A DNA stretch of 64,000 nt from an uncultured bacterium (GTDB taxonomy: Bacteria; Hydrothermota; Tepidihabitantia; SM23-42; CAYGYG01). Shown piece after piece: positions 1 to 64,000 of the stretch. The notes below the pieces were generated by a model. It did not search any database, was not told where the DNA came from, and saw only the letters and a program-made list of their open reading frames with translations. A program made the position numbers and the translations under genes. Within the stretch, counting starts at the first letter, position 1, and each line of letters opens with the position of its first letter. The stretch is taken from contig CAYGYG010000001.1 of NCBI GenBank assembly GCA_964354155.1, positions 139,121-203,120 of the forward strand, given 5' to 3'.

Positions 1-1130
1 TGTCCGAAAGCGAACATTCGGACGCGGTAGGACTCCTCGATTGCCTTCAACTGGTTCAGTAACTCGGGTATGTGACTGCGCGGAACGACCAGGTCATCCC
101 GGGACACCACGCGCCCCTGTGCCTTCAGCATCTCGCCGGTCTTCTTTCGAGGCTCCCAGATCCGTTCCTGGGTTGGCCGGTCTTCGCCGACCAGAACATC
201 CTCAGCACCGGTTTCCAGGGCAATCTCGCCGGCCGGTTCATATTGCCGCCGGACGTGTTCCAGGCTGTCGCCGTCAAACTGAACAATGAGGTGGACTCCG
301 GCTTGGGCGAAGGGTATTGGCCGCCCGAGAAACTTCTCGCAAGCCCTGACGACTTCCCCGTCCATCAGCTCAACCGCGCTGGGCAGGAGTCCGGCCTGGG
401 TTATCCGCGTGGCGAACTGGGCGGCCTGTTCGGCGCGGGCATAGGGAACCAGCATGTCGACTCTTGAGCGGGGCAGCGGCAAGACCTTGAGGGTAGCCTC
501 GGTTATCAAGGCCAACGTGCCTTCGGAACCGATCAATAAGTCCATGATGCTGTATCCGGTCACGTTCTTCAGCAGTTTGCCCGACATTCGGAGAACGGTT
601 CCCTGGGGCAGCACGACTTCCATGCCCATGACATAATTTCGGGTTACTCCGTACTTGACGGCCTTGGGTCCGCCGGCATTCTCCGCGATATTGCCGCCGA
701 TGCAGCACGAGTCGATGGAAACCGGATCTGGAGGGAAAAAAAGGTTCTGCTTCTCCAGACTTTTGGCCAGGTCGCCGGTGATGAGGCCGGGCTCGACCAC
801 GACCATCGAATTGGCAACGTCGACCTCCTTCAGCCGGTTCATCTTCTCGAACGCGATGACGATGCCGCCGCAAGCCGGGATTGCTCCACCCGAAAGGCCG
901 GTCCCGCCCGCACGTGGTGTGACGGGAACGTGCTCTTTGCTTGCGAGCTTCATTACGGCCGACACCTGCTCAGTGCTTGCTACGCGGACCACGACCTCGG
1001 GCCACGCCTGGTGCATCGGCGTTTCGTCGCGGGAATAGGGTTCCACTTTCTCCGGGGTTGACAGGCAATTCTCCGGGCGGACAATGTCTTTCAAGGCTTC
1101 GAGCAAGCCCGGCGCGACCTTGTTGAACAT
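1..1130 (-). CDS. FAD-binding oxidoreductase, glycolate oxidase GlcD / D-lactate dehydrogenase family (partial; C-terminus beyond window start)
   Basis: Minus-strand translation from the ATG at 1130 gives MFNKVAPGLLEALKDIVRPENCLSTPEKVEPYSRDETPMHQAWPEVVVRVASTEQVSAVMKLASKEHVPVTPRAGGTGLSGGAIP... with no stop before position 1. The FAD-binding PCMH N-domain pattern (RAGGTGLSGG, IDSCCIGGNIAENAGG) is present. The ORF is absent from the supplied track only because it has no in-window stop. Confidence 0.8.
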   Translation of the reverse strand, partial: MFNKVAPGLLEALKDIVRPENCLSTPEKVEPYSRDETPMHQAWPEVVVRVASTEQVSAVMKLASKEHVPVTPRAGGTGLSGGAIPACGGIVIAFEKMNRLKEVDVANSMVVVEPGLITGDLAKSLEKQNLFFPPDPVSIDSCCIGGNIAENAGGPKAVKYGVTRNYVMGMEVVLPQGTVLRMSGKLLKNVTGYSIMDLLIGSEGTLALITEATLKVLPLPRSRVDMLVPYARAEQAAQFATRITQAGLLPSAVELMDGEVVRACEKFLGRPIPFAQAGVHLIVQFDGDSLEHVRRQYEPAGEIALETGAEDVLVGEDRPTQERIWEPRKKTGEMLKAQGRVVSRDDLVVPRSHIPELLNQLKAIEESYRVRMFAFG

Positions 1131-1338
1131 TGGCAATTGTAGTCGAAAAACGCCGAATTTCAATAGCAAACTGACCCCCACACTGGTTTCCATAACTCGG
1201 CGTTGTCTATCTTACAGATTGAGCCCGGCTCAAAATGTACAATGAACGGGCGCAAAGACCGGGGTGGCCATGATCAAGATGCGCAAAGGCTTGACTATCG
1301 GCGCAGTTTGCCTACAATTGGACTACTGGAGGAAACGC

Positions 1339-2916
1339 ATGTTGAATTTGCTACTGTTTCTGGTTGCGGTTGAGGTCAATTCCAAGGTCGATTCGGTGGT
1401 GGTCTACCCGGATCGGGTCCTGGTTTCGCGGGTCGCCTATGTGAACCTTCAGGCCGAAACGAAACTCGTATTCTCCAACCTGCCCGGCGGTCTTGACGAC
1501 CAGTCGGTAAGGATCAAGGCGCAAGGCGTGACGATCGGGGAGATTCAGGTTTTGCGTGGCTATGCCAAGGAACCACATCCCCGGGTCAAAGAGCTTGAGG
1601 CGAGAATTAAAGCGCTAGAAATCGAAGACCGAACGCTCACCGACGAGACGACCGTGATGCAGGCCAAAGAAAAACTCTTAAGTTCGATTTCGGTCGGCTC
1701 CGCCGATGTCATTTCCAAGGAGATTTACACCGGCAAGGTGGCCCCGGCCGCGTGGCAGCAGGGCGTAAGGTTTGTGGTCGATGAACTGATGAAGACCAGG
1801 ATCAGGGTCGCCGAGATTGAGCGTGCGAAAATCACTTTGAGCGAGAAACTCGATGCGCTGCGGCGCGAGCTGGGCGATGTCAAGGCGGTCGAAGAGAACC
1901 GGAAGGCAGTCGTCTTCGATGCCCAGCCCAAGACCGCTCAAAGCTACAAGCTTGAACTCAGCTACCTGATCAGCGGCGCGAGCTGGCGTACTTATTATGA
2001 TCTGAGAGCCGATCCTTCGGCGCGGCAGGTCTCCATTTCCTATTACAGCAAGACGAGCCAGCGCACCGGCGAAGATTGGGACGAAGCCAAGATCGTCTTA
2101 TCTACGGCCCAGCCCGTGTTCGGGGGGGCGGCGCCGACACCTGATCCCTGGTATATCACTATTCGGGAACCGGAATACGCCGAGAGGAAAGATGCCGAGG
2201 GCCTGATGAGGGCGGCCGAGGCCGCCAAACCCCTCAGTATGCCGGCGGTACTGGCCCCGGCGGCTCCGCCGTCGGCCCCTCCGGTTGAGGCCGGCATTTC
2301 CATTTGGTACCCTCTGCCCGGCCGCTACACGATCAAGAGCGGCGATCAGGAGCGGAAGATCTTGATTACGAACCGGGAATTCGAGGCCTCGTTCGACTAC
2401 TTCATCATGCCGCGCGTGACGCAGTTCGCCTACTCAATCGGCAATGCCAAGAACACGAGCGATTACCTCTTTTTAGCCGGCCATGGCGGAACCTATGTGG
2501 GCGATGATTTTACCGGCAATACCTACGTGTCCGACATTGCGCCGGAAGAGTCTTTGCGGCTTTCCTTCGGGGTGGATGAACGGATCCGAATCAAGCGCGA
2601 GACGAAGAAAATGAAAGTGAACAAGGGCGGCATGTTCGGCGGCAAGACCAAGTACGAGTTTGTCTACGAGAATGTCATTGAAAACTTCCACACCAAAGAG
2701 GTCTCCTGCCGTATCGTCGACCAGGTCCCCTTGCCCAACCATCCGGACATCAAGGTGGTCGACGTGAAGCTCGTGCCCAAGCCCGACGAGGAAGATAAGG
2801 ACCGCGGCATCTACTCCTGGTTGACCAAGCTCGGCGCCAAGGCGAAGTACACAGTAACGGTTTCGTTTACGGTCGAAGCCCCGTCCGATGCGCGGATCGA
2901 CGGGCTCATCTACTAG
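1339..2916 (+). CDS. DUF4140/DUF4139 family protein (TIGR02231-like, mucoidy-inhibitor MuiA-like), secreted paralog A
   Basis: GGAGG sits 8 nt upstream of the ATG at 1339 (MLNLLLFLVAVEV...). Conserved N-terminal block VVYPDRVLVSRVA...FSNLPGGLDDQSVRIKAQG. A central coiled-coil region precedes a C-terminal DUF4139-like beta region. The protein is a paralog of the next gene. Confidence 0.65.
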   Translation: MLNLLLFLVAVEVNSKVDSVVVYPDRVLVSRVAYVNLQAETKLVFSNLPGGLDDQSVRIKAQGVTIGEIQVLRGYAKEPHPRVKELEARIKALEIEDRTLTDETTVMQAKEKLLSSISVGSADVISKEIYTGKVAPAAWQQGVRFVVDELMKTRIRVAEIERAKITLSEKLDALRRELGDVKAVEENRKAVVFDAQPKTAQSYKLELSYLISGASWRTYYDLRADPSARQVSISYYSKTSQRTGEDWDEAKIVLSTAQPVFGGAAPTPDPWYITIREPEYAERKDAEGLMRAAEAAKPLSMPAVLAPAAPPSAPPVEAGISIWYPLPGRYTIKSGDQERKILITNREFEASFDYFIMPRVTQFAYSIGNAKNTSDYLFLAGHGGTYVGDDFTGNTYVSDIAPEESLRLSFGVDERIRIKRETKKMKVNKGGMFGGKTKYEFVYENVIENFHTKEVSCRIVDQVPLPNHPDIKVVDVKLVPKPDEEDKDRGIYSWLTKLGAKAKYTVTVSFTVEAPSDARIDGLIY

Positions 2917-3219
2917 TGGTCTGTGACATAAGTTAAGGTCAACGAACATTGACCCCAATACAGACCGCTGCGGGGGGTTTTAGGGGCGTGAAGTCTCACC
3001 CCCTAAGGGGTTACAATTACGAAAGTTGCCGGTGGCAAGTTTCGTAATGTCATAGGGGCGAGAGCCCCTGTGAAAGTGCTGTGTTACCTCACAACAAGTT
3101 GCCGAAATTCATGTAACACAGCACTAGTATCGTGCCCCGGACGGGTTTTTGCGCCGGGGCATAACGACTTATCGGAAGGGTCGCACTGGTTCAGTTGAGG
3201 ATACCACAAGGAGGACAGC

Positions 3220-4782
3220 GTGTCGGACAAGCCAGCAATCCAGGCCGATTCAAAGGTAAGTTCAGTAATTATCTACAATGACCGAGCCTTGGTCACCCGC
3301 ACGGCCAAGGTCACCGTGGAGAAGGAGTCAGATCTGGTCTTTGCCGGACTACCCGGCGGTCTTGACGACCAGTCGGTGCGGGTCAAAGCCAAAGGTTTGA
3401 CGATCGGCGAAATCCAAATCCGGACCGGCTACGAAAAGCAACCCCACCCTCGGGTCAAAGAGATCCAGGATCGAATCAAGGCGCTTGAAATCGACGACCG
3501 CAAGTTGGCTGACGAGTATGCCATCACCAAAGAGAAAGAGAAATTCCTAAGCTCGATTGCGACCAGTTCGGCAACGCTGATCACGAAAGAGATAAACTCG
3601 GCGCAAGTATCGCCCCAATCCTGGCGGGAAGGCCTCAAGTTCATCGTTGAAGAGTTGACCAGGTCCCGGACGCGGGTTGCCGAAATTGAACGGGAGCGGA
3701 CCGAACTCAAGGAAAAGATCAGCGCGGCGAATCAGGAGCTAAACGATATTCGGGCTGATGTTGAACAACGGAAGGCGATTACGTTCGATGTTCAGCCGGA
3801 GAAGGCGCAAGGCTACGAGATCGAGCTGAGCTACGTCATCTACGGGGCAAGCTGGTGGACTTACTATGAACTGCGCGGCCACCCGGTCGAGAAACAGCTT
3901 GAGATTTCGTACTTCGGCAAGGTTAGTCAGCGTACCGGCGAAGACTGGGATGATACCAAGCTCATTCTGTCGACCGGCATGCCGGCGCTCGGCGGTGTGG
4001 CGCCGGAACCATCGCCGTGGTACATCAGCTTGTACCGCGCCCGACCCCAGGGCGTGGCCTATGCCGCGGATGAGTGCCGTTCCGTTGCCCAAGCCCCCAA
4101 GGCGAAGCGGGAGATGACGGAAGAAGAAGCTCCGCCTGAGCCGGTGCCGGTCGAAGCCGGCATTGCCATCTTGTATCCCTTACCCGGCAAGTACACGATC
4201 AAGAGCGGTGACCAGGAGCGGAAGATCTTGATCAAGAAGATGCCGTTTGAGGCCGAATTCGCATACTCAACCCTGCCCCGCATTTCCCAGCTTGCCTATC
4301 TCACCGGCAAGATCAAAAACGCGACCGATTTTCTCCTGCTGGCCGGGGAAGGCAATACCTACGTCGGGGACGATTTCACGGGCCGGGTCTACGTACCGAC
4401 GGTGGTGCCGGACGATTTCCTCACCGCATCCCTGGGCGTGGACGAGCGGGTCAAAGTCAAGCGCGAGCTAAAGAAGATGAAGGTTGACAAGGGCGGCATT
4501 TTCGGCTCCAAGACCAAACACGAGATGGCCTACGAGAACTCAATCGAGAACTTCCACAGCAAGGAACTGACCTGCAAGATCGTCGACCAGGTTCCGGTTC
4601 CGACCGACCCCAGTATAAAAGTGAGCGACGTCAGGTTCGAACCGAAGCCGACTGAAGAGAACAAGGACCAGGGCATATACACCTGGAAAGTCGTGCTGCA
4701 GCCCAAGGCTAAGTTTGTTATCAAGGTCTCGTTCTCGGTCGAAGCCCCGGGCGAAGCGGAAATCCAGGGGCTTTCTGCTTAA
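3220..4782 (+). CDS. DUF4140/DUF4139 family protein, paralog B (no obvious signal peptide)
   Basis: AGGAGGA RBS followed by a GTG start at 3220. Conserved blocks are shared with paralog A (IIYNDRALVTRTA...FAGLPGGLDDQSVRVKAKG ... KRELKKMKVDKGGIFGSKTK...ENFHSKE...KIVDQVPVP). Confidence 0.65.
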   Translation: MSDKPAIQADSKVSSVIIYNDRALVTRTAKVTVEKESDLVFAGLPGGLDDQSVRVKAKGLTIGEIQIRTGYEKQPHPRVKEIQDRIKALEIDDRKLADEYAITKEKEKFLSSIATSSATLITKEINSAQVSPQSWREGLKFIVEELTRSRTRVAEIERERTELKEKISAANQELNDIRADVEQRKAITFDVQPEKAQGYEIELSYVIYGASWWTYYELRGHPVEKQLEISYFGKVSQRTGEDWDDTKLILSTGMPALGGVAPEPSPWYISLYRARPQGVAYAADECRSVAQAPKAKREMTEEEAPPEPVPVEAGIAILYPLPGKYTIKSGDQERKILIKKMPFEAEFAYSTLPRISQLAYLTGKIKNATDFLLLAGEGNTYVGDDFTGRVYVPTVVPDDFLTASLGVDERVKVKRELKKMKVDKGGIFGSKTKHEMAYENSIENFHSKELTCKIVDQVPVPTDPSIKVSDVRFEPKPTEENKDQGIYTWKVVLQPKAKFVIKVSFSVEAPGEAEIQGLSA

Positions 4783-4868
4783 GTCAAGCCATACTGTTGG
4801 GTTCCAGCCGGTATGGCCGATATTGGCGCTTTTATATCCAATTATGACTAATTATATATAAATTCATA

Positions 4869-4896
4869 TTGACAAAACAGTGGATTTATGTATAAT
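4869..4896 (+). promoter_or_regulatory. sigma70-like promoter (TTGACA-16-TATAAT) for the outer-membrane protein gene
   Basis: ttgaca at 4869-4874 and tataat at 4891-4896, in an AT-rich island. The RBS aaggaggtaaaATG at 4988 follows. Confidence 0.55.
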
Positions 4897-4987
4897 TGTG
4901 CCCAGAACAGGCAAGAGGAGGTGAGGTCTTCTCAAAGAACAAGTGTTTTCTTGCTTTGCGAAGGGTCAACTTTAACAAGGAGGTAAA

Positions 4988-6631
4988 ATGAAATACCTGA
5001 TGACCCTTATGGTCCTGGTTGGGATTGGCTTGGCTTTCACGCCCAACTCGTTTCGACTGCAGTCGACAGCGTACCTGTTTGAAGATGACTACGACCTGAT
5101 ATTCGATCCTGCGCGGCTGCCCCTTATCGAAGGTTCCCGTCTTTATACGAACCTATCCAATCTCGTCAGCAGTGATGAGGATGTGTTCGGTCCGATCAGC
5201 ATGGACTACTACCTTTTTGCTGGCTCGACCAAGCTCGGCTCGGTCTATCCGGGGATGATCTACGACAACTACTCAGCCAAGGATCCTAACTACACCGGCC
5301 TGCGGGACCGTTTCGGTGATTCGCTGTACGGCGATGCGCAGACCGACTCGATCAGCCTGTTCGACCTGGACGGCAACGGCCTGTATGACTACAAGACCGT
5401 TGATGCGCGCAAGGCCAGCGCCTGGGATAAAGAAACCAACGTCAACTTCCTGCTCGGCTTCGGCAAGCGAGTGGGTGAGAACATGCGCGTCGGGTTCGGC
5501 TACTACCGGTTCGTCGACCGGTTCAAGAACATCTCGCCCGCCTTCAACCACGTCTACGATCGAAAGGACTCCAATCTCGTCAGTTCGATCTGGACTTATT
5601 CGCGTTATGATTCAGCGACCGGTGAATACAACAGCTTCGACAACGGGCACGAGTTCCATCTCAGCGGCTGGCGCGATGCGGAGAAGATGAATGTGGGTCT
5701 CGGAGTCAAATTCATCATGGAGTCGTACGGTTACGAAAATATGACTACCTCCATGCTGGATGAGAATCGCAGTCCGAACAATCCCGCGGTTGTCGACTAC
5801 AAGAAAGTCAACGTTACCGATTCGACCGACTTCACGCACTCCGGTTTCAGCATTCCGGTCACGGCGAAAGTGTTCTACAACTGGAACGAGAAGACCCAGA
5901 GCCGATTCTACCTGACCTACGAAATGGGGAACTTCAACATCGTTGACGATGCGCGGGGCTACGGCGTTGTCTCGGCTGACAGCACCTGCCGGCCCGGCTT
6001 GATGCTGGTCAACGATACGATCAACCACAACTACTTCGGCAAGTATAGCGAGAGCAACATCACGCTCAACACCCAGCACTTCTTCAAGGTCTCGGACCGC
6101 GTCGACCTGGCCTTCGGCCTCGGCGTGGCCAACGAGACCTACTCGGACGAGGTGAATGACAGCATGGTAACCTACCGGCACCTTTCATACAATGACGGCG
6201 ACACGCTGGCGGATCGCGATGACTCGACCGTCGTGACGAACGGCGTCGAGTACTGGAAGTCGATGGGTACCGGGGTCACCAGGTCGCTCTGGCTGCCTGT
6301 AGGCGTTGAATTCAAAGTGATCAACCCGCTGGTGCTGAGACTCGGTGCCATCCACACGATCACGATGTACGATGACACCCAGACCGAGAACTTGGTCGAG
6401 ATCAATCCGCTCAAGACCAAGGTCACGTATGGCGACGGTACAACCCGTGAAGCGATCGCGAACCAAACCCGCAAACCTTCGACCGTAACACCGAAACCGA
6501 CCACGAGTGTCACGACCTACACCTACGGCATCGGCTGGGCGGCCGCCGAGAACCTGCAGATCGACCTGATGGGCTTTGCCCGACTCACCGATCTGACGAA
6601 CTGGAAGCTGTCCGCAACCTTTAAATTCTAA
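4988..6631 (+). CDS. putative outer-membrane beta-barrel protein
   Basis: N-terminal signal peptide (MKYLMTLMVLVGIGLAFT). Rich in alternating aromatic/polar residues. C-terminal motif ...LSATFKF ends in Phe, the classical OMP terminal signature. Confidence 0.6.
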   Translation: MKYLMTLMVLVGIGLAFTPNSFRLQSTAYLFEDDYDLIFDPARLPLIEGSRLYTNLSNLVSSDEDVFGPISMDYYLFAGSTKLGSVYPGMIYDNYSAKDPNYTGLRDRFGDSLYGDAQTDSISLFDLDGNGLYDYKTVDARKASAWDKETNVNFLLGFGKRVGENMRVGFGYYRFVDRFKNISPAFNHVYDRKDSNLVSSIWTYSRYDSATGEYNSFDNGHEFHLSGWRDAEKMNVGLGVKFIMESYGYENMTTSMLDENRSPNNPAVVDYKKVNVTDSTDFTHSGFSIPVTAKVFYNWNEKTQSRFYLTYEMGNFNIVDDARGYGVVSADSTCRPGLMLVNDTINHNYFGKYSESNITLNTQHFFKVSDRVDLAFGLGVANETYSDEVNDSMVTYRHLSYNDGDTLADRDDSTVVTNGVEYWKSMGTGVTRSLWLPVGVEFKVINPLVLRLGAIHTITMYDDTQTENLVEINPLKTKVTYGDGTTREAIANQTRKPSTVTPKPTTSVTTYTYGIGWAAAENLQIDLMGFARLTDLTNWKLSATFKF

Positions 6632-6646
6632 CTGCAGGAGGCAGAG

Positions 6647-7867
6647 ATGAAAAAGCTCCTAATCATTTCCGCGGCAATCCTTCTGGTGCTTGCCTGCGGT
6701 AAGAAAGACAATCCCCTGGAGATTGACAAGATCCTGGTCGGGGGCGGCGATGCCGATCTTTGCACCGTGGCGGGTGTGAGTCCGGGCAACCGAACCCAAC
6801 TCGTAGATGAAAATCCGTCTACCACGCCGATCGAAGCAACGGTCCAGGTCGTTTTCAGCAACTTCATGGACCCGGCATCTCTGACCAGCACGAGTGTGAA
6901 GGTCAAGAGCACGACGTCCGGCAGCGAGATCACGACCGTGCTGAACTACAACAAGGACGCCAGGGTGCTGTTCATCCGTTCCGATAACTGGCCTACGTCC
7001 CAGGCGTTTCTGCTGACGATCGTGTCCGGTGCGAGTGGCGCGAAGAACGTGTTCGGCACGGCGATCGACGGTGATGCCGACAACTTCGACGACGGTACGC
7101 CATATGATGACTATCTCTCGACCTTCTTCACCGCGGGCAGTGCCGCCGACAGCTGCGTTGGTGTGATCGCGGACCAGGCGCGGATCGCCTCGATCACGCC
7201 GGCCCGGGCCATGAACACCAACCTGCGGCCAGCGGTCGCGGTTACGTTCAATCGCGCCATGGATACGTTGACCTTCACCGGCTCGACGATCCAGCTGGCG
7301 GCCGAAGGCGGCGCACCGGTCTCGGTGACCTGGGCGCCTAAGACGCCAACCGTGGCTTCGTTCACGCCCTCGGCGGATCTGAGCTACGGCACCAAGTACA
7401 TCATCAAGGTCGTGAGCAAAGACACAAAGAGCATCCAACTGGCTAATACACCGGCCTATCTGGTTCCGCTCGACGGCAACCGCAACGGACCGCAGCAGAC
7501 CGAGCCGGATACAATAACCTACTTTGTCTGCGATACGGCCGCGGCTCCGACCGTGACGGCCGCGAGGATCACTGGTGGCGTCAGCTTCACCTTCTCGCGG
7601 ATCATGGATACGACCACGACCTCGACGGTGAATGTCAAGGTCTTCGACCGCGATGGCTATGTGCCCGGAAGTTTCGTCTTCTCGACCCCGGGCGGCAACA
7701 CGACCAGGATCGAGTACTACTTCCAGCGTACCGTGACCCTCCCCCTGGACGCCTTCGTCAGCAAGGAAGCGAAGGCCACTAACGGCAAGAAACTGGATGG
7801 TGAGACGACCCCCAACGGTATCGGCGGCGAACCATGGGATGATTACTGGAGAAGGAACGTGCCGTAG
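6647..7867 (+). CDS. lipoprotein with repeated bacterial Ig-like (SbsA/Big_5-like) domains
   Basis: Lipobox LVLAC-G after the signal peptide. Repeated blocks ITPARAMNTNLRPAVAVTFNRAMDTLTF / VTAARITGGVSFTFSRIMDTTTTSTVNV. The gene lies 16 nt downstream of the OMP gene. Confidence 0.6.
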   Translation: MKKLLIISAAILLVLACGKKDNPLEIDKILVGGGDADLCTVAGVSPGNRTQLVDENPSTTPIEATVQVVFSNFMDPASLTSTSVKVKSTTSGSEITTVLNYNKDARVLFIRSDNWPTSQAFLLTIVSGASGAKNVFGTAIDGDADNFDDGTPYDDYLSTFFTAGSAADSCVGVIADQARIASITPARAMNTNLRPAVAVTFNRAMDTLTFTGSTIQLAAEGGAPVSVTWAPKTPTVASFTPSADLSYGTKYIIKVVSKDTKSIQLANTPAYLVPLDGNRNGPQQTEPDTITYFVCDTAAAPTVTAARITGGVSFTFSRIMDTTTTSTVNVKVFDRDGYVPGSFVFSTPGGNTTRIEYYFQRTVTLPLDAFVSKEAKATNGKKLDGETTPNGIGGEPWDDYWRRNVP

Positions 7868-7885
7868 AGTCGGTAAAGAATCAAA

Positions 7886-7916
7886 GGGAAGGCCGGCAAC
7901 GGCCTTCCCTTTTTTT
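7886..7916 (+). terminator. Rho-independent terminator
   Basis: gggaaggcc-ggcaac-ggccttccc is a 9-bp GC-rich stem, followed by TTTTTTT. Confidence 0.8.
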
Positions 7917-8207
7917 GTACCATCAAGTGAGTCTGGTGTAGCGCGCGATAGATCACTCGACGTTCAAGTGACTTCGGCAAGCCTTCGGAATATCGTCAGT
8001 ACCGGGATTGCCACGGGTCGATTGCATCGGCTCTCGCAATGACACACACGGAGTTTGCTGAATACCCACAATCATGAGAAGAAGCTCCCAGAATGTGAAA
8101 ATCTGTTGGACGCATCACACTGGGAAAGCGATATCGTAGAAAATCGCCCAAAATCGTTGTTGCTATGTCATGGGAAATTGCTATAATCGATGCGAACAAG
8201 ATATCTT

Positions 8208-8501
8208 ATGCTCGGCATGACGCTTAACGAATACCAGACGCTCATCAAAGACATTTATTATGACAAAGACGCCAAGCGCGGTCTGGCCCGGACCTTCGGC
8301 TGGCTCGTCGAGGAGATCGGGGAGCTATCAAGGGCAATAAGGCAGGAAGACAAGGCCGCGATTCGAGAAGAGCTTGCCGACTGTTTTGCCTGGCTCTTGA
8401 GCGTGGCTTCCATTCTGGAAGTCGACGCCGAGTCGGCGCTGGCCAAGTACCGGGACGGTTGTCCCAAGTGTCGTAAAAAACCGTGCACATGCACAGAATG
8501 A
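8208..8501 (+). CDS. MazG-like nucleoside triphosphate pyrophosphohydrolase domain protein
   Basis: MTLNEYQTLIKDIY...WLVEEIGELSRAIRQEDKAAIREELADCFAWLLSVASILEVD is the MazG/EEIGE-type all-alpha NTP-PPase fold. TATAAT lies at about 8176. The start codon (8190, 8208 or 8217) is uncertain. Confidence 0.6.
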   Translation: MLGMTLNEYQTLIKDIYYDKDAKRGLARTFGWLVEEIGELSRAIRQEDKAAIREELADCFAWLLSVASILEVDAESALAKYRDGCPKCRKKPCTCTE

Positions 8502-8673
8502 AAGGAAAACCTGCAGAGGATCAGATCATCAGGGCATCAGTAGGTAGAACACCAGCGTACCAGGATATCAGGAGCTAGCATCTCCGTGATCTATCCGCAC
8601 ATCACTGTAATCATCGATGCCTTGCACCGTCTCCACTGTAATCAGCGCCAACTCCAGTTGGCGAGGAGGTTTC

Positions 8674-9792
8674 ATGCTTGAAGTCATTTTGGCCCTGAGC
8701 ATCACCGCGCTATCCCCGCCGTCTGACGTCAGGGCCGTCGATACCCCCAACGACGGCGGAGGATCGATCGGTGTCCGCTGGCAGCTTTCCCCGGATGACG
8801 CGCTGGTCAGCGCTTATCGTATTGAAAGGGCTGAGGCCGGCAAGGATTTTGTGGATATCGGTTTTGTACCCCGGGCCACGGGTGTATTTGTCGATACCCG
8901 GGCGGCAGGCCGAGTCAAGTATTCCTATCGCATCGTTGCCCTCCAGGACACCATGCGGTCTGCTTCAGAACCGACCGGCGACGTATTCAGTTACGGACAG
9001 TGGTTTCATACCGAGCGGGTCAATGTCATCGTCGGGATCATCATTTTTTGTGCACTGATCCTCTGGTTTGTATATCATGCCCGCCGGGGCAAGGAGCTCT
9101 TCATAAGACGAATCGCCGGACTGGATGCGGTCGAGGAAGCCGTGGGTCGGGCCACCGAAATGGGCAAGGCAATTCTCTACGTGCCGGGCCTGGGATCGGT
9201 GGGTGATGTCGCGACGATTGCTTCGCTCAACATATTAGGCGAGGTGGCCCGCAAGACTGCCAAGTACGACACAACGCTGCTGGTGCCGAATCGCGACGCC
9301 ATCGTCTTTACGGTCGCCCAGGCCATGGTTAAGGAGGCCTATACCCGGGAAGGCCGGCCCGACGCGTACAAAGAGGAGAATGTCTTCTTCATCACCGACA
9401 GCCAATTTGCCTATGCCGCGGCCGTCGACGGTCTGATGGTGCGGGAGAAACCGGCAACCAATTTCTTCCTGGGCATGTTCTGGGCCGAATCATTGATCTT
9501 GGCCGAAACCGGGGCAACGACCGGGGCCATCCAGATTGCCGGTACGGACTCGGTCTACCAGCTGCCGTTTTTCATCACGGCGTGCGACTACACGCTGATC
9601 GGCGAAGAACTTTACGCCGCCTCGGCCTATCTTTCCCGCGAAGCCACCCTGCTCGGTTCGCTCAAAGCCCAGGACTACGGTAAGATAATCATCATCACCC
9701 TCATCATCCTTGGTTCGGCGCTCATGCTGGCCGGCACGATCGGTGGTCTCGGATTCCTCAGAGAGATCTACGGCTTCTTCTCGGTCAGCTAA
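8674..9792 (+). CDS. membrane protein with N-terminal FN3-like ectodomain, TM helix, about 230-aa cytoplasmic domain and C-terminal TM helix; function unknown
   Basis: GAGGAGG RBS before the ATG at 8674 ([14 protein letters not shown]). TM segments: [19 protein letters not shown] and [25 protein letters not shown]. It is the first of four translationally coupled genes. Confidence 0.6.
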
Positions 9793-9803
9793 GGAGGTTG
9801 ACA

Positions 9804-10424
9804 ATGCAACGACGCATTCCCATGACGATCTGTCTCGTAATGGGGATTTTCATGATCGTCCAGTACATGATTCCTCATCGAGTCTCGACCCAGGCCTACG
9901 AAGAGATGCTGAAGTGGGACCGGATCATCATCGCCTTCGCCTTGATTCTCTCGACCGGAAGTCTGGTGACGCACCACTGGTCGAAAATCAGGCGGAAGAA
10001 ACAAGGTTGGTACTTTAGCATTGTCACCCTGATCGGCCTGGCCATTACCGCATTCATTGGTGTGGGCTGGGGTATCCGGGCGGGCACGGCGCTTCACACC
10101 ATCTTCATAAATATGATTGTGCCTCTGGGTTCGTCGATGTTTGCCATCCTGGCGTTCTACATGGCTTCGGCGGCCTATAGGGCATTCCGGGCGCGTAACA
10201 AGGAAGCGACCCTGCTTTTGATCGCGGCGTTTATCGTGATGCTGGGCATGGTGCCGATCGGTTCGTTTCTTTGGGACAAGCTGCCCGATGTCGCACAGTG
10301 GATTCTCAATGTGCCTAACCTGGCGGCCAAGCGGGCGATTTTCTTCGGCGTGGCGCTGGGCGTAATCGCGACTTCAATCAAGATTATCTTCGGCATCGAA
10401 CGCGGCTGGATAGGAGGCAAGTGA
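9804..10424 (+). CDS. multipass integral membrane protein, unknown function
   Basis: AAGGAGG RBS. About 6 hydrophobic helices. Its start lies 12 nt after the upstream stop. Confidence 0.6.
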
Positions 10425-10425
10425 C

Positions 10426-11268
10426 ATGAAAGCATTCGAATGGCTTTTCAAGATTGACCGTCGGATCATCTTTCTGATCCTGGCCGCAGTCGTGATCCTG
10501 CCCTTGCTGGTCCCACTCAACCTGGGCGTGAAGATATCTCAGCCGGTCAAGGACTTGTTTGACGAGATCGACCGTCTTGAACCACGGAGCAAGCCGCTGA
10601 TGATTTCGGTCGATTTTGACCCTAACTCGATGCCCGAATTGTACCCGATGTATTTGGCGGTTCTGCGTCATGCCTTTGCCCGGAATATCAAAGTTGTGAT
10701 TCTGGGGCTCTGGTTGACCGGCATCAACATCGGCGAGGAAGGTTTGCGCGAGGTGTCGGCCGACTTCAAAAAGGTCAACGGACAGGATTACGTGTTCCTG
10801 GGTTGGAAGGCCGGGATCGCGGCCGTAATCCTGGGGATGGGCGAGAGCATAGAGCGGGTTTTCCCGGCCGACTATTACAACACGCCGCTCGATTCGCTTC
10901 CGCTGATGAGAGATGTCCGGAACTACTCGGACATCCCGTTTTTCGTCTCGCTGTCCGCGGGCGACCCCGGCTACCGGCAGTGGGTCACCTATGCCGGGTC
11001 CAGCTACAGCCTGCGTATCGGGGCGGGCGTCACGGCCGTTTCGGGCGCTGATGCCTATCCGTACCTTCAGACCGGTCAATTGGTCGGATTGCTGGCCGGC
11101 ATGAAGGGCGGCGCCGAATACGAGAATCTCCTCGGCAAGGCGGGTTACTACACGGGAGCTCAGATTGCGACCAAGGCGATGGATTCCCAGTCTCTGGCTC
11201 ACCTGGCTATCATGATCCTGGTGATCCTCGGCAATGTCGGGTTTCTGTTGGCAAGGAGGAAGAAATGA
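10426..11268 (+). CDS. bitopic membrane protein with large extracytoplasmic domain and C-terminal TM anchor, unknown function
   Basis: N-terminal TM helix (IIFLILAAVVILPLLV) and C-terminal TM helix (LAIMILVILGNVGFLL). Its start lies 2 nt after the upstream stop. Confidence 0.6.
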   Translation: MKAFEWLFKIDRRIIFLILAAVVILPLLVPLNLGVKISQPVKDLFDEIDRLEPRSKPLMISVDFDPNSMPELYPMYLAVLRHAFARNIKVVILGLWLTGINIGEEGLREVSADFKKVNGQDYVFLGWKAGIAAVILGMGESIERVFPADYYNTPLDSLPLMRDVRNYSDIPFFVSLSAGDPGYRQWVTYAGSSYSLRIGAGVTAVSGADAYPYLQTGQLVGLLAGMKGGAEYENLLGKAGYYTGAQIATKAMDSQSLAHLAIMILVILGNVGFLLARRKK

Positions 11269-11894
11269 CGGTATTCTGGACCTGGGTTGGTGCGCTGTTG
11301 ACACTCTGCATATTCTCCTTCCTGTACAAGGATAACCCGTTCTACAAGTTCGCCGAGCACCTTTTTGTCGGTATTTCGCTCGGCTACAGCATCGCCGTGA
11401 CGTGGCATAACGCGGTCTTCCCCGAGCTCTACGTGCCCTTGTTCCGGGACTTCCACCTTGCCAATCTGCGGCTGCTCATACCGTTCATACTGGGGCTCAT
11501 GTACCTTACGCGGTTTATCCCGAAGCTGTCGTGGATGTTCAAGCTGCCGATTGCGTTTCTGCTTGGCCTGTTCTCAGGCGCGGCGATCCCCCGCGAGTTC
11601 CAGGCCAATATCATAAAACAGATTCAAGGAAGTCTGCTGACGGCCGACTCATTCGCGAGATGGGATATTGCCCTTTTTGCGATAGTCGGGTTTGTCGGGG
11701 TTCTCTGTTCGCTTCTCTACTTCTTCTTCTCGCGCGAACGGAAGGGCATCCTGAAGCCGGCGTCGGAGATCGGCATTGTCTTCCTGATGGTTGGATTCGG
11801 CGCTTCGTTCGGCTATACGGTGATGGCGCGCGTCAGCCTGCTGATCGGCCGGGTACAGTTTCTGCTGGGTGACTGGCTGCATATCATCAAGTAG
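11265..11894 (+). CDS. multipass integral membrane protein, unknown function
   Basis: ATGA overlap with the upstream gene. About 6 TM helices. Confidence 0.6.
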   Translation: MTVFWTWVGALLTLCIFSFLYKDNPFYKFAEHLFVGISLGYSIAVTWHNAVFPELYVPLFRDFHLANLRLLIPFILGLMYLTRFIPKLSWMFKLPIAFLLGLFSGAAIPREFQANIIKQIQGSLLTADSFARWDIALFAIVGFVGVLCSLLYFFFSRERKGILKPASEIGIVFLMVGFGASFGYTVMARVSLLIGRVQFLLGDWLHIIK

Positions 11895-12379
11895 GGGGTC
11901 AGGCCGTTCTGGCGCAAAGTGACCGAGTCGCCCTAGAAGCCTTGCTCCGTATGCCGTAGGGGCAATTCACGTTGAAAATCCCGGCCTGAGGGAAATTGCC
12001 CTTCTCTTGGGCGGTTCTTGTTGAAAATCCCCACCGAGACAAAACGCCCCTACATAATCCTTTGCCGATGAGCCTATTGATCTCGGCATTGATTCGTTTA
12101 CAGAAGTGAATAGAATCCAAATGCTTCTCCCTACGGCACGCCTGTGTCCCCCCACGGGGCCTTAGGCCGGAGGGAGACACAGAGGTGACTTCGTTCAAGA
12201 TGACAAGCAGGAGTGTCATTCTGAGTCCCGCTTTGCGGGACGAAGAATCTCAATTAGAGCCTTAGGCCGTCGTCAGACATAGGATCAACGATACTAACGT
12301 TATAGCGATCATAAGGTCTGTCATCACTGTAATCTGCCGTTCTATCGTCCTAATCTATGTGCCTCTGGCACAAAGAAAA

Positions 12380-12405
12380 GGGTAGAAGAGAGATCTCTTC
12401 TACCC
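12380..12405. terminator. bidirectional intrinsic terminator (perfect 26-nt palindrome flanked by A-run and T-run)
   Basis: gggtagaagagaGAtctcttctaccc with aaaag upstream and tgattctttt downstream. It sits 22 nt past the stop of the convergent minus-strand lipoprotein gene. Confidence 0.7.
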
Positions 12406-12427
12406 TGATTCTTTTGGTCGAGCGTCT

Positions 12428-13027
12428 TTACTTAATGTCGGACGAGGTCAGTACAACATCAGCAATAGTCTTTATTCCAACTACCGTATTCTCAGAATGC
12501 GTGTGAACACTGCCAACACCTTTGGCAAGCCATGAATAGGAAATGAAGCCGGCGATGTTGTATTCGACCTTCCAGGCTGTGTAGTCGCCCGCCTCAACGG
12601 TGACGTCCTCTTCGGCAATCACCTTGGCGGTGACGCCGCTGTCCGGGTGCCAGGTTTTGCCGGCTTCAAGCGGCAGCGCCAGCACCGTGTCCGGCTTGGT
12701 GTCGTCAAGCTTGGCGTACGAGAGAATGTAGTCGCCGGCGTCAAGCAGATAGTAGGTGCTGGTTGATGAGGTCGTCTGGCCGGTTGATTTGATGGTCGTG
12801 TTTGTGGTGGAGGAGAATTGGACGACGTCTTCGCCGCTGGTCAACTTGGCTTCGGCCTTTGCCTCGGTCTTTGAAGTGCTGGTGGTTACGATCGTCGTAT
12901 CGGTTTTGGTATAGCCCGCGTAGTTCCACACGCTGCCTACCGCCATTGGCGAATAGTCAGCTCCGCCGCCGAAGATACCACAGCTGACAAACATCAAGAT
13001 CGGCAAAGCTAAGAGTAGTTTTTTCAT
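12428..13027 (-). CDS. lipoprotein, Thr/Ser-rich, unknown function
   Basis: MKKLLLALPILMFVSCG is a signal peptide plus lipobox. An ORF extension to 13057 is possible. Confidence 0.55.
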   Translation of the reverse strand: MKKLLLALPILMFVSCGIFGGGADYSPMAVGSVWNYAGYTKTDTTIVTTSTSKTEAKAEAKLTSGEDVVQFSSTTNTTIKSTGQTTSSTSTYYLLDAGDYILSYAKLDDTKPDTVLALPLEAGKTWHPDSGVTAKVIAEEDVTVEAGDYTAWKVEYNIAGFISYSWLAKGVGSVHTHSENTVVGIKTIADVVLTSSDIK

Positions 13028-13272
13028 TTTTCTTGTCACCTTTTCGGTCTGGTTCAATCATCTTGACCCGTTTGCTGCTATCTGGAATCGGGCCGCATAA
13101 AGGGCATGGCACCCTGGACAGGATAGTCGGTGCTGTGCATGTTTCCGCAGGGAGGTTCCTTGTTGAGCCGAGGAACAGGTGCCAATCATATTCCGGAAGA
13201 TGTAGTTAATTGGCAATTATAGCGGGAATCCTCGAAATGTCAAGTGTCCGGATATTCTCTAGCCGTTTCAGG

Positions 13273-13728
13273 TCAGGCCTGGGCCCCGGACTGAGGCCGA
13301 GCCGGGTCAGGATACTTCTGCTTAACAAAGTCGTTTATCTTGTCCCGCAGGTCGCCTTCAGATGGGAGGTAGAGAAAGAGGCCCCGGAAGTTGTTGAGGA
13401 AAGTCCGTTTGGCAAAAGGGCTCAGCAGGATACCGTTCTTGCCGGAATAATAGCGGCGGAATTCCTTGAATTCCCGCCGGTTCGTGTAGTAGAGCTTCTT
13501 GATGGTGACGCTATCCTGATCGAGTACATATACGGTCGGGAGAAAGAACGAATTGAGCGAGGCGAATAGAAAGAGAAGACCGAGGACGACCCAGAAGGCA
13601 CCGTAGAAGATCTGAATTAAGGTCAGAAAGAATACGATTATCGCCAGAGAAATTACCGTCTTGATCGGTGCGTACCGAGCCGGATGAAACGTCCAGGTTA
13701 TCGGGGCGGCCGACGGGATATCATTCAC
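13273..13728 (-). CDS. small membrane protein (2 TM helices plus a soluble domain), unknown
   Basis: The ORF has hydrophobic helices IKTVISLAIIVFFLTLIQIFYGAFWVVLGLLFLFASL. The overlapping plus-strand ORF 13210-13569 lacks features and was rejected. Confidence 0.5.
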   Translation of the reverse strand: MNDIPSAAPITWTFHPARYAPIKTVISLAIIVFFLTLIQIFYGAFWVVLGLLFLFASLNSFFLPTVYVLDQDSVTIKKLYYTNRREFKEFRRYYSGKNGILLSPFAKRTFLNNFRGLFLYLPSEGDLRDKINDFVKQKYPDPARPQSGAQA

Positions 13729-13855
13729 AATACCGCCGCGTCGTTTCCAATTTCAAGTCCCCGCCTGCCGAGTACACTGTGCAAGAAAAGACGGGTTGCC
13801 TGATGTGATCAGTTGAAACCAGCATTTTGATATTTGATTATTGATATGGATAAAA

Positions 13856-13929
13856 TGGGCCCGATCCGACTTGAACGGATGACCAGCTGATTATGAGTCA
13901 GCTGCTCTAACCAACTGAGCTACGGGCCC
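13856..13929 (-). tRNA. tRNA-Met (anticodon CAT; could alternatively be tRNA-Ile2 if C34 is lysidinylated)
   Basis: The reverse complement GGGCCCGTAGCTCAGTTGGTTAGAGCAGCTGACTCATAATCAGCTGGTCATCCGTTCAAGTCGGATCGGGCCCA folds as a cloverleaf (7-bp acceptor, D-loop AGTTGGTTA, anticodon loop CTCATAA, T-arm GTTCAAGTC). Confidence 0.85.
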
Positions 13930-14054
13930 AAAGATGCGCCAAAGGCCGCCGGAAACCGACGGTACTAAACAATCGAACAGCGTCAATATAATCGTAACGG
14001 CTGAGTTGTCAAGGGCGCGATTCGCCCTCGGGCCTTCATGGTCCGAGCTTCTTC

Positions 14055-14082
14055 TTGACATGAACTGCTTTCCGTATATGAT
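14055..14082 (+). promoter_or_regulatory. sigma70-like promoter (TTGACA-16-TATGAT) for the lipoprotein/DUF362/polyferredoxin operon
   Basis: ttgaca at 14055-14060 and tatgat at 14077-14082, immediately downstream of the divergent tRNA. Confidence 0.5.
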
Positions 14083-14089
14083 ACTGCCT

Positions 14090-14647
14090 ATGAAAAAGCT
14101 AATGCTAATTTCCATTATTTTCGCGCTTTGTTTCGTTGCCTGCCGCAAGGATGACGATGATGGGCCGCCGCCACCACCGCCGCCGGCTCAGAAGAACGCA
14201 ATCGACCTGCTCCCCAAGGATAACGAAATCAGCGGCTGGACCAAGAGCGAAGCGGTCAGGATTGCCGGCACTCCCGATGAATTGACCGCGATCATCGACG
14301 GCGAGGCCGTTCCCTACATCAACAACAACTTCAAAGATGCGGTTTTCCAGAAGTACCAGGGAGTCATTGGTTCAAACACTATAACTCTGGAGGTTCGCAT
14401 CTTCGACATGCGCGACACGGCCAATACCCGGAAGGTCTACCAAGATGTCGCCGCGGGTGGCGAACAACCCTGGAATAACCATCCCGGCGTTGAAGGCCGT
14501 ATCAATGACAGTTTCCTGTTCGACTACATGGTCGAATTCTGGGAAGCCAAGTTCTACACGCGCATTTTCATTCAAGAGAGGAGTGCGGCGGCGCTGGACA
14601 TTGCCAAGACTTTCGGCCTCAACATCTCGGCGGCAATCAAAGAGTAG
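14090..14647 (+). CDS. lipoprotein with poly-Pro linker, unknown function
   Basis: MKKLMLISIIFALCFVAC lipobox followed by RKDDDDGPPPPPPPAQ. The supplied ORF starts at 13934, but the signal peptide begins at 14090. Confidence 0.6.
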   Translation: MKKLMLISIIFALCFVACRKDDDDGPPPPPPPAQKNAIDLLPKDNEISGWTKSEAVRIAGTPDELTAIIDGEAVPYINNNFKDAVFQKYQGVIGSNTITLEVRIFDMRDTANTRKVYQDVAAGGEQPWNNHPGVEGRINDSFLFDYMVEFWEAKFYTRIFIQERSAAALDIAKTFGLNISAAIKE

Positions 14648-14653
14648 TCTCGT

Positions 14654-15577
14654 ATGAAGAATATCTCGCGCCGCGATTTTTTGAGACAGGCGATGGCGGC
14701 GGCCTTATCCGCCGCCCTTCTGCACAACGGCCGTGGTCTTTTTGCCCAGGAACCGGAGACGATGGACCTGGTGGTCGCAAAAGGAGACAAGGTTAAGGCG
14801 CTGAAAAAGGCCCTTGAGGCCTACGGCGGTATCGGCCGGTTCGTCAAGCCCCAAGATCGGGTCCTAATCAAACCCAACATCTCTTTTGCGAGCCCGCCGG
14901 AGTGGGGCGCAACCACGAGTCCGGAGCTGATCGTCGAGGTCGCTCGGGCTTGCCTTGAGGCCGGGGCCAAAAAAGTTATTATCGCTGACTACCCGCTGAG
15001 TGCTGCCGAGGTCTGTTATGCAAAGTGCGGACTCAAAAAGGCGATGGAGCAACTCCCACAAGTCGATGTTGTACTGTTGACCCAGGAGCGATTCTTTGTC
15101 GAGACCGAGGTGCCGCAAGGACTGGTCCTCAAGTCGACCAGGCTGGCCCGGGAGCTCTCCAAGAGCGATGTCCTGATCAGCATGCCCACGGCCAAGTCGC
15201 ATTCGGCTACCGGCGTGAGTCTGGGCTTGAAGGGCCTGATGGGTCTGATCTGGGACCGCGGTTACTTCCATCAGGATGTTGACCTAAATCAGGCGGTCGC
15301 GGACCTGGCCACAATTGTCAAACCAAACCTGGTGATCATGGATGCCTCGCGGCCACTGACATCGGGCGGCCCCGGTGGTCCGGGTGTGGTCAAGGAGCTG
15401 AACAAGGTGATTGTCGGTGTTGATCCGGTGGCGGTCGATTCCTATACGGTCGGTCTCGTCAAGTGGTATAACAAAGTGTTCGCCGGCAAGAACGTTAAGC
15501 ACATCGCCTTAGCCGCCAAGATGGGCTTGGGGGAGATTGATGTTACGAAACTGAAGATAAAGGAGCTCCTGGCCTAG
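14654..15577 (+). CDS. Tat-exported DUF362 domain protein
   Basis: Twin-arginine motif SRRDFLRQAMAAALSAALL. The body shows DUF362-type alpha/beta blocks (VLIKPNISFASPPEWGATTSPELIVEVARACLEAGAKKVIIAD). Confidence 0.7.
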   Translation: MKNISRRDFLRQAMAAALSAALLHNGRGLFAQEPETMDLVVAKGDKVKALKKALEAYGGIGRFVKPQDRVLIKPNISFASPPEWGATTSPELIVEVARACLEAGAKKVIIADYPLSAAEVCYAKCGLKKAMEQLPQVDVVLLTQERFFVETEVPQGLVLKSTRLARELSKSDVLISMPTAKSHSATGVSLGLKGLMGLIWDRGYFHQDVDLNQAVADLATIVKPNLVIMDASRPLTSGGPGGPGVVKELNKVIVGVDPVAVDSYTVGLVKWYNKVFAGKNVKHIALAAKMGLGEIDVTKLKIKELLA

Positions 15578-15612
15578 TATCCGGCCTTGCCGGGGCCTGC
15601 GCCGGAACCAGC

Positions 15613-17124
15613 ATGCCAAAGCGAACCCCATCTACGATGGCGAAGTGGCTCAAGGCAACGCGTATTGCCTCGCAGATCCTTTTCCTGGTTCTATTCGTCT
15701 ACCTTTTCAGGGCCTCGGCCAGCGTCGCCCGCCCGCTGTTCACCAATCCTTTCTTTCAGTCCGACCCATTGCTCTTTATCGCGACCTCGCTAGCCAACCG
15801 CAGTCTGCTTCCGTTCTTGCTGCCCTTGCTTTTCATGCTCGCGACGGCTGTCCTGGGCCGCGTTTTCTGCGGTTTTGTCTGCCCGCTCGGTTCGCTGATT
15901 GACGGTTTTGACGCTGTGGTCGGCCGGATAAAATACCGCAAGCTGGACTTCAGATTCCTCAAATACTATCTGCTTTTCTTTCTCCTTGTGCTGGCGCTGT
16001 TGGGCAGTACCTTGGTTTTCTTCTTTGACCCGATAGTCATCACCGGGCGCAGTTTTGTTGGTGTCATTCGGCCGGTTGTGTCCTTGCTGACCGGCAGTCC
16101 AGTCATGCACAACGGCATCATTTTCTTTGCTATCATGGCCGGAATTTTGATGTTTGGTTTCATTCAAAAGCGTTTCTGGTGTCGCAATCTATGCCCGCTG
16201 GGCGCACTGCTCGGGCTGGTCGGTCGTTTTTCCCTGCTGCGATACCGACTCGATGATGACTGCAAAGAATGCAGTCTCTGTGCCCGGCTCTGCCCGACCC
16301 AGGCGATTGACTCGGACGAGCGGGTGATAACCAGCAGCGAGTGTATCCGGTGCATGAATTGCCTGGGCGATTGTCCCGAAAAGAAGATCCACATTGGTTT
16401 CGGCGTAGGTCCGCTTCCCGGTCCGGGTCCGGATCTGAGCCGGCGTGGTTTCTTGGCCTCAGTCGGTTTAGGTATCATTGCCGCGCCCTTGCTCAAGACC
16501 GATTTTTTGACCAAGATCAACCTAGGCAAAGTGATTCGTCCGCCGGGAGCGATTCCCGAAAGCCTCTTTCTTAATGCCTGTGTACGCTGCGGCGAATGTG
16601 TGAAAGTTTGTCCGACCCGAGGCTTGCAGCCGGTCATGTTTCAAGGTGGCCTTGCTGGCCTGTTTGCGCCACGGTTGGAGGCACGGATCGGAGGGTGTGA
16701 GCGGAACTGCAACGGTTGCGGGCAGGTCTGCCCGACCGGGGCGATCCGCAAGCTGTCGCTTGACGAGAAGAGCTACGTGAAGATGGGCACGGCCGTGATT
16801 CATAAAGAGATGTGCCTGGCCTGGGAGCAAGACAAGGTGTGCCTGATCTGTGATGAGGCCTGTCCGTATAATGCGATCACTTCGCGGCTGGCCGAGGCAG
16901 CGGGCAGCCGTTTGTTAAGACCTTTCATAGACGAAGAGTTATGCACCGGCTGCGGCATCTGCGAGTCGCGGTGCCCGATCGCCGGTCCTTCGGCGATTGA
17001 AATCTTGCCGATCGGTGAAGAGCGGTTGAGTAAGGGTTCATACATGACGGCGCGAAAGAGGGAGCTTCGAGAACAGCTGGAGCGGGGCACCAATGAAGAT
17101 ATTCCTTCAGGGTTCATTGAATGA
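15613..17124 (+). CDS. membrane-bound polyferredoxin, NapH/MauN-like (two CxxCP membrane-domain motifs plus several 4Fe-4S CxxCxxCxxxCP clusters)
   Basis: CGFVCPLGSLID and CRNLCPLGALLG lie within the TM region. Downstream clusters: CKECSLCARLCP, CIRCMNCLGDCP, CVRCGECVKVCP, CNGCGQVCP, CLICDEACP, CTGCGICESRCP. Confidence 0.8.
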   Translation: MPKRTPSTMAKWLKATRIASQILFLVLFVYLFRASASVARPLFTNPFFQSDPLLFIATSLANRSLLPFLLPLLFMLATAVLGRVFCGFVCPLGSLIDGFDAVVGRIKYRKLDFRFLKYYLLFFLLVLALLGSTLVFFFDPIVITGRSFVGVIRPVVSLLTGSPVMHNGIIFFAIMAGILMFGFIQKRFWCRNLCPLGALLGLVGRFSLLRYRLDDDCKECSLCARLCPTQAIDSDERVITSSECIRCMNCLGDCPEKKIHIGFGVGPLPGPGPDLSRRGFLASVGLGIIAAPLLKTDFLTKINLGKVIRPPGAIPESLFLNACVRCGECVKVCPTRGLQPVMFQGGLAGLFAPRLEARIGGCERNCNGCGQVCPTGAIRKLSLDEKSYVKMGTAVIHKEMCLAWEQDKVCLICDEACPYNAITSRLAEAAGSRLLRPFIDEELCTGCGICESRCPIAGPSAIEILPIGEERLSKGSYMTARKRELREQLERGTNEDIPSGFIE

Positions 17125-17180
17125 GAAGAACCTCTAAGGCGGCCAATGGCTGAAGCGTACATCAAGACCAGGCAGGCCGG

Positions 17181-20100
17181 GTGACCCTCTTTCTTGTCTT
17201 GACGCTTCTTGCCGAGAGCGGCAAGGCCCTGGAAGGCCGGCCGATGGCTCTGTCAGCCGAGGGATACATCTTTATGACAACCCCGTCCGGCGTCTATCGC
17301 TTCGACAAGAACGCGCTGGAATGGTCGGTCCTTACCGTCAAAAACGGCCTGCCTCAAAACCTGGTTACGACCCTGGGGGTCGATGAAGGCTTGTTGTGGG
17401 TGGGCACCGATTCTGGTCTGGCCGTGGCCGACTTGAAACTGCTCAATTTCCGCGTCGTGGACACCTCGACCATTGGCGGCATCGGCTTTGATGCCGACTA
17501 TGTCTATGCCGGCGGTCCGGCCGGGATTCTGCGTTACGACAAGTATAAAGACCAACTGGAACTATTCGAGACCGGCGCCGCGGTTCGTGATCTAGTTCTG
17601 GTTGAAGACCGGATCTTCGCCGCGACTGATTCGGGTCTCGTCGTCTTCAACACGCGATACGAGAAGACGGAGGCCACTCCCTACGAAATAAGCGAGCCGC
17701 TCAAACATATCGTTACCACGAACTTCAGTCTGTTTTTTCTTGGTAACCAGAACTGCTATCAGTATCACAAGACGACCCGGGGCTGGCGCCGATTTGATGG
17801 GTTCAAGGCGAACGACTATGCGGTGCGCGGCGATTCGGTTTGGGTGGCGACGGACGACGAGGTGATGATATATGATGATGTCCTTGGTGGCTGGTCGCGG
17901 TATCGACAGGAAGAGTGGCTACCGGCACCGAGAATCACGGCACTCTCGGTAACCGCCGGCTATCTAGTTTTCGGCAGTGAACAAGGGATTATCGTGGTCG
18001 ACAACAAGAACCGAACTTGGAAGAAGTATAACCTGGCCAACGGTCTGGTTGAAGAAAGCGTGCTGAGAATCGTTGAAGAAGGGGGCGAGATTTACCTGCT
18101 TTCTCCGGGTTGGCTGCAAAGGTTTGACCGCAAAGGAGACTGGAAGCGTCTGAAGATCGAAGGTCTCCAGGTTGCCAAAGAAGGGCTTTTCACGGTCGAT
18201 GAGGCGGGCGGCCATATCAACCTGTCGAACGATGTCAAGGCGACCCTGCAGGGTCGCATCTCCGGTCAGTATGAGATGCAGGACACGATGGTTCTGAAGA
18301 GCGAGACCATCGACAGCCGGTTCATGCTTGGTCGAACCGGCGGACGGTTGCTGGCGGCTTACTACGACGATACGGAAAAACAGAGAAAACTCTATGGCGC
18401 GGTTTACCAGGATCCCAAAGGAATCGTTGCGCGGGCCAGCGCCGGCAAGCTCCGGTCCGAATTCTACAAATCGGGCCTGATCCCGCCCGGTTCCTATCTG
18501 GGCGGCAGCGGACGTCTGGAGACAAAGGTTGCGGCGCTGACCATGGCCGGGGGCGCAAAGCGTTCGGCCTTCACCGCCGACTATTTTACTGGAAACAGCA
18601 CCAACCGATTGCTGTCCATCGAGGACATCGCCTACCTCAAGAACGTATTTTTCGCGGTCGACACGATCGACCCACAGATCGATTTCGAGAGCGAATCGTT
18701 GTTCGTCGACAACCGGGTTGCTCTCGACAACGACGAGAACACGCGGCTTGGCCAGCGGATTGCCGGATTGGTCGGCGATTTCGACCCACGACACCGCGGC
18801 ATTGACTACGCGGTCGACTATGCCCGGGGAATGATTCGGTTTCTAACCCCACTTGCCGATTCGGCGGTTGTAGTCATCAAGTTCAGTGGCGGACAGGAAG
18901 CAGTGCTGCAGGGGCGGGGCCAGGACAGTCTGGAATTGAAGAATCATTACCAGCTCGGGGCCATCGAGATACTGCCCCGCAGTCTTTCAATCCGTATCTT
19001 CGACACAACCAATGTCGAATACCCCCTGGACCGATTTGGACTCGACAATAACCGTGACGGTGCGGTCGACGACGAGTACGTCAACTACTTCAACGGCATA
19101 CTACGTTTCCCCGCGCGGCGGCCTTTCCCGGATACCGTGTACCAGTCAACCCCGGCCAGCTGTTACCGGATGATGATTTCCTACCGGTCAAAGATGTCGA
19201 CTTACCAGCTGTCACAGGCACCGGTGGTTACTAACAGCGAGGAGGTGATTCTGGATGGGGTGAGTGTACGCCGCGGCATCGACTACATCATCGACTACAG
19301 TACCGGCAATGTCGTTTTTCTGGAGAAAGGTCGCGTGTTGACTAAGAGTGAGATCGAAGTTCGCTACGAGTATGAGTATCCGGAAGGTGGGACCAGTTCG
19401 GATACCGCGGTTCTGGGCGGACAGCTGGCCGTGGCGCCCGGCGGCGGATTTGAGTTTGTTCCCGGCTTCTATCGTTCGGGCGAACAGCAGGTGGCCAATG
19501 TTGTTTCGGAGTGGGAGCTAAAGCGGCCTGCGCTTGGCCTGAGGCTTGTGCCCGAGATCGGTATCAATGCGGACGATTCCCGGGCAAAGGGGGGCCGAGT
19601 TTCCGCGTTCGGCAGCTTGAGGCGCTTGCGGCTCAATTCCATCGTCGAGACGTACGAACCTGCCTTCAAGGCATTTGGGCGACGCACGAGTCGGTACGGC
19701 GAACTGACCTCGCGGTATTACCTGTACAGCAAGTACGAATTCTCGGATTTCGTTGCCGTCGATGGTTCTTATGATCGGCGCCAGGCTGAAGATACGGTCG
19801 CCGGCTCTCAGTTCGACCGCGAGACCGGCGTCGGTGGAGTGTACTTCAATCTCCCCAGCCTGCCGGTTCTGACCCTGGGCGGCGGGCAGCGCACGTACTC
19901 CGGTGACCTGCCCCAACCCCAGGAGAAACGCTACTCTGGGCACGCCAGTATTGACTATAGCGTACCCCCCGGCGTTGCACGGCGGGCACGCTTGAGCAAT
20001 CTGAAACTGGGCGGGTCGTTCTCGGCCGAGATGATCACCGAACCTGGCGAGATGGATCTTTGGGAGGAGAACCGGATTCTCAGTGCCTCGTCCACGCTTC

Positions 20101-21095
20101 CGCTGTCGAATGATATCGGGGTTTACTACCGCGGCGTGGATGAGCGGGAGGTCGGCACAAGCCTGCCCCTGGAGAAGGGGGACAACTTTCGGTTGACCTC
20201 ACGCCACGATTTCATTCCTGGTATCTACGTTGCCAATAGCTATGAGCTGGACGATGGATTGGCGCTGGCCCAGGAGGACCGACTGCTCAGCCTGGATCAT
20301 TCGCTCCTCTCCATGGCCAAGATAGGACCCGGCGCCTGGTTTCCCGACCTCAGCTTCATCAATTTCGAGGTAAGCTACGGTCGCAGCATGACCGCATCGG
20401 TCAGCGGGCCGGGTCTTAGCCGGGTCTTTTTCAGTCTTATGATCCCGGAGCAAGGCGATATCCTGTACCAAGGTCTTTCCAACAGCTATACGTTTACGGC
20501 CGATCTTCGGCCGGCATCCAGCCTTATCATCAGTCCGGCATATTCTCTGGCCCGGGGCGAGACCGGCTACTGGGACGGCTTGACCAGATTTGTTGAGCAC
20601 AACCTTAGTCCTAAGCTGGAGACATACCTCGGACCCAACACGACCTTAACCGGCCAGTACTTTCTCAAGGATGAAGAGCGCGCCGGCATATCCTCGAGGG
20701 TATCGAATAACCCGGTGGCCGAGTGGCAGAATCGCTGGTCACGAACTATCAGAACCAAAACCAGGCTGTCGGTTCGGCGTGAAGTGTACAACGAGGGCAA
20801 CATCGAACAGACGGATGACGACGTGTCGCCGTCAGTACAATTCGGCTACTACGACGACCGGTTCTTCAAGGAATTCGAATTTCTGACCACGCTCGGGTTG
20901 AGTTACGGGCGGACCATGAATGGAGTCACGTCGGAAGAGATGCGCGTTGTGCCGGTGTTCGAATTGAACATGCGGCCGACGACTTTCTTTGTGGTGAATA
21001 CTTCCTTCCAACCCACCTACACCTATGACCTGGGTGATCCTGACTTGAGTGAGTTTGATCCTTACCTTAAGCTGAAGGGAACACTCCAGTTCTGA
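17181..21095 (+). CDS. very large (about 1300 aa) protein with N-terminal two-component-regulator-propeller-like (Reg_prop) beta-propeller repeats and a C-terminal beta-rich region ending in Phe (outer-membrane-like)
   Basis: Repeats of type GLPQNLVTTLGVDEGLLWVGTDSGLAVADL / IFAATDSGLVVFN / VWVATDDEVMIYD. The C-terminus KLKGTLQF. The start codon is uncertain (GTG 17181 or ATG 17244). Confidence 0.5.
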   Translation: MTLFLVLTLLAESGKALEGRPMALSAEGYIFMTTPSGVYRFDKNALEWSVLTVKNGLPQNLVTTLGVDEGLLWVGTDSGLAVADLKLLNFRVVDTSTIGGIGFDADYVYAGGPAGILRYDKYKDQLELFETGAAVRDLVLVEDRIFAATDSGLVVFNTRYEKTEATPYEISEPLKHIVTTNFSLFFLGNQNCYQYHKTTRGWRRFDGFKANDYAVRGDSVWVATDDEVMIYDDVLGGWSRYRQEEWLPAPRITALSVTAGYLVFGSEQGIIVVDNKNRTWKKYNLANGLVEESVLRIVEEGGEIYLLSPGWLQRFDRKGDWKRLKIEGLQVAKEGLFTVDEAGGHINLSNDVKATLQGRISGQYEMQDTMVLKSETIDSRFMLGRTGGRLLAAYYDDTEKQRKLYGAVYQDPKGIVARASAGKLRSEFYKSGLIPPGSYLGGSGRLETKVAALTMAGGAKRSAFTADYFTGNSTNRLLSIEDIAYLKNVFFAVDTIDPQIDFESESLFVDNRVALDNDENTRLGQRIAGLVGDFDPRHRGIDYAVDYARGMIRFLTPLADSAVVVIKFSGGQEAVLQGRGQDSLELKNHYQLGAIEILPRSLSIRIFDTTNVEYPLDRFGLDNNRDGAVDDEYVNYFNGILRFPARRPFPDTVYQSTPASCYRMMISYRSKMSTYQLSQAPVVTNSEEVILDGVSVRRGIDYIIDYSTGNVVFLEKGRVLTKSEIEVRYEYEYPEGGTSSDTAVLGGQLAVAPGGGFEFVPGFYRSGEQQVANVVSEWELKRPALGLRLVPEIGINADDSRAKGGRVSAFGSLRRLRLNSIVETYEPAFKAFGRRTSRYGELTSRYYLYSKYEFSDFVAVDGSYDRRQAEDTVAGSQFDRETGVGGVYFNLPSLPVLTLGGGQRTYSGDLPQPQEKRYSGHASIDYSVPPGVARRARLSNLKLGGSFSAEMITEPGEMDLWEENRILSASSTLPLSNDIGVYYRGVDEREVGTSLPLEKGDNFRLTSRHDFIPGIYVANSYELDDGLALAQEDRLLSLDHSLLSMAKIGPGAWFPDLSFINFEVSYGRSMTASVSGPGLSRVFFSLMIPEQGDILYQGLSNSYTFTADLRPASSLIISPAYSLARGETGYWDGLTRFVEHNLSPKLETYLGPNTTLTGQYFLKDEERAGISSRVSNNPVAEWQNRWSRTIRTKTRLSVRREVYNEGNIEQTDDDVSPSVQFGYYDDRFFKEFEFLTTLGLSYGRTMNGVTSEEMRVVPVFELNMRPTTFFVVNTSFQPTYTYDLGDPDLSEFDPYLKLKGTLQF

Positions 21096-21115
21096 ACCGC
21101 TGGAGTCAACGTCGT

Positions 21116-22033
21116 CTAGTTCTTGGCGATGTAGCCCAGGAAGAAACCGCTGGTTTGATTATCCTGGGGCAAGACACGCCCGCATTGGGTGACTCGTTCA
21201 TCGAGCCGATGCCCTTTCCATTCGGTCACGCCGGGGCGTATCTTCAAACCATTAACTTGAACCGGCATCACCTCGGCCTGGGGATGACGTCTCAGCAGGT
21301 AGTTGACCACGATTTCGTTCTCCTCGGGTGCGTAGGTACAGGTTGAGTAGACAAGCGTACCTCCCGGCTTCAAGGCGCGGAATCCGGCCAGCAGCAGCCC
21401 GATCTGGATGGTAGCCATGCGTTCGATGTTTTTTTCCCCCCAGTGATAGAGAACCGCACGCGACTTGTTGATTGTTGCTTCGGCCGAACAGGGCGCGTCG
21501 ATCAGCACTCGGTCAAAGTAATCGGGCAGCAGGTGACCGAAGCGGTTGCCGTTGAAATTCGTGATCACGGTATTGAGTACGCCCATCCTGTCCAAGTTGA
21601 AAGCCAGGGCCTTGATGCGATCCGGACGAACATCGTTGGCGACGATGAGACCGCTGTTCTCCATGACCTGGGCCAACTGAGTCGTCTTGGACCCGGGGGC
21701 CGCGCAGAGGTCAAGGACTTCGTCGCCGGGCTGGGGCGCGAGCAGCAGTGGTGGCAGCATTGAAGCAGCTTCCTGGATGTAGATGTGACCGAGAAAGTGG
21801 GCAAGATGATTACCAAGGGGCAGGCGGTCGTCATTGAGTACGTAGCCATCGGTGCAGAAGGGAAGCGGAGAGATCGGAAGATTACAGAGTAGGTCGAGTA
21901 TCTTGGCTCGCGCTGATTTCAGCGGGCTCAAGCGGAAGGTCGTCCGGAGCGGCCGGCTCAAAGCCTGGAGGAATTCGTCATAGTCAGGGATGATCGACTG
22001 GTACCGGCCGGCAATGTCTTCAATCGATTTCAT
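21116..22033 (-). CDS. RsmB/RsmF (NOP2/Sun) family RNA m5C methyltransferase
   Basis: AdoMet motifs LDLCAAPGSKTTQLA and DAPCSAEATI, plus the catalytic TC of YSTCTYAPEENE. The start is at MKSIEDI, with GGAGGG 7 nt upstream. Confidence 0.75.
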   Translation of the reverse strand: MKSIEDIAGRYQSIIPDYDEFLQALSRPLRTTFRLSPLKSARAKILDLLCNLPISPLPFCTDGYVLNDDRLPLGNHLAHFLGHIYIQEAASMLPPLLLAPQPGDEVLDLCAAPGSKTTQLAQVMENSGLIVANDVRPDRIKALAFNLDRMGVLNTVITNFNGNRFGHLLPDYFDRVLIDAPCSAEATINKSRAVLYHWGEKNIERMATIQIGLLLAGFRALKPGGTLVYSTCTYAPEENEIVVNYLLRRHPQAEVMPVQVNGLKIRPGVTEWKGHRLDERVTQCGRVLPQDNQTSGFFLGYIAKN

Positions 22034-22515
22034 TGGAGGGCCCTCCATCGATTACAATGATGAACAGATAGATTACTGTGATGGAGGAGCTGATCCCTCG
22101 TTTTACTCGGGACGATGCGTGGCATCGGATTACGGAGATAGAACGATTCAGACAGATTCACCCCGTTAGAATAATTGTATCGGAACGATTGCTCTGGCTC
22201 GTATGATGCGTCGACTATTACTGACGACACAACTACAAATCGGTAGAACCCAGGTATTTCTAACGGGGTAAAGCGGATGCACACTGATGCTCTGCAAGTA
22301 GCGAGTGGCAAGGAGCAAGTAGAGAGTTGGGAGATCACGTTTAGAACGTTGCAAACGTTAGTAACGTTAATGACGTTCAGATTACCCCGTATCTCCATGG
22401 CTCTTAGCCGGTACTCATTGCTCATTGCAGTATCCCCTCCGCGCCTCTGCTCCTCCGCACCCCTGCGGTTTTTGTCGTAGTCCATTACTCCATCATTCCA
22501 TGCTTCCATCATTCG

Positions 22516-23436
22516 CTACCTCAGCAGTGCCTCAACACTTGGCAGGTCTCCCATTGAAGAGAAGCTGGCAGTCACTGCATCCGGCAGTATCCGCTTGACC
22601 AAGCCGGTGAGCACCTTGCCCGGTCCGACCTCGACAAAGGTCTCAACTCCCATGCTTTCTATCTTTCGGATCGAATCAGACCAGCGAACCGGAGACAGGA
22701 TCTGGATGGCAAGATTCCCTTTGATCGTTTTGGCGTCGGTCGTCGGTTCGGCGGTGGCATTCATCACCACCGGAAAGCGAGCATCGGCGATAGGCACCCG
22801 CGCGAGGTACTTTTCGAATTCGACCGCCGCGGTGCGCATTAGGGGAGAATGAAAGGCACCGCCCACGACCAACGGAATTACCCTCTTGGCTCCGGCGGTT
22901 TTTGCCTCGTCGCAGACCGCCTTGAGCACTTCTTCTTCACCGGCAATGACCAGCTGGTCCGGTGCATTGTAGTTGGCGATAACGACTCGGCTATCGGTCT
23001 TCTCGCACAATCCTTTCAGTCTGTCCTCGGCTAAGCCGATGATTGCCGCCATGGCCCCGGGATTCTTGATACTCATGAGCGCACCCCGCTGCTTGACGGT
23101 GCTGAGAACGCCGCTTAAGTCAAAAGCTCCGGCTGCATAAAGTGCGTTGTACTCGCCAAGCGAATGGCCGGCAGTCACCGATGGGCAGAACCCACGTTCT
23201 TTTAGAAGTTCCAGCGCAGCAATCGATGTTACGCTTATCGTAGGCTGGGTATTCTTGGTCTGTCTCAACTCATCTTCAGGGCCTTCGAAGCAGAGCTTCC
23301 TGACATCCATCTTGAGTATATCCTGGGCAGTATCAAAGACCTTTCGGGCGGTGTCGCTATTCTCGTAAAGATTCTTCCCCATGCCAACGGCCTGAGACCC
23401 CTGGCCCGGGAAGATGAATGCATATTGCTTGGCCAT
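22516..23436 (-). CDS. fabD: malonyl CoA-acyl carrier protein transacylase
   Basis: MAKQYAFIFPGQGSQAVGMGKNLYE..., active-site GHSLGEY, and length 306 aa. Confidence 0.9.
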   Translation of the reverse strand: MAKQYAFIFPGQGSQAVGMGKNLYENSDTARKVFDTAQDILKMDVRKLCFEGPEDELRQTKNTQPTISVTSIAALELLKERGFCPSVTAGHSLGEYNALYAAGAFDLSGVLSTVKQRGALMSIKNPGAMAAIIGLAEDRLKGLCEKTDSRVVIANYNAPDQLVIAGEEEVLKAVCDEAKTAGAKRVIPLVVGGAFHSPLMRTAAVEFEKYLARVPIADARFPVVMNATAEPTTDAKTIKGNLAIQILSPVRWSDSIRKIESMGVETFVEVGPGKVLTGLVKRILPDAVTASFSSMGDLPSVEALLR

Positions 23437-23480
23437 ACACTCCTTTCAGTCTGCCGCGGAAACGGCAGACTTCGCAGGGA

Positions 23481-24302
23481 CTAATCCAACTTGAACTTGT
23501 ACTGGATCTTCGGCAAAAGCAGCCGGTCCATTGGCTCAAAGAATATATCGATTAGGCTCTTTTTCTTCTTGGGATAGATAAGTCTTGGTTCGCCGGCCAT
23601 GCCGACCAGGTTCTTCGTAATCGTCACCGCGTCTTCAAGCGAACCCAGCGTGTCAACAAGCCCCAGCTCCTTGGCCTGACGCCCCGTGAAAATCCGACCG
23701 TCGGCCATCGCGATGACGCTGTCCACGGGAAGCTCGCGTTCCGTGCTGACCGTGGCCACAAACTGGTCATAGACGTCAGTGATGACGCCCTGGAGCAGTA
23801 CCTTCTCTTTTTCGGTCATCGTTCGAAACGGCGAGCCAATATCCTTGTGCTCTTTTGACTTGATAGTCTGGACTCCGACCCCGATCTTGCTCATCAACTG
23901 TTCGACGTTGACGAACTCCATCAGCACCCCGATTGACCCGGTCAATGTCCCGGGATTGGCAACAATGATGTCAGCCGGGGCCGACACATAGTAGCCGCCT
24001 GAGGCGGCAAGCGTACCCATGGACACGACCACTTTCTTGGCCGCCTGTGCCTTCTTGACGGCTTCGTAGATTTCTTGAGAGGCCGCGACTCCGCCGCCCG
24101 GACTATCAACGCGGAGGATAATCGCCCGGATCGATTTGTTCTGGGTGAATGACTTGAGTTGCGAAACCGTCTCTTTAGCCTCGATGATGGTGCCGAGCAC
24201 CTCGACGACACCGATCCGGTTCGACTCAAACGTGGCCTGGATAGACAAAACCGCGACGGCAACGACTGCCATCAAGGGTATAATGAACAATAGCTTTTTC
24301 AT
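23481..24302 (-). CDS. sppA: signal peptide peptidase SppA (36K type, ClpP/crotonase fold)
   Basis: N-terminal TM helix. VDSPGGGVAASQEIYEAV and GTLAASGGYYVSAPADIIVANPGTLTGSIGV are SppA signature blocks. Confidence 0.85.
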   Translation of the reverse strand: MKKLLFIIPLMAVVAVAVLSIQATFESNRIGVVEVLGTIIEAKETVSQLKSFTQNKSIRAIILRVDSPGGGVAASQEIYEAVKKAQAAKKVVVSMGTLAASGGYYVSAPADIIVANPGTLTGSIGVLMEFVNVEQLMSKIGVGVQTIKSKEHKDIGSPFRTMTEKEKVLLQGVITDVYDQFVATVSTERELPVDSVIAMADGRIFTGRQAKELGLVDTLGSLEDAVTITKNLVGMAGEPRLIYPKKKKSLIDIFFEPMDRLLLPKIQYKFKLD

Positions 24303-24600
24303 GTTGGGTCTCCTGCCGAATTATACCGCGTTCAGGCGAAAAATCAAGGGCGGGTCGGGACCCATCCGAGAAAGGGAGATCTAAGTCCTAAATCCGAAGC
24401 TCTAAACACTAAACAAATCCCAAATCACAAACTCCAATGTTCGAAATGAAACGGGGTTTAGAATTTCGGTATTGGGATTTCCCGTCAGCCCTCGTAGGGT
24501 CGGGTTTTAAACCTGACCAGATCTCGCCAGGTTTGGACAACAAAAGGGGCGATTGTCGAATCGCCCCTGCCGGGAAACGGAGAACGCTCGGTATCGAGCG

Positions 24601-25989
24601 TCAGTTTGCCACGACCATGGTTTTGGAAACCGAGCGACGTCCCGCCTTGATTGTATAGACGTACACACCAGCCGCGGTCTTGCGGCCCACGCGGTCGCGA
24701 CCATTCCACATCACCTCGAAGATACCCGGGTTGTGCATCTTGTCCGCCAGCGTCCTGACCGCGCGACCCGCCTTATCGGTGATCTTGACGGTGACTCTTG
24801 TTGGTTCTTTCACGGCATACCGTATGATGGTCGTCCCGCTGAACGGGTTGGGCTGATTCTGGTACAGCACAATACCGTCAACGCGTTCCGCACGCTCTTC
24901 TTCAACTCCGGATGGATTCTGAATCCTGATCAGGTTGATGTCCATGGTGCCGAGATTATAAGGGGCCTGCGCCGCGGTCCTGATGTGTGCCGCGTCTTTG
25001 GCGGGCAAACCGCGCCGGGCACGTTCCGCATCGATTATTTGCTCGCCCTGGTAGTCGATGGCAACCGGGTCTCGTGACATAAGAAGACTATCCGGCGTAT
25101 TCTTGGGTGCGAAAGTCAACCATGACTGGGGACTGCCGCCCGGTCCGCCGTTATAGATACCGAAGAGACCGTCGACGATGAAGATCTTTTCCTGTTTATT
25201 CAGGACATCCCTTATCTGCTGGTTGAGCGACGGGATTTCCGGGCTGTTATTGCCGTCGCCGGCGCCGCACGGGACCGGGTTGCACGAGCCGTAGTGGTTT
25301 TTCAGGCAGAAAGTCATGGCTGGTGCCCCGTGGTCTTTGAGGCAGGCGACGTTGATCATGTAGTTCGAGAGCGCCGACATGATCCGGCTCGGCTGGACGC
25401 TGATCGTGCCGCTGTCCCGCTGGATGGTCAAGGGTCGGGTTGCGTCATACCCGATACCGGTCTGGTTTGTGCCGAATACCCGGTGCTGGGTGGGCGTGCC
25501 GCCGGTGTAGATTGTGTAGCCGGCTCCGGTCAGTTCACCATTGGTCCGGTCCCATATGATAGCGTTGTTCCGGATGAAGTTCTGGCCGCCGATGTTCATC
25601 TGAGCCAGCCCATTGATCACGGTCTCGACCAGGAGCCGATGCGACGAGAGCGCACTATTTATGCAGTTGACTTTGATGCAGATCACGCTGGCGGTAGTAA
25701 TACCCGGAAAGAGGGAGCGCCAGGCGTCACCGAGGTTGGATATACCGGTCAGGCGGCGCATCGATGTATCCATCATTATCTGCACGATGGACTGGTTGAT
25801 CGTCGTTCCGGTAGTGGCCGCAACATCATTGCACCAGATGACATCGCTGGCCGGCAGAAGCTTACCCGGCTTCTGCTTACTATCGGCAAAAAGCCCGGGC
25901 ACAACTGCCGCACCCGCGGCGCCGGCCGCAAGCTTCTTCAAGAAATCACGACGAGAAATCGGCTTGCTCATAAACCTCCTTATGTTCAA
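24601..25989 (-). CDS. DUF362 domain protein with Tat signal and C-terminal T9SS sorting domain
   Basis: Twin-arginine motif MSKPISRRDFLKKLAAGAAGAAVVPGLFA (alternative start at 25971). DUF362-like core. C-terminal IVLYQNQPNPFSGTTIIRYAV...GVYVYTIKAGRRSVSKTMVVAN is a type-A T9SS tail. Confidence 0.7.
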   Translation of the reverse strand: MNIRRFMSKPISRRDFLKKLAAGAAGAAVVPGLFADSKQKPGKLLPASDVIWCNDVAATTGTTINQSIVQIMMDTSMRRLTGISNLGDAWRSLFPGITTASVICIKVNCINSALSSHRLLVETVINGLAQMNIGGQNFIRNNAIIWDRTNGELTGAGYTIYTGGTPTQHRVFGTNQTGIGYDATRPLTIQRDSGTISVQPSRIMSALSNYMINVACLKDHGAPAMTFCLKNHYGSCNPVPCGAGDGNNSPEIPSLNQQIRDVLNKQEKIFIVDGLFGIYNGGPGGSPQSWLTFAPKNTPDSLLMSRDPVAIDYQGEQIIDAERARRGLPAKDAAHIRTAAQAPYNLGTMDINLIRIQNPSGVEEERAERVDGIVLYQNQPNPFSGTTIIRYAVKEPTRVTVKITDKAGRAVRTLADKMHNPGIFEVMWNGRDRVGRKTAAGVYVYTIKAGRRSVSKTMVVAN

Positions 25990-26016
25990 ATTTCTAATAG
26001 TTCAGTAACTCGATAG

Positions 26017-29000
26017 CTACTTCAAATAGATGATCTTCGCGACTGACGAGCCGCTCGGTTTCTCTATTTTGACAAAATAGACGCCATTGGGTAAATCCAA
26101 AGGTTGCCACCGGACGCGTCCTTTGCCCTGGGTTTCCGCGCTGAATAGATTATCGACCAGCCGGCCCGAGGCGTCAAAGATGTCGATGGTCAGCCTTTCG
26201 CGAGTCGGCAGGCTGTAGGTTATGTTGACCGCCTTATAGAACGGACTCGGTGTGATGTTGACGGTGGGCACGTTAGTTATCCGGACGTAAGTCTCCTCTT
26301 CGATGCCGATATTCCGATCCCACCAGGATTGGGCACTATCCGAATTGATCAGCGCCAGGGTCGTATCATTGCCGCCGACCACGGCGTAGGCAACGCGGAC
26401 CTTGCCGCCGACCGGCAGGTTAAACGGCCCGGCCGACGCGCAGATCGACCAATTGAACGCGCGGTCGCTGAAGCGCATTCTGATCAACCCGGAAAGGAAG
26501 CTGTCTTTCGCCGCTTCGGTCATCATCGTGGCGGGCAGCACGTAACGCGCGTGGTCAATCGCCGACAGATTCCGTGCGGCTCGGGGTTGGAGCACCCGAA
26601 TGCCGCAGACCGGGTACATCGTGGTTGACCGCCTCATGTAGATGAACCTTCGTACGCTGTCCGACCTCACGATATTGCTGGTCACGTTATTGTAGACGTC
26701 GAAGTCAAACATCATGCCGGAGGAGAGGTTATTGATCGGATTCGTGCCGCGGTTGTAGTAGTCGAAGCAGACGATGACCCAGTCGTCATAACCCGGCTGG
26801 GACAGCGACAGACTCCACTGCTTGACTTCCAGGCCTTTGGGCGAAGCATGGTTGGCATCGTTGTACACCGCTTCATACTCTTCTTGCGCGGCCCGGGGCG
26901 GCAACACAGGCCGGAGCGAATCAACCACGCGGAAATCCTGGTTGATGGTGGTGTAGGGACGGCCGTAGAACCGGTCGACGACGTAATTGGCGTCAGTTCC
27001 GGCGAGCATGCTGGCGTACTGCAGGTTGCCATAAGATGATAGCTTCGAATACTTGAAACCAGAACCCTCACCATAAGGATAGGTTACGCCGAAACTGCCA
27101 TTGGTCGTTACCGTGAAGGCCGGGAGACAGGTGTCATGGTCAGCCCAGGCGAGTCGGGCGTCAGGCGGTACTCCGACGGTGAGTCTCAGGAAAGGTTCCC
27201 AGCCGCCCTCAGAAGCGGTCGCATTGACGAGGAACTCAATCCCGGTTCCCTGTGGGGTGGACGGAGACACGGTGAACCGATAGGTGTCACCGCGGCTCGT
27301 ATCGCCGGCCGCGACATTGCCGTAAACGGAAGTCGAGTCGACGAAGCTGATGAAGCCGGAGCTGTTGCGCAGGCGGCCCTGGAGGTTCGTCGCGCCCGCG
27401 TTACCAGCATTCTTAAGCGTCATGTAGAAGTTGACAGTTTCGCCCGGATCAAGACGCCCGTTGTTGTTGCCGCCGGAATCGTCGATGCGGTGTGACTGGT
27501 AGACGATACAGGGTCTCGGTGATCCCGAGCTCACGGTGCAGGTTCCCTCGTAGGGAATCAGGTCCTTGTACGTAACCGTGATGCTCAAGGCTCCGGTTGT
27601 AGTCGGGCTGACAAAAAGATCTATCCAGCCCTGACTGTTGGTCCGTCCAACCGCGTATACCTCAGTACCCTTCAGAGCACAGACTAGGGCATTGACGACC
27701 GGCGTGCCGGAAAGAGTTGTTGTCACCCGGAGCATCTGAGGCGATGCGGGTATCGTGGCAACGTGGGTGACCGTTGGACGCCGTGGCGCGACACTGTACA
27801 TGGGCAAATTGGGATCGCCAAACAGCGTGTTTTCGTAGACGCACCATCGGGTGGCCGCCTGGGACATTGCCATGTTCCGGCAATTGTCCTTTGCCATATC
27901 GTGGGCGATGCCGACTTCAAAGGCCGATTTAAGCCAGAAGCATTTGTAGAATTCAAGATCGAGGATCTCCGAAGGTCCCAGCCCCGGTGGATAGCCAAGT
28001 CCGTAGCGGGAGTTGAGCATGTTCGCGACGCAGCCGCCGGTCGGACAGTTGACGAGACTCTCCGCGATGCAATCCTTGGCATCGAAACTGCCGACGTCAC
28101 AGTTGATGGCATTCATGATGTCCAATCGTATCCCGTTGGTCAGCGTGGGTATATGGCTCATGCTGAGCACGCTCAGCGACGTGTAGCTGCCGTGCGCCGC
28201 GATGTGGCAGAACTGATACCCGCGGTTTATCGAGTCCCGGGTCGCAGTCGAGGCCGGGTCTTTCAGTTTGGCTTTTTTCCAGGTCGGCGGAAAGTAACTA
28301 GCGATTATGTTGTTCGGAAATTCGCCGTGATAAGGCGAGAACAGCATCTGAGAGGGGAGGAGCAGTGACTTCACGTACGCCGTATCCGGATATTTCTCGA
28401 AGGTCGTATCTTTCCTGATGAATGTCGGCAGGTTTGTCGCGTTGTCGATCGGGGCGCGCCCGATGTAGACGTCGTGGAGTAGATCCACGGTGTCACCCAT
28501 CTCACCGAAAAGGCTGTTCCGGTTGCCGTCCCACGACCATTGCAGGTCGGCGTAGTACATGTCGGTAGGGATACTCCCGGTTATCGTGCTTTCTTCGATC
28601 ACCAGCCTTGTCTTGCGGTCCGGCACAATCATGTCATCACCACCGAGCAGAACGTACTTTAGTCCCTTGGTGCGCCAGTAGTCGGCGATGAAGTTTCTGA
28701 TCTTCTCCTGGTTGTCGCGGCCAGCATAGCGCGCATAGATCGAATCAGTCCCCATAACAACGGTGTTGATGCCTTTTTTGACCTTCCAGTTCTTGAAGGC
28801 GTCCCAGCTCGGAACGAGGGTCCGGCTCGTAATGATGACGTAATCGATCTCCCCGGCATCCAATTCCTTGACCTGAGGCGCCCAGGATGCTACGGCCTCA
28901 GGATTGGCTACCAATCCCTTGACCTCGCGGCCGAACAGCTCCTGCTGACTGGTCGTGAGGGCGACCGGTTCATGCCGGCCGGTCTCGTAGTGAACGTTTA

Positions 29001-29499
29001 ACGTAATACGATTGTAGAGAAGGAGATGTTTCTCGGATGGCAAATACTGAACCGGATAGAGCAAGACTCCGGCAATCCGGTAGCCGGAAAGGCTTCCCGA
29101 GGGGATCAGTTTGACGATTTCGGCCGGATAAGGGTTTGATGAACCATAGACCTTCTGATCCGGTTCGACAAAAGGATAGACATTCTTCGACGAGAACGGT
29201 CTTATCGTCTGAACTGGATGGGGTAGATACTCACCAGGCAGAACCTGACTCTGACTCGAAACGACCTCCACTTTAGTCACTTCAGCGGTGGGGGGAATCA
29301 AGAAGCACAGACTGACCACGGGCAATAGCGGCTTGCCCTTTTCCCAGGTCGCGCCGTTTCTTTCCAATGTAACAAAGTCGTAGCCGTCGACCTTGGTAAT
29401 TGTCAGGTCGCTTGCGGAAAACGAAATACTCTTGGTTACTATGCCGCCCAAGAGCAGGGCGGGCAGGATTACCGCCAGAACGAGCGCACGGTGCAGCAT
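26017..29499 (-). CDS. gingipain-like cysteine peptidase (peptidase C25 family) with T9SS C-terminal domain
   Basis: 1160 aa. Signal peptide, then a C25-like catalytic region (CHIAAHGS... catalytic His; NAINCDVGSFD catalytic Cys), then a T9SS tail ...GVYFVKIEKPSGSSVAKIIYLK. Confidence 0.7.
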   Translation of the reverse strand: MLHRALVLAVILPALLLGGIVTKSISFSASDLTITKVDGYDFVTLERNGATWEKGKPLLPVVSLCFLIPPTAEVTKVEVVSSQSQVLPGEYLPHPVQTIRPFSSKNVYPFVEPDQKVYGSSNPYPAEIVKLIPSGSLSGYRIAGVLLYPVQYLPSEKHLLLYNRITLNVHYETGRHEPVALTTSQQELFGREVKGLVANPEAVASWAPQVKELDAGEIDYVIITSRTLVPSWDAFKNWKVKKGINTVVMGTDSIYARYAGRDNQEKIRNFIADYWRTKGLKYVLLGGDDMIVPDRKTRLVIEESTITGSIPTDMYYADLQWSWDGNRNSLFGEMGDTVDLLHDVYIGRAPIDNATNLPTFIRKDTTFEKYPDTAYVKSLLLPSQMLFSPYHGEFPNNIIASYFPPTWKKAKLKDPASTATRDSINRGYQFCHIAAHGSYTSLSVLSMSHIPTLTNGIRLDIMNAINCDVGSFDAKDCIAESLVNCPTGGCVANMLNSRYGLGYPPGLGPSEILDLEFYKCFWLKSAFEVGIAHDMAKDNCRNMAMSQAATRWCVYENTLFGDPNLPMYSVAPRRPTVTHVATIPASPQMLRVTTTLSGTPVVNALVCALKGTEVYAVGRTNSQGWIDLFVSPTTTGALSITVTYKDLIPYEGTCTVSSGSPRPCIVYQSHRIDDSGGNNNGRLDPGETVNFYMTLKNAGNAGATNLQGRLRNSSGFISFVDSTSVYGNVAAGDTSRGDTYRFTVSPSTPQGTGIEFLVNATASEGGWEPFLRLTVGVPPDARLAWADHDTCLPAFTVTTNGSFGVTYPYGEGSGFKYSKLSSYGNLQYASMLAGTDANYVVDRFYGRPYTTINQDFRVVDSLRPVLPPRAAQEEYEAVYNDANHASPKGLEVKQWSLSLSQPGYDDWVIVCFDYYNRGTNPINNLSSGMMFDFDVYNNVTSNIVRSDSVRRFIYMRRSTTMYPVCGIRVLQPRAARNLSAIDHARYVLPATMMTEAAKDSFLSGLIRMRFSDRAFNWSICASAGPFNLPVGGKVRVAYAVVGGNDTTLALINSDSAQSWWDRNIGIEEETYVRITNVPTVNITPSPFYKAVNITYSLPTRERLTIDIFDASGRLVDNLFSAETQGKGRVRWQPLDLPNGVYFVKIEKPSGSSVAKIIYLK

Positions 29500-29907
29500 T
29501 TTGCCTCCTTATGAAGAGCGATTTAAAAAAGCTTATTCACATCGGGCGCTTTGTCAAGGAGATTATCAGCTAAGTCCTCTCCACTTCTTTCTAACACTAC
29601 TTTTGCATTTTATAAAGAAGATAAAATTTAGGCTGGTGGTCTCATATTCGCCCGATAGTGCTTAGTCTCAAGAAAGCAAAGGTTGTTAATATTAGCCCAG
29701 TAAGTCAGAGGGCGGTCGCCACTCTCAGCCAGCGACCCTTAGGTCGCAGAGTGGCTTAGCTAATGCTCGTGGCTCAGATGAGCCTCACGGCGCCTAAAAT
29801 CTATCTTTCTTTATTCTTACAAAAGTCGTGCAGTTCATACGTTGTAGGAAAAGTGGAGAGGAATCAGGATTATCAGAGCGCAGGGGCGGCGCATCGCTCA
29901 AAAAGGA

Positions 29908-29935
29908 TTGACATTTGAATCACACAAGGTATAAT
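29908..29935 (+). promoter_or_regulatory. sigma70-like promoter (TTGACA-16-TATAAT)
   Basis: ttgaca at 29908-29913 and tataat at 29930-29935, about 65 nt upstream of the ATG at 30001. Confidence 0.55.
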
Positions 29936-30000
29936 TCCTTTCGGAATCTGCCGAACCTTACGGGCATTTATGTTAACGGTCAGAGAAAGAGAGGTTAACG

Positions 30001-30717
30001 ATGAAGCGGTTCGCGACGCTTGCTGCCCTGGCGGTGCTGTCTTTTTCGAGTTCCCTTTCGATGCTCAACATTGAGACCGGCTATGAGGTGGAGACACCTT
30101 CGGCCGAATTGGACATCTGGCACCGTTATGCCGGTGACTTGACTGAAGACCCGAAGAACACGGTGTTTGGCCTGGGGCTTGGGGCCAATACAGCCTTGGG
30201 GATGAAGGTCTTTGTTATGAACTTCGGCATATCTGGTGCTTACGCGATTCGAGCGCACGAGACCAGGGTCGGCGCCGACTACTACTTTAGGACACCGTTT
30301 CTCAGTAACCGCCTGAACGTCGAATACTTCGGCTATCCGCAGGGGCCGGACCGAATTGACGGCATGTTTGCTGAAATCGTGATGCAGGCGGAACCGATCA
30401 GGGAGCGAGTCTACATGGCGGCTGACGTCGGCTACAACAATGAAACTGAGGACATTGGTTTAGGGTTTGGTCTTTCGGTCAAAGTCCTTGAAGATATCAT
30501 GTATTTCAAGAGCGTAAACGTCGTGGCGGAGTACTTTTCTTTGAAGAGCGCAGCCGAGAACTCGTTCGCCGGCGGTGTGGCTTTGAAGACGCACGGTCAT
30601 CAATTCATGGTTTGTGTCCAGAACTGTCAGGCGCCCTGGTCCCGGCATCTAATGTACGGGGCCAATGATCGCGCTCTGCGGCTTGGATTCAACATCAAGC
30701 GTACAATCAGGATTTAG
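30001..30717 (+). CDS. secreted beta-rich hypothetical protein (possible small outer-membrane protein)
   Basis: Signal peptide MKRFATLAALAVLSFSSSLS. Alternating hydrophobic pattern. No recognisable catalytic motif. Confidence 0.5.
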   Translation: MKRFATLAALAVLSFSSSLSMLNIETGYEVETPSAELDIWHRYAGDLTEDPKNTVFGLGLGANTALGMKVFVMNFGISGAYAIRAHETRVGADYYFRTPFLSNRLNVEYFGYPQGPDRIDGMFAEIVMQAEPIRERVYMAADVGYNNETEDIGLGFGLSVKVLEDIMYFKSVNVVAEYFSLKSAAENSFAGGVALKTHGHQFMVCVQNCQAPWSRHLMYGANDRALRLGFNIKRTIRI

Positions 30718-30728
30718 CTCTGAGAACA

Positions 30729-30920
30729 ATGGAAATCTATCGTCTTATAAAACCATTTGGTATCTTGACGTATGCCTTGGTTCTGTTTGCCGTGATAAGC
30801 GGTCTGTTTCTACGCAAGCTGGGGCTCAGGCTGCAGCACCACAAGATCATCGCGCTGGTCGCGCTCATCCTGGCGACGCTGCACGGCATTTTGGTGCTGA
30901 TTGTTCTGTTGGGAACGTAG
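30729..30920 (+). CDS. small two-helix membrane protein
   Basis: 63 aa with two hydrophobic helices, lying 11 nt after the upstream stop. Confidence 0.4.
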   Translation: MEIYRLIKPFGILTYALVLFAVISGLFLRKLGLRLQHHKIIALVALILATLHGILVLIVLLGT

Positions 30921-30971
30921 TGCCGGCTCTTTTCAGACCGGGCCTGCGGAGCTTCGCATTCGGAGCGTGAA

Positions 30972-31931
30972 ATGAAGAAAATCAGGAAAGTCCATATCGC
31001 CAGTCTACCGACGCCAATTGAGGTGATGCGCGACTTCCCGCATCCGGCCACGATTTTCGTGAAGCGGGATGACCTTACCGGGCTGCTGACCAGCGGCAAC
31101 AAGGTGCGCAAGCTCGAATACTCGCTGGCCGACGCCCTAAGCTACAAAGCCGACACGGTCATTACGTGCGGGGGCATCCAATCGAATCACTGCCGGGCGA
31201 CGGTCGCCTGTTGCCGCATACTGGGATTGAACCCGGTTATCGTTCTGCGGGGCGAACCGGTGCAACCCTATGACGGCAACCTCCTGCTCAATCAGCTGCT
31301 GGGGTGTGAAATCAGGTACATCACGCGGCGGGAGTACGATCATGTTGACGATTTGATGGAATCAATGGCCGCGGAGCTCATGCGGCAGGGCAAGCATCCT
31401 TACATAATTCCCGAAGGTGCTTCGAACGAAGTCGGTCTTCTCGGCTACATCGAGTGCATGGCTGAGATGAAAGAGTTCATCAAGCGGGAGCGGATCGAGG
31501 CGGTGTATGTCGCCGTAGGATCAGGCGGCACTTATGCGGGCCTGCTGTTGGGCAGAGTCATCCACAAGGTTGATGTTGATGTGTTCGGTGTCATCATCTG
31601 TGATACCGTCGAATTTTTCACCGAGAAGGTGTGCCGCATCGCTCAAGTCGCAGTTGACCGGTACGGCCTGGGCGCGGGAATTGATAAAGACGATGTCACG
31701 CTGGTTGACGGCTACATCGGCAAGGGTTACGGGATTCCTTATCGCGCCGAGATTGAGACGATCAAGAAGGTCGCGAAATTCGGCATCATTCTTGACGTGG
31801 TTTACACGGGCAAGGCTTTCCACGGTATGCTGAATCACGCCAAGGCCTACAAGAAGGTTCTATTCATTCATACCGGGGGCATATTCAGCCTGTTCCCGTA
31901 CCGGGAGGAATTCTATGGCCATCGGTCCTAA
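30972..31931 (+). CDS. PLP-dependent D-cysteine desulfhydrase / ACC deaminase family protein
   Basis: LPTPIEVMRDF...VKRDDLTGLLTSGNKVRKLEYSLADAL...TCGGIQSNHCRATVAAC...AVGSGGTYAGL are fold-type II PLP blocks typical of the DcyD/ACCD family. Confidence 0.75.
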   Translation: MKKIRKVHIASLPTPIEVMRDFPHPATIFVKRDDLTGLLTSGNKVRKLEYSLADALSYKADTVITCGGIQSNHCRATVACCRILGLNPVIVLRGEPVQPYDGNLLLNQLLGCEIRYITRREYDHVDDLMESMAAELMRQGKHPYIIPEGASNEVGLLGYIECMAEMKEFIKRERIEAVYVAVGSGGTYAGLLLGRVIHKVDVDVFGVIICDTVEFFTEKVCRIAQVAVDRYGLGAGIDKDDVTLVDGYIGKGYGIPYRAEIETIKKVAKFGIILDVVYTGKAFHGMLNHAKAYKKVLFIHTGGIFSLFPYREEFYGHRS

Positions 31932-31947
31932 CACAAGTCGTTTCGGC

Positions 31948-34560
31948 ATGCTGATGGCATCGATCGCGGCGCTCTCACTGGCCGCGCCGATCACGTTCGA
32001 CCCGGCGCAGACCCAGCCCTCGCGCTGGGTCGATCCCTACGGCCGGCAGCCGCAGTCTCATGCGCAGTGGGCAGCCGGGGTCGGGAGGGACGCCCTTGCG
32101 TACCTGGTCATTGGTGAGGCGGTCGGGACCGGTAAAGGGGCGAATCAGAATGTCGTCGATATCGTCGTCAATAGCCAGGTGTATCCTGACGTGGTATCGG
32201 AACTGGCCCAGTTCCGCACCGATCTTGTTGCCGCCGGATACGAGGTCCGCATTGATACGATACGCGGCATGTCGGCGCCGGCGCTGCGAACCCATCTGGC
32301 CGGCCTGGCCGGTTTGGTCGGCGCATTGTTTGTCGGCGAGTGTCCGGTCGAATGGTATGAAATCAATGGCTGGGGTGCGTGGGAAGAGTTTCCGATCGAT
32401 CTTTACTTTACGGACCTGAACGGGACCTGGGCCGATACCGACCTTGATGGTATTCTTGACTCGCACACCGGCAATGTCGCGCCCGAGATCTGGTTGGGCC
32501 GCCTCTATGCCCGCACCCTGACCTGGGATAGTGAGACGCGGCTCTACAAGAGGTACTTTCAGAAGAATCATCTGTATCGTACACACCAACTGACGTTACC
32601 GCAACGGGCCCTATCTTATGTTGACGATGACTGGTACGGTTGGGGTTCATGCTCGGTCAACCTGGTGTACCCAATAACCACCACGATTGAAGACATGGCG
32701 CTGACGACCGCCCAGGGTTATCGTCAGCAGCTTCAACAGGGTTACGAGTGGATTCACCTCTGCTCGCATTCTTCGCCCTGGGGTCACACCTTCAAGTACC
32801 CCGACGTCACAATTCAGTATAAAGGAACGGTCTTCAACTACGAACTCTTCGTGCTTGAGCCCAAGGCTCATTTCTACAATCTCTTTGCCTGTTCCGGAAC
32901 CAGATTCGTCGAAGAGAATTATTCAGCAGGCTGGTACGTATTCCACGATTCGTGCGGTCTCCTTGCCTTAGGCAGTGCAAAAACCGGGGGTATGCTGACC
33001 TTTCAGGATTTCTACACCCCCTTGAGTCAGGGACTGTCAATCGGCAATGCCTTCAAGGCTTGGTTTGTCAGAAACGGCGAGTCGAGCCGTGCCTGGTTCT
33101 ACGGACTGAATCTCTTGGGCGACCCAACTTTGAAGCCAAAGGAACAGGGCGGCGACTATGTTGCTCCACCGCCCCAGCAGTTCCACGGGGCTTTCGCCGA
33201 AGTCGTGGCGCCTGATTCTGAGAGCGACGGGATGCCGGCCATAGCAAGTGAGCCGTCCGGCCGCATCTGGGCGGTGTGGGAAACCGGCCGGTCGATTACG
33301 AACGGCCGCTGTGACATCTTCTCAGCCTACCGGACAACGGCTTGGTCAAGCGGTATGCCGGTTGGTTCCTTCATCTATTGGGACTACAATCCAACGGTCG
33401 GGCTGGACAGTCTTGACCGGCCGCTCGCGGTCTGGGCCGGCTGGGAGAATATTGGCGGCAACTACCAATATGACCTGTTCTGGAGTTACTACACCGGGTC
33501 AGCGTGGTCGAACCGGGCGCTGGTCCATCCGCTCGACCCGACATCGGATATGAAGCCATCACTGGCACGTGACCGGAACAAGCGCCCCTGGATTGCCTGG
33601 CAGACCAAACGCGACGTCAATTCCAATATCTATGTCACATACTACTCGGGGTCGGGCTGGAGCACACCGCGCGCCGTGAGCAACAATCCGGCCGAAGAGG
33701 TCGGGCCAAAGATCATCTGCGACAATACGGGTCGGCTCTGGGTGTCTTACAGCCGGCGTAGCGCAGACCGATCCCAGATATGGGGAAGCTATTACGACGG
33801 CGTGAACTGGATTGAGACCGGTCCGGTTTCGCAGAATCAGGAGCGGGCATACAATCCATCGGCTGCCGTCACCGGCACCGGAAAGGTCTGGGTGACCTGG
33901 CAGTCTTATGATGGCGGCAATGGTGAGATCTTCGGCAGCTACTACACCGGCACCGGCTGGTCAGCCCCGATCAACATCTCCAACCATGTGCTCAACGATA
34001 TGAGTCCGAGTATGGCGGCGGATGGTAATGGCCATGCCTGGGTTGTCTGGCACACTAACCGCGACGGCAATTGGAACATCTACTATGCTACCTGTCAAGA
34101 CCAGAGCTGGACTGCGCCTCAGGTGCTCGATGCTAATCCGGGGGTCGACATGAACCCTGCGATCGCTTCGGCACCGTCGAACAAAATGTGGGTTATCTGG
34201 CAGAACTATTCGGCAAACAACTGGGAAATCTATGCTCTGCAAAAGGATGCGGTAGAAATAGAAGAGAAAGAAGCAAGAGATAAGATGCTGGAAGCAAGAT
34301 TCACGATTTGGCCGAATCCTGCAAGGAGCGACGTTAGATGTCAGATTTCCGGTGTCAGTATGAAGAATACAAAAATCAAAGTCTATAATATCGCCGGAAA
34401 GATGGTTAAAGAAATGCCATTATCAGTTGGGGGTGGCAGTGCAGGAGCCCACTCATATCAATTCGTTCTGAATCTCTCAGATTTGGCTGCAGGAACCTAT
34501 TTTATTGGGTTGGAGAGCGGTGCGGGAAATGAAGTCCAAAAACTATCCATAGTCAAGTAA
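31948..34560 (+). CDS. second C25/gingipain-like peptidase-domain protein with W-rich repeat region and T9SS C-terminal domain
   Basis: Signal peptide MLMASIAALSLAAP. HLCSHSSPWGH and NLFACSGTRF look like a His/Cys dyad. At least 8 repeats of type Y(Y)xGxGWSxP. The T9SS tail is ...AAGTYFIGLESGAGNEVQKLSIVK. The ORF track starts it at 31915, overlapping the upstream gene. Confidence 0.6.
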   Translation: MLMASIAALSLAAPITFDPAQTQPSRWVDPYGRQPQSHAQWAAGVGRDALAYLVIGEAVGTGKGANQNVVDIVVNSQVYPDVVSELAQFRTDLVAAGYEVRIDTIRGMSAPALRTHLAGLAGLVGALFVGECPVEWYEINGWGAWEEFPIDLYFTDLNGTWADTDLDGILDSHTGNVAPEIWLGRLYARTLTWDSETRLYKRYFQKNHLYRTHQLTLPQRALSYVDDDWYGWGSCSVNLVYPITTTIEDMALTTAQGYRQQLQQGYEWIHLCSHSSPWGHTFKYPDVTIQYKGTVFNYELFVLEPKAHFYNLFACSGTRFVEENYSAGWYVFHDSCGLLALGSAKTGGMLTFQDFYTPLSQGLSIGNAFKAWFVRNGESSRAWFYGLNLLGDPTLKPKEQGGDYVAPPPQQFHGAFAEVVAPDSESDGMPAIASEPSGRIWAVWETGRSITNGRCDIFSAYRTTAWSSGMPVGSFIYWDYNPTVGLDSLDRPLAVWAGWENIGGNYQYDLFWSYYTGSAWSNRALVHPLDPTSDMKPSLARDRNKRPWIAWQTKRDVNSNIYVTYYSGSGWSTPRAVSNNPAEEVGPKIICDNTGRLWVSYSRRSADRSQIWGSYYDGVNWIETGPVSQNQERAYNPSAAVTGTGKVWVTWQSYDGGNGEIFGSYYTGTGWSAPINISNHVLNDMSPSMAADGNGHAWVVWHTNRDGNWNIYYATCQDQSWTAPQVLDANPGVDMNPAIASAPSNKMWVIWQNYSANNWEIYALQKDAVEIEEKEARDKMLEARFTIWPNPARSDVRCQISGVSMKNTKIKVYNIAGKMVKEMPLSVGGGSAGAHSYQFVLNLSDLAAGTYFIGLESGAGNEVQKLSIVK

Positions 34561-35158
34561 GTCACAGAGATTTCTAACTGGTCATGAATCGTTAATCATG
34601 TCGATGCAATAATTGAGATTACCGGGCTGCAAAGCTTTAGATAGTGAGTTTTTCCGATCGGCTATCAAAGATGCGATTTCTTCACACCTCCGCATATCAA
34701 GACCATCATTTAGACAATTAACTAAATGACAAAATGAGGAATATCCGACAAATAGCCGCAACGCAGAAGCCGGTTGTGCGACATTTTGCCGAGGTTTGTG
34801 ATAGAGACTTGAGAGCAGGTGGAGATCACGAGTTACAGGGGCTCGGCATGCTCTATCCTCATTTTTTCTCTGTTACGCCACAGCTAAAATGTCCCCATAA
34901 CTGCATAGCGATATGTCCCCTTCTTATGTTACTTGAATACATTTATTAGCGTAACCCACCGTAATTATTGTTAAGAGCCTACCCCCTTCAGTCATTGCGA
35001 GCGAACGCAGTGAGCGTGGCAATCCCCTTTTTTTCTTGAACAAATGAGATTGCTTCGTCCCTATCGGGACTCGCAATGACATATCGTGAGGGGACATCCT
35101 CCCTGTGGAATTAAAGGGGACATTTTCTCTGTGCGCCGACACTATCGTCATTTTTCTC

Positions 35159-35187
35159 TTGACTTTTTTTAAGAATATAGATATAAT
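35159..35187 (+). promoter_or_regulatory. sigma70-like promoter (TTGACT-17-TATAAT) for paralog 1
   Basis: ttgact at 35159-35164 and tataat at 35182-35187. The RBS gaggaggtaagATG at 35235 follows. Confidence 0.5.
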
Positions 35188-35234
35188 GCTGAACATCGGG
35201 TAAAATTTTCATTTTTTATCTTAGAGGAGGTAAG

Positions 35235-36974
35235 ATGAAAATGATATTTGTTCTTGCGATTTTGTATTTCACTCGTGTCTATGCTGTTGATTCGAGGGTT
35301 ACACCGATGGACAAAGCTTATGGACCGCCTGATCTGCACGCACGACGAAATAGTAGTTATGTTGCTGCACGTTCAAGAACGCCGATTATTATTGATGGAT
35401 GTAATGATAGGAGCTCTACATTGGGCGCAGCTGGGAAGAATATCTGTGCGGATACAACCGGAAGAAACATTGCGGTCCAGTATGGTGGTACTACACTGGA
35501 TACCACCAACTTCCAATCGAATAAATTTGCCTACTCGACCAACCAAGGAGCGACCTGGACAAGATTTGGACCTATCTCGGTAAGTCGGCCCTATTTCCGA
35601 AGACTATACGGCGGTTGCGATGCGCGTCCTGACTACTGGACTGATAACGAGATTATTTACACATGCTGGCATGAGGGTTATCGACGCGCTGGTGGCACAA
35701 ACGTGGATTCAAGCCCTGCAGCCTGTTGTCGCGACGATGGTACTTTCCCAACCGGCATGTGGAATAGGGCTCGTATGCCCCATACCGGCGACCCAGAACA
35801 TAATATCTGGATGACTTGCATTGCAGTAGCGCCTGATAACCGATCGATCATATATGAAACTGGTGGTGATTACGATTTCGGAGCGGGTGGGCTAAAAGAC
35901 CTGTTTTTGTGGGAATCGACCAACGCTGGTTGGAATTGGTCACAGCCACGACTGGTTATTCCCGGCTCAGCGACGATCGGTAGACACGATGGGATGCACA
36001 TCCGGTCAGGAACCGGTGGCTATTTATTTGCCTATTTCCAAAGAGATACTGTGGTCGGTGGTGAAACCCTGTGTTGGCCATACTACATTGAATCCACTGA
36101 TTTTGGAAATACCTGGATTCCGACCGCGGGCCGAGCCCTGATCACGACCATCCCTTATCCACAATACTCTCTCTCGTGGTACAACTATGACTGCGAAGTC
36201 GTAAACAACATACCCTATGTTGTCCTGACCCCAGGCGTGCCTGGTAATCACCGTAACCGGGTTGAGTTCTGGAAGGCGAGCGGCACTCCGGGTAACCGGA
36301 CCTGGACCATGATCCTGTTGGGCGGCACCAATCCGCCGGGAACAGATACGATTATGCGCGATGTTTCAATCACAAGCGGAAAGGCCTTTTTAAGGTTTGC
36401 GGATGTTATCATTGTCACATCTTTGGCCAGTAATGCTGTGGGAGTTGATCCGAGACTGTGGGTTTCGTCGAACCTGGGAACTGACTGGTCATATCGGGGC
36501 AATCCGGTGAATAACTCGTTGATTGAAGCATCCCTCGAAGTAGCACACACTCCGGGAAGAGGAACAAACCCCGATACTGACATTCGGCTCCATATGATCT
36601 GTAATGATGCAGGCGATTATCCTGTTTGCGGCTATGTTTATTATGAAGGATGTAATGTTCCTATTCTCGGGATCGAAGAAGAATTGAATAAAAACCTCAA
36701 CGCCTTCAATCTGCGGGTTGAACCGAATCCTTTCAGCCAGCGTACAAGCATAAACTACTACCTGCCCAAACCTGACCAGGTGAAGGTAAGAGTTTACAAT
36801 TCCCTTGGTGTTCAAATTGCTACGCTGTGCGATGGAGATCAGTTGAGTGGCACAAGAATGCTTGTCTGGCAAGGCACTGATGACAAGGGCAAGTCGCTAC
36901 CAGGAGGAGCGTATTTTGTGCAATTCAGAAGCTCGAGTGAAGAAAGGTGTGAGAAAGTAGTTCTCTTAAGGTAA
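35235..36974 (+). CDS. BNR/sialidase-like beta-propeller protein with T9SS C-terminal domain, paralog 1 of a tandem family
   Basis: Signal peptide. Family blocks VTPMDKAYGP, AGKNICADTTGRNIAVQYG, YSTNQGATWT (BNR), WHEGY, MPHTGDPEHNIWMTCIAV, YFQRDTVVG, WPYYIESTDFGNTWIP, WYNYDCEVVNNIPYVV. The T9SS tail ends KVVLLR. This copy is AT-richer than its neighbours. Confidence 0.75.
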   Translation: MKMIFVLAILYFTRVYAVDSRVTPMDKAYGPPDLHARRNSSYVAARSRTPIIIDGCNDRSSTLGAAGKNICADTTGRNIAVQYGGTTLDTTNFQSNKFAYSTNQGATWTRFGPISVSRPYFRRLYGGCDARPDYWTDNEIIYTCWHEGYRRAGGTNVDSSPAACCRDDGTFPTGMWNRARMPHTGDPEHNIWMTCIAVAPDNRSIIYETGGDYDFGAGGLKDLFLWESTNAGWNWSQPRLVIPGSATIGRHDGMHIRSGTGGYLFAYFQRDTVVGGETLCWPYYIESTDFGNTWIPTAGRALITTIPYPQYSLSWYNYDCEVVNNIPYVVLTPGVPGNHRNRVEFWKASGTPGNRTWTMILLGGTNPPGTDTIMRDVSITSGKAFLRFADVIIVTSLASNAVGVDPRLWVSSNLGTDWSYRGNPVNNSLIEASLEVAHTPGRGTNPDTDIRLHMICNDAGDYPVCGYVYYEGCNVPILGIEEELNKNLNAFNLRVEPNPFSQRTSINYYLPKPDQVKVRVYNSLGVQIATLCDGDQLSGTRMLVWQGTDDKGKSLPGGAYFVQFRSSSEERCEKVVLLR

Positions 36975-36983
36975 GGAGGGTAA

Positions 36984-37230
36984 ATGAAAACATTCATAGT
37001 CTTGATGTGCACATTATGCTCAACAGGTTGGCGATTGATACGCGAGTCACTCCGCGGGACCCAGGGTACGGGCCGCAGTATTATCGATCGAGTGGACCGC
37101 CGAGTCCGACCGCAGTGAGGATCGATGGAATACCAGACATACCATACGCACCAACCTATACCAATCGGGGTCATACCAATCCCAATGACCCCATGACCCC
37201 AAGTGCACCCGTAACAAGGATTTCTTAGGG
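36984..37230 (+). pseudogene. decayed 5' fragment of a paralog of the same BNR/T9SS family
   Basis: aaggagggtaaATG leads into MKTFIVLMCTLCS (signal-peptide-like), then a frameshift. In another frame the sequence reads AIDTRVTPRDPGYGPQYY...AVRIDG, which matches the family N-terminal block, followed by unrelated sequence and a stop. Confidence 0.55.
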
Positions 37231-37341
37231 CGAAAACCATCGGTTCCATATCGTCCGTTATTATTAAGGTTATGTGATTCGACGTTAATTCCGCAACGTT
37301 TCCGCAACGTTTCTTCAGTACAATATACTCAAGGAGCAGAG

Positions 37342-38997
37342 ATGAAAAAGTTATGGTTCACACTCATCATTCTTTGCACGTTTGGGTCGGCAATCGAAAC
37401 CACCGTCACGCCTCGTGACCCGCAGTATGGTCCATCAAGCCCGGCCAAGGGCCGACCACCCGGCCGGCTTGGCGTCAGGATTGATGCCGGTCCGGACTTA
37501 AGGTGCATTACCGGTGCTGCCGGCAAGAACATCTGCGCCGATACGACCGGTCTCAACGTTGCGGTCATCTACGGCTTCACCTCGGGTAATCCGGACAATA
37601 TCATGCAGACAAAGATTGGCTACTCGACGAACCGGGGCGTGACCTGGCGGCTATTGGGGCCGTTTTCAATCCACTGGCACCAGTATCGCCGGTGCTACTC
37701 CGGGATTGACGCCCGGGCAGGGTACTGGCCGAACAGCGAGAACGTCTACGGCACCTGGCACGAAGCGTATTTCCGGGGCGGTGCCTATATTGACACAAGT
37801 CCAGTGGCCGCAGCGTTCTGGCTATTCCCCAGCGGATCCATGGAAGTCAGGCACATGCCGCAGTCTATGGAAGGCAACTTCTGGCTCCCGTGCATTGCGG
37901 TCCGGCCCGACAACCCGGATTTCGTCTATGTCACGGCGGGTAACTACGACTTCGGTATTGGCGGTGTGGAGAGCATTGTTGGTTGGTTGTCCACCGACGG
38001 TGGCGATACATGGTCAGAGCCGATACATATCGTTGGCCGGGCATCCGACGCACCGCACATTCGTTTCGGCAGCGGTGGTTATCTGTTCGCCTATTTCCAG
38101 CGCGATACGGTAGTCGGCCCGGATACTTTGTTGTGGCCTTATTACATCGAGTCGACCGACAACGGATTGACCTGGATACCGCCCACTGGGAAGTGCCTCT
38201 TCACTTCGGCCCCTTACCGTCAGTGGTCGGGCTGGTGGTACAATTACGATTGTGAGGTTGTCAACAATGTTCCCTATGTGGTCATCTCGCCCGGGGTGCC
38301 GGGTCAACACCGGGACCGGACCGAATTCTGGAAAGCAAGCGGTCCGGTTGGTAATCGGACCTGGACAATGACGCTTTTGGGCGGGTCTAGTCCACCGGGC
38401 CAGGATTCGATCGTGCGCGAGGTTTCGATTGTGACCGGCAAGGACTATGCACGATTTGCCGAGAACATTGCGGTCATATCCAAGATCGGCACGGCAAGCG
38501 GCACCAGCCCGCGGTGCTGGGTGTCCAATGACTTGGGGTCAACCTGGCGCTACCTGGGCAACCTGAATATTCCGCTGGCGGCGGCGGACAATCCGCTCGA
38601 GTGTGCGCATGTGCCGGGCCGGGGCACCAATCCGGTGACCGATGTCTGGCTCCATTTTGTCTACTGGTCGGGGAATAGCGTCTACTATGATGGCAAAAAC
38701 ATCACGTGGGCAGAACTTGGCAGGGTAAGCGGCACCGACGGATCATCCGTCACGCGACCAATCACAATCTATCCCAATCCTGCCCGCAAGGGAATATGGT
38801 TGACGAAGCGCGATGACGACCGGCTGAAATATTTGGTCAGAATCTACGACGTCGCCGGGAAACTCGTTATGACGGCGGCAATAGATCAGGACCGAAGCGG
38901 GTGGGTCAATCTCGCCGCGCTGACTCCAGGGACGTACTTCGTCGAGGTGACGAGCCGGACATCATGGTTGGTTGAAAAGCTGATCATTGCAAGATGA
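37342..38997 (+). CDS. BNR/sialidase-like T9SS cargo protein, paralog 2
   Basis: RBS aaggagcagagATG. Blocks VTPRDPQYGP, AGKNICADTTGLNVAVIYG, YSTNRGVTWR, WHEAY, YFQRDTVVG, WPYYIESTDNGLTWIP, WYNYDCEVVNNVPYVVISPGVPGQHRDRTEFWKASGPVGNRTWTMTLLGG. The T9SS tail ends KLIIAR. Confidence 0.8.
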   Translation: MKKLWFTLIILCTFGSAIETTVTPRDPQYGPSSPAKGRPPGRLGVRIDAGPDLRCITGAAGKNICADTTGLNVAVIYGFTSGNPDNIMQTKIGYSTNRGVTWRLLGPFSIHWHQYRRCYSGIDARAGYWPNSENVYGTWHEAYFRGGAYIDTSPVAAAFWLFPSGSMEVRHMPQSMEGNFWLPCIAVRPDNPDFVYVTAGNYDFGIGGVESIVGWLSTDGGDTWSEPIHIVGRASDAPHIRFGSGGYLFAYFQRDTVVGPDTLLWPYYIESTDNGLTWIPPTGKCLFTSAPYRQWSGWWYNYDCEVVNNVPYVVISPGVPGQHRDRTEFWKASGPVGNRTWTMTLLGGSSPPGQDSIVREVSIVTGKDYARFAENIAVISKIGTASGTSPRCWVSNDLGSTWRYLGNLNIPLAAADNPLECAHVPGRGTNPVTDVWLHFVYWSGNSVYYDGKNITWAELGRVSGTDGSSVTRPITIYPNPARKGIWLTKRDDDRLKYLVRIYDVAGKLVMTAAIDQDRSGWVNLAALTPGTYFVEVTSRTSWLVEKLIIAR

Positions 38998-39055
38998 TGC
39001 AGCACAGGAGATGGGGAAACCGAAATCGAAGCGGCCTTGGGGATTGAGAAATCAC

Positions 39056-39083
39056 TTGACTTTTTCCGGCGGACTTGTATAAT
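39056..39083 (+). promoter_or_regulatory. sigma70-like promoter (TTGACT-16-TATAAT) for paralog 3
   Basis: ttgact at 39056-39061 and tataat at 39078-39083. The RBS aaggagg and a TTG start at 39141 follow. Confidence 0.6.
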
Positions 39084-39140
39084 CTTGGCATCCGAGGGTT
39101 GGCGCTCGGGTGTTGATCTGAATATGGGTAAGGAGGCGAA

Positions 39141-40841
39141 TTGAAGAGGGTCGTTTTCGTGTCGCTCATGTGGTCATACTTGCTATGTGCCGTGGATGCC
39201 AAGGTCCGGCCCCGGGACCTTATCTACGGGCCGACGGTTGACTGCCGCAGGACCAACCAGACAGCCGAGTCGCCAGGGGTCTACATCGATGACGTTCGGG
39301 ATGAACACAGCATTTTGGGCCCGAGCGGAAAGAACATTTGCGCCGACACGACGGGCCGAAACATTGCGGTCCAGTACGGCATGAACGCAGCCGGCCTGTT
39401 TACCTGAGCGCAGGGTACCCAGTGTAGAATAGGCTATTCTACCGATGGAGGGAATACCTGGCAGCGCCACGGGCCATTCGCCGTACGATATCCCAGCTAT
39501 CGAAGGCTATACGGCGGCATCGACGCGCGTGCGGGCGACTGGGTGGACAGCAACGAGTTGATCTACAGTTGCTGGCATGAGGCCTACGTTCGAAACAATG
39601 TCTATGTCGATTCCAGTCCGATCGGAGTTGCTTTTGACACAATGAGTTTTCCTGGCGGCGGCTTTCAAAGACGAACCATGCCCCACAGCGGCGATCCCGA
39701 ACATAATATGTGGCTCACCGGTATCGCGGTCAGTCCTGAAGACCCCGCACTGGCCTTGGTTTCCGGCGGCAACTATGTACTTCCCCACGGGCCCGGCGAT
39801 GTATATCTCTGGAAGACGACGGACCACGGACGCAACTGGTCGCACCCCCAACTTCTGATCAGCGGTTCGGCAGCCGTCAGGGACCATGATTGCCCGCATA
39901 TCCGGTTCGGCACCAGCGGATATGTTTTTGCGTACTTTCAGAGAGATACGGTGGTCGACTTCGATACGCTGAGCTGGCCTTACTATATCGAGTCTACCGA
40001 CAATGGCCGGACCTGGATACCCCATAATGGCCGGTGCATGCTTACGGCAGTACCCTACCCGCAATGGTCAAGCGGGTGGTACAACTATGACTGTGAGGTT
40101 GTGGACAATGTGCCCTATGTCGTTGTCTCGCCGGGTATTCCCGGCAATCACCGGGATCGCGTTGAATTCTGGAAAGCAAGCGGTCAAGTCGGCAACAGGA
40201 CCTGGACCATGTCGGTGCTGGCTGGTTTGACTCCGCCGGGGGCTGATTCTGCCAGGCTCGAAGTATCAATTGTTACCGGCAAGGACTTTGCACGATTCCA
40301 AGACGTTATTGCGGTTGTTGCCCAGACCATTACACCTGCCGAGGCTGATCCCCGAGGATGGGTGAGCAATGATGCCGGCGCAACATGGAGGTATCTTGGT
40401 TGTCTTCTGAACGAGCCGATGATCTACGAGGTCGCCTTAGAATGCGCCCATGTGCCCGGTCGGGGTTTTCAGCCCGAGACCGACATCCTGCTGCATATTG
40501 CCTACATCAGTCGTTCGAGACTCTACTATGCAGGATTCAATGTTGCCGGTGTCGGGGTTCCTGCGTCAAGCGGCGCGATTTGCCGCCGGCCCCATCTAGA
40601 GACAACGCCAAACCCATGCCGGGGCAGGCTGAGGATCCGCCTGGCCGGGGCAGAGAACAGCATGATGTTATGCGGTCGACTAAGACCACGTGTCTGCATC
40701 TATGACCCGTCAGGGCGGCTGGTTCGGGTTGCGACAATGTCCGGGCCGACATGCGTGATAGATATCGGACAGCCAGGGGTCTACTACATCGTAGTTGCAG
40801 TCGGCGAACGCGTGCTGACCAAGAAGGTTGTCATTCTTTAG
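39141..40841 (+). pseudogene. BNR/sialidase-like T9SS cargo, paralog 3, interrupted by a single in-frame TGA at 39405-39407
   Basis: The N-terminal 88 codons (MKRVVFVSLMWSYLLCAVDAKVRPRDLIYGP...AGKNICADTTGRNIAVQYG) are in the same frame as the downstream 432-codon ORF (...RIGYSTDGGNTWQRHGP...WHEAY...KKVVIL). The two parts are separated only by the TGA at 39405-39407. The rest of the gene and the T9SS tail are intact. Confidence 0.65.
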
Positions 40842-40957
40842 ACCGCGGTCGGCCTTGACCGACAACCAAGAAAACCAGAATGAGAAAAAGACGTTTTTTC
40901 ACAGCTCTTTCCTTGATTTAGGTATTCTAATTTCTTGTATATATAAATGGAGGTTTA

Positions 40958-42637
40958 ATGAAGAAAGCGATTGTACTTGCCGCTATTCTGTATTCGCTTA
41001 TTTATAGCCTCGATTGTAAGGTTACACCGAGGGAATACTGCGGACCACCGAATTCTAATTATTACCGCAATTATACCCCAAGCCCGAATGCGGTAAGAAT
41101 TGATTGGGGATTTGACATAAGAAGTATTATGGGGACAGCGGGGAAGAATATCTGTGCAGATACGACTCAAAAGAATGTGGCAGTACAATACGGCGAAGGT
41201 GGTTTAGGGGAATCTCAGAATTATACTCGCTGCAAGATTGCGTATAGTACAAATGGTGGGAATGGTTGGCAGCTGTTTGGCCCTTTTCATATCCAGTATC
41301 CATCGTATCGGAGACTTTATGGCGGTATTGATGCCCGGGCGACAAATTGGTACAATAATGAAATCATCTATGCTTCATGGCACGAGGCCTATTACCGAAG
41401 TGTTTACGTCGATTCAAGCCCACTGGCCGTCGCTTTTGATGAAGGTAATTTCCCTAATGGTTCCTTTCGATTAGCAGCGATGCCCCATTCAGGTGATCCG
41501 GGGCATAATATCTGGTTGACTTGCATTGCGGTGCGGCCCGATGATGCAAATATTGTCATTGCCTCAGGCGGTGATTACGATTTTGGCGCGGGTGGACCAA
41601 AGGATATCTTTACCTGGAAATCCACTGATGGCGGCTATACCTGGTCGCCGCCTCAGCTTTTAATACCAGGATCAACCACAATTGGTCTACATGATGCCCC
41701 TCACATCCGGTTTGGAACTGGCGGTTACGTATTTGCCTATTTTCAACAGGAGACCATTTATGGTTTCGACACATTAATGTGGCCATACTGCATCGAATCC
41801 ACCGACAATGGCCAGACCTGGGTACCGCCAAACGGCAGGTGCATGTTCACGGCAATCCCCTGTCCGCAATGGTCAAGCGGGTGGTACAACTACGACTGTG
41901 AGGTTGTCAACAATGTCCCCTATGTGGTCATCTCGCCCGGGGTGCCGGGTCAACACCGGGACCGGACCGAATTCTGGAAAGCAAGCGGTCCGGTTGGTGA
42001 TCGGACCTGGACAATGACGCTGTTGGGCGGGTCTAGTCCACCGGGCCAGGATTCACTCGTGCGCGATGTTTCGATTGTGACCGGCAAGGACTATGCACGA
42101 TTTGCCGAGAACATTGCGATCATATCCAAGGTCACAAATCAGAGTGGCACAAGTCCACGCTGCTGGGTGTCGAACGACCTTGGGGCGAGCTGGCGCTACC
42201 TGGGCAACCTGAATATTCCGCTCGCGGCGGCTGACAATCCGCTCGAGTGTGCTCATGTGCCGGGCCGGGGCACTAATCCGGTTACCGATGTCTGGCTACA
42301 TTTTGTCTACTGGTCGACGGGCAGTGTCTACTACGAAGGTGTCAATCTGACCGGAGTTGCTATCGAGGAGGTGATCGGTCAGGGCACGGCCTTGCCCGAG
42401 ATACTGGTCATGCCGAATCCAGCAAGGGGACAAGTGCGGCTTGCGGTCGATAGTGATGGACTGCGGCCGGGATTGATAAGAATCTTTGACGTCACCGGCA
42501 AGCTCGTCAAACAGGCAGTGCTGAGACTTTCAGGTTTCGGCACGATCGACATCTCATCTCTTTCTCCTGGAATGTATTTCGTTGAAATCGGGAAGGGGCA
42601 AAAGAAGCAGACTAAAAAGCTGGTTGTCGTGCGGTAA
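40958..42637 (+). CDS. BNR/sialidase-like T9SS cargo protein, paralog 4 (mosaic: AT-rich 5' half, 3' half near-identical to paralog 2)
   Basis: Signal peptide MKKAIVLAAILYSLIYSLDC. The same family blocks. T9SS tail ...GMYFVEIGKGQKKQTKKLVVVR. Confidence 0.8.
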   Translation: MKKAIVLAAILYSLIYSLDCKVTPREYCGPPNSNYYRNYTPSPNAVRIDWGFDIRSIMGTAGKNICADTTQKNVAVQYGEGGLGESQNYTRCKIAYSTNGGNGWQLFGPFHIQYPSYRRLYGGIDARATNWYNNEIIYASWHEAYYRSVYVDSSPLAVAFDEGNFPNGSFRLAAMPHSGDPGHNIWLTCIAVRPDDANIVIASGGDYDFGAGGPKDIFTWKSTDGGYTWSPPQLLIPGSTTIGLHDAPHIRFGTGGYVFAYFQQETIYGFDTLMWPYCIESTDNGQTWVPPNGRCMFTAIPCPQWSSGWYNYDCEVVNNVPYVVISPGVPGQHRDRTEFWKASGPVGDRTWTMTLLGGSSPPGQDSLVRDVSIVTGKDYARFAENIAIISKVTNQSGTSPRCWVSNDLGASWRYLGNLNIPLAAADNPLECAHVPGRGTNPVTDVWLHFVYWSTGSVYYEGVNLTGVAIEEVIGQGTALPEILVMPNPARGQVRLAVDSDGLRPGLIRIFDVTGKLVKQAVLRLSGFGTIDISSLSPGMYFVEIGKGQKKQTKKLVVVR

Positions 42638-42727
42638 CCGCCGGGCAAGCCGGAATCATCATGGTTCCGTTCTTCACTACCCAATCTCTTGACTTATTAC
42701 GGGTTTTGGTGTAAAATATTCGTCCGT

Positions 42728-44422
42728 ATGAAGGGCTATTTGATGTTTGTGCTCCATTCGCACCTACCCTACGTGTTGGGGCATGGCCGCTGGCCGCACG
42801 GTACCGACTGGCTGAACGAAGCGGCGGCCGAGACCTATATACCACTACTCAACAGCCTCTTTCAGCTGGTCAGCGAGGGGTACCATCCGCACTTAACCAT
42901 CGGCATCACGCCGATTCTGGCCGAACAATTGACCGCCGACTCCTTCAAGAAAGAGCTTTTGACTTACCTGCAGTTCAAGATCGAGGCCGCCAAGAACGAC
43001 CGTTTCGAGTTCGCCCGCTACGGCGAGGGTGAGTTCGCGGCCCTGGCTGAATACTGGGGTAGTTTCTATACCAAGGTGCGCGATGATTTTGTCAGCCGGT
43101 ACAAGGGAAACATCCTCAACGGTTTCAAGATCCTTCAACAGACCGGATTCATCGAGATAATAACCTGCGCCGCAACCCACGGCTACCTGCCGTTGCTTAG
43201 AGACGACCGGTCGGTAGAGCTTCAGATTGCCCAGGGCATTGAAACCTACAAGCGGCACTTCGACATCAAACCGGCCGGGATCTGGCTGCCGGAATGCGCC
43301 TACCGTCCGGCCTACAACTGGGCTGCGCCGGTCGGCAAATACCCTTCCGAGCCCAGGAAAGGCATCGATGAATTCCTGAGCGACCACGGCATTGACTATT
43401 TCATTACCGACAGTCACATGCTCAAGGGGGGTAAGGCGATCGGCATGTACCTTGCCCGTTTTGATGCGCTCAAGAAGCTCTGGGAGCAGTACGAGAAGGA
43501 ATTCATCGAGATCAAGGAGGGTTTTCGCAAGACTCCCTACGAAGCATACCTGGTTGCCTCCAATCCACAGAAAAAGCCGGTCTCGGTGTTCACCAGGGAT
43601 CCGAAGACCGGGCTCCAGGTCTGGAGCGGAGAATGGGGCTATCCGGGTGATGGCAGTTATCTCGATTTCCACAAGAAGCGTTTTCCCGGCGGGCTGCGCT
43701 ACTGGCGCGTGACCAATCCAAAGATCGACTTAGCGCTCAAGGAGATCTACCGTCCGGAGGTGATCGAGGATAAGGTGAAAGAACAAGCGCGCCACTTTGT
43801 TCAGCTGGCCTCGACCATTCTGGCGGACAATTTCAAGAAAAGGAAACGGCCCGGCATCCTGTGCGCGCCGTTTGACAGCGAGCTTTTTGGCCATTGGTGG
43901 TTTGAGGGCCCGCGCTGGTTATATCACGTCCTGAAGATCATTGATGACGAGAAGGTCATCGGTCTTGCTACGGGCAGCGAGTATCTGAAAAAAGAGCCGC
44001 CGACCAAAGTCATATCCTTGCCCGAGGGCTCGTGGGGCGAAGGCGGTTTCCACTACATCTGGCTCAACGAATGGACCAAGTGGACCTGGGCGCACATCTA
44101 CGAGGCGGAGGACGAGTTCTACTCAATACTCGCCCGCGCGCGGGGCAAGGGCAGTGAGGTTTTGGACAGCGTGCTCCGGCAGCTGGCCCGGGAACTGCTG
44201 CTCATGCAGAGCTCGGACTGGCAGTTCCTGATATCGACTTTCAGTGCCCGGGATTATGCAGAAATGCGCTTTGTGCGCCATCAGCGTAATTTCAAGCGCA
44301 TCGGGGGGATGGCCGACCGATTACTTGGAGGAAACCAGCCGGATACTGCGGATTGGGCATTTTTCAAGGATGTCGAAGCTCAGGACAACATCTTTCCCAA
44401 GCTGGTTCTACCGTCCGCCTAA
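42728..44422 (+). CDS. glycoside hydrolase family 57 protein (GH57 1,4-alpha-glucan branching enzyme-like, with C-terminal DUF1957-like helical domain)
   Basis: MKGYLMFVLHSHLPYVLGHGRWPHGTDWLNEAAAETYIPLL is the classic GH57 N-terminus. ...WLPECAY... is also present. The ORF track starts at 42689, but the ATG at 42728 is preferred. Confidence 0.75.
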   Translation: MKGYLMFVLHSHLPYVLGHGRWPHGTDWLNEAAAETYIPLLNSLFQLVSEGYHPHLTIGITPILAEQLTADSFKKELLTYLQFKIEAAKNDRFEFARYGEGEFAALAEYWGSFYTKVRDDFVSRYKGNILNGFKILQQTGFIEIITCAATHGYLPLLRDDRSVELQIAQGIETYKRHFDIKPAGIWLPECAYRPAYNWAAPVGKYPSEPRKGIDEFLSDHGIDYFITDSHMLKGGKAIGMYLARFDALKKLWEQYEKEFIEIKEGFRKTPYEAYLVASNPQKKPVSVFTRDPKTGLQVWSGEWGYPGDGSYLDFHKKRFPGGLRYWRVTNPKIDLALKEIYRPEVIEDKVKEQARHFVQLASTILADNFKKRKRPGILCAPFDSELFGHWWFEGPRWLYHVLKIIDDEKVIGLATGSEYLKKEPPTKVISLPEGSWGEGGFHYIWLNEWTKWTWAHIYEAEDEFYSILARARGKGSEVLDSVLRQLARELLLMQSSDWQFLISTFSARDYAEMRFVRHQRNFKRIGGMADRLLGGNQPDTADWAFFKDVEAQDNIFPKLVLPSA

Positions 44423-45220
44423 GCCCCGGCTGGCGCCCAGCAAAACAAGCATTCCCGCCAATAGACAGTAGATCGAGAAGAGATAGAACGACTTCCGGAT
44501 CAAGAGCTTCTTGAGGCCGAGCAGGGCGCCGACCCCGACTGCATAACTCACCGTGACTCCCACCACTATCGAAGCGAAATCGATCGAGGCCGTGATGTTC
44601 TTAAACTCCGTGAGGTTGGCGCCGAGCATCGCCGGAATGGCAAGCAGAAATGAGAACTCGAATACTTCAGCCGGGTCCATGCCCTGAAACAAGCCGGCGG
44701 AAATAGTCATCCCGGAGCGCGAGATACCCGGGAAGATGGCGAGGGCTTGAAAGACCCCTATGACCAGGGCGCGGCGCCAGCGGTTCGGCAGCTCCCGGTT
44801 GCGCGCAAACTTGGTTGCAAGAAGAACGATGCCGGTGATCAGAAGACCCGCGCCGATGACGGCCGGGCTGCCAAAGCTTTGCTCGACGGTGTTTTTGAGC
44901 AGGAAGCCGGCAAGGGCGGCAGGAATTGACCCCAGGATGAGAAGGAGGAACACCCTCAAATAACGGTCGGTGATTTTGACGCGGCGGTCGATGACGATCC
45001 GTCCTTTGAGAACCCCGCGGATCATTCGGCCGATCGGCCGGTAGAATACCGTTATGATCGATAGCAGTGTGCCCAAATGGAGATAGACGGCCAGGTCAAA
45101 GATTTCTTGAATGCCAAAGAACTGCCCCAAAAGGGCCAGATGGCCGGAACTCGAAATCGGCAGGAACTCGGTAATGCCCTGGACAACAGCGAGAATGATG
45201 ATGACAACTATACCAGGCAC
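44408..45220 (-). CDS. uppP: undecaprenyl-diphosphate phosphatase
   Basis: VQGITEFLPISSSGHLAL and PGISRSGMTISAGLFQG are UppP/BacA signature motifs. 8 TM helices. Confidence 0.85.
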   Translation of the reverse strand: MPGIVVIIILAVVQGITEFLPISSSGHLALLGQFFGIQEIFDLAVYLHLGTLLSIITVFYRPIGRMIRGVLKGRIVIDRRVKITDRYLRVFLLLILGSIPAALAGFLLKNTVEQSFGSPAVIGAGLLITGIVLLATKFARNRELPNRWRRALVIGVFQALAIFPGISRSGMTISAGLFQGMDPAEVFEFSFLLAIPAMLGANLTEFKNITASIDFASIVVGVTVSYAVGVGALLGLKKLLIRKSFYLFSIYCLLAGMLVLLGASRGLGGR

Positions 45221-46032
45221 AAAGCCCCCAATCCCGCCGCCATGCCGACCTTGAGCAACCAGCTTGCGCGGGTCAACGTTCTGGTATCAGGATGCGAAAG
45301 CATTTTTAGAAGGATGAAGACCACCACCGGCACGACCGTTACTCCGGCCGCAATCAAGTAGCGGGAGTGAAACCGGCCGAGCACGACCGGAACCGGCAGT
45401 AGCAGCAGGAGTATGACCAGCCCACCCGCTGCGCCGCGCAGCGCCCGATCTGGTCCGATCGTCAGCGCCAGCGAGCGCCGCTTCGAGGTCCGGTCGCCCG
45501 AGATGTCGAGGATATCTTTGACGATCTCCCGGGAATAGTGAAAGCAGAAGGCAAAGGCGGCGGGGAAAACGGCAAGACCGTTCCCGGTGATCAGACCTCC
45601 GGTCAAAAAGGCAAGGCTGCAGAGCAAGGCGACGACGGCATTGGAAAAGAAGGTATTCTTGATCTTATAAGGATAGAGGAAAAGCAGAGCAAGCGCCGAC
45701 GCGACTACGGCCCCCACGGTAAGGCTTACGCAGAACGCGATTATGAGCGAGCATATGCCAAGCAGGATTGCCCAGGTGAGCGCGAGCCTCCTGGTGACCC
45801 GGCCCGAGGGGAGGGGCCGGGATGGATGGCTGATCCGGTCGGCCTCGATGTCATAGCAGTCGTTGATCACATTGCCGAACGCAGCCGAGAACGCCGCGGC
45901 CAGCGCGGTCAAAACCAGGGACAAGGGAAAGACAACCGGGCGACCGACCCATCCCCCGACCAGCACTGAAACGAAGACGATGCCTACGTTGACGGGCCGG
46001 ATGATTTCGACCAAGGCCAAGCGCCGCCTCAA
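45208..46032 (-). CDS. UbiA-family polyprenyltransferase
   Basis: NVINDCYDIEADRISHPSRPLPSG is the first Asp-rich motif; DILDISGDR is the second. Multipass membrane protein. Confidence 0.75.
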   Translation of the reverse strand: MRRRLALVEIIRPVNVGIVFVSVLVGGWVGRPVVFPLSLVLTALAAAFSAAFGNVINDCYDIEADRISHPSRPLPSGRVTRRLALTWAILLGICSLIIAFCVSLTVGAVVASALALLFLYPYKIKNTFFSNAVVALLCSLAFLTGGLITGNGLAVFPAAFAFCFHYSREIVKDILDISGDRTSKRRSLALTIGPDRALRGAAGGLVILLLLLPVPVVLGRFHSRYLIAAGVTVVPVVVFILLKMLSHPDTRTLTRASWLLKVGMAAGLGALCLV

Positions 46033-47383
46033 ATGCCAATCTGGGTCGTGACCAAGATCACGTTCTTGGTTGCCCCGCGGCCCGGCACATTATCTTCGTT
46101 GTTGATCCAGCGGCGGTTGTATTCGACTTTGACTCGTGCCGAAAGAACCGGAAAATACTCGAGTGCGAAACCGAGTTCCTTGGTCGTCTCCACGACGCCC
46201 GAGGGGAAAACAGGATTGGGGTCGCCGCCTTCTTCTTCCCAGGACCGGTCAATGCGGCCCTCGCCTTTTCGTTTCAAGGACGGACTGAAGCCGGCATTCA
46301 GGCCGAGCCTGGTTCGGTAATCGATCATGATCTTGTACAGGTCCGCGTCCGGGCCGAGCCAGTGGCCGATGCACTTGCCGTCTTTGACGTATTCGTTTAT
46401 CGCCTTGCGCTGGGTGTAGACCCACTTATCAATGTGAACATATTCAGCACCGAGAAGCCAGCCTTCAGCCGGGAATGCCGTCAAGCCGGCCAGATATCCG
46501 AGCTTGTTAGGTGCCGGCGGTACGGTGTCGTAACGATAGTCGTCAATCAGGAGTTCGCCGTACACCTTGCAGGGACCCACGAAAAACTTGCCGTCCAGCG
46601 CCCACATGATGTTGTCGTCTCGGTTGACGATCCACTGGGAAACGTAGTAGGGCACGAGGGGGTTTATGTAGAATGGCTCGAGCGCGCCTCCGACAAGGAT
46701 AAGTTCCGAGAAGCTGACCGATGATCGACCCCGCCGCAACTCAATACGGTGCAGGGCCAGGTACCGTCTCGTTTCCGCCAGCGAAAAGGCCGCCGTGAAG
46801 CAGAACGAACCGCTCGTCGTCTTCATGAAGAAACCGTTGAAGGAGCCGGAGAAGTCGGAGAGAAGCAGTCCACCGGTCCGTCCCGGCCCCAGAAGCCATT
46901 CTTTGCGGCCGACTTCGAGTTTCGTGGTCCGGGCGGTGTAGATAAACTCAGCATCTTCGATATAAAACTGGAAATGATGCCAGGGGTAGGGGAAGGAGTC
47001 TTCGATGGTTTTCGCGTACTGGATGTTGTAGCGGGTTGAGTAATTGAGACGGTCGGCAATTCGGCCGGCAAAGAGCAGTCTCGTATTGACATAATGATTT
47101 TCCGGTTCGCTGCGGTACCGGGAATTGATGCCCAGCAGGTAGAACTTGCTGTAGTCTTCCCGCACGAAGGGACGCATCTTGCGGAGGATATGGTTTTCGT
47201 AGCACCTAAGCTCGAGCGCGGCAGCTTCCAGATTCGATAATTCCGTCGTCACGGCGGGAATTTCGTAGGGTCGGCTCTCGGCAAGATCGATCAGCCCACG
47301 ACCTTCAAGATATTCAAGGTCAAAATTGAGCGACGAGCCGATGGGCATCGTCTGCGCAACTACGAATAGAAATAAGAGCATCA
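46029..47383 (-). CDS. putative outer-membrane protein (beta-rich, signal peptide), unknown function
   Basis: Starts at MLLFLFVVAQTMPIGSS and overlaps the stop of the upstream Omp85 gene. Rich in aromatic residues with alternating hydrophobicity. Confidence 0.5.
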
Positions 47384-48898
47384 CAGCCTCCTTTCGATTC
47401 GGACGTGTACCTTTCCGTCCTGCCATGGTTGTCCGGCGGGGAAGGCGACGTCAAGCTGGCCACTGAGCACGCGGCTTCGGGCTTCGACGCCGATTCCATA
47501 GGCCAGATGGCGCTCCGTCGAAGCCACCCCGTCGTCCAGGATGGCAAGGCCGTCCAGGAACGGATAGAGGGGGAACTTCTTGTATTCGAGACTGAACCAG
47601 ATTGCTTTCTCGGCGAGAAATTCATCTTCCCAGTAACCCCTCAGGGTACGGGCGCCGCCGAGGCGGAAAAGGTTCTGTTCCTGAATAGGTTCTTCCCAGA
47701 GCCAGGCCAGATGGTTAGCCAGGACGAAATCGCCGAGCATGTGGCGGCCGTCGATCCGGGCCGTCACCCGACGATCGTTGCGGTCGTAGAAACCGACTTC
47801 CACCCGCAGCGTATCCCGGATGCGATCCTGATCGATGATGGTGCCCAGGCTCACGAGTTGAAGTCGCTCGCCGCGTGAGTCTTCGATGCCCCAGGCCGCG
47901 GCGAGATGGAAATCGGTGAATATCTCTCGCAGAACTTGGGCTAGCACACGAATCTTGCGGCGATCGTCATAAGTCTCCTGGTCAAGGGAAAGCCGGATCC
48001 GGGCCGGGAAGATCAACCAGGGCTCACCGTAGGCAATGCCGAAGTCACGACCTTGATGGTCGTAATTTAGGAAAAAAGTGCGGGCGGTGCCGAGCAGATT
48101 GAAGAAGTTTAGATTCAAATCGAAATTGAACTTGGCCGGTTCGGGGCGATAGTCGGCCCGACCCTCGATGTAGTCCTGCTTCTGTTCGTCGACAACCAGT
48201 CTTAGATAGTATTGGTTGTCCCGGGCCACGACCGATTCTTCGATGCGGCTGAAAAGCCCGGTCTTGAAAAGCCGGGCTTTCTGTCGTCGAATCTGCGAGG
48301 ACTTGAACAGAGAATCACCGCTGAGCGCGAACATCCGGCGGATCACAAAATCGCGCGTTGCCCGGTTGCCGGCAACGTCGATACCGCCAAGATGAACGAC
48401 CGGTCCTTCGTTGATGACAAACGCCATGATCAACGTGTCGGTGCCCGCCGACGAATCACGTACCGATATCCGGACCAGGGGCAGGCCGGCATCGCCGTAG
48501 ACATCGAACAGCCGCTCGATGTTGCTCTCCACCCGTCGGCGGTCAAAGAACAGGGGAGCCGCGAACGGCAGTTTCCTGAGCATCCATGAGGTGGCAAAGG
48601 TGCGGTTACCTTCAAGGATGAATTCCTTGATGACGTGGCGGGAGCCGGGCCGTACTTGGTAGAGGATATGTCCATTTTTGATTTCGTGCTCAACTGCTGC
48701 GTCCAGATACCCGGCCTCATGGTGACGGCGGACAATCGTCGAGATATCGGAGGCAACGTGGACGGCCGTGGTCGTTTTCTTGTCCAGGGGATGGATTACG
48801 GCGCTGTTCCTGATTTTGACGCGGTAGATACTGTCTCTTGCTTCCGACCCAGGATCGGCCGTGGAAAGCATCAATGCAAAAACAAGTAGGGACGCCAT
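47381..48898 (-). CDS. Omp85-family outer-membrane protein (BamA/TamA-like, POTRA plus beta-barrel)
   Basis: Signal peptide. POTRA-like N-terminal region. Barrel region with ...NLFRLGGARTLRGYWEDEF... (the Omp85 GG..RGY motif). About 505 aa. Confidence 0.7.
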   Translation of the reverse strand: MASLLVFALMLSTADPGSEARDSIYRVKIRNSAVIHPLDKKTTTAVHVASDISTIVRRHHEAGYLDAAVEHEIKNGHILYQVRPGSRHVIKEFILEGNRTFATSWMLRKLPFAAPLFFDRRRVESNIERLFDVYGDAGLPLVRISVRDSSAGTDTLIMAFVINEGPVVHLGGIDVAGNRATRDFVIRRMFALSGDSLFKSSQIRRQKARLFKTGLFSRIEESVVARDNQYYLRLVVDEQKQDYIEGRADYRPEPAKFNFDLNLNFFNLLGTARTFFLNYDHQGRDFGIAYGEPWLIFPARIRLSLDQETYDDRRKIRVLAQVLREIFTDFHLAAAWGIEDSRGERLQLVSLGTIIDQDRIRDTLRVEVGFYDRNDRRVTARIDGRHMLGDFVLANHLAWLWEEPIQEQNLFRLGGARTLRGYWEDEFLAEKAIWFSLEYKKFPLYPFLDGLAILDDGVASTERHLAYGIGVEARSRVLSGQLDVAFPAGQPWQDGKVHVRIERRL

Positions 48899-49377
48899 CG
48901 CTCATCCGGCTTGCCCAGTGCGCTGACAATGAAGGCAAAAGCGTGGGGTTTCTTGGGCTTGCGCCGGAGCTGCATCGTGACCTCCTCGAGATTCCGGCCT
49001 CCCTTGTGGTTGTTACAGGCAACGCATGCGCAAACGAGGTTCTCCCACGACTCGTCGCCGCCCAGTGACTTGGGCCGGACATGGTCGGTGGTCATTACTC
49101 CGGTTATCGTACCGCAGTACTGACATTGGCTGTTGTCGCGCCGGATGATGTTCTTCTTAGTCAAGGCGATCTCTTTTCTTTTGATATTGATGTAGTATTT
49201 CAAGCGGAGTACCGAGGGGATCGGCAGGGAAATCGACACCGAGCGAATACGCTCGTGATCCCGGTTCTCGAGGAGCTCAGCCTTGTCAAGGATCAACAGG
49301 TTGAGAGCCCGCCTCACCTTGCAGACGGTCAGCGGTTCATAATTCTGGTTGAGAACCAGGACCCGCGCATTGAGCAT
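48871..49377 (-). CDS. HNH endonuclease family protein
   Basis: CQYCG...HVRPKSLGGDESWENLVCACVACNNHKG is the canonical HNH motif (CxxC...H...N...CxxC.N.K). The start MLNARVLVLNQ overlaps the upstream stop (TAATG). The supplied ORF is longer (to 49662), but that N-terminal part overlaps the upstream gene in another frame. Confidence 0.7.
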   Translation of the reverse strand: MLNARVLVLNQNYEPLTVCKVRRALNLLILDKAELLENRDHERIRSVSISLPIPSVLRLKYYINIKRKEIALTKKNIIRRDNSQCQYCGTITGVMTTDHVRPKSLGGDESWENLVCACVACNNHKGGRNLEEVTMQLRRKPKKPHAFAFIVSALGKPDERWRPYLFLH

Positions 49378-49733
49378 TAGCCGCCGCCGGTCCCTTCGGT
49401 GACCTCGATTTTGATGATGTAGTCCTTTCGGAAGAGAGGCGTTTCCACCGCGTCGTCGTATTCGACGGCCACTTTCATCGAATCCTTGTGGGGTCGTGTT
49501 ATCACGACCTTTGCGGGGAGGATGACGATCCCCCGTTCCTTTCCGTAGGTGACGATATCTTCGATGAGCCACACGGGCATTTCGAAGAACCGGGTTTGAA
49601 TCGTATCGCGTACTTTGCCGGTCAGCCACTTCTTGGTAAACCACACTGAACCGAAGCTCCACACCAGGTAGATCAGAACACCGAAAAAGACAACGAGAAA
49701 AATCGCTGCTCCGGCACTCATGCCGCGTCTCAT
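49377..49733 (-). CDS. small membrane-anchored protein, unknown
   Basis: 118 aa with an N-terminal TM helix AAIFLVVFFGVLIYLVWSFGSVWF. It is the first gene of the minus-strand operon. Confidence 0.5.
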   Translation of the reverse strand: MRRGMSAGAAIFLVVFFGVLIYLVWSFGSVWFTKKWLTGKVRDTIQTRFFEMPVWLIEDIVTYGKERGIVILPAKVVITRPHKDSMKVAVEYDDAVETPLFRKDYIIKIEVTEGTGGG

Positions 49734-49766
49734 GCTAACCTCCTTGATTCTAAGCTCAACATACAG

Positions 49767-49839
49767 TGGAGCCGACGGGATTCGAACCCGTGACCTTCTG
49801 ACTGCCAGTCAGACGCGCTCCCAACTGCGCCACGGCCCC
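49767..49839 (-). tRNA. tRNA-Ala (anticodon GGC)
   Basis: The reverse complement GGGGCCGTGGCGCAGTTGGGAGCGCGTCTGACTGGCAGTCAGAAGGTCACGGGTTCGAATCCCGTCGGCTCCA has the G3:U70 Ala identity pair, anticodon loop CTGGCAG, and T-arm GGTTCGAATCC. Confidence 0.9.
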
Positions 49840-50001
49840 GAAACGGCAAGCAGGGCAGAGGATACAGGGAACAGCCCGTAACCAGACCCTGACTTCCGGA
49901 GATAGCAGCAAGGTGCAAGCACCCACACCGATATCCCGCTTCAATACTACGTAGGAATCGAGGAATGTCAACAGAAAACAGGGGTTAGCGGGCAGCGAAG
50001 G

Positions 50002-51921
50002 TTATTTTCTGTCCTTCAGAACGCGGATATCGCCGCGGCGGAGTGTGATACCCTTCATGTCAAAGTGGCCCAGCAGGGGGATCGCATACTTACGGGAGGT
50101 GCCGAGTTTTTCCTTGAAATCACCGGCCCTCATTTCAGCATTTGCCGCGAAATGGTTTCTGGCAACCTGCTCGGCTTCCTCGATTGCGCGCCGGTGGAAG
50201 ACCATGTTTTCGCCGACATTGACAAGTTTGCCGGAATTGACCAGAAAAGCGAAGAGTTCTTTGACTTTAGCCTCGTTTCCCTTTACCGCCTTAATGGTCT
50301 CTTCGAGCGACGGCGGTGCGAACTTGTTCGCCAGGAACAACTGCTCAATCCGGTCACACAGCGCCCGGTCGGCCTCGGTGAGGGCAACCTGGAAATCAGG
50401 CAAGGTGATGGAAACGCCGCCCTCGAACTTGAGCTTGCCCTGGCGGGCAAGTGCCTTGAGCAGCGTGTTAAAAAGCTCCAGTTTCATTTCACTGGGGAAA
50501 AGGGCTCTGAGTTCCGAGTGTTTTACCTCAAACTTGAGGGGATTGTCTTTCAAGAGCTTCCCAACCGACTTGATGATTGCTGCCTGGTTGTCCGCGAAAT
50601 TGGCGCTATTGTAGTATGCGGTGCGCCCCTCGGAGTCCAGGGCAATGATGCTCTTCTCGCTCTGCAGCCGATCCAGGAGCGGGGCTAGTTTGGCCAGTTC
50701 AATACCCGCGTGGTGAGATATCTGCTCGGCGCTCAGCGGACCGGCCCGGGAACCGCGGATAACTTCGCTGACGATATCTTCGGGCCGCTCGGTGGTCAAG
50801 GCGGCCAGGCGCTCGATCAGTGGGCGGTCGTAACGGACGGCTCGTTCGGGATTCGGTTCGAGCACGACCCCACCGCCGATCGTCTTCTGGGGCGAGTAGA
50901 AACGAATGACAAAACGGTCGGTTCGGTCGCAGACGGCAGGTCTTTCCATTTTGAACTGAACGAGTCCGGTCTCGCCGGCATGCAGGTCTTTCCGGTCAAT
51001 GAGGAAGACGCGGCACATGATTTCGGACGTGCCGACATGAAGCCGTACCCGTGCCATGTGCTTGAGCGGCCCGGCGAAGTCCTTGAGCATGGAGAGAGAC
51101 CCGTTCATGATGCTGGTCGGCTTGAAGTAGCCGGGCGCTGCGATCACGTCACCCCGGTTGATAATTTCCTTTTCGATGCCCAGCAGGTTGAACGCGGCCC
51201 GTTCGCCCAGCTTCGCGGTGTCAACCGACTGGTTGTGAACCTGGATACCGCGGATTCGAACGTCTCTCCGGTGGGGCAGGAGTTCCAGCTGGTCACCGAC
51301 GTGGGCCCGGCCGGACAGCACGGTTCCGGCGACAACGGTGCCGAAACCTTTCATTGAGAAAATCCGGTCGATGGGCAGTCGAAAGATGCCGCGGTCGACT
51401 TTCGGGTGCACTTCCTCCAGGAGCCGGCCCAATTCCTGCTTCAGGTGCTCGATACCCTCGCCGGTGACCGACGACACGGGCACGATCGGGGCATCGGCCA
51501 AGAACGAGCCTTCGAGGAATTTTCGGACATCACTGGTGACCATGTCAACCCAGTCTTTTTCCACGATATCGATCTTGTTGATGACGGTAAGTCCTTTCTT
51601 GATGTTGAGCAACCGGGCGATTTCGAAATGCTCAATCGTCTGGGGCATGATGCCGTCGTCGGCGGCGATAACCAGGATGATGAAGTCAATAGTCGTCGCG
51701 CCGGCCAACATGTTCTTGACGAATTTCTCGTGACCGGGTACGTCGATGAAGGTGATATTCTCACCCCAGAAGGCAAATCCGAGGTCAATCGTCATGCCCC
51801 GTTCTCTTTCTTCGGGGAGGCGGTCAGGGTCGGTTCCGGTAATCGCCTTGACCAGGGCGCTCTTGCCGTGGTCGATATGCCCGGCGGTACCGATGACGAT
51901 GTGTCGGCCTGCGAAATCCAT
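50002..51921 (-). CDS. selB: selenocysteine-specific translation elongation factor
   Basis: [29 protein letters not shown] is the GTPase G1 motif; DVPGHEKF is the G3 motif. The long C-terminal extension of winged-helix domains gives 640 aa. The stop of selA lies 2 nt upstream. Confidence 0.85.
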
Positions 51922-51922
51922 A

Positions 51923-53323
51923 CTAAAGAACCGTTTGCAGGGCCTTGATGATAATCGGTACTTCGTCCGGCCGTATTGTACGGAAGTCCAGCAGCAGCTT
52001 TCCTCCGGCAACGCGGCCGAAGATCGGGATGACGTTGTTCCGCAGCCTCAGGGCAAGCTCTTCGACTTTCATGTTCTTCGGCGTGAGCGTGGCAACGAAG
52101 GTCGGCAGACTCTCGGTCGCGAGTGAGCCGCCGCCGATCTCAGAGCGGTCTTCGGCAACCGTGACGGCCAATCGGCCGGCAAGTGATTCCGCGACCTGCA
52201 CGGCAAACGCTTGAGCTTGCGCACGAATGGTGTCCGTGTTTTCCGCAATCATGCCCAGGGTTGCGTGGTTGGCAAAGAGAGTTTTCTCGTCTAAGAACAG
52301 ACGCAAAGTTGCCTCCAATGCGGCGTAAGTCAGTTTTCCGCACCGGAGCGCGCGGGTCAACGGATTCTTCTTTATGGAATCGATGTACTTTTTCCGGCCG
52401 ACGATGATCCCGGACTGCGGACCGCCGATCAGCTTGTCACCGCTGAAACAAATGACATCCGCACCGGCCTCGACGCTTTCCTGCACCGTCGGTTCCTTGG
52501 GGAGTCCGTGTTTTGAAAGATCGACCAGGGCGCCGCTGCCGAGATCGTCAATCACCAACACCTTGAATTCGCGTCCCAGGGCGACCAAGTCGGCGAGGGA
52601 CACTTCGGCGACAAATCCGGTTATCTTGTAGTTGCTGGTGTGCACCCGGAGCAGGGCCGCCGTGTTGGGCGTAATCGCCGAGCGGTAATCCTTGAGATGT
52701 GTCCGGTTGGTCGTACCAACTTCAACCATGGTTGCCCCGCTCTTGGCCATGATGTCGGGGATGCGGAACGAACCGCCGATCTCGACGAGCTGGCCGCGCG
52801 AGACTATGACTTCCCGGCCGTTGGTCAGGGTATCAAGAATCAAAAGCGTTGCGGCTGCATTGTTGTTGACGACCACCGAAGCCTCGGCGCCGGTGAGAAA
52901 GCCGAGCAGCTTCTCGACGTGGCGGTATCTTTCGGCGCGTTTGCCCTTTTCCCGATCGATGGCGAGATTGGAGAAGTTCTCGGCGGCAGCGGCGATGGCC
53001 TGACGGGCGGCCGGACTGAACGGCGCCCGGCCCAGTCCGGTGTGAAGAATGACGCCCTGGGCATTGACCGCGCGAACCAAGCTGGGCCGCATGAAGTCCT
53101 CGACTTCGTGGATGATACCGTTGACGAGCAGATCTTCTTCTATTGGCGGAGTTTTTCCCTTGGTCTCCTTAAGCGTCTGGCGGCATGCATCAAGCTTCTT
53201 ACGCACTGTCTCCACGACAATGCCGCGTTGGGTCCGTTCAATCAGCTTGACGATTTCAGGCCGAGTGAGGATGTACTCGACCGAGGGAATCTTACTCAAC
53301 AACCTGCTTCTGTCTACAGCCAT
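51923..53323 (-). CDS. selA: L-seryl-tRNA(Sec) selenium transferase
   Basis: 466 aa. N-terminal [19 protein letters not shown]. The PLP fold includes ...[17 protein letters not shown]... with the Lys of the SelA active-site block. It is adjacent to selB. Confidence 0.85.
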
Positions 53324-53432
53324 AGAGTTTTCTCCGCTATTCTATTGGTATTTGAGGATAAGTCAACAGGTATGTGGCGTACGCCATTCTGTGATTGACA
53401 ATCGGCCGATATCTGCTATTAATAGTACCGCA

Positions 53433-53948
53433 ATGGACGCGAAGTTTCTCGGCGATGCCATGCTCGGCAAGCTGGTCCGATACCTGAGAATACTTGGCTT
53501 TGATACCAGCTATCTGAAGAATACCTCCAAAGAGAAGCTATTACTCGAGTCACGTCGCGACCACCGCATCATCCTGACCCGTGACCGCAAGATGACCGGG
53601 AGGCCCGAAGTATTGATCGTGGATTCCGAAGACGCGGATGAGCAACTGCGCCAGGTGACGAGGGCCCTCAAGCTGGCGCCAAAAGGCAGATATTTCTGCC
53701 GCTGCATTGTCTGTAACACTTCCTTGGTTCCGATCAACAAGCTGGAAGTCGCCGGCCGCGTTCCGTACTACACCTATAAGCATTTCGACAACTTCTCGGT
53801 ATGTCCCGCGTGCCGGCGCGTCTACTGGGCTGGCAGTCATCATGCCAATATGAAGAAGAAGATTGAAGAAATGCTGGGAACAGCTTCGCCGAGCAAGCGG
53901 CGACGAAGAACGGTAAAGAGTAAGCGAGATGAGAAACCGAGCGGCTAA
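53433..53948 (+). CDS. Mut7-C RNase domain protein (DUF82, PIN-like plus Zn-ribbon)
   Basis: MDAKFLGDAMLGKLVRYLRILGFDT... with a C-terminal CRCIVCN...CPACRR zinc ribbon. The supplied ORF begins at 53049, but the conserved domain starts at 53433. Confidence 0.65.
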   Translation: MDAKFLGDAMLGKLVRYLRILGFDTSYLKNTSKEKLLLESRRDHRIILTRDRKMTGRPEVLIVDSEDADEQLRQVTRALKLAPKGRYFCRCIVCNTSLVPINKLEVAGRVPYYTYKHFDNFSVCPACRRVYWAGSHHANMKKKIEEMLGTASPSKRRRRTVKSKRDEKPSG

Positions 53949-55107
53949 ACTGACGTTGGTCGTCTTGTTGTTGATTTGCGGTGGCTGCATGCACTTTGTG
54001 GCCAAGCCGCCGAAACTACCTGACGATCATATTCGTGTTGCTGTGCTCACCCAGTTCGACTCGTTCGCCTTTTCGTGCGACGGGCGGTACAAGATCGTCG
54101 TCGGCGGTCGATCCTTCAAAGGTCGACCGCGCGATGCGGTGATGATTTCGGTTGACGGCACCGACATACGTCTGCGGCTTGGCCGGGGCACCGCACGAAT
54201 CGAGGATTCGATCGTCTACTTCTTACCCCAGAGCAAGTCCTTCAAGATCGATACGAAGCTCTATCGCGGCATTCTGATTTTGCGTTCGGTCGGGGCTCAG
54301 AACTACCTCATCAATGTTCTGTCCCTTGAAGACTATCTTAAGGGCGTGGTACCGGCCGAGCTCGGTTCGACCCGGCCCGAGGTCTTTGAAGCCATGAAGG
54401 CGCAAGCGGTCGCGGCCCGGACGTATGCTCATGCCCATAAGGGGAAGAACTCCCGGCTTGGTTTTGACCTTTTCGCAACGGTTCAGGACCAGGTCTATGG
54501 CGGGATTAACGTTGAGAATGACCTGGTCAATCGCGCGATAAGAGAGACCAAAAACGAGATCTTGACCTACCAGGGACGGCCGATCGAAGCCAAGTACCAC
54601 TCGACATGCGGTGGTCGAACAGCAAATTCCTACGACATCTGGGCGGATACCGCGATTCCCTACCTCAAGAGCGTTGACGACCCTTATTGCAGCAAGTCCC
54701 CGCACACCTCATGGCAGGAAGATATCTCGTTTTCGAAATTGATGAAGAACTTGGGCTATGATTCATTGAGCAACGAACGAATTACAAAGATTTTACTCAG
54801 ACGCAACACCCAGTCCGGCCGGGTTATCGAGATGACCATTGTTACCAACCTACGAGAAGAGAAGATACCCAAGTGGAAGATAAGAAAGGCGCTGGTTGGT
54901 GAATTGGCCTCAACGGGAATGCTGAGAAGCACATATCTTGACATGGCCACCATCCGGGGACAGATAAGGATCAGCGGCCGGGGCTATGGGCACGGTGTTG
55001 GGCTGTGCCAGTATGGCTCAATGGAAATGGCCCGGCAGGGAAAGGACTACGCCAAGATACTCGAGTTTTACTACCCTGGGAGTAGGCTACGAAAGAAGCG
55101 CCTTTGA
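53929..55107 (+). CDS. SpoIID/LytB domain lipoprotein
   Basis: Lipobox LLICGGC. INVLSLEDYLKGVVPAELG...EAMKAQAVAARTYA...KYHSTCGGRTAN are SpoIID/LytB signature blocks. Confidence 0.8.
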   Translation: MRNRAAKLTLVVLLLICGGCMHFVAKPPKLPDDHIRVAVLTQFDSFAFSCDGRYKIVVGGRSFKGRPRDAVMISVDGTDIRLRLGRGTARIEDSIVYFLPQSKSFKIDTKLYRGILILRSVGAQNYLINVLSLEDYLKGVVPAELGSTRPEVFEAMKAQAVAARTYAHAHKGKNSRLGFDLFATVQDQVYGGINVENDLVNRAIRETKNEILTYQGRPIEAKYHSTCGGRTANSYDIWADTAIPYLKSVDDPYCSKSPHTSWQEDISFSKLMKNLGYDSLSNERITKILLRRNTQSGRVIEMTIVTNLREEKIPKWKIRKALVGELASTGMLRSTYLDMATIRGQIRISGRGYGHGVGLCQYGSMEMARQGKDYAKILEFYYPGSRLRKKRL

Positions 55108-55713
55108 TCGGGCGAAACGATTTATGCCGCGCGGCGAGGCGACGCGGAAAATCTTCATGCCGATTTTTAAGGCCGGGATGAGGTCGACGTCGACCCGGTC
55201 ACCCACCGAAAAACACTCATGCGGCTGTACCTTCAACTTCCTTGCCACTTCGAGAAAAACCCTCCGATCGGGTTTGAGCAAACCGCTATCGGTGAAGCTT
55301 TGGATGACACTGAAGAATTGCCTGACGCCGAGGGCTTCAAGAATACGTTCCGTTTGGACCCGGTTATTATTTGTCACCACGGCAAGTCGGTAGTGCCGCC
55401 CTAGTTTCCGCAAGACCTTTATCAATCCAGTATTTTTCTTCAGATGGTCGCCCGGGTCAAAGAATCTCGTATTATGGCGGTGCCAGTACTTCACGGGGAC
55501 CCCGAACGAACGCAGCGTATGGGCATAGGGTATGCGGAAGCCTTTTTGTCTTGACCGCTGAGCGCGTTGCTGCTCGACTAGTTTCCGTGCTTCTTCCAGG
55601 TCGATCCTCGAGAATCGAGCAAGGGTGAAGTGGGCGGCTTCCGCGAATCTGCGTTCGATCGTCCTGCTCTTGTACAGGGTGCCGTCGAGGTCGAAAATCA
55701 CCGCCCTAATCAT
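55087..55713 (-). CDS. HAD-superfamily hydrolase
   Basis: VIFDLDGTL (motif I), ...VVTNN... (motif II), VGDRVDVD (motif IV). Confidence 0.75.
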   Translation of the reverse strand: MIRAVIFDLDGTLYKSRTIERRFAEAAHFTLARFSRIDLEEARKLVEQQRAQRSRQKGFRIPYAHTLRSFGVPVKYWHRHNTRFFDPGDHLKKNTGLIKVLRKLGRHYRLAVVTNNNRVQTERILEALGVRQFFSVIQSFTDSGLLKPDRRVFLEVARKLKVQPHECFSVGDRVDVDLIPALKIGMKIFRVASPRGINRFARSKALLS

Positions 55714-56414
55714 GCTCGGAATCTTCGGCCCGTGAAAAGCTCTTTGATCAGAAACTTCACAAACATGATGCCGACCGGGATCGATTTAGCCTTGCTCACG
55801 CCGCCGATCCGGTCACCTTCATACGATGCAATCTCGGCCACCGGCATTTTCAATTTCATTGCCCGGATTGACAGCTGATATTCAATAGTGAAGGCGTGCG
55901 TCGTTGGGTTCATGCGAAGAAAGGCTTCTTTCTTGATCCCCCGGAAACCATTGATGGTATCGGTAATGCGGCCGCGCCAGATCGAATTGGCCATGAAGCT
56001 GAAGCACCGGTTGGCCCAGGCGCGCCAGGGGAAAGTCAGATCGTCTTCTTCGTTGCGTGCCCCGGCCATGAAGCGTGAGGCGATGGCCATGTCGCAGCCG
56101 GATTCGAGCAAGTTGAATAACCTCATGATGTCGGCCGGGTCTTCATTGCCGTCCGGGCTGAAAAACACGATGTTTTCACCCTTGGCCTCACGGATGCCGA
56201 TGCGGAAAGCATCACCGCGTCCTCTCCGGTCTTGAAACACCACTGGTGTTTTCTTGGTCTGGAAGAACTCAATCGTACCGTCGGTCGAACCGCCGTCGAT
56301 GACAAAGCACTCATCGACTTTGGAGAAGGGGATTTTGTCGAACAACGTCTTGATTCCTTCAATCTCATTGTATGTCAGCAAGACCAGGGTATTCTTTATT
56401 TTCCTCTCATTCAT
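55710..56414 (-). CDS. family 2 glycosyltransferase (polyprenyl-phosphate sugar synthase, DPM1/ArnC-like)
   Basis: VLLTYNE...IDGGSTDGT...FFSPDGNEDP is a GT-A fold with the DxD-like motif. Length 234 aa. Confidence 0.75.
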   Translation of the reverse strand: MNERKIKNTLVLLTYNEIEGIKTLFDKIPFSKVDECFVIDGGSTDGTIEFFQTKKTPVVFQDRRGRGDAFRIGIREAKGENIVFFSPDGNEDPADIMRLFNLLESGCDMAIASRFMAGARNEEDDLTFPWRAWANRCFSFMANSIWRGRITDTINGFRGIKKEAFLRMNPTTHAFTIEYQLSIRAMKLKMPVAEIASYEGDRIGGVSKAKSIPVGIMFVKFLIKELFTGRRFRA

Positions 56415-56427
56415 GGAACCTCAACTT

Positions 56428-59769
<3,342 letters not shown>

Positions 59770-59833
59770 CGATTAGAGAATAGCGCTTCTGGCGGGACAA
59801 TCCACTCGACTAGAATGCAGGCGGGCGGCAAAT

Positions 59834-61987
59834 CTATCGCAGAACGAGGAGCTTCTTGGTCACCGACCGCGTGCTCGTCTGTAAGTTGACTCGATAGACG
59901 CCGTTCGGCAGTAAGGCCCCGGCATCGCTTCGGCCGTCCCACACCAGGGTGCGGGCTCTTGGGTCTTGTTTTGAACTCATCAGTGTTCGCACACATCGTC
60001 CGGCAACGTCAAAGATCTTCAGCGAGACGATGTCATTCGGGTCGGCGTTGCCCAGGCTGAACGCGAGCCGCTTGTTCGACTTCGACAACACCGGACAAGG
60101 GGAAATATCTATGTCGAGCAGCTCATCCGATGGGTTGATGACCTCAACCGTGTCCTGTCCGGCGAATCCGGTGCCATCCCGGAGATTGCCCGAGACCGTC
60201 AAGATGGCGAGCCCGGGTTGAAGAATCGATATGACACGCTGCCGGTCGAACTTAGCCATGAAGTCGGGAACACCATTACCATTGTAATCACCAACCCCGC
60301 AGGGCACACGATTGGCACTGACGGCACGGCCTTGATATTCCAGCTTCACAGTATTGATGTCGATACTGTCAACCGGAAGCCCGGCAAGTTCGATGTAGGC
60401 GGTGATGGGTTTGCCCACGCTCTTGAGGTTTATGACATTGGGATCGATATCGATCCGTGCGTTCGTTGTCGAACCGTACTGTACTTTCACTTCGTACAAC
60501 AATGGGAAACGGGTCAGATTGGCATATCCGAACCGTGCCCGGTACTGCAGGAAGCGGGCGTTGAGCTGGGCCGGTATTTCTGAATTGTTCGTGACGGTAA
60601 CCCAGGTGCTCCAACTGGTGTCCGGGATTGGTGTACGGCCGCTTCTCACCGCCATCGTAATGCCGGTTCCGGCCGGCAGGCTATCCAGCCAGGTGATTCG
60701 ACCCCAATCAACGGCCGAGGCAGCGTCGAACACAGAAGACAGATAGTCGTCGCAGTATTCGCGGCTATAGACATTGCCTCCCTCCCGGTACATGCCGTGG
60801 CCGCCGTGGTCACTCGGCAGCGCAAGCCATGAAGTGAAGGATGGGCCCCAGGCGATGTAGCTGGAAGTCCCGTTCCACCGATTGAGAAACATGTCAAGAT
60901 CGCCGTCGGCGTCAAGGTCGGCAAGAAAGGCGCCGCTACAGTCCAGGGTCGGACCGACCTGGCTTCGATTGCTGTCTGAGTAGCCGTTCGCGCTACCCCA
61001 GTAGATCCATGGCATAGTCACCGGGCCGTAACCGGTGAAGAAAAGAATGTCGAGGAACCCATCACCGTTCATGTCGGCCACCGAGCTGCCTCCAAAGCAG
61101 CTACCCGGACTGAGAACGGTGCGATTGCCCGTCGAGTACCCCGATGGGTTACCCCAGTAGATGTGGGCGACTGATGAACCGGCATACGTGCTCAGCACGA
61201 GATCGAGGTATCCATCGCGGTTTAGGTCAGCCACCGAAGACCCGTGGGAAAGGGACGCATAGTAGGGCAGGAGTGTCCGGTCCGCCGACGAAAACCCGGT
61301 GTTTCGTCCCCAGTAGATAGTGTTACTGCCGTTTATTGAAAGGAGCAGTAGGTCAAGCCAGCCGTTCCTATCGAAATCACCAACCTCGGCATTGTGGTCA
61401 CCACCTACGTTAGGTAGTTCCGTACGCCGGCCTTCGGAATACCCGGTGCTGCTGCCCCAGAAGACCGCTGCGGTCGAGCCGGTGTAGGCCTCGGCGACGA
61501 TATCAAGGTGGCCGTCCTTGTTGAAATCGGCAATGGCCATGGCCTCATTCGATCCGTAGTATAAGCCAAACCGAAAATAGTTGAATGGATCAGGTCCAGA
61601 GCTCGTACCCCAGTAAATGGTTAGATAAGGGTAGTTGATCCAGAGCAGGTCGGGAAATCCATCGACATTGAGATCGGCGGCATCGCAGTTCCCGCCGCGG
61701 CTTGCGCCGTATGCGGTGCGGTTGACCGGGTCGTACCCGCTCGCACTGCCCCAGTATACGTAACTGGTTGAGAAGCAGTGCGACATGGCAAGGTCAACAT
61801 ACCCATCGTTATTAAGGTCGAATCGACAAGTAAACTCAACCGCCCCGCCCTGACGGTGCGACGCGTAGATATTGCGTTCGAACGTGCCGTCACGGAAATC
61901 CTGTTGGCTCGTCTCGAGCCACGAGCATTCGGCAGTGGAGCCGGGCGACTGCCCTAAAGCGATTAACCAGATAAGCAGTCCCAGCAT
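59834..61987 (-). CDS. FG-GAP/VCBS-repeat (integrin-alpha-like beta-propeller) protein with T9SS C-terminal domain
   Basis: At least 8 repeats with DxNxDGxxD Ca-binding loops (DLNNDGYVDL, DLNVDGFPDL, DFNKDGHLDI, DFDRNGWLDL, DLNRDGYLDL, DMNGDGFLDI, DLDADGDLDM). T9SS tail ...GVYRVNLQTSTRSVTKKLLVLR. AAGGAGG RBS before the ATG at 61987. Confidence 0.75.
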   Translation of the reverse strand: MLGLLIWLIALGQSPGSTAECSWLETSQQDFRDGTFERNIYASHRQGGAVEFTCRFDLNNDGYVDLAMSHCFSTSYVYWGSASGYDPVNRTAYGASRGGNCDAADLNVDGFPDLLWINYPYLTIYWGTSSGPDPFNYFRFGLYYGSNEAMAIADFNKDGHLDIVAEAYTGSTAAVFWGSSTGYSEGRRTELPNVGGDHNAEVGDFDRNGWLDLLLLSINGSNTIYWGRNTGFSSADRTLLPYYASLSHGSSVADLNRDGYLDLVLSTYAGSSVAHIYWGNPSGYSTGNRTVLSPGSCFGGSSVADMNGDGFLDILFFTGYGPVTMPWIYWGSANGYSDSNRSQVGPTLDCSGAFLADLDADGDLDMFLNRWNGTSSYIAWGPSFTSWLALPSDHGGHGMYREGGNVYSREYCDDYLSSVFDAASAVDWGRITWLDSLPAGTGITMAVRSGRTPIPDTSWSTWVTVTNNSEIPAQLNARFLQYRARFGYANLTRFPLLYEVKVQYGSTTNARIDIDPNVINLKSVGKPITAYIELAGLPVDSIDINTVKLEYQGRAVSANRVPCGVGDYNGNGVPDFMAKFDRQRVISILQPGLAILTVSGNLRDGTGFAGQDTVEVINPSDELLDIDISPCPVLSKSNKRLAFSLGNADPNDIVSLKIFDVAGRCVRTLMSSKQDPRARTLVWDGRSDAGALLPNGVYRVNLQTSTRSVTKKLLVLR

Positions 61988-62173
61988 AATGTCCTCCTTT
62001 GTCAAGAAACATCGCACAACTCATTACACACCCTGACGCGAACTGAATCGATTTATTCGAAGATAGTATACCTGAATGCCCCGGCATGTCAAGCCTTTTT
62101 TTTGGGTACGGCGCGATGGGTTTCAGCTTGACTTTGCTGGGGTGTCCGCTATAATCTACCAGAAGGAGGAACA

Positions 62174-63775
62174 ATGAAACTAGCTGTCGTTGTTGTTCTG
62201 TCATGCGCGTTGGCTTTCAGCCAGATTGGATTTACCAACCATCGGGTTAACAAGGATGCCACGGCCGAAGTTCAGAATGAACAGCAGATCATGGTCAATC
62301 CCGCCGATTCTGCCAACTTCGTCGCGGTCTGGCGCGACTTCCGGGTCGGGTACCGCCAGGTCGGACACGCCGCGAGCTTTGACCGCGGTCAGACCTGGGT
62401 GGCGGAAACCCTGTTTGTTGAACCGACCTACAACTGGGATTCAGATCCGGGGTTGACGGTTGACGCCAATGGCAATTTCTTCGCCATCATTCTCTCTTTC
62501 AATTCTACGTCCGAGCCCGACGGTTACTTTGTCTTTGAATCGACGGACAAAGGCCGGACCTGGAGCGCGCCGCGCACCGTCATCAATCAGGTGCCGGGCG
62601 TTTTTGAGGATAAGGAGCTGATGACCTGTGACCGGACAGCAAGCCCTTACCGGGGTAACCTCTACGTGACCTGGGCGAGGTTCTACGCGATCGACATCAT
62701 GAACACACGGTCGACGAACCGCGGCTTCAACTGGTCAACACCGGTCCCGGTAAGCGATGCTTCCTCAAGTTACCAGTGGCCGGTTCCGGCGGTCGGCCCA
62801 TCCGGCGATCTCTACATCGCCTGGTGCGCTTCTAACGCGATAAGATTCGACCGGTCGACCGATGGCGGGCTTACCTTCGGAACCGACCGCACCATCCAGA
62901 GCATCTCCTCAATGTCACGAAACCTCAAGGGCGGGCTGATTGCGACCTATTCCTACCCCGCAATGGATGTCGACATCACCGGTGGACCGTACAACGGCAG
63001 CATTTACGTTGCGTTCATGGACAATGGCCCGGACGGGTTCCCGGACATGTACGTAACGAAATCAACCGACCGGGGCCAAACCTGGAGTGCCCGGCGCCGT
63101 ATCAACGACGACCCGCTAAATAACCGCATCGATCAATTCCATCCCTGGCTTACCGTCGACCGGACCGGATGCATATCGGTCATCTTCTACGATTCGCGGC
63201 TTGATCCCAATAACATGCTCTGCGACGTCTATATGGTCCAGTCGACCGACGGCGGCAGCACGTGGTCGAATAACATCAGGGTCACCACGGTTTCGTCCGA
63301 TCTCCGTTTGAAGGGGAAGGTGCTCGAACCGCCGGACCCGGGCAAACCCCTGGCCGGCATGTTTGCCGGTCACATCGGTGAATACAATGGAGTGGCCGCT
63401 TCATCACGGTTCAACGTCGTGCCGATCTGGACCGACACGCGCAACGGCAATCAGGATACCTATGTCGGGGTTTTCCATTATTCGGGGATCGAAGCGATTG
63501 CCGGCGCGGGCGGCGGCGCACGGTTTTCGTTCAAACCGAATCCGGTCCGGGATCGTCTCAAGATTGAGCTCTCGGTTGAACAAGCGGGGCATTATGAGAT
63601 TTGTATCTATGACGGGCTCGGGCGGAGGATGCAAGAGGTGTTCGACGGGGCTTTGCTCCCGGGCCGTCACCGCCTGGCATCCGGGGGGCTCAGCGAATTG
63701 CCGCCTGGCGTATATTTTATCGAGATGAAAAGCTCTTGCAGCAGGGACTGCCAGAAGCTTGTTAAGCAGCGATGA
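62174..63775 (+). CDS. BNR-repeat (sialidase-like beta-propeller) protein with T9SS C-terminal domain
   Basis: Canonical BNR motifs SFDRGQTW, STDKGRTWS, STNRGFNWS, STDGGLTFG, STDRGQTWS, STDGGSTWS. Signal peptide. T9SS tail ...GVYFIEMKSSCSRDCQKLVKQR. Confidence 0.8.
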   Translation: MKLAVVVVLSCALAFSQIGFTNHRVNKDATAEVQNEQQIMVNPADSANFVAVWRDFRVGYRQVGHAASFDRGQTWVAETLFVEPTYNWDSDPGLTVDANGNFFAIILSFNSTSEPDGYFVFESTDKGRTWSAPRTVINQVPGVFEDKELMTCDRTASPYRGNLYVTWARFYAIDIMNTRSTNRGFNWSTPVPVSDASSSYQWPVPAVGPSGDLYIAWCASNAIRFDRSTDGGLTFGTDRTIQSISSMSRNLKGGLIATYSYPAMDVDITGGPYNGSIYVAFMDNGPDGFPDMYVTKSTDRGQTWSARRRINDDPLNNRIDQFHPWLTVDRTGCISVIFYDSRLDPNNMLCDVYMVQSTDGGSTWSNNIRVTTVSSDLRLKGKVLEPPDPGKPLAGMFAGHIGEYNGVAASSRFNVVPIWTDTRNGNQDTYVGVFHYSGIEAIAGAGGGARFSFKPNPVRDRLKIELSVEQAGHYEICIYDGLGRRMQEVFDGALLPGRHRLASGGLSELPPGVYFIEMKSSCSRDCQKLVKQR

Positions 63776-63834
63776 CAGATGTGACTTGGGGGTCCGGACC
63801 GAGCGTGGGCCGCAATCCGCGACCCGGTTCATGC

Positions 63835-64000
63835 TACTTCTTCAAGACTAAGATGAGGAGTAGTACAACCATCACAAAGACGGAGCTGGTAATGATCATG
63901 AGGAAGAGCCGGATAAGACTCCGGTTCTTCTTCATGTCGTTGTCGTGTCCCATCACATAATTGATGAGGAAGTTTTCCAGGCGCGAGATCGCGGTCTTGG
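63835..64000 (-). CDS. C-terminal end of a hypothetical protein with a terminal TM helix (partial; start beyond window end)
   Basis: The minus-strand frame ending at the TAG at 63837-63835 reads ...NFLINYVMGHDNDMKKNRSLIRLFLMIITSSVFVMVVLLLILVLKK*. Confidence 0.35.

Follow-up and report, generated by a model that had tools for sequence, protein, structure and literature searches.

A conserved in-frame TGA followed by a SECIS-like hairpin in a putatively secreted β-propeller gene of candidate division WOR-3, a possible selenoprotein gene

The window, i.e., the whole 64-kb stretch of DNA that was analysed, harbors four tandem paralogs (35235-36974, 37342-38997, 39141-40841, and 40958-42637) with mutual identities of 48-54%. 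The frame of the third one, hereafter paralog 3, extends from a TTG codon at 39141 to a TAG codon at 40839-40841 and is open apart from a TGA at 39405-39407, where the translation reads ...AVQYGMNAAGLFT on one side of the TGA and AQGTQCRIGYSTDGGNTW... on the other. The preliminary description of this DNA had reported the single TGA in an otherwise open frame, a palindrome that begins 16 nt after it, and the presence of selA and selB in the same window; translation, folding, and profile scores bear out all three observations. The features relevant to the locus are as follows.

39130-39136 (+ strand): Shine-Dalgarno sequence AAGGAGG, with the TTG start codon at 39141-39143; both are kept in all three lineages described below
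39141-40841 (+ strand): gene of paralog 3 (566 codons, one of them the in-frame TGA), coding for a predicted signal peptide, a BNR/sialidase-like β-propeller, and a putative T9SS-type C-terminal domain
39405-39407 (+ strand): in-frame TGA at codon 89, the candidate selenocysteine codon, present in the window and in the orthologous loci L002, L001, L003/L009, and L018
39408-39542 (+ strand): the 45 codons straight after the TGA, devoid of in-frame ATG, GTG, or TTG, which evolve as coding sequence
39424-39442 (+ strand): candidate bacterial SECIS upper stem-loop, with an 8-bp stem (39424-39431 paired with 39435-39442) and the apical loop GGC (39432-39434)
40608-40838 (+ strand): C-terminal sorting domain, T9SS type A-like and somewhat degenerate, alignable to the paralogs' Por_Secre_tail domains
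50002-52011 (- strand): selB, encoding the elongation factor specific for selenocysteine, which has winged-helix domains for SECIS binding (Pfam GTP_EFTU, Beta-barrel_SelB, SelB-wing_2, and SelB-wing_3; TIGR00475, 379 bits for a cutoff of 242)
51923-53323 (- strand): selA, selenocysteine synthase (Pfam SelA, E=3.5e-148; TIGR00474, 569 bits for a cutoff of 268)

The gene callers of NCBI, JGI, and ENA all split paralog 3, yielding pieces of 88 aa and of 377 to 432 aa, and all the public assemblies inspected mis-annotate it in two or three fragments. Among the in-frame ATG, GTG, and TTG codons given by the ORF listing, the earliest possible restart 3' of the TGA is the GTG at 39543. A change of the genetic code, with TGA read as Trp or Gly, was considered and ruled out: TGA terminates 15 of the 40 other long ORFs of the window, and the code is therefore the standard one.

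Paralog 3 yields only sub-threshold BNR/Asp-box matches in Pfam, while its neighbors at 40958-42637 and 35235-36974 match Por_Secre_tail and FlgD_ig, respectively. Its tail is recognized by TIGR04183 with an E-value of 2.6e-4 and 20.9 bits, below the cutoff of 23; the tail of the 40958-42637 paralog scores 47.6 bits with the same profile and 50.6 bits with the Pfam one. An AlphaFold2 model (pLDDT 74.5, pTM 0.70) comprises an N-terminal helix, a β-propeller, and a C-terminal β-sandwich, with the hydrophobic N-terminus, a predicted signal peptide, modelled as a helix over residues 2-20. The solved folds closest to this model (Foldseek, E~1e-10) are polysaccharide lyases of the PL42, PL24, and PL25 families and GH33 sialidases, with TM-scores of 0.48-0.62 when normalised by target length and sequence identities of only 10-14%. 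The protein resembles T9SS type A cargo proteins that combine a propeller of this type with a PF18962/TIGR04183 tail, in that it has a predicted signal peptide, Asp-box-like motifs, and a putative C-terminal β-sandwich sorting domain, and it is found in a tandem array, together with three intact paralogs that match Por_Secre_tail or FlgD_ig. It differs from them by a tail that scores below the curated cutoff, by the TGA in its gene, by its low identity to solved structures, and by the tiny size of its family. Only 12 matches were found among 5.8 billion proteins, one of them labelled candidate division WOR-3, and a profile search of genome contigs identified a single other genome with relatives of the family, a WOR-3 MAG. 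The propeller family thus appears to be restricted to WOR-3.

In the AlphaFold2 model, residue 89, which corresponds to the TGA, belongs to a low-confidence loop (residues 85-89) of the first propeller blade, between the strands formed by residues 75-82 and 93-100. The loop that carries the TGA is 13 residues long in 23 of 30 family members, with 'FTSGDPDNIFQTK' as its typical form, and 16 residues long in paralog 3 ('MNAAGLFT-U-AQGTQCR', where U stands for the TGA), which places the TGA within an insertion in a variable loop. As the preliminary description had pointed out for the paralogs, the stop is not aligned with a Cys; the family alignments agree, and of the family members examined (12 close ones and about 30 that are more distant), none has a Cys clearly aligned with the TGA. 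Of the 30 loops of more distant relatives, only that of P0071 has a Cys that can be aligned, and this alignment is ambiguous. The spacing between the TGA position and Cys95 (U-x5-C) is common to paralog 3 and its sister paralog. A further homolog, P0039, which starts exactly at the KIGYS motif, was considered as a second protein split by a TGA and was discarded, as it is merely cut by the end of its contig.

Orthologous loci were collected from the contigs of the five members, all of them truncated, of the cluster of the annotated C-terminal fragment (P0001), and a third lineage, L018 (Logan ERR4334728), was found by a search with the 88-residue N-terminal piece. L002 (Logan), whose contig was seen in five samples, is identical to the window, while L001 (ENA) and L003/L009 (JGI) are the same in sequence and 91.6% identical to the window. 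Over the 975 nt that they share, the three lineages differ from one another by 8.5, 7.8, and 5.3% at the nucleotide level. Searches of genome and metagenome contigs with family profiles yielded no more orthologs of paralog 3, and recovered only paralog-level relatives, in the one other WOR-3 MAG, and the known JGI copy. The comparison thus covers three closely related lineages, the only ones in the databases searched. Sediment samples in which the organism occurs include ERR4334728, ERR4334734 to ERR4334736, ERR3804377, and JGI 3300032020.

All three lineages have the TGA at codon 89, in assemblies from NCBI (a MAG), ENA, JGI, and Logan, and no further stop or indel is present in paralog 3 of any of them. 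An error of sequencing or assembly at 39405-39407, one of the two explanations preferred in the preliminary description, is therefore excluded by the occurrence of the same TGA in independent assemblies of several datasets and of three diverged lineages, including a contig recovered from five samples. The codons at 39387-39392, just upstream of the TGA, vary by lineage (GCAGCC, GCATCC, or TCAGGC), as does site 39416 downstream of it, which puts the TGA on three distinct local haplotypes. The other two lineages are combined in L018, a mosaic that indicates recombination, and changes that appear to be lineage-specific are therefore not strictly independent. The TGA is ancestral to the three lineages.

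The gene evolves as coding sequence on both sides of the TGA. When the window was compared with L001 by the Nei-Gojobori method, dN/dS was 0.26 for paralog 3 as a whole (p=3e-13 against neutrality), 0.29 for the 88 codons upstream of the TGA (p=0.0016), and 0.25 for the 477 codons downstream of it (p=4e-11). For P2 and P4, two of the intact paralogs, the same pair of genomes gives values of 0.24 and 0.32, and the constraint on paralog 3 is therefore equal to that on its undamaged neighbors. The C-terminal sorting domain of paralog 3 has a higher value, 0.43. In a neutral simulation in which the 143 observed substitutions were placed at random with the observed mutation spectrum kept (5000 runs), 97±5 amino acid differences were expected, compared with 59 observed, and none of the 5000 runs gave 59 or fewer. 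Only 1.4% of the simulations produced no new stop (P=0.014). Codon changes that are private to one lineage, which by parsimony are later than the TGA, are distributed between synonymous and nonsynonymous ones as 13:11, 25:17, and 7:8, against a neutral expectation of about 26:74. The 45 codons that follow the TGA, in which no start codon is available, differ from those of L001 by five synonymous changes and one nonsynonymous change (p=0.012), a pattern that favors translation across the TGA over re-initiation. The sequence on either side of the TGA is thus translated and under purifying selection, and paralog 3 is very probably a gene still in use, its UGA being decoded.

Downstream of the TGA, the inverted repeat GTAGAATAG-G-CTATTCTAC at 39424-39442, which begins 16 nt past the TGA, is 100% complementary (9+1+9). 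As a loop of 1 nt is sterically impossible, the RNA folds as an 8-bp stem closed by a GGC triloop, at a UGA-loop spacing of 24 nt. Calculated energies are -5.4 kcal/mol for the upper hairpin alone, -8.6 kcal/mol for a 30-nt fold with two stems, and -17.8 kcal/mol for 60 nt. The consensus for bacterial SECIS (bSECIS) elements, as given in Fig. 2 of PMC13188914, consists of an upper stem of 4-16 bp, a loop of 3-9 nt with a G in its first two positions, a UGA-loop spacing of 16-37 nt, and a minimum free energy of -7.5 kcal/mol or lower. With its loop of 3 nt that starts with GG, its 8-bp stem, and its spacing of 24 nt, the hairpin conforms to the consensus of that figure, and its energy does so in the 30-nt fold but not in the upper hairpin alone.

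How much weight this agreement deserves depends on how often it arises by chance. The consensus as depicted in the figure is permissive, since about 5% of all TGAs of the window pass a simplified version of it, and 11% of the window's TGA triplets are followed by a consensus-compliant hairpin of equal stability. The 64 kb contain about 15 distinct perfect Watson-Crick hairpins that have a stem of at least 8 bp and a loop of 3-9 nt, and for any one TGA the probability of such a hairpin lying 16-37 nt downstream is about 0.005. Compared with synonymous recodings of the same peptide, the observed hairpin is not unusual in energy (P=0.12), and the probability of a stem of at least 8 bp is 0.015-0.02. 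The stability of the local fold is not significant, either for 72 nt relative to shuffled sequences (z=-0.70) or after recoding (P=0.12-0.34). Geometry and the GG start of the loop thus fit the published consensus in the form cited above, but stability is unexceptional.

The 19 nt of the hairpin are invariant in the three lineages, while the synonymous sites 39416, 39446, 39449, and 39458 around it vary. There is no covariation in the upper stem, because the stem is invariant. A 3-bp lower stem (39419-21 paired with 39446-48) was initially included in the element and then dropped, as it is broken in L018 (U39446C). None of the 12 other family loci, i.e., the paralogs and nine others, all free of the TGA, has the hairpin; their versions of the K/R-I-G/A-Y-S-T motif are spelled with other codons, which form no such stem. 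In paralog 3, the stem is encoded by TGT-AGA-ATA-GGC-TAT-TCT-ACC, which includes the rare codons AGA, ATA, and TCT (7, 12, and 6% of their respective codon families). With respect to the sister paralog, the hairpin originates from four synonymous codon choices together with one K-to-R and one A-to-G change. Rfam detected no SECIS or other RNA family, either in the whole window at the gathering threshold or in the 39300-39560 region at E-values up to 10.

Both selA and selB are intact and score above the NCBIfam equivalog cutoffs, and they are located about 11 kb downstream of paralog 3. Within the 64-kb window, neither a tRNA-Sec gene (selC; ARAGORN, Rfam) nor selD was detected, and an extended view of the contig (L015) revealed no sel or selenoprotein gene beyond the end of the window. 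A scan of the window for in-frame TGAs with at least 60 open codons on each side identified no other plausible selenoprotein gene.

The recoding of the UGA with a SECIS-like hairpin, to which the preliminary description had given second rank, emerges from these data as the best-supported reading, and the earlier preference for a pseudogene or an error is reversed. The balance tips slightly toward the TGA at 39405-39407 being a selenocysteine (Sec) codon, with Sec inserted through a minimal SECIS element. When the UGA occupies the A site of the ribosome, the 39424-39442 stem-loop would be positioned just outside of the mRNA channel, where it would recruit SelB loaded with Sec-tRNA(Sec), itself made by SelA. 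The full-length product, 566 residues long, would consist of a signal peptide, a β-propeller, and a C-terminal domain of the T9SS type, and Sec would be its residue 89, in the enlarged, lineage-specific loop of the first propeller blade (…GLFT-U-AQGTQC…). We infer that SelB binds the hairpin and that Sec, rather than another residue, is inserted at the UGA. As to the role of Sec, one may speculate on the basis of the U-x5-C spacing that a selenenylsulfide might form with Cys95; binding of a ligand or a metal would be another guess.

The closest known systems are bacterial selenoprotein genes with an intragenic SECIS element, such as fdhF of E. coli, described by the bSECISearch consensus of Zhang and Gladyshev as summarised in PMC13188914. 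Shared properties are an in-frame UGA conserved among orthologs, the presence of selA and selB, and purifying selection upstream as well as downstream of the UGA, together with a hairpin located immediately downstream, whose small apical loop starts with G-G and lies 24 nt from the UGA, where that summary allows 16-37 nt. In contrast to the known elements, the hairpin is AU-rich, has a minimal loop of 3 nt, and lacks a bulged U. Similarly, paralog 3 differs from known bacterial selenoproteins in that it has no Cys homolog, its UGA lies in a lineage-specific loop insertion rather than at the position of a catalytic Cys, and it is not an oxidoreductase. The main argument against Sec is that no homolog has a Cys at the position of the TGA. 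The nature of the protein, a secreted, carbohydrate-active-like propeller rather than an oxidoreductase, also counts against it, as does the AU-rich, weak hairpin of ordinary stability. Further points against Sec are the absence of covariation and of an Rfam match, the disruption of the lower stem in L018, the small number of lineages, and the fact that neither selC nor selD is found in the window.

Translation through the TGA does not by itself imply Sec insertion, as the evolutionary evidence fits equally with SelB-independent readthrough. A near-cognate tRNA such as tRNA-Trp would then occasionally read a leaky UGA, possibly with some help from the hairpin, and small amounts of full-length protein with an ordinary residue 89 would be made; selection may act on this minority product, or the stop may be a throttle on the expression of one of the four paralogs. 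The lack of a Cys homolog and the loop position would fit a residue of little chemical importance, and the hairpin is weak and statistically unexceptional in stability. The A1 protein of phage Qbeta is reportedly an example of programmed UGA readthrough. Both cases feature an in-frame UGA that is conserved and followed by functional coding sequence, and paralog 3 is distinguished by having the whole functional domain after the stop and a Sec-recoding apparatus nearby. Few chromosomal genes of bacteria are known to rely on readthrough, and the 3' context found here, UGA-G, is not known to be leaky. Readthrough is also disfavored by the dedicated system for UGA recoding that is encoded so close by, and by the agreement of the hairpin, in its spacing and in the G-G start of its loop, with the SECIS consensus published in the figure cited above. 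Furthermore, if residue 89 were unimportant, mutation of the TGA to a sense codon would be favored, and yet the TGA is fixed on three local haplotypes. On these grounds readthrough is regarded as unlikely.

The two explanations in which the UGA acts as a genuine stop fare less well. A young nonsense pseudogene was the other explanation that the preliminary description held to be most economical. It would be a null allele of recent origin that recombining strains passed among themselves, perhaps because loss of a secreted or surface protein is advantageous, and the low dN/dS would be a legacy of a functional past. The position of the stop in a variable loop, out of register with any Cys, the splitting of the gene by the NCBI, JGI, and ENA gene callers, the recombination among lineages attested by the mosaic L018, and the sub-threshold sorting domain with its higher dN/dS would all be consistent with this idea. 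On the other hand, the haplotypes differ at -15 to -18 nt and at +9 nt from the TGA, and spread by recombination would require repeated patches shorter than 25 nt. The presence of the TGA on three local haplotypes makes the recent recombinational spread of a null allele implausible, despite the mosaic structure of L018. In addition, the overall dN/dS of 0.26 is matched on both sides of the TGA by values like those of intact paralogs, the synonymous excess extends to the terminal branches, no second lesion has arisen in any lineage (P=0.014), and the start codon and Shine-Dalgarno sequence are kept. These data contradict decay of the gene, and a pseudogene is thus quite improbable. Even less credit can be given to a split gene, in which an 88-residue secreted peptide would be followed by a separately initiated C-terminal protein, starting for instance at GTG 39543 or ATG 39678. 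The gene callers yield exactly such pieces; however, the synonymous-biased constraint also applies to the 45 codons that separate the TGA from the earliest potential start, and the C-terminal piece would have no signal peptide although it bears a T9SS sorting domain. According to the model, the split would moreover cut through the first propeller blade, between the strands at 75-82 and 93-100, and would leave the C-terminal piece without half of blade 1. A functional split of this kind is thus very improbable.

If Sec is indeed inserted, the mechanism would be the known bacterial one, and the novelty would reside in the protein family, in the position of Sec, in a new loop without a Cys ancestor, and in its location, in a cargo protein of the T9SS. 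The BNR propeller is not among the families named in the examined passages of the review PMC13188914, and the terms BNR, sialidase, and secreted are absent from that review. Nothing relevant on selenoproteins, either of WOR-3 or in the cargo of the T9SS, emerged from searches of the literature. The chances are evenly balanced for the broader proposal that Sec was gained de novo in an inserted surface loop rather than by replacement of a catalytic Cys, and that paralog 3 represents an extracellular, non-oxidoreductase selenoprotein family of WOR-3 that has no Cys counterpart and uses a minimal, AU-rich triloop SECIS element. The known prokaryotic selenoproteins are almost all redox enzymes with abundant Cys homologs, and their discovery by homology relies on Cys/Sec pairing. 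Such pipelines would, if it is real, overlook a secreted propeller whose Sec occupies a novel loop and which lacks a Cys counterpart. The protein would extend selenium biology to the cargo of the T9SS and to the WOR-3 phylum, and it would provide a natural example of a Sec codon and its SECIS element arising together inside a coding sequence.

Paralog 3, the secreted β-propeller gene at 39141-40841 (plus strand) with an in-frame TGA at 39405-39407, is mis-annotated as a split gene in every public assembly examined. The NCBI annotation retains only a C-terminal open reading frame of 387 residues (P0001, 39678-40841), and the JGI, ENA and Logan calls give a piece of 88 or 79 residues together with one of 377 to 432 residues. 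The C-terminal sorting domain (40608-40838) is unusually rich in Arg and Cys and scores 20.9 bits against TIGR04183, below the cutoff of 23 bits. It also evolves faster than the propeller, with dN/dS values of 0.43 and 0.20, respectively. At the RNA level, a 4-bp hairpin, CCUG-AGCG-CAGG (39403-39414), includes the UGA itself, and its sequence is the same in all three lineages that carry the gene.

The selA and selB open reading frames (minus strand, 51923-53323 and 50002-52011), as listed, overlap by 89 nt (51923-52011). Neither selC nor selD adjoins this operon, and two genes lie downstream of selB (region, 48871-53323):

49766-49839, tRNA-Ala(GGC)
48871-49662, HNH endonuclease gene

Elsewhere in the window, additional T9SS-type cargo genes are abundant, and two DUF4140/DUF4139 paralogs lie side by side; for the 547-residue open reading frame that follows this pair, a Pfam search returned no family.

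Other genes in the window
26017-29499, C25 (gingipain-like) peptidase, T9SS-type cargo
31915-34560, 881-residue protein with Por_Secre_tail as its sole match, T9SS-type cargo
59834-62017, FG-GAP repeat protein with a FlgD_ig tail, T9SS-type cargo
62174-63775, further BNR propeller, T9SS-type cargo
1264-2916 and 3220-4782, DUF4140/DUF4139 proteins

The two strongest perfect hairpins of the whole window both have 13-bp stems and probably represent intrinsic terminators or regulatory palindromes of another type:

7883-7912, stem AAAGGGAAGGCCG…CGGCCTTCCCTTT
12379-12406, stem AGGGTAGAAGAGA…TCTCTTCTACCCT

Four secreted β-propeller paralogs, 48-54% identical in pairwise comparisons, are arranged in tandem at 35235-42637, and the family's closest folds are those of polysaccharide lyases and sialidases. 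Only 12 relatives were found among 5.8 billion proteins, and the family appears to be almost restricted to WOR-3. Between the window and L001, the ENA contig that carries the paralog 3 ortholog, dS amounts to 0.21-0.33 for the propeller paralogs, about half the synonymous divergence (0.54-0.61) seen in the housekeeping genes next to them, GH57, BacA, UbiA and Wzi (region compared, 37342-47426). This lower divergence, together with the mosaic sequence of L018, a Logan contig (ERR4334728) of a third lineage that combines the other two, suggests that the paralog array has recently undergone recombination or gene flow.
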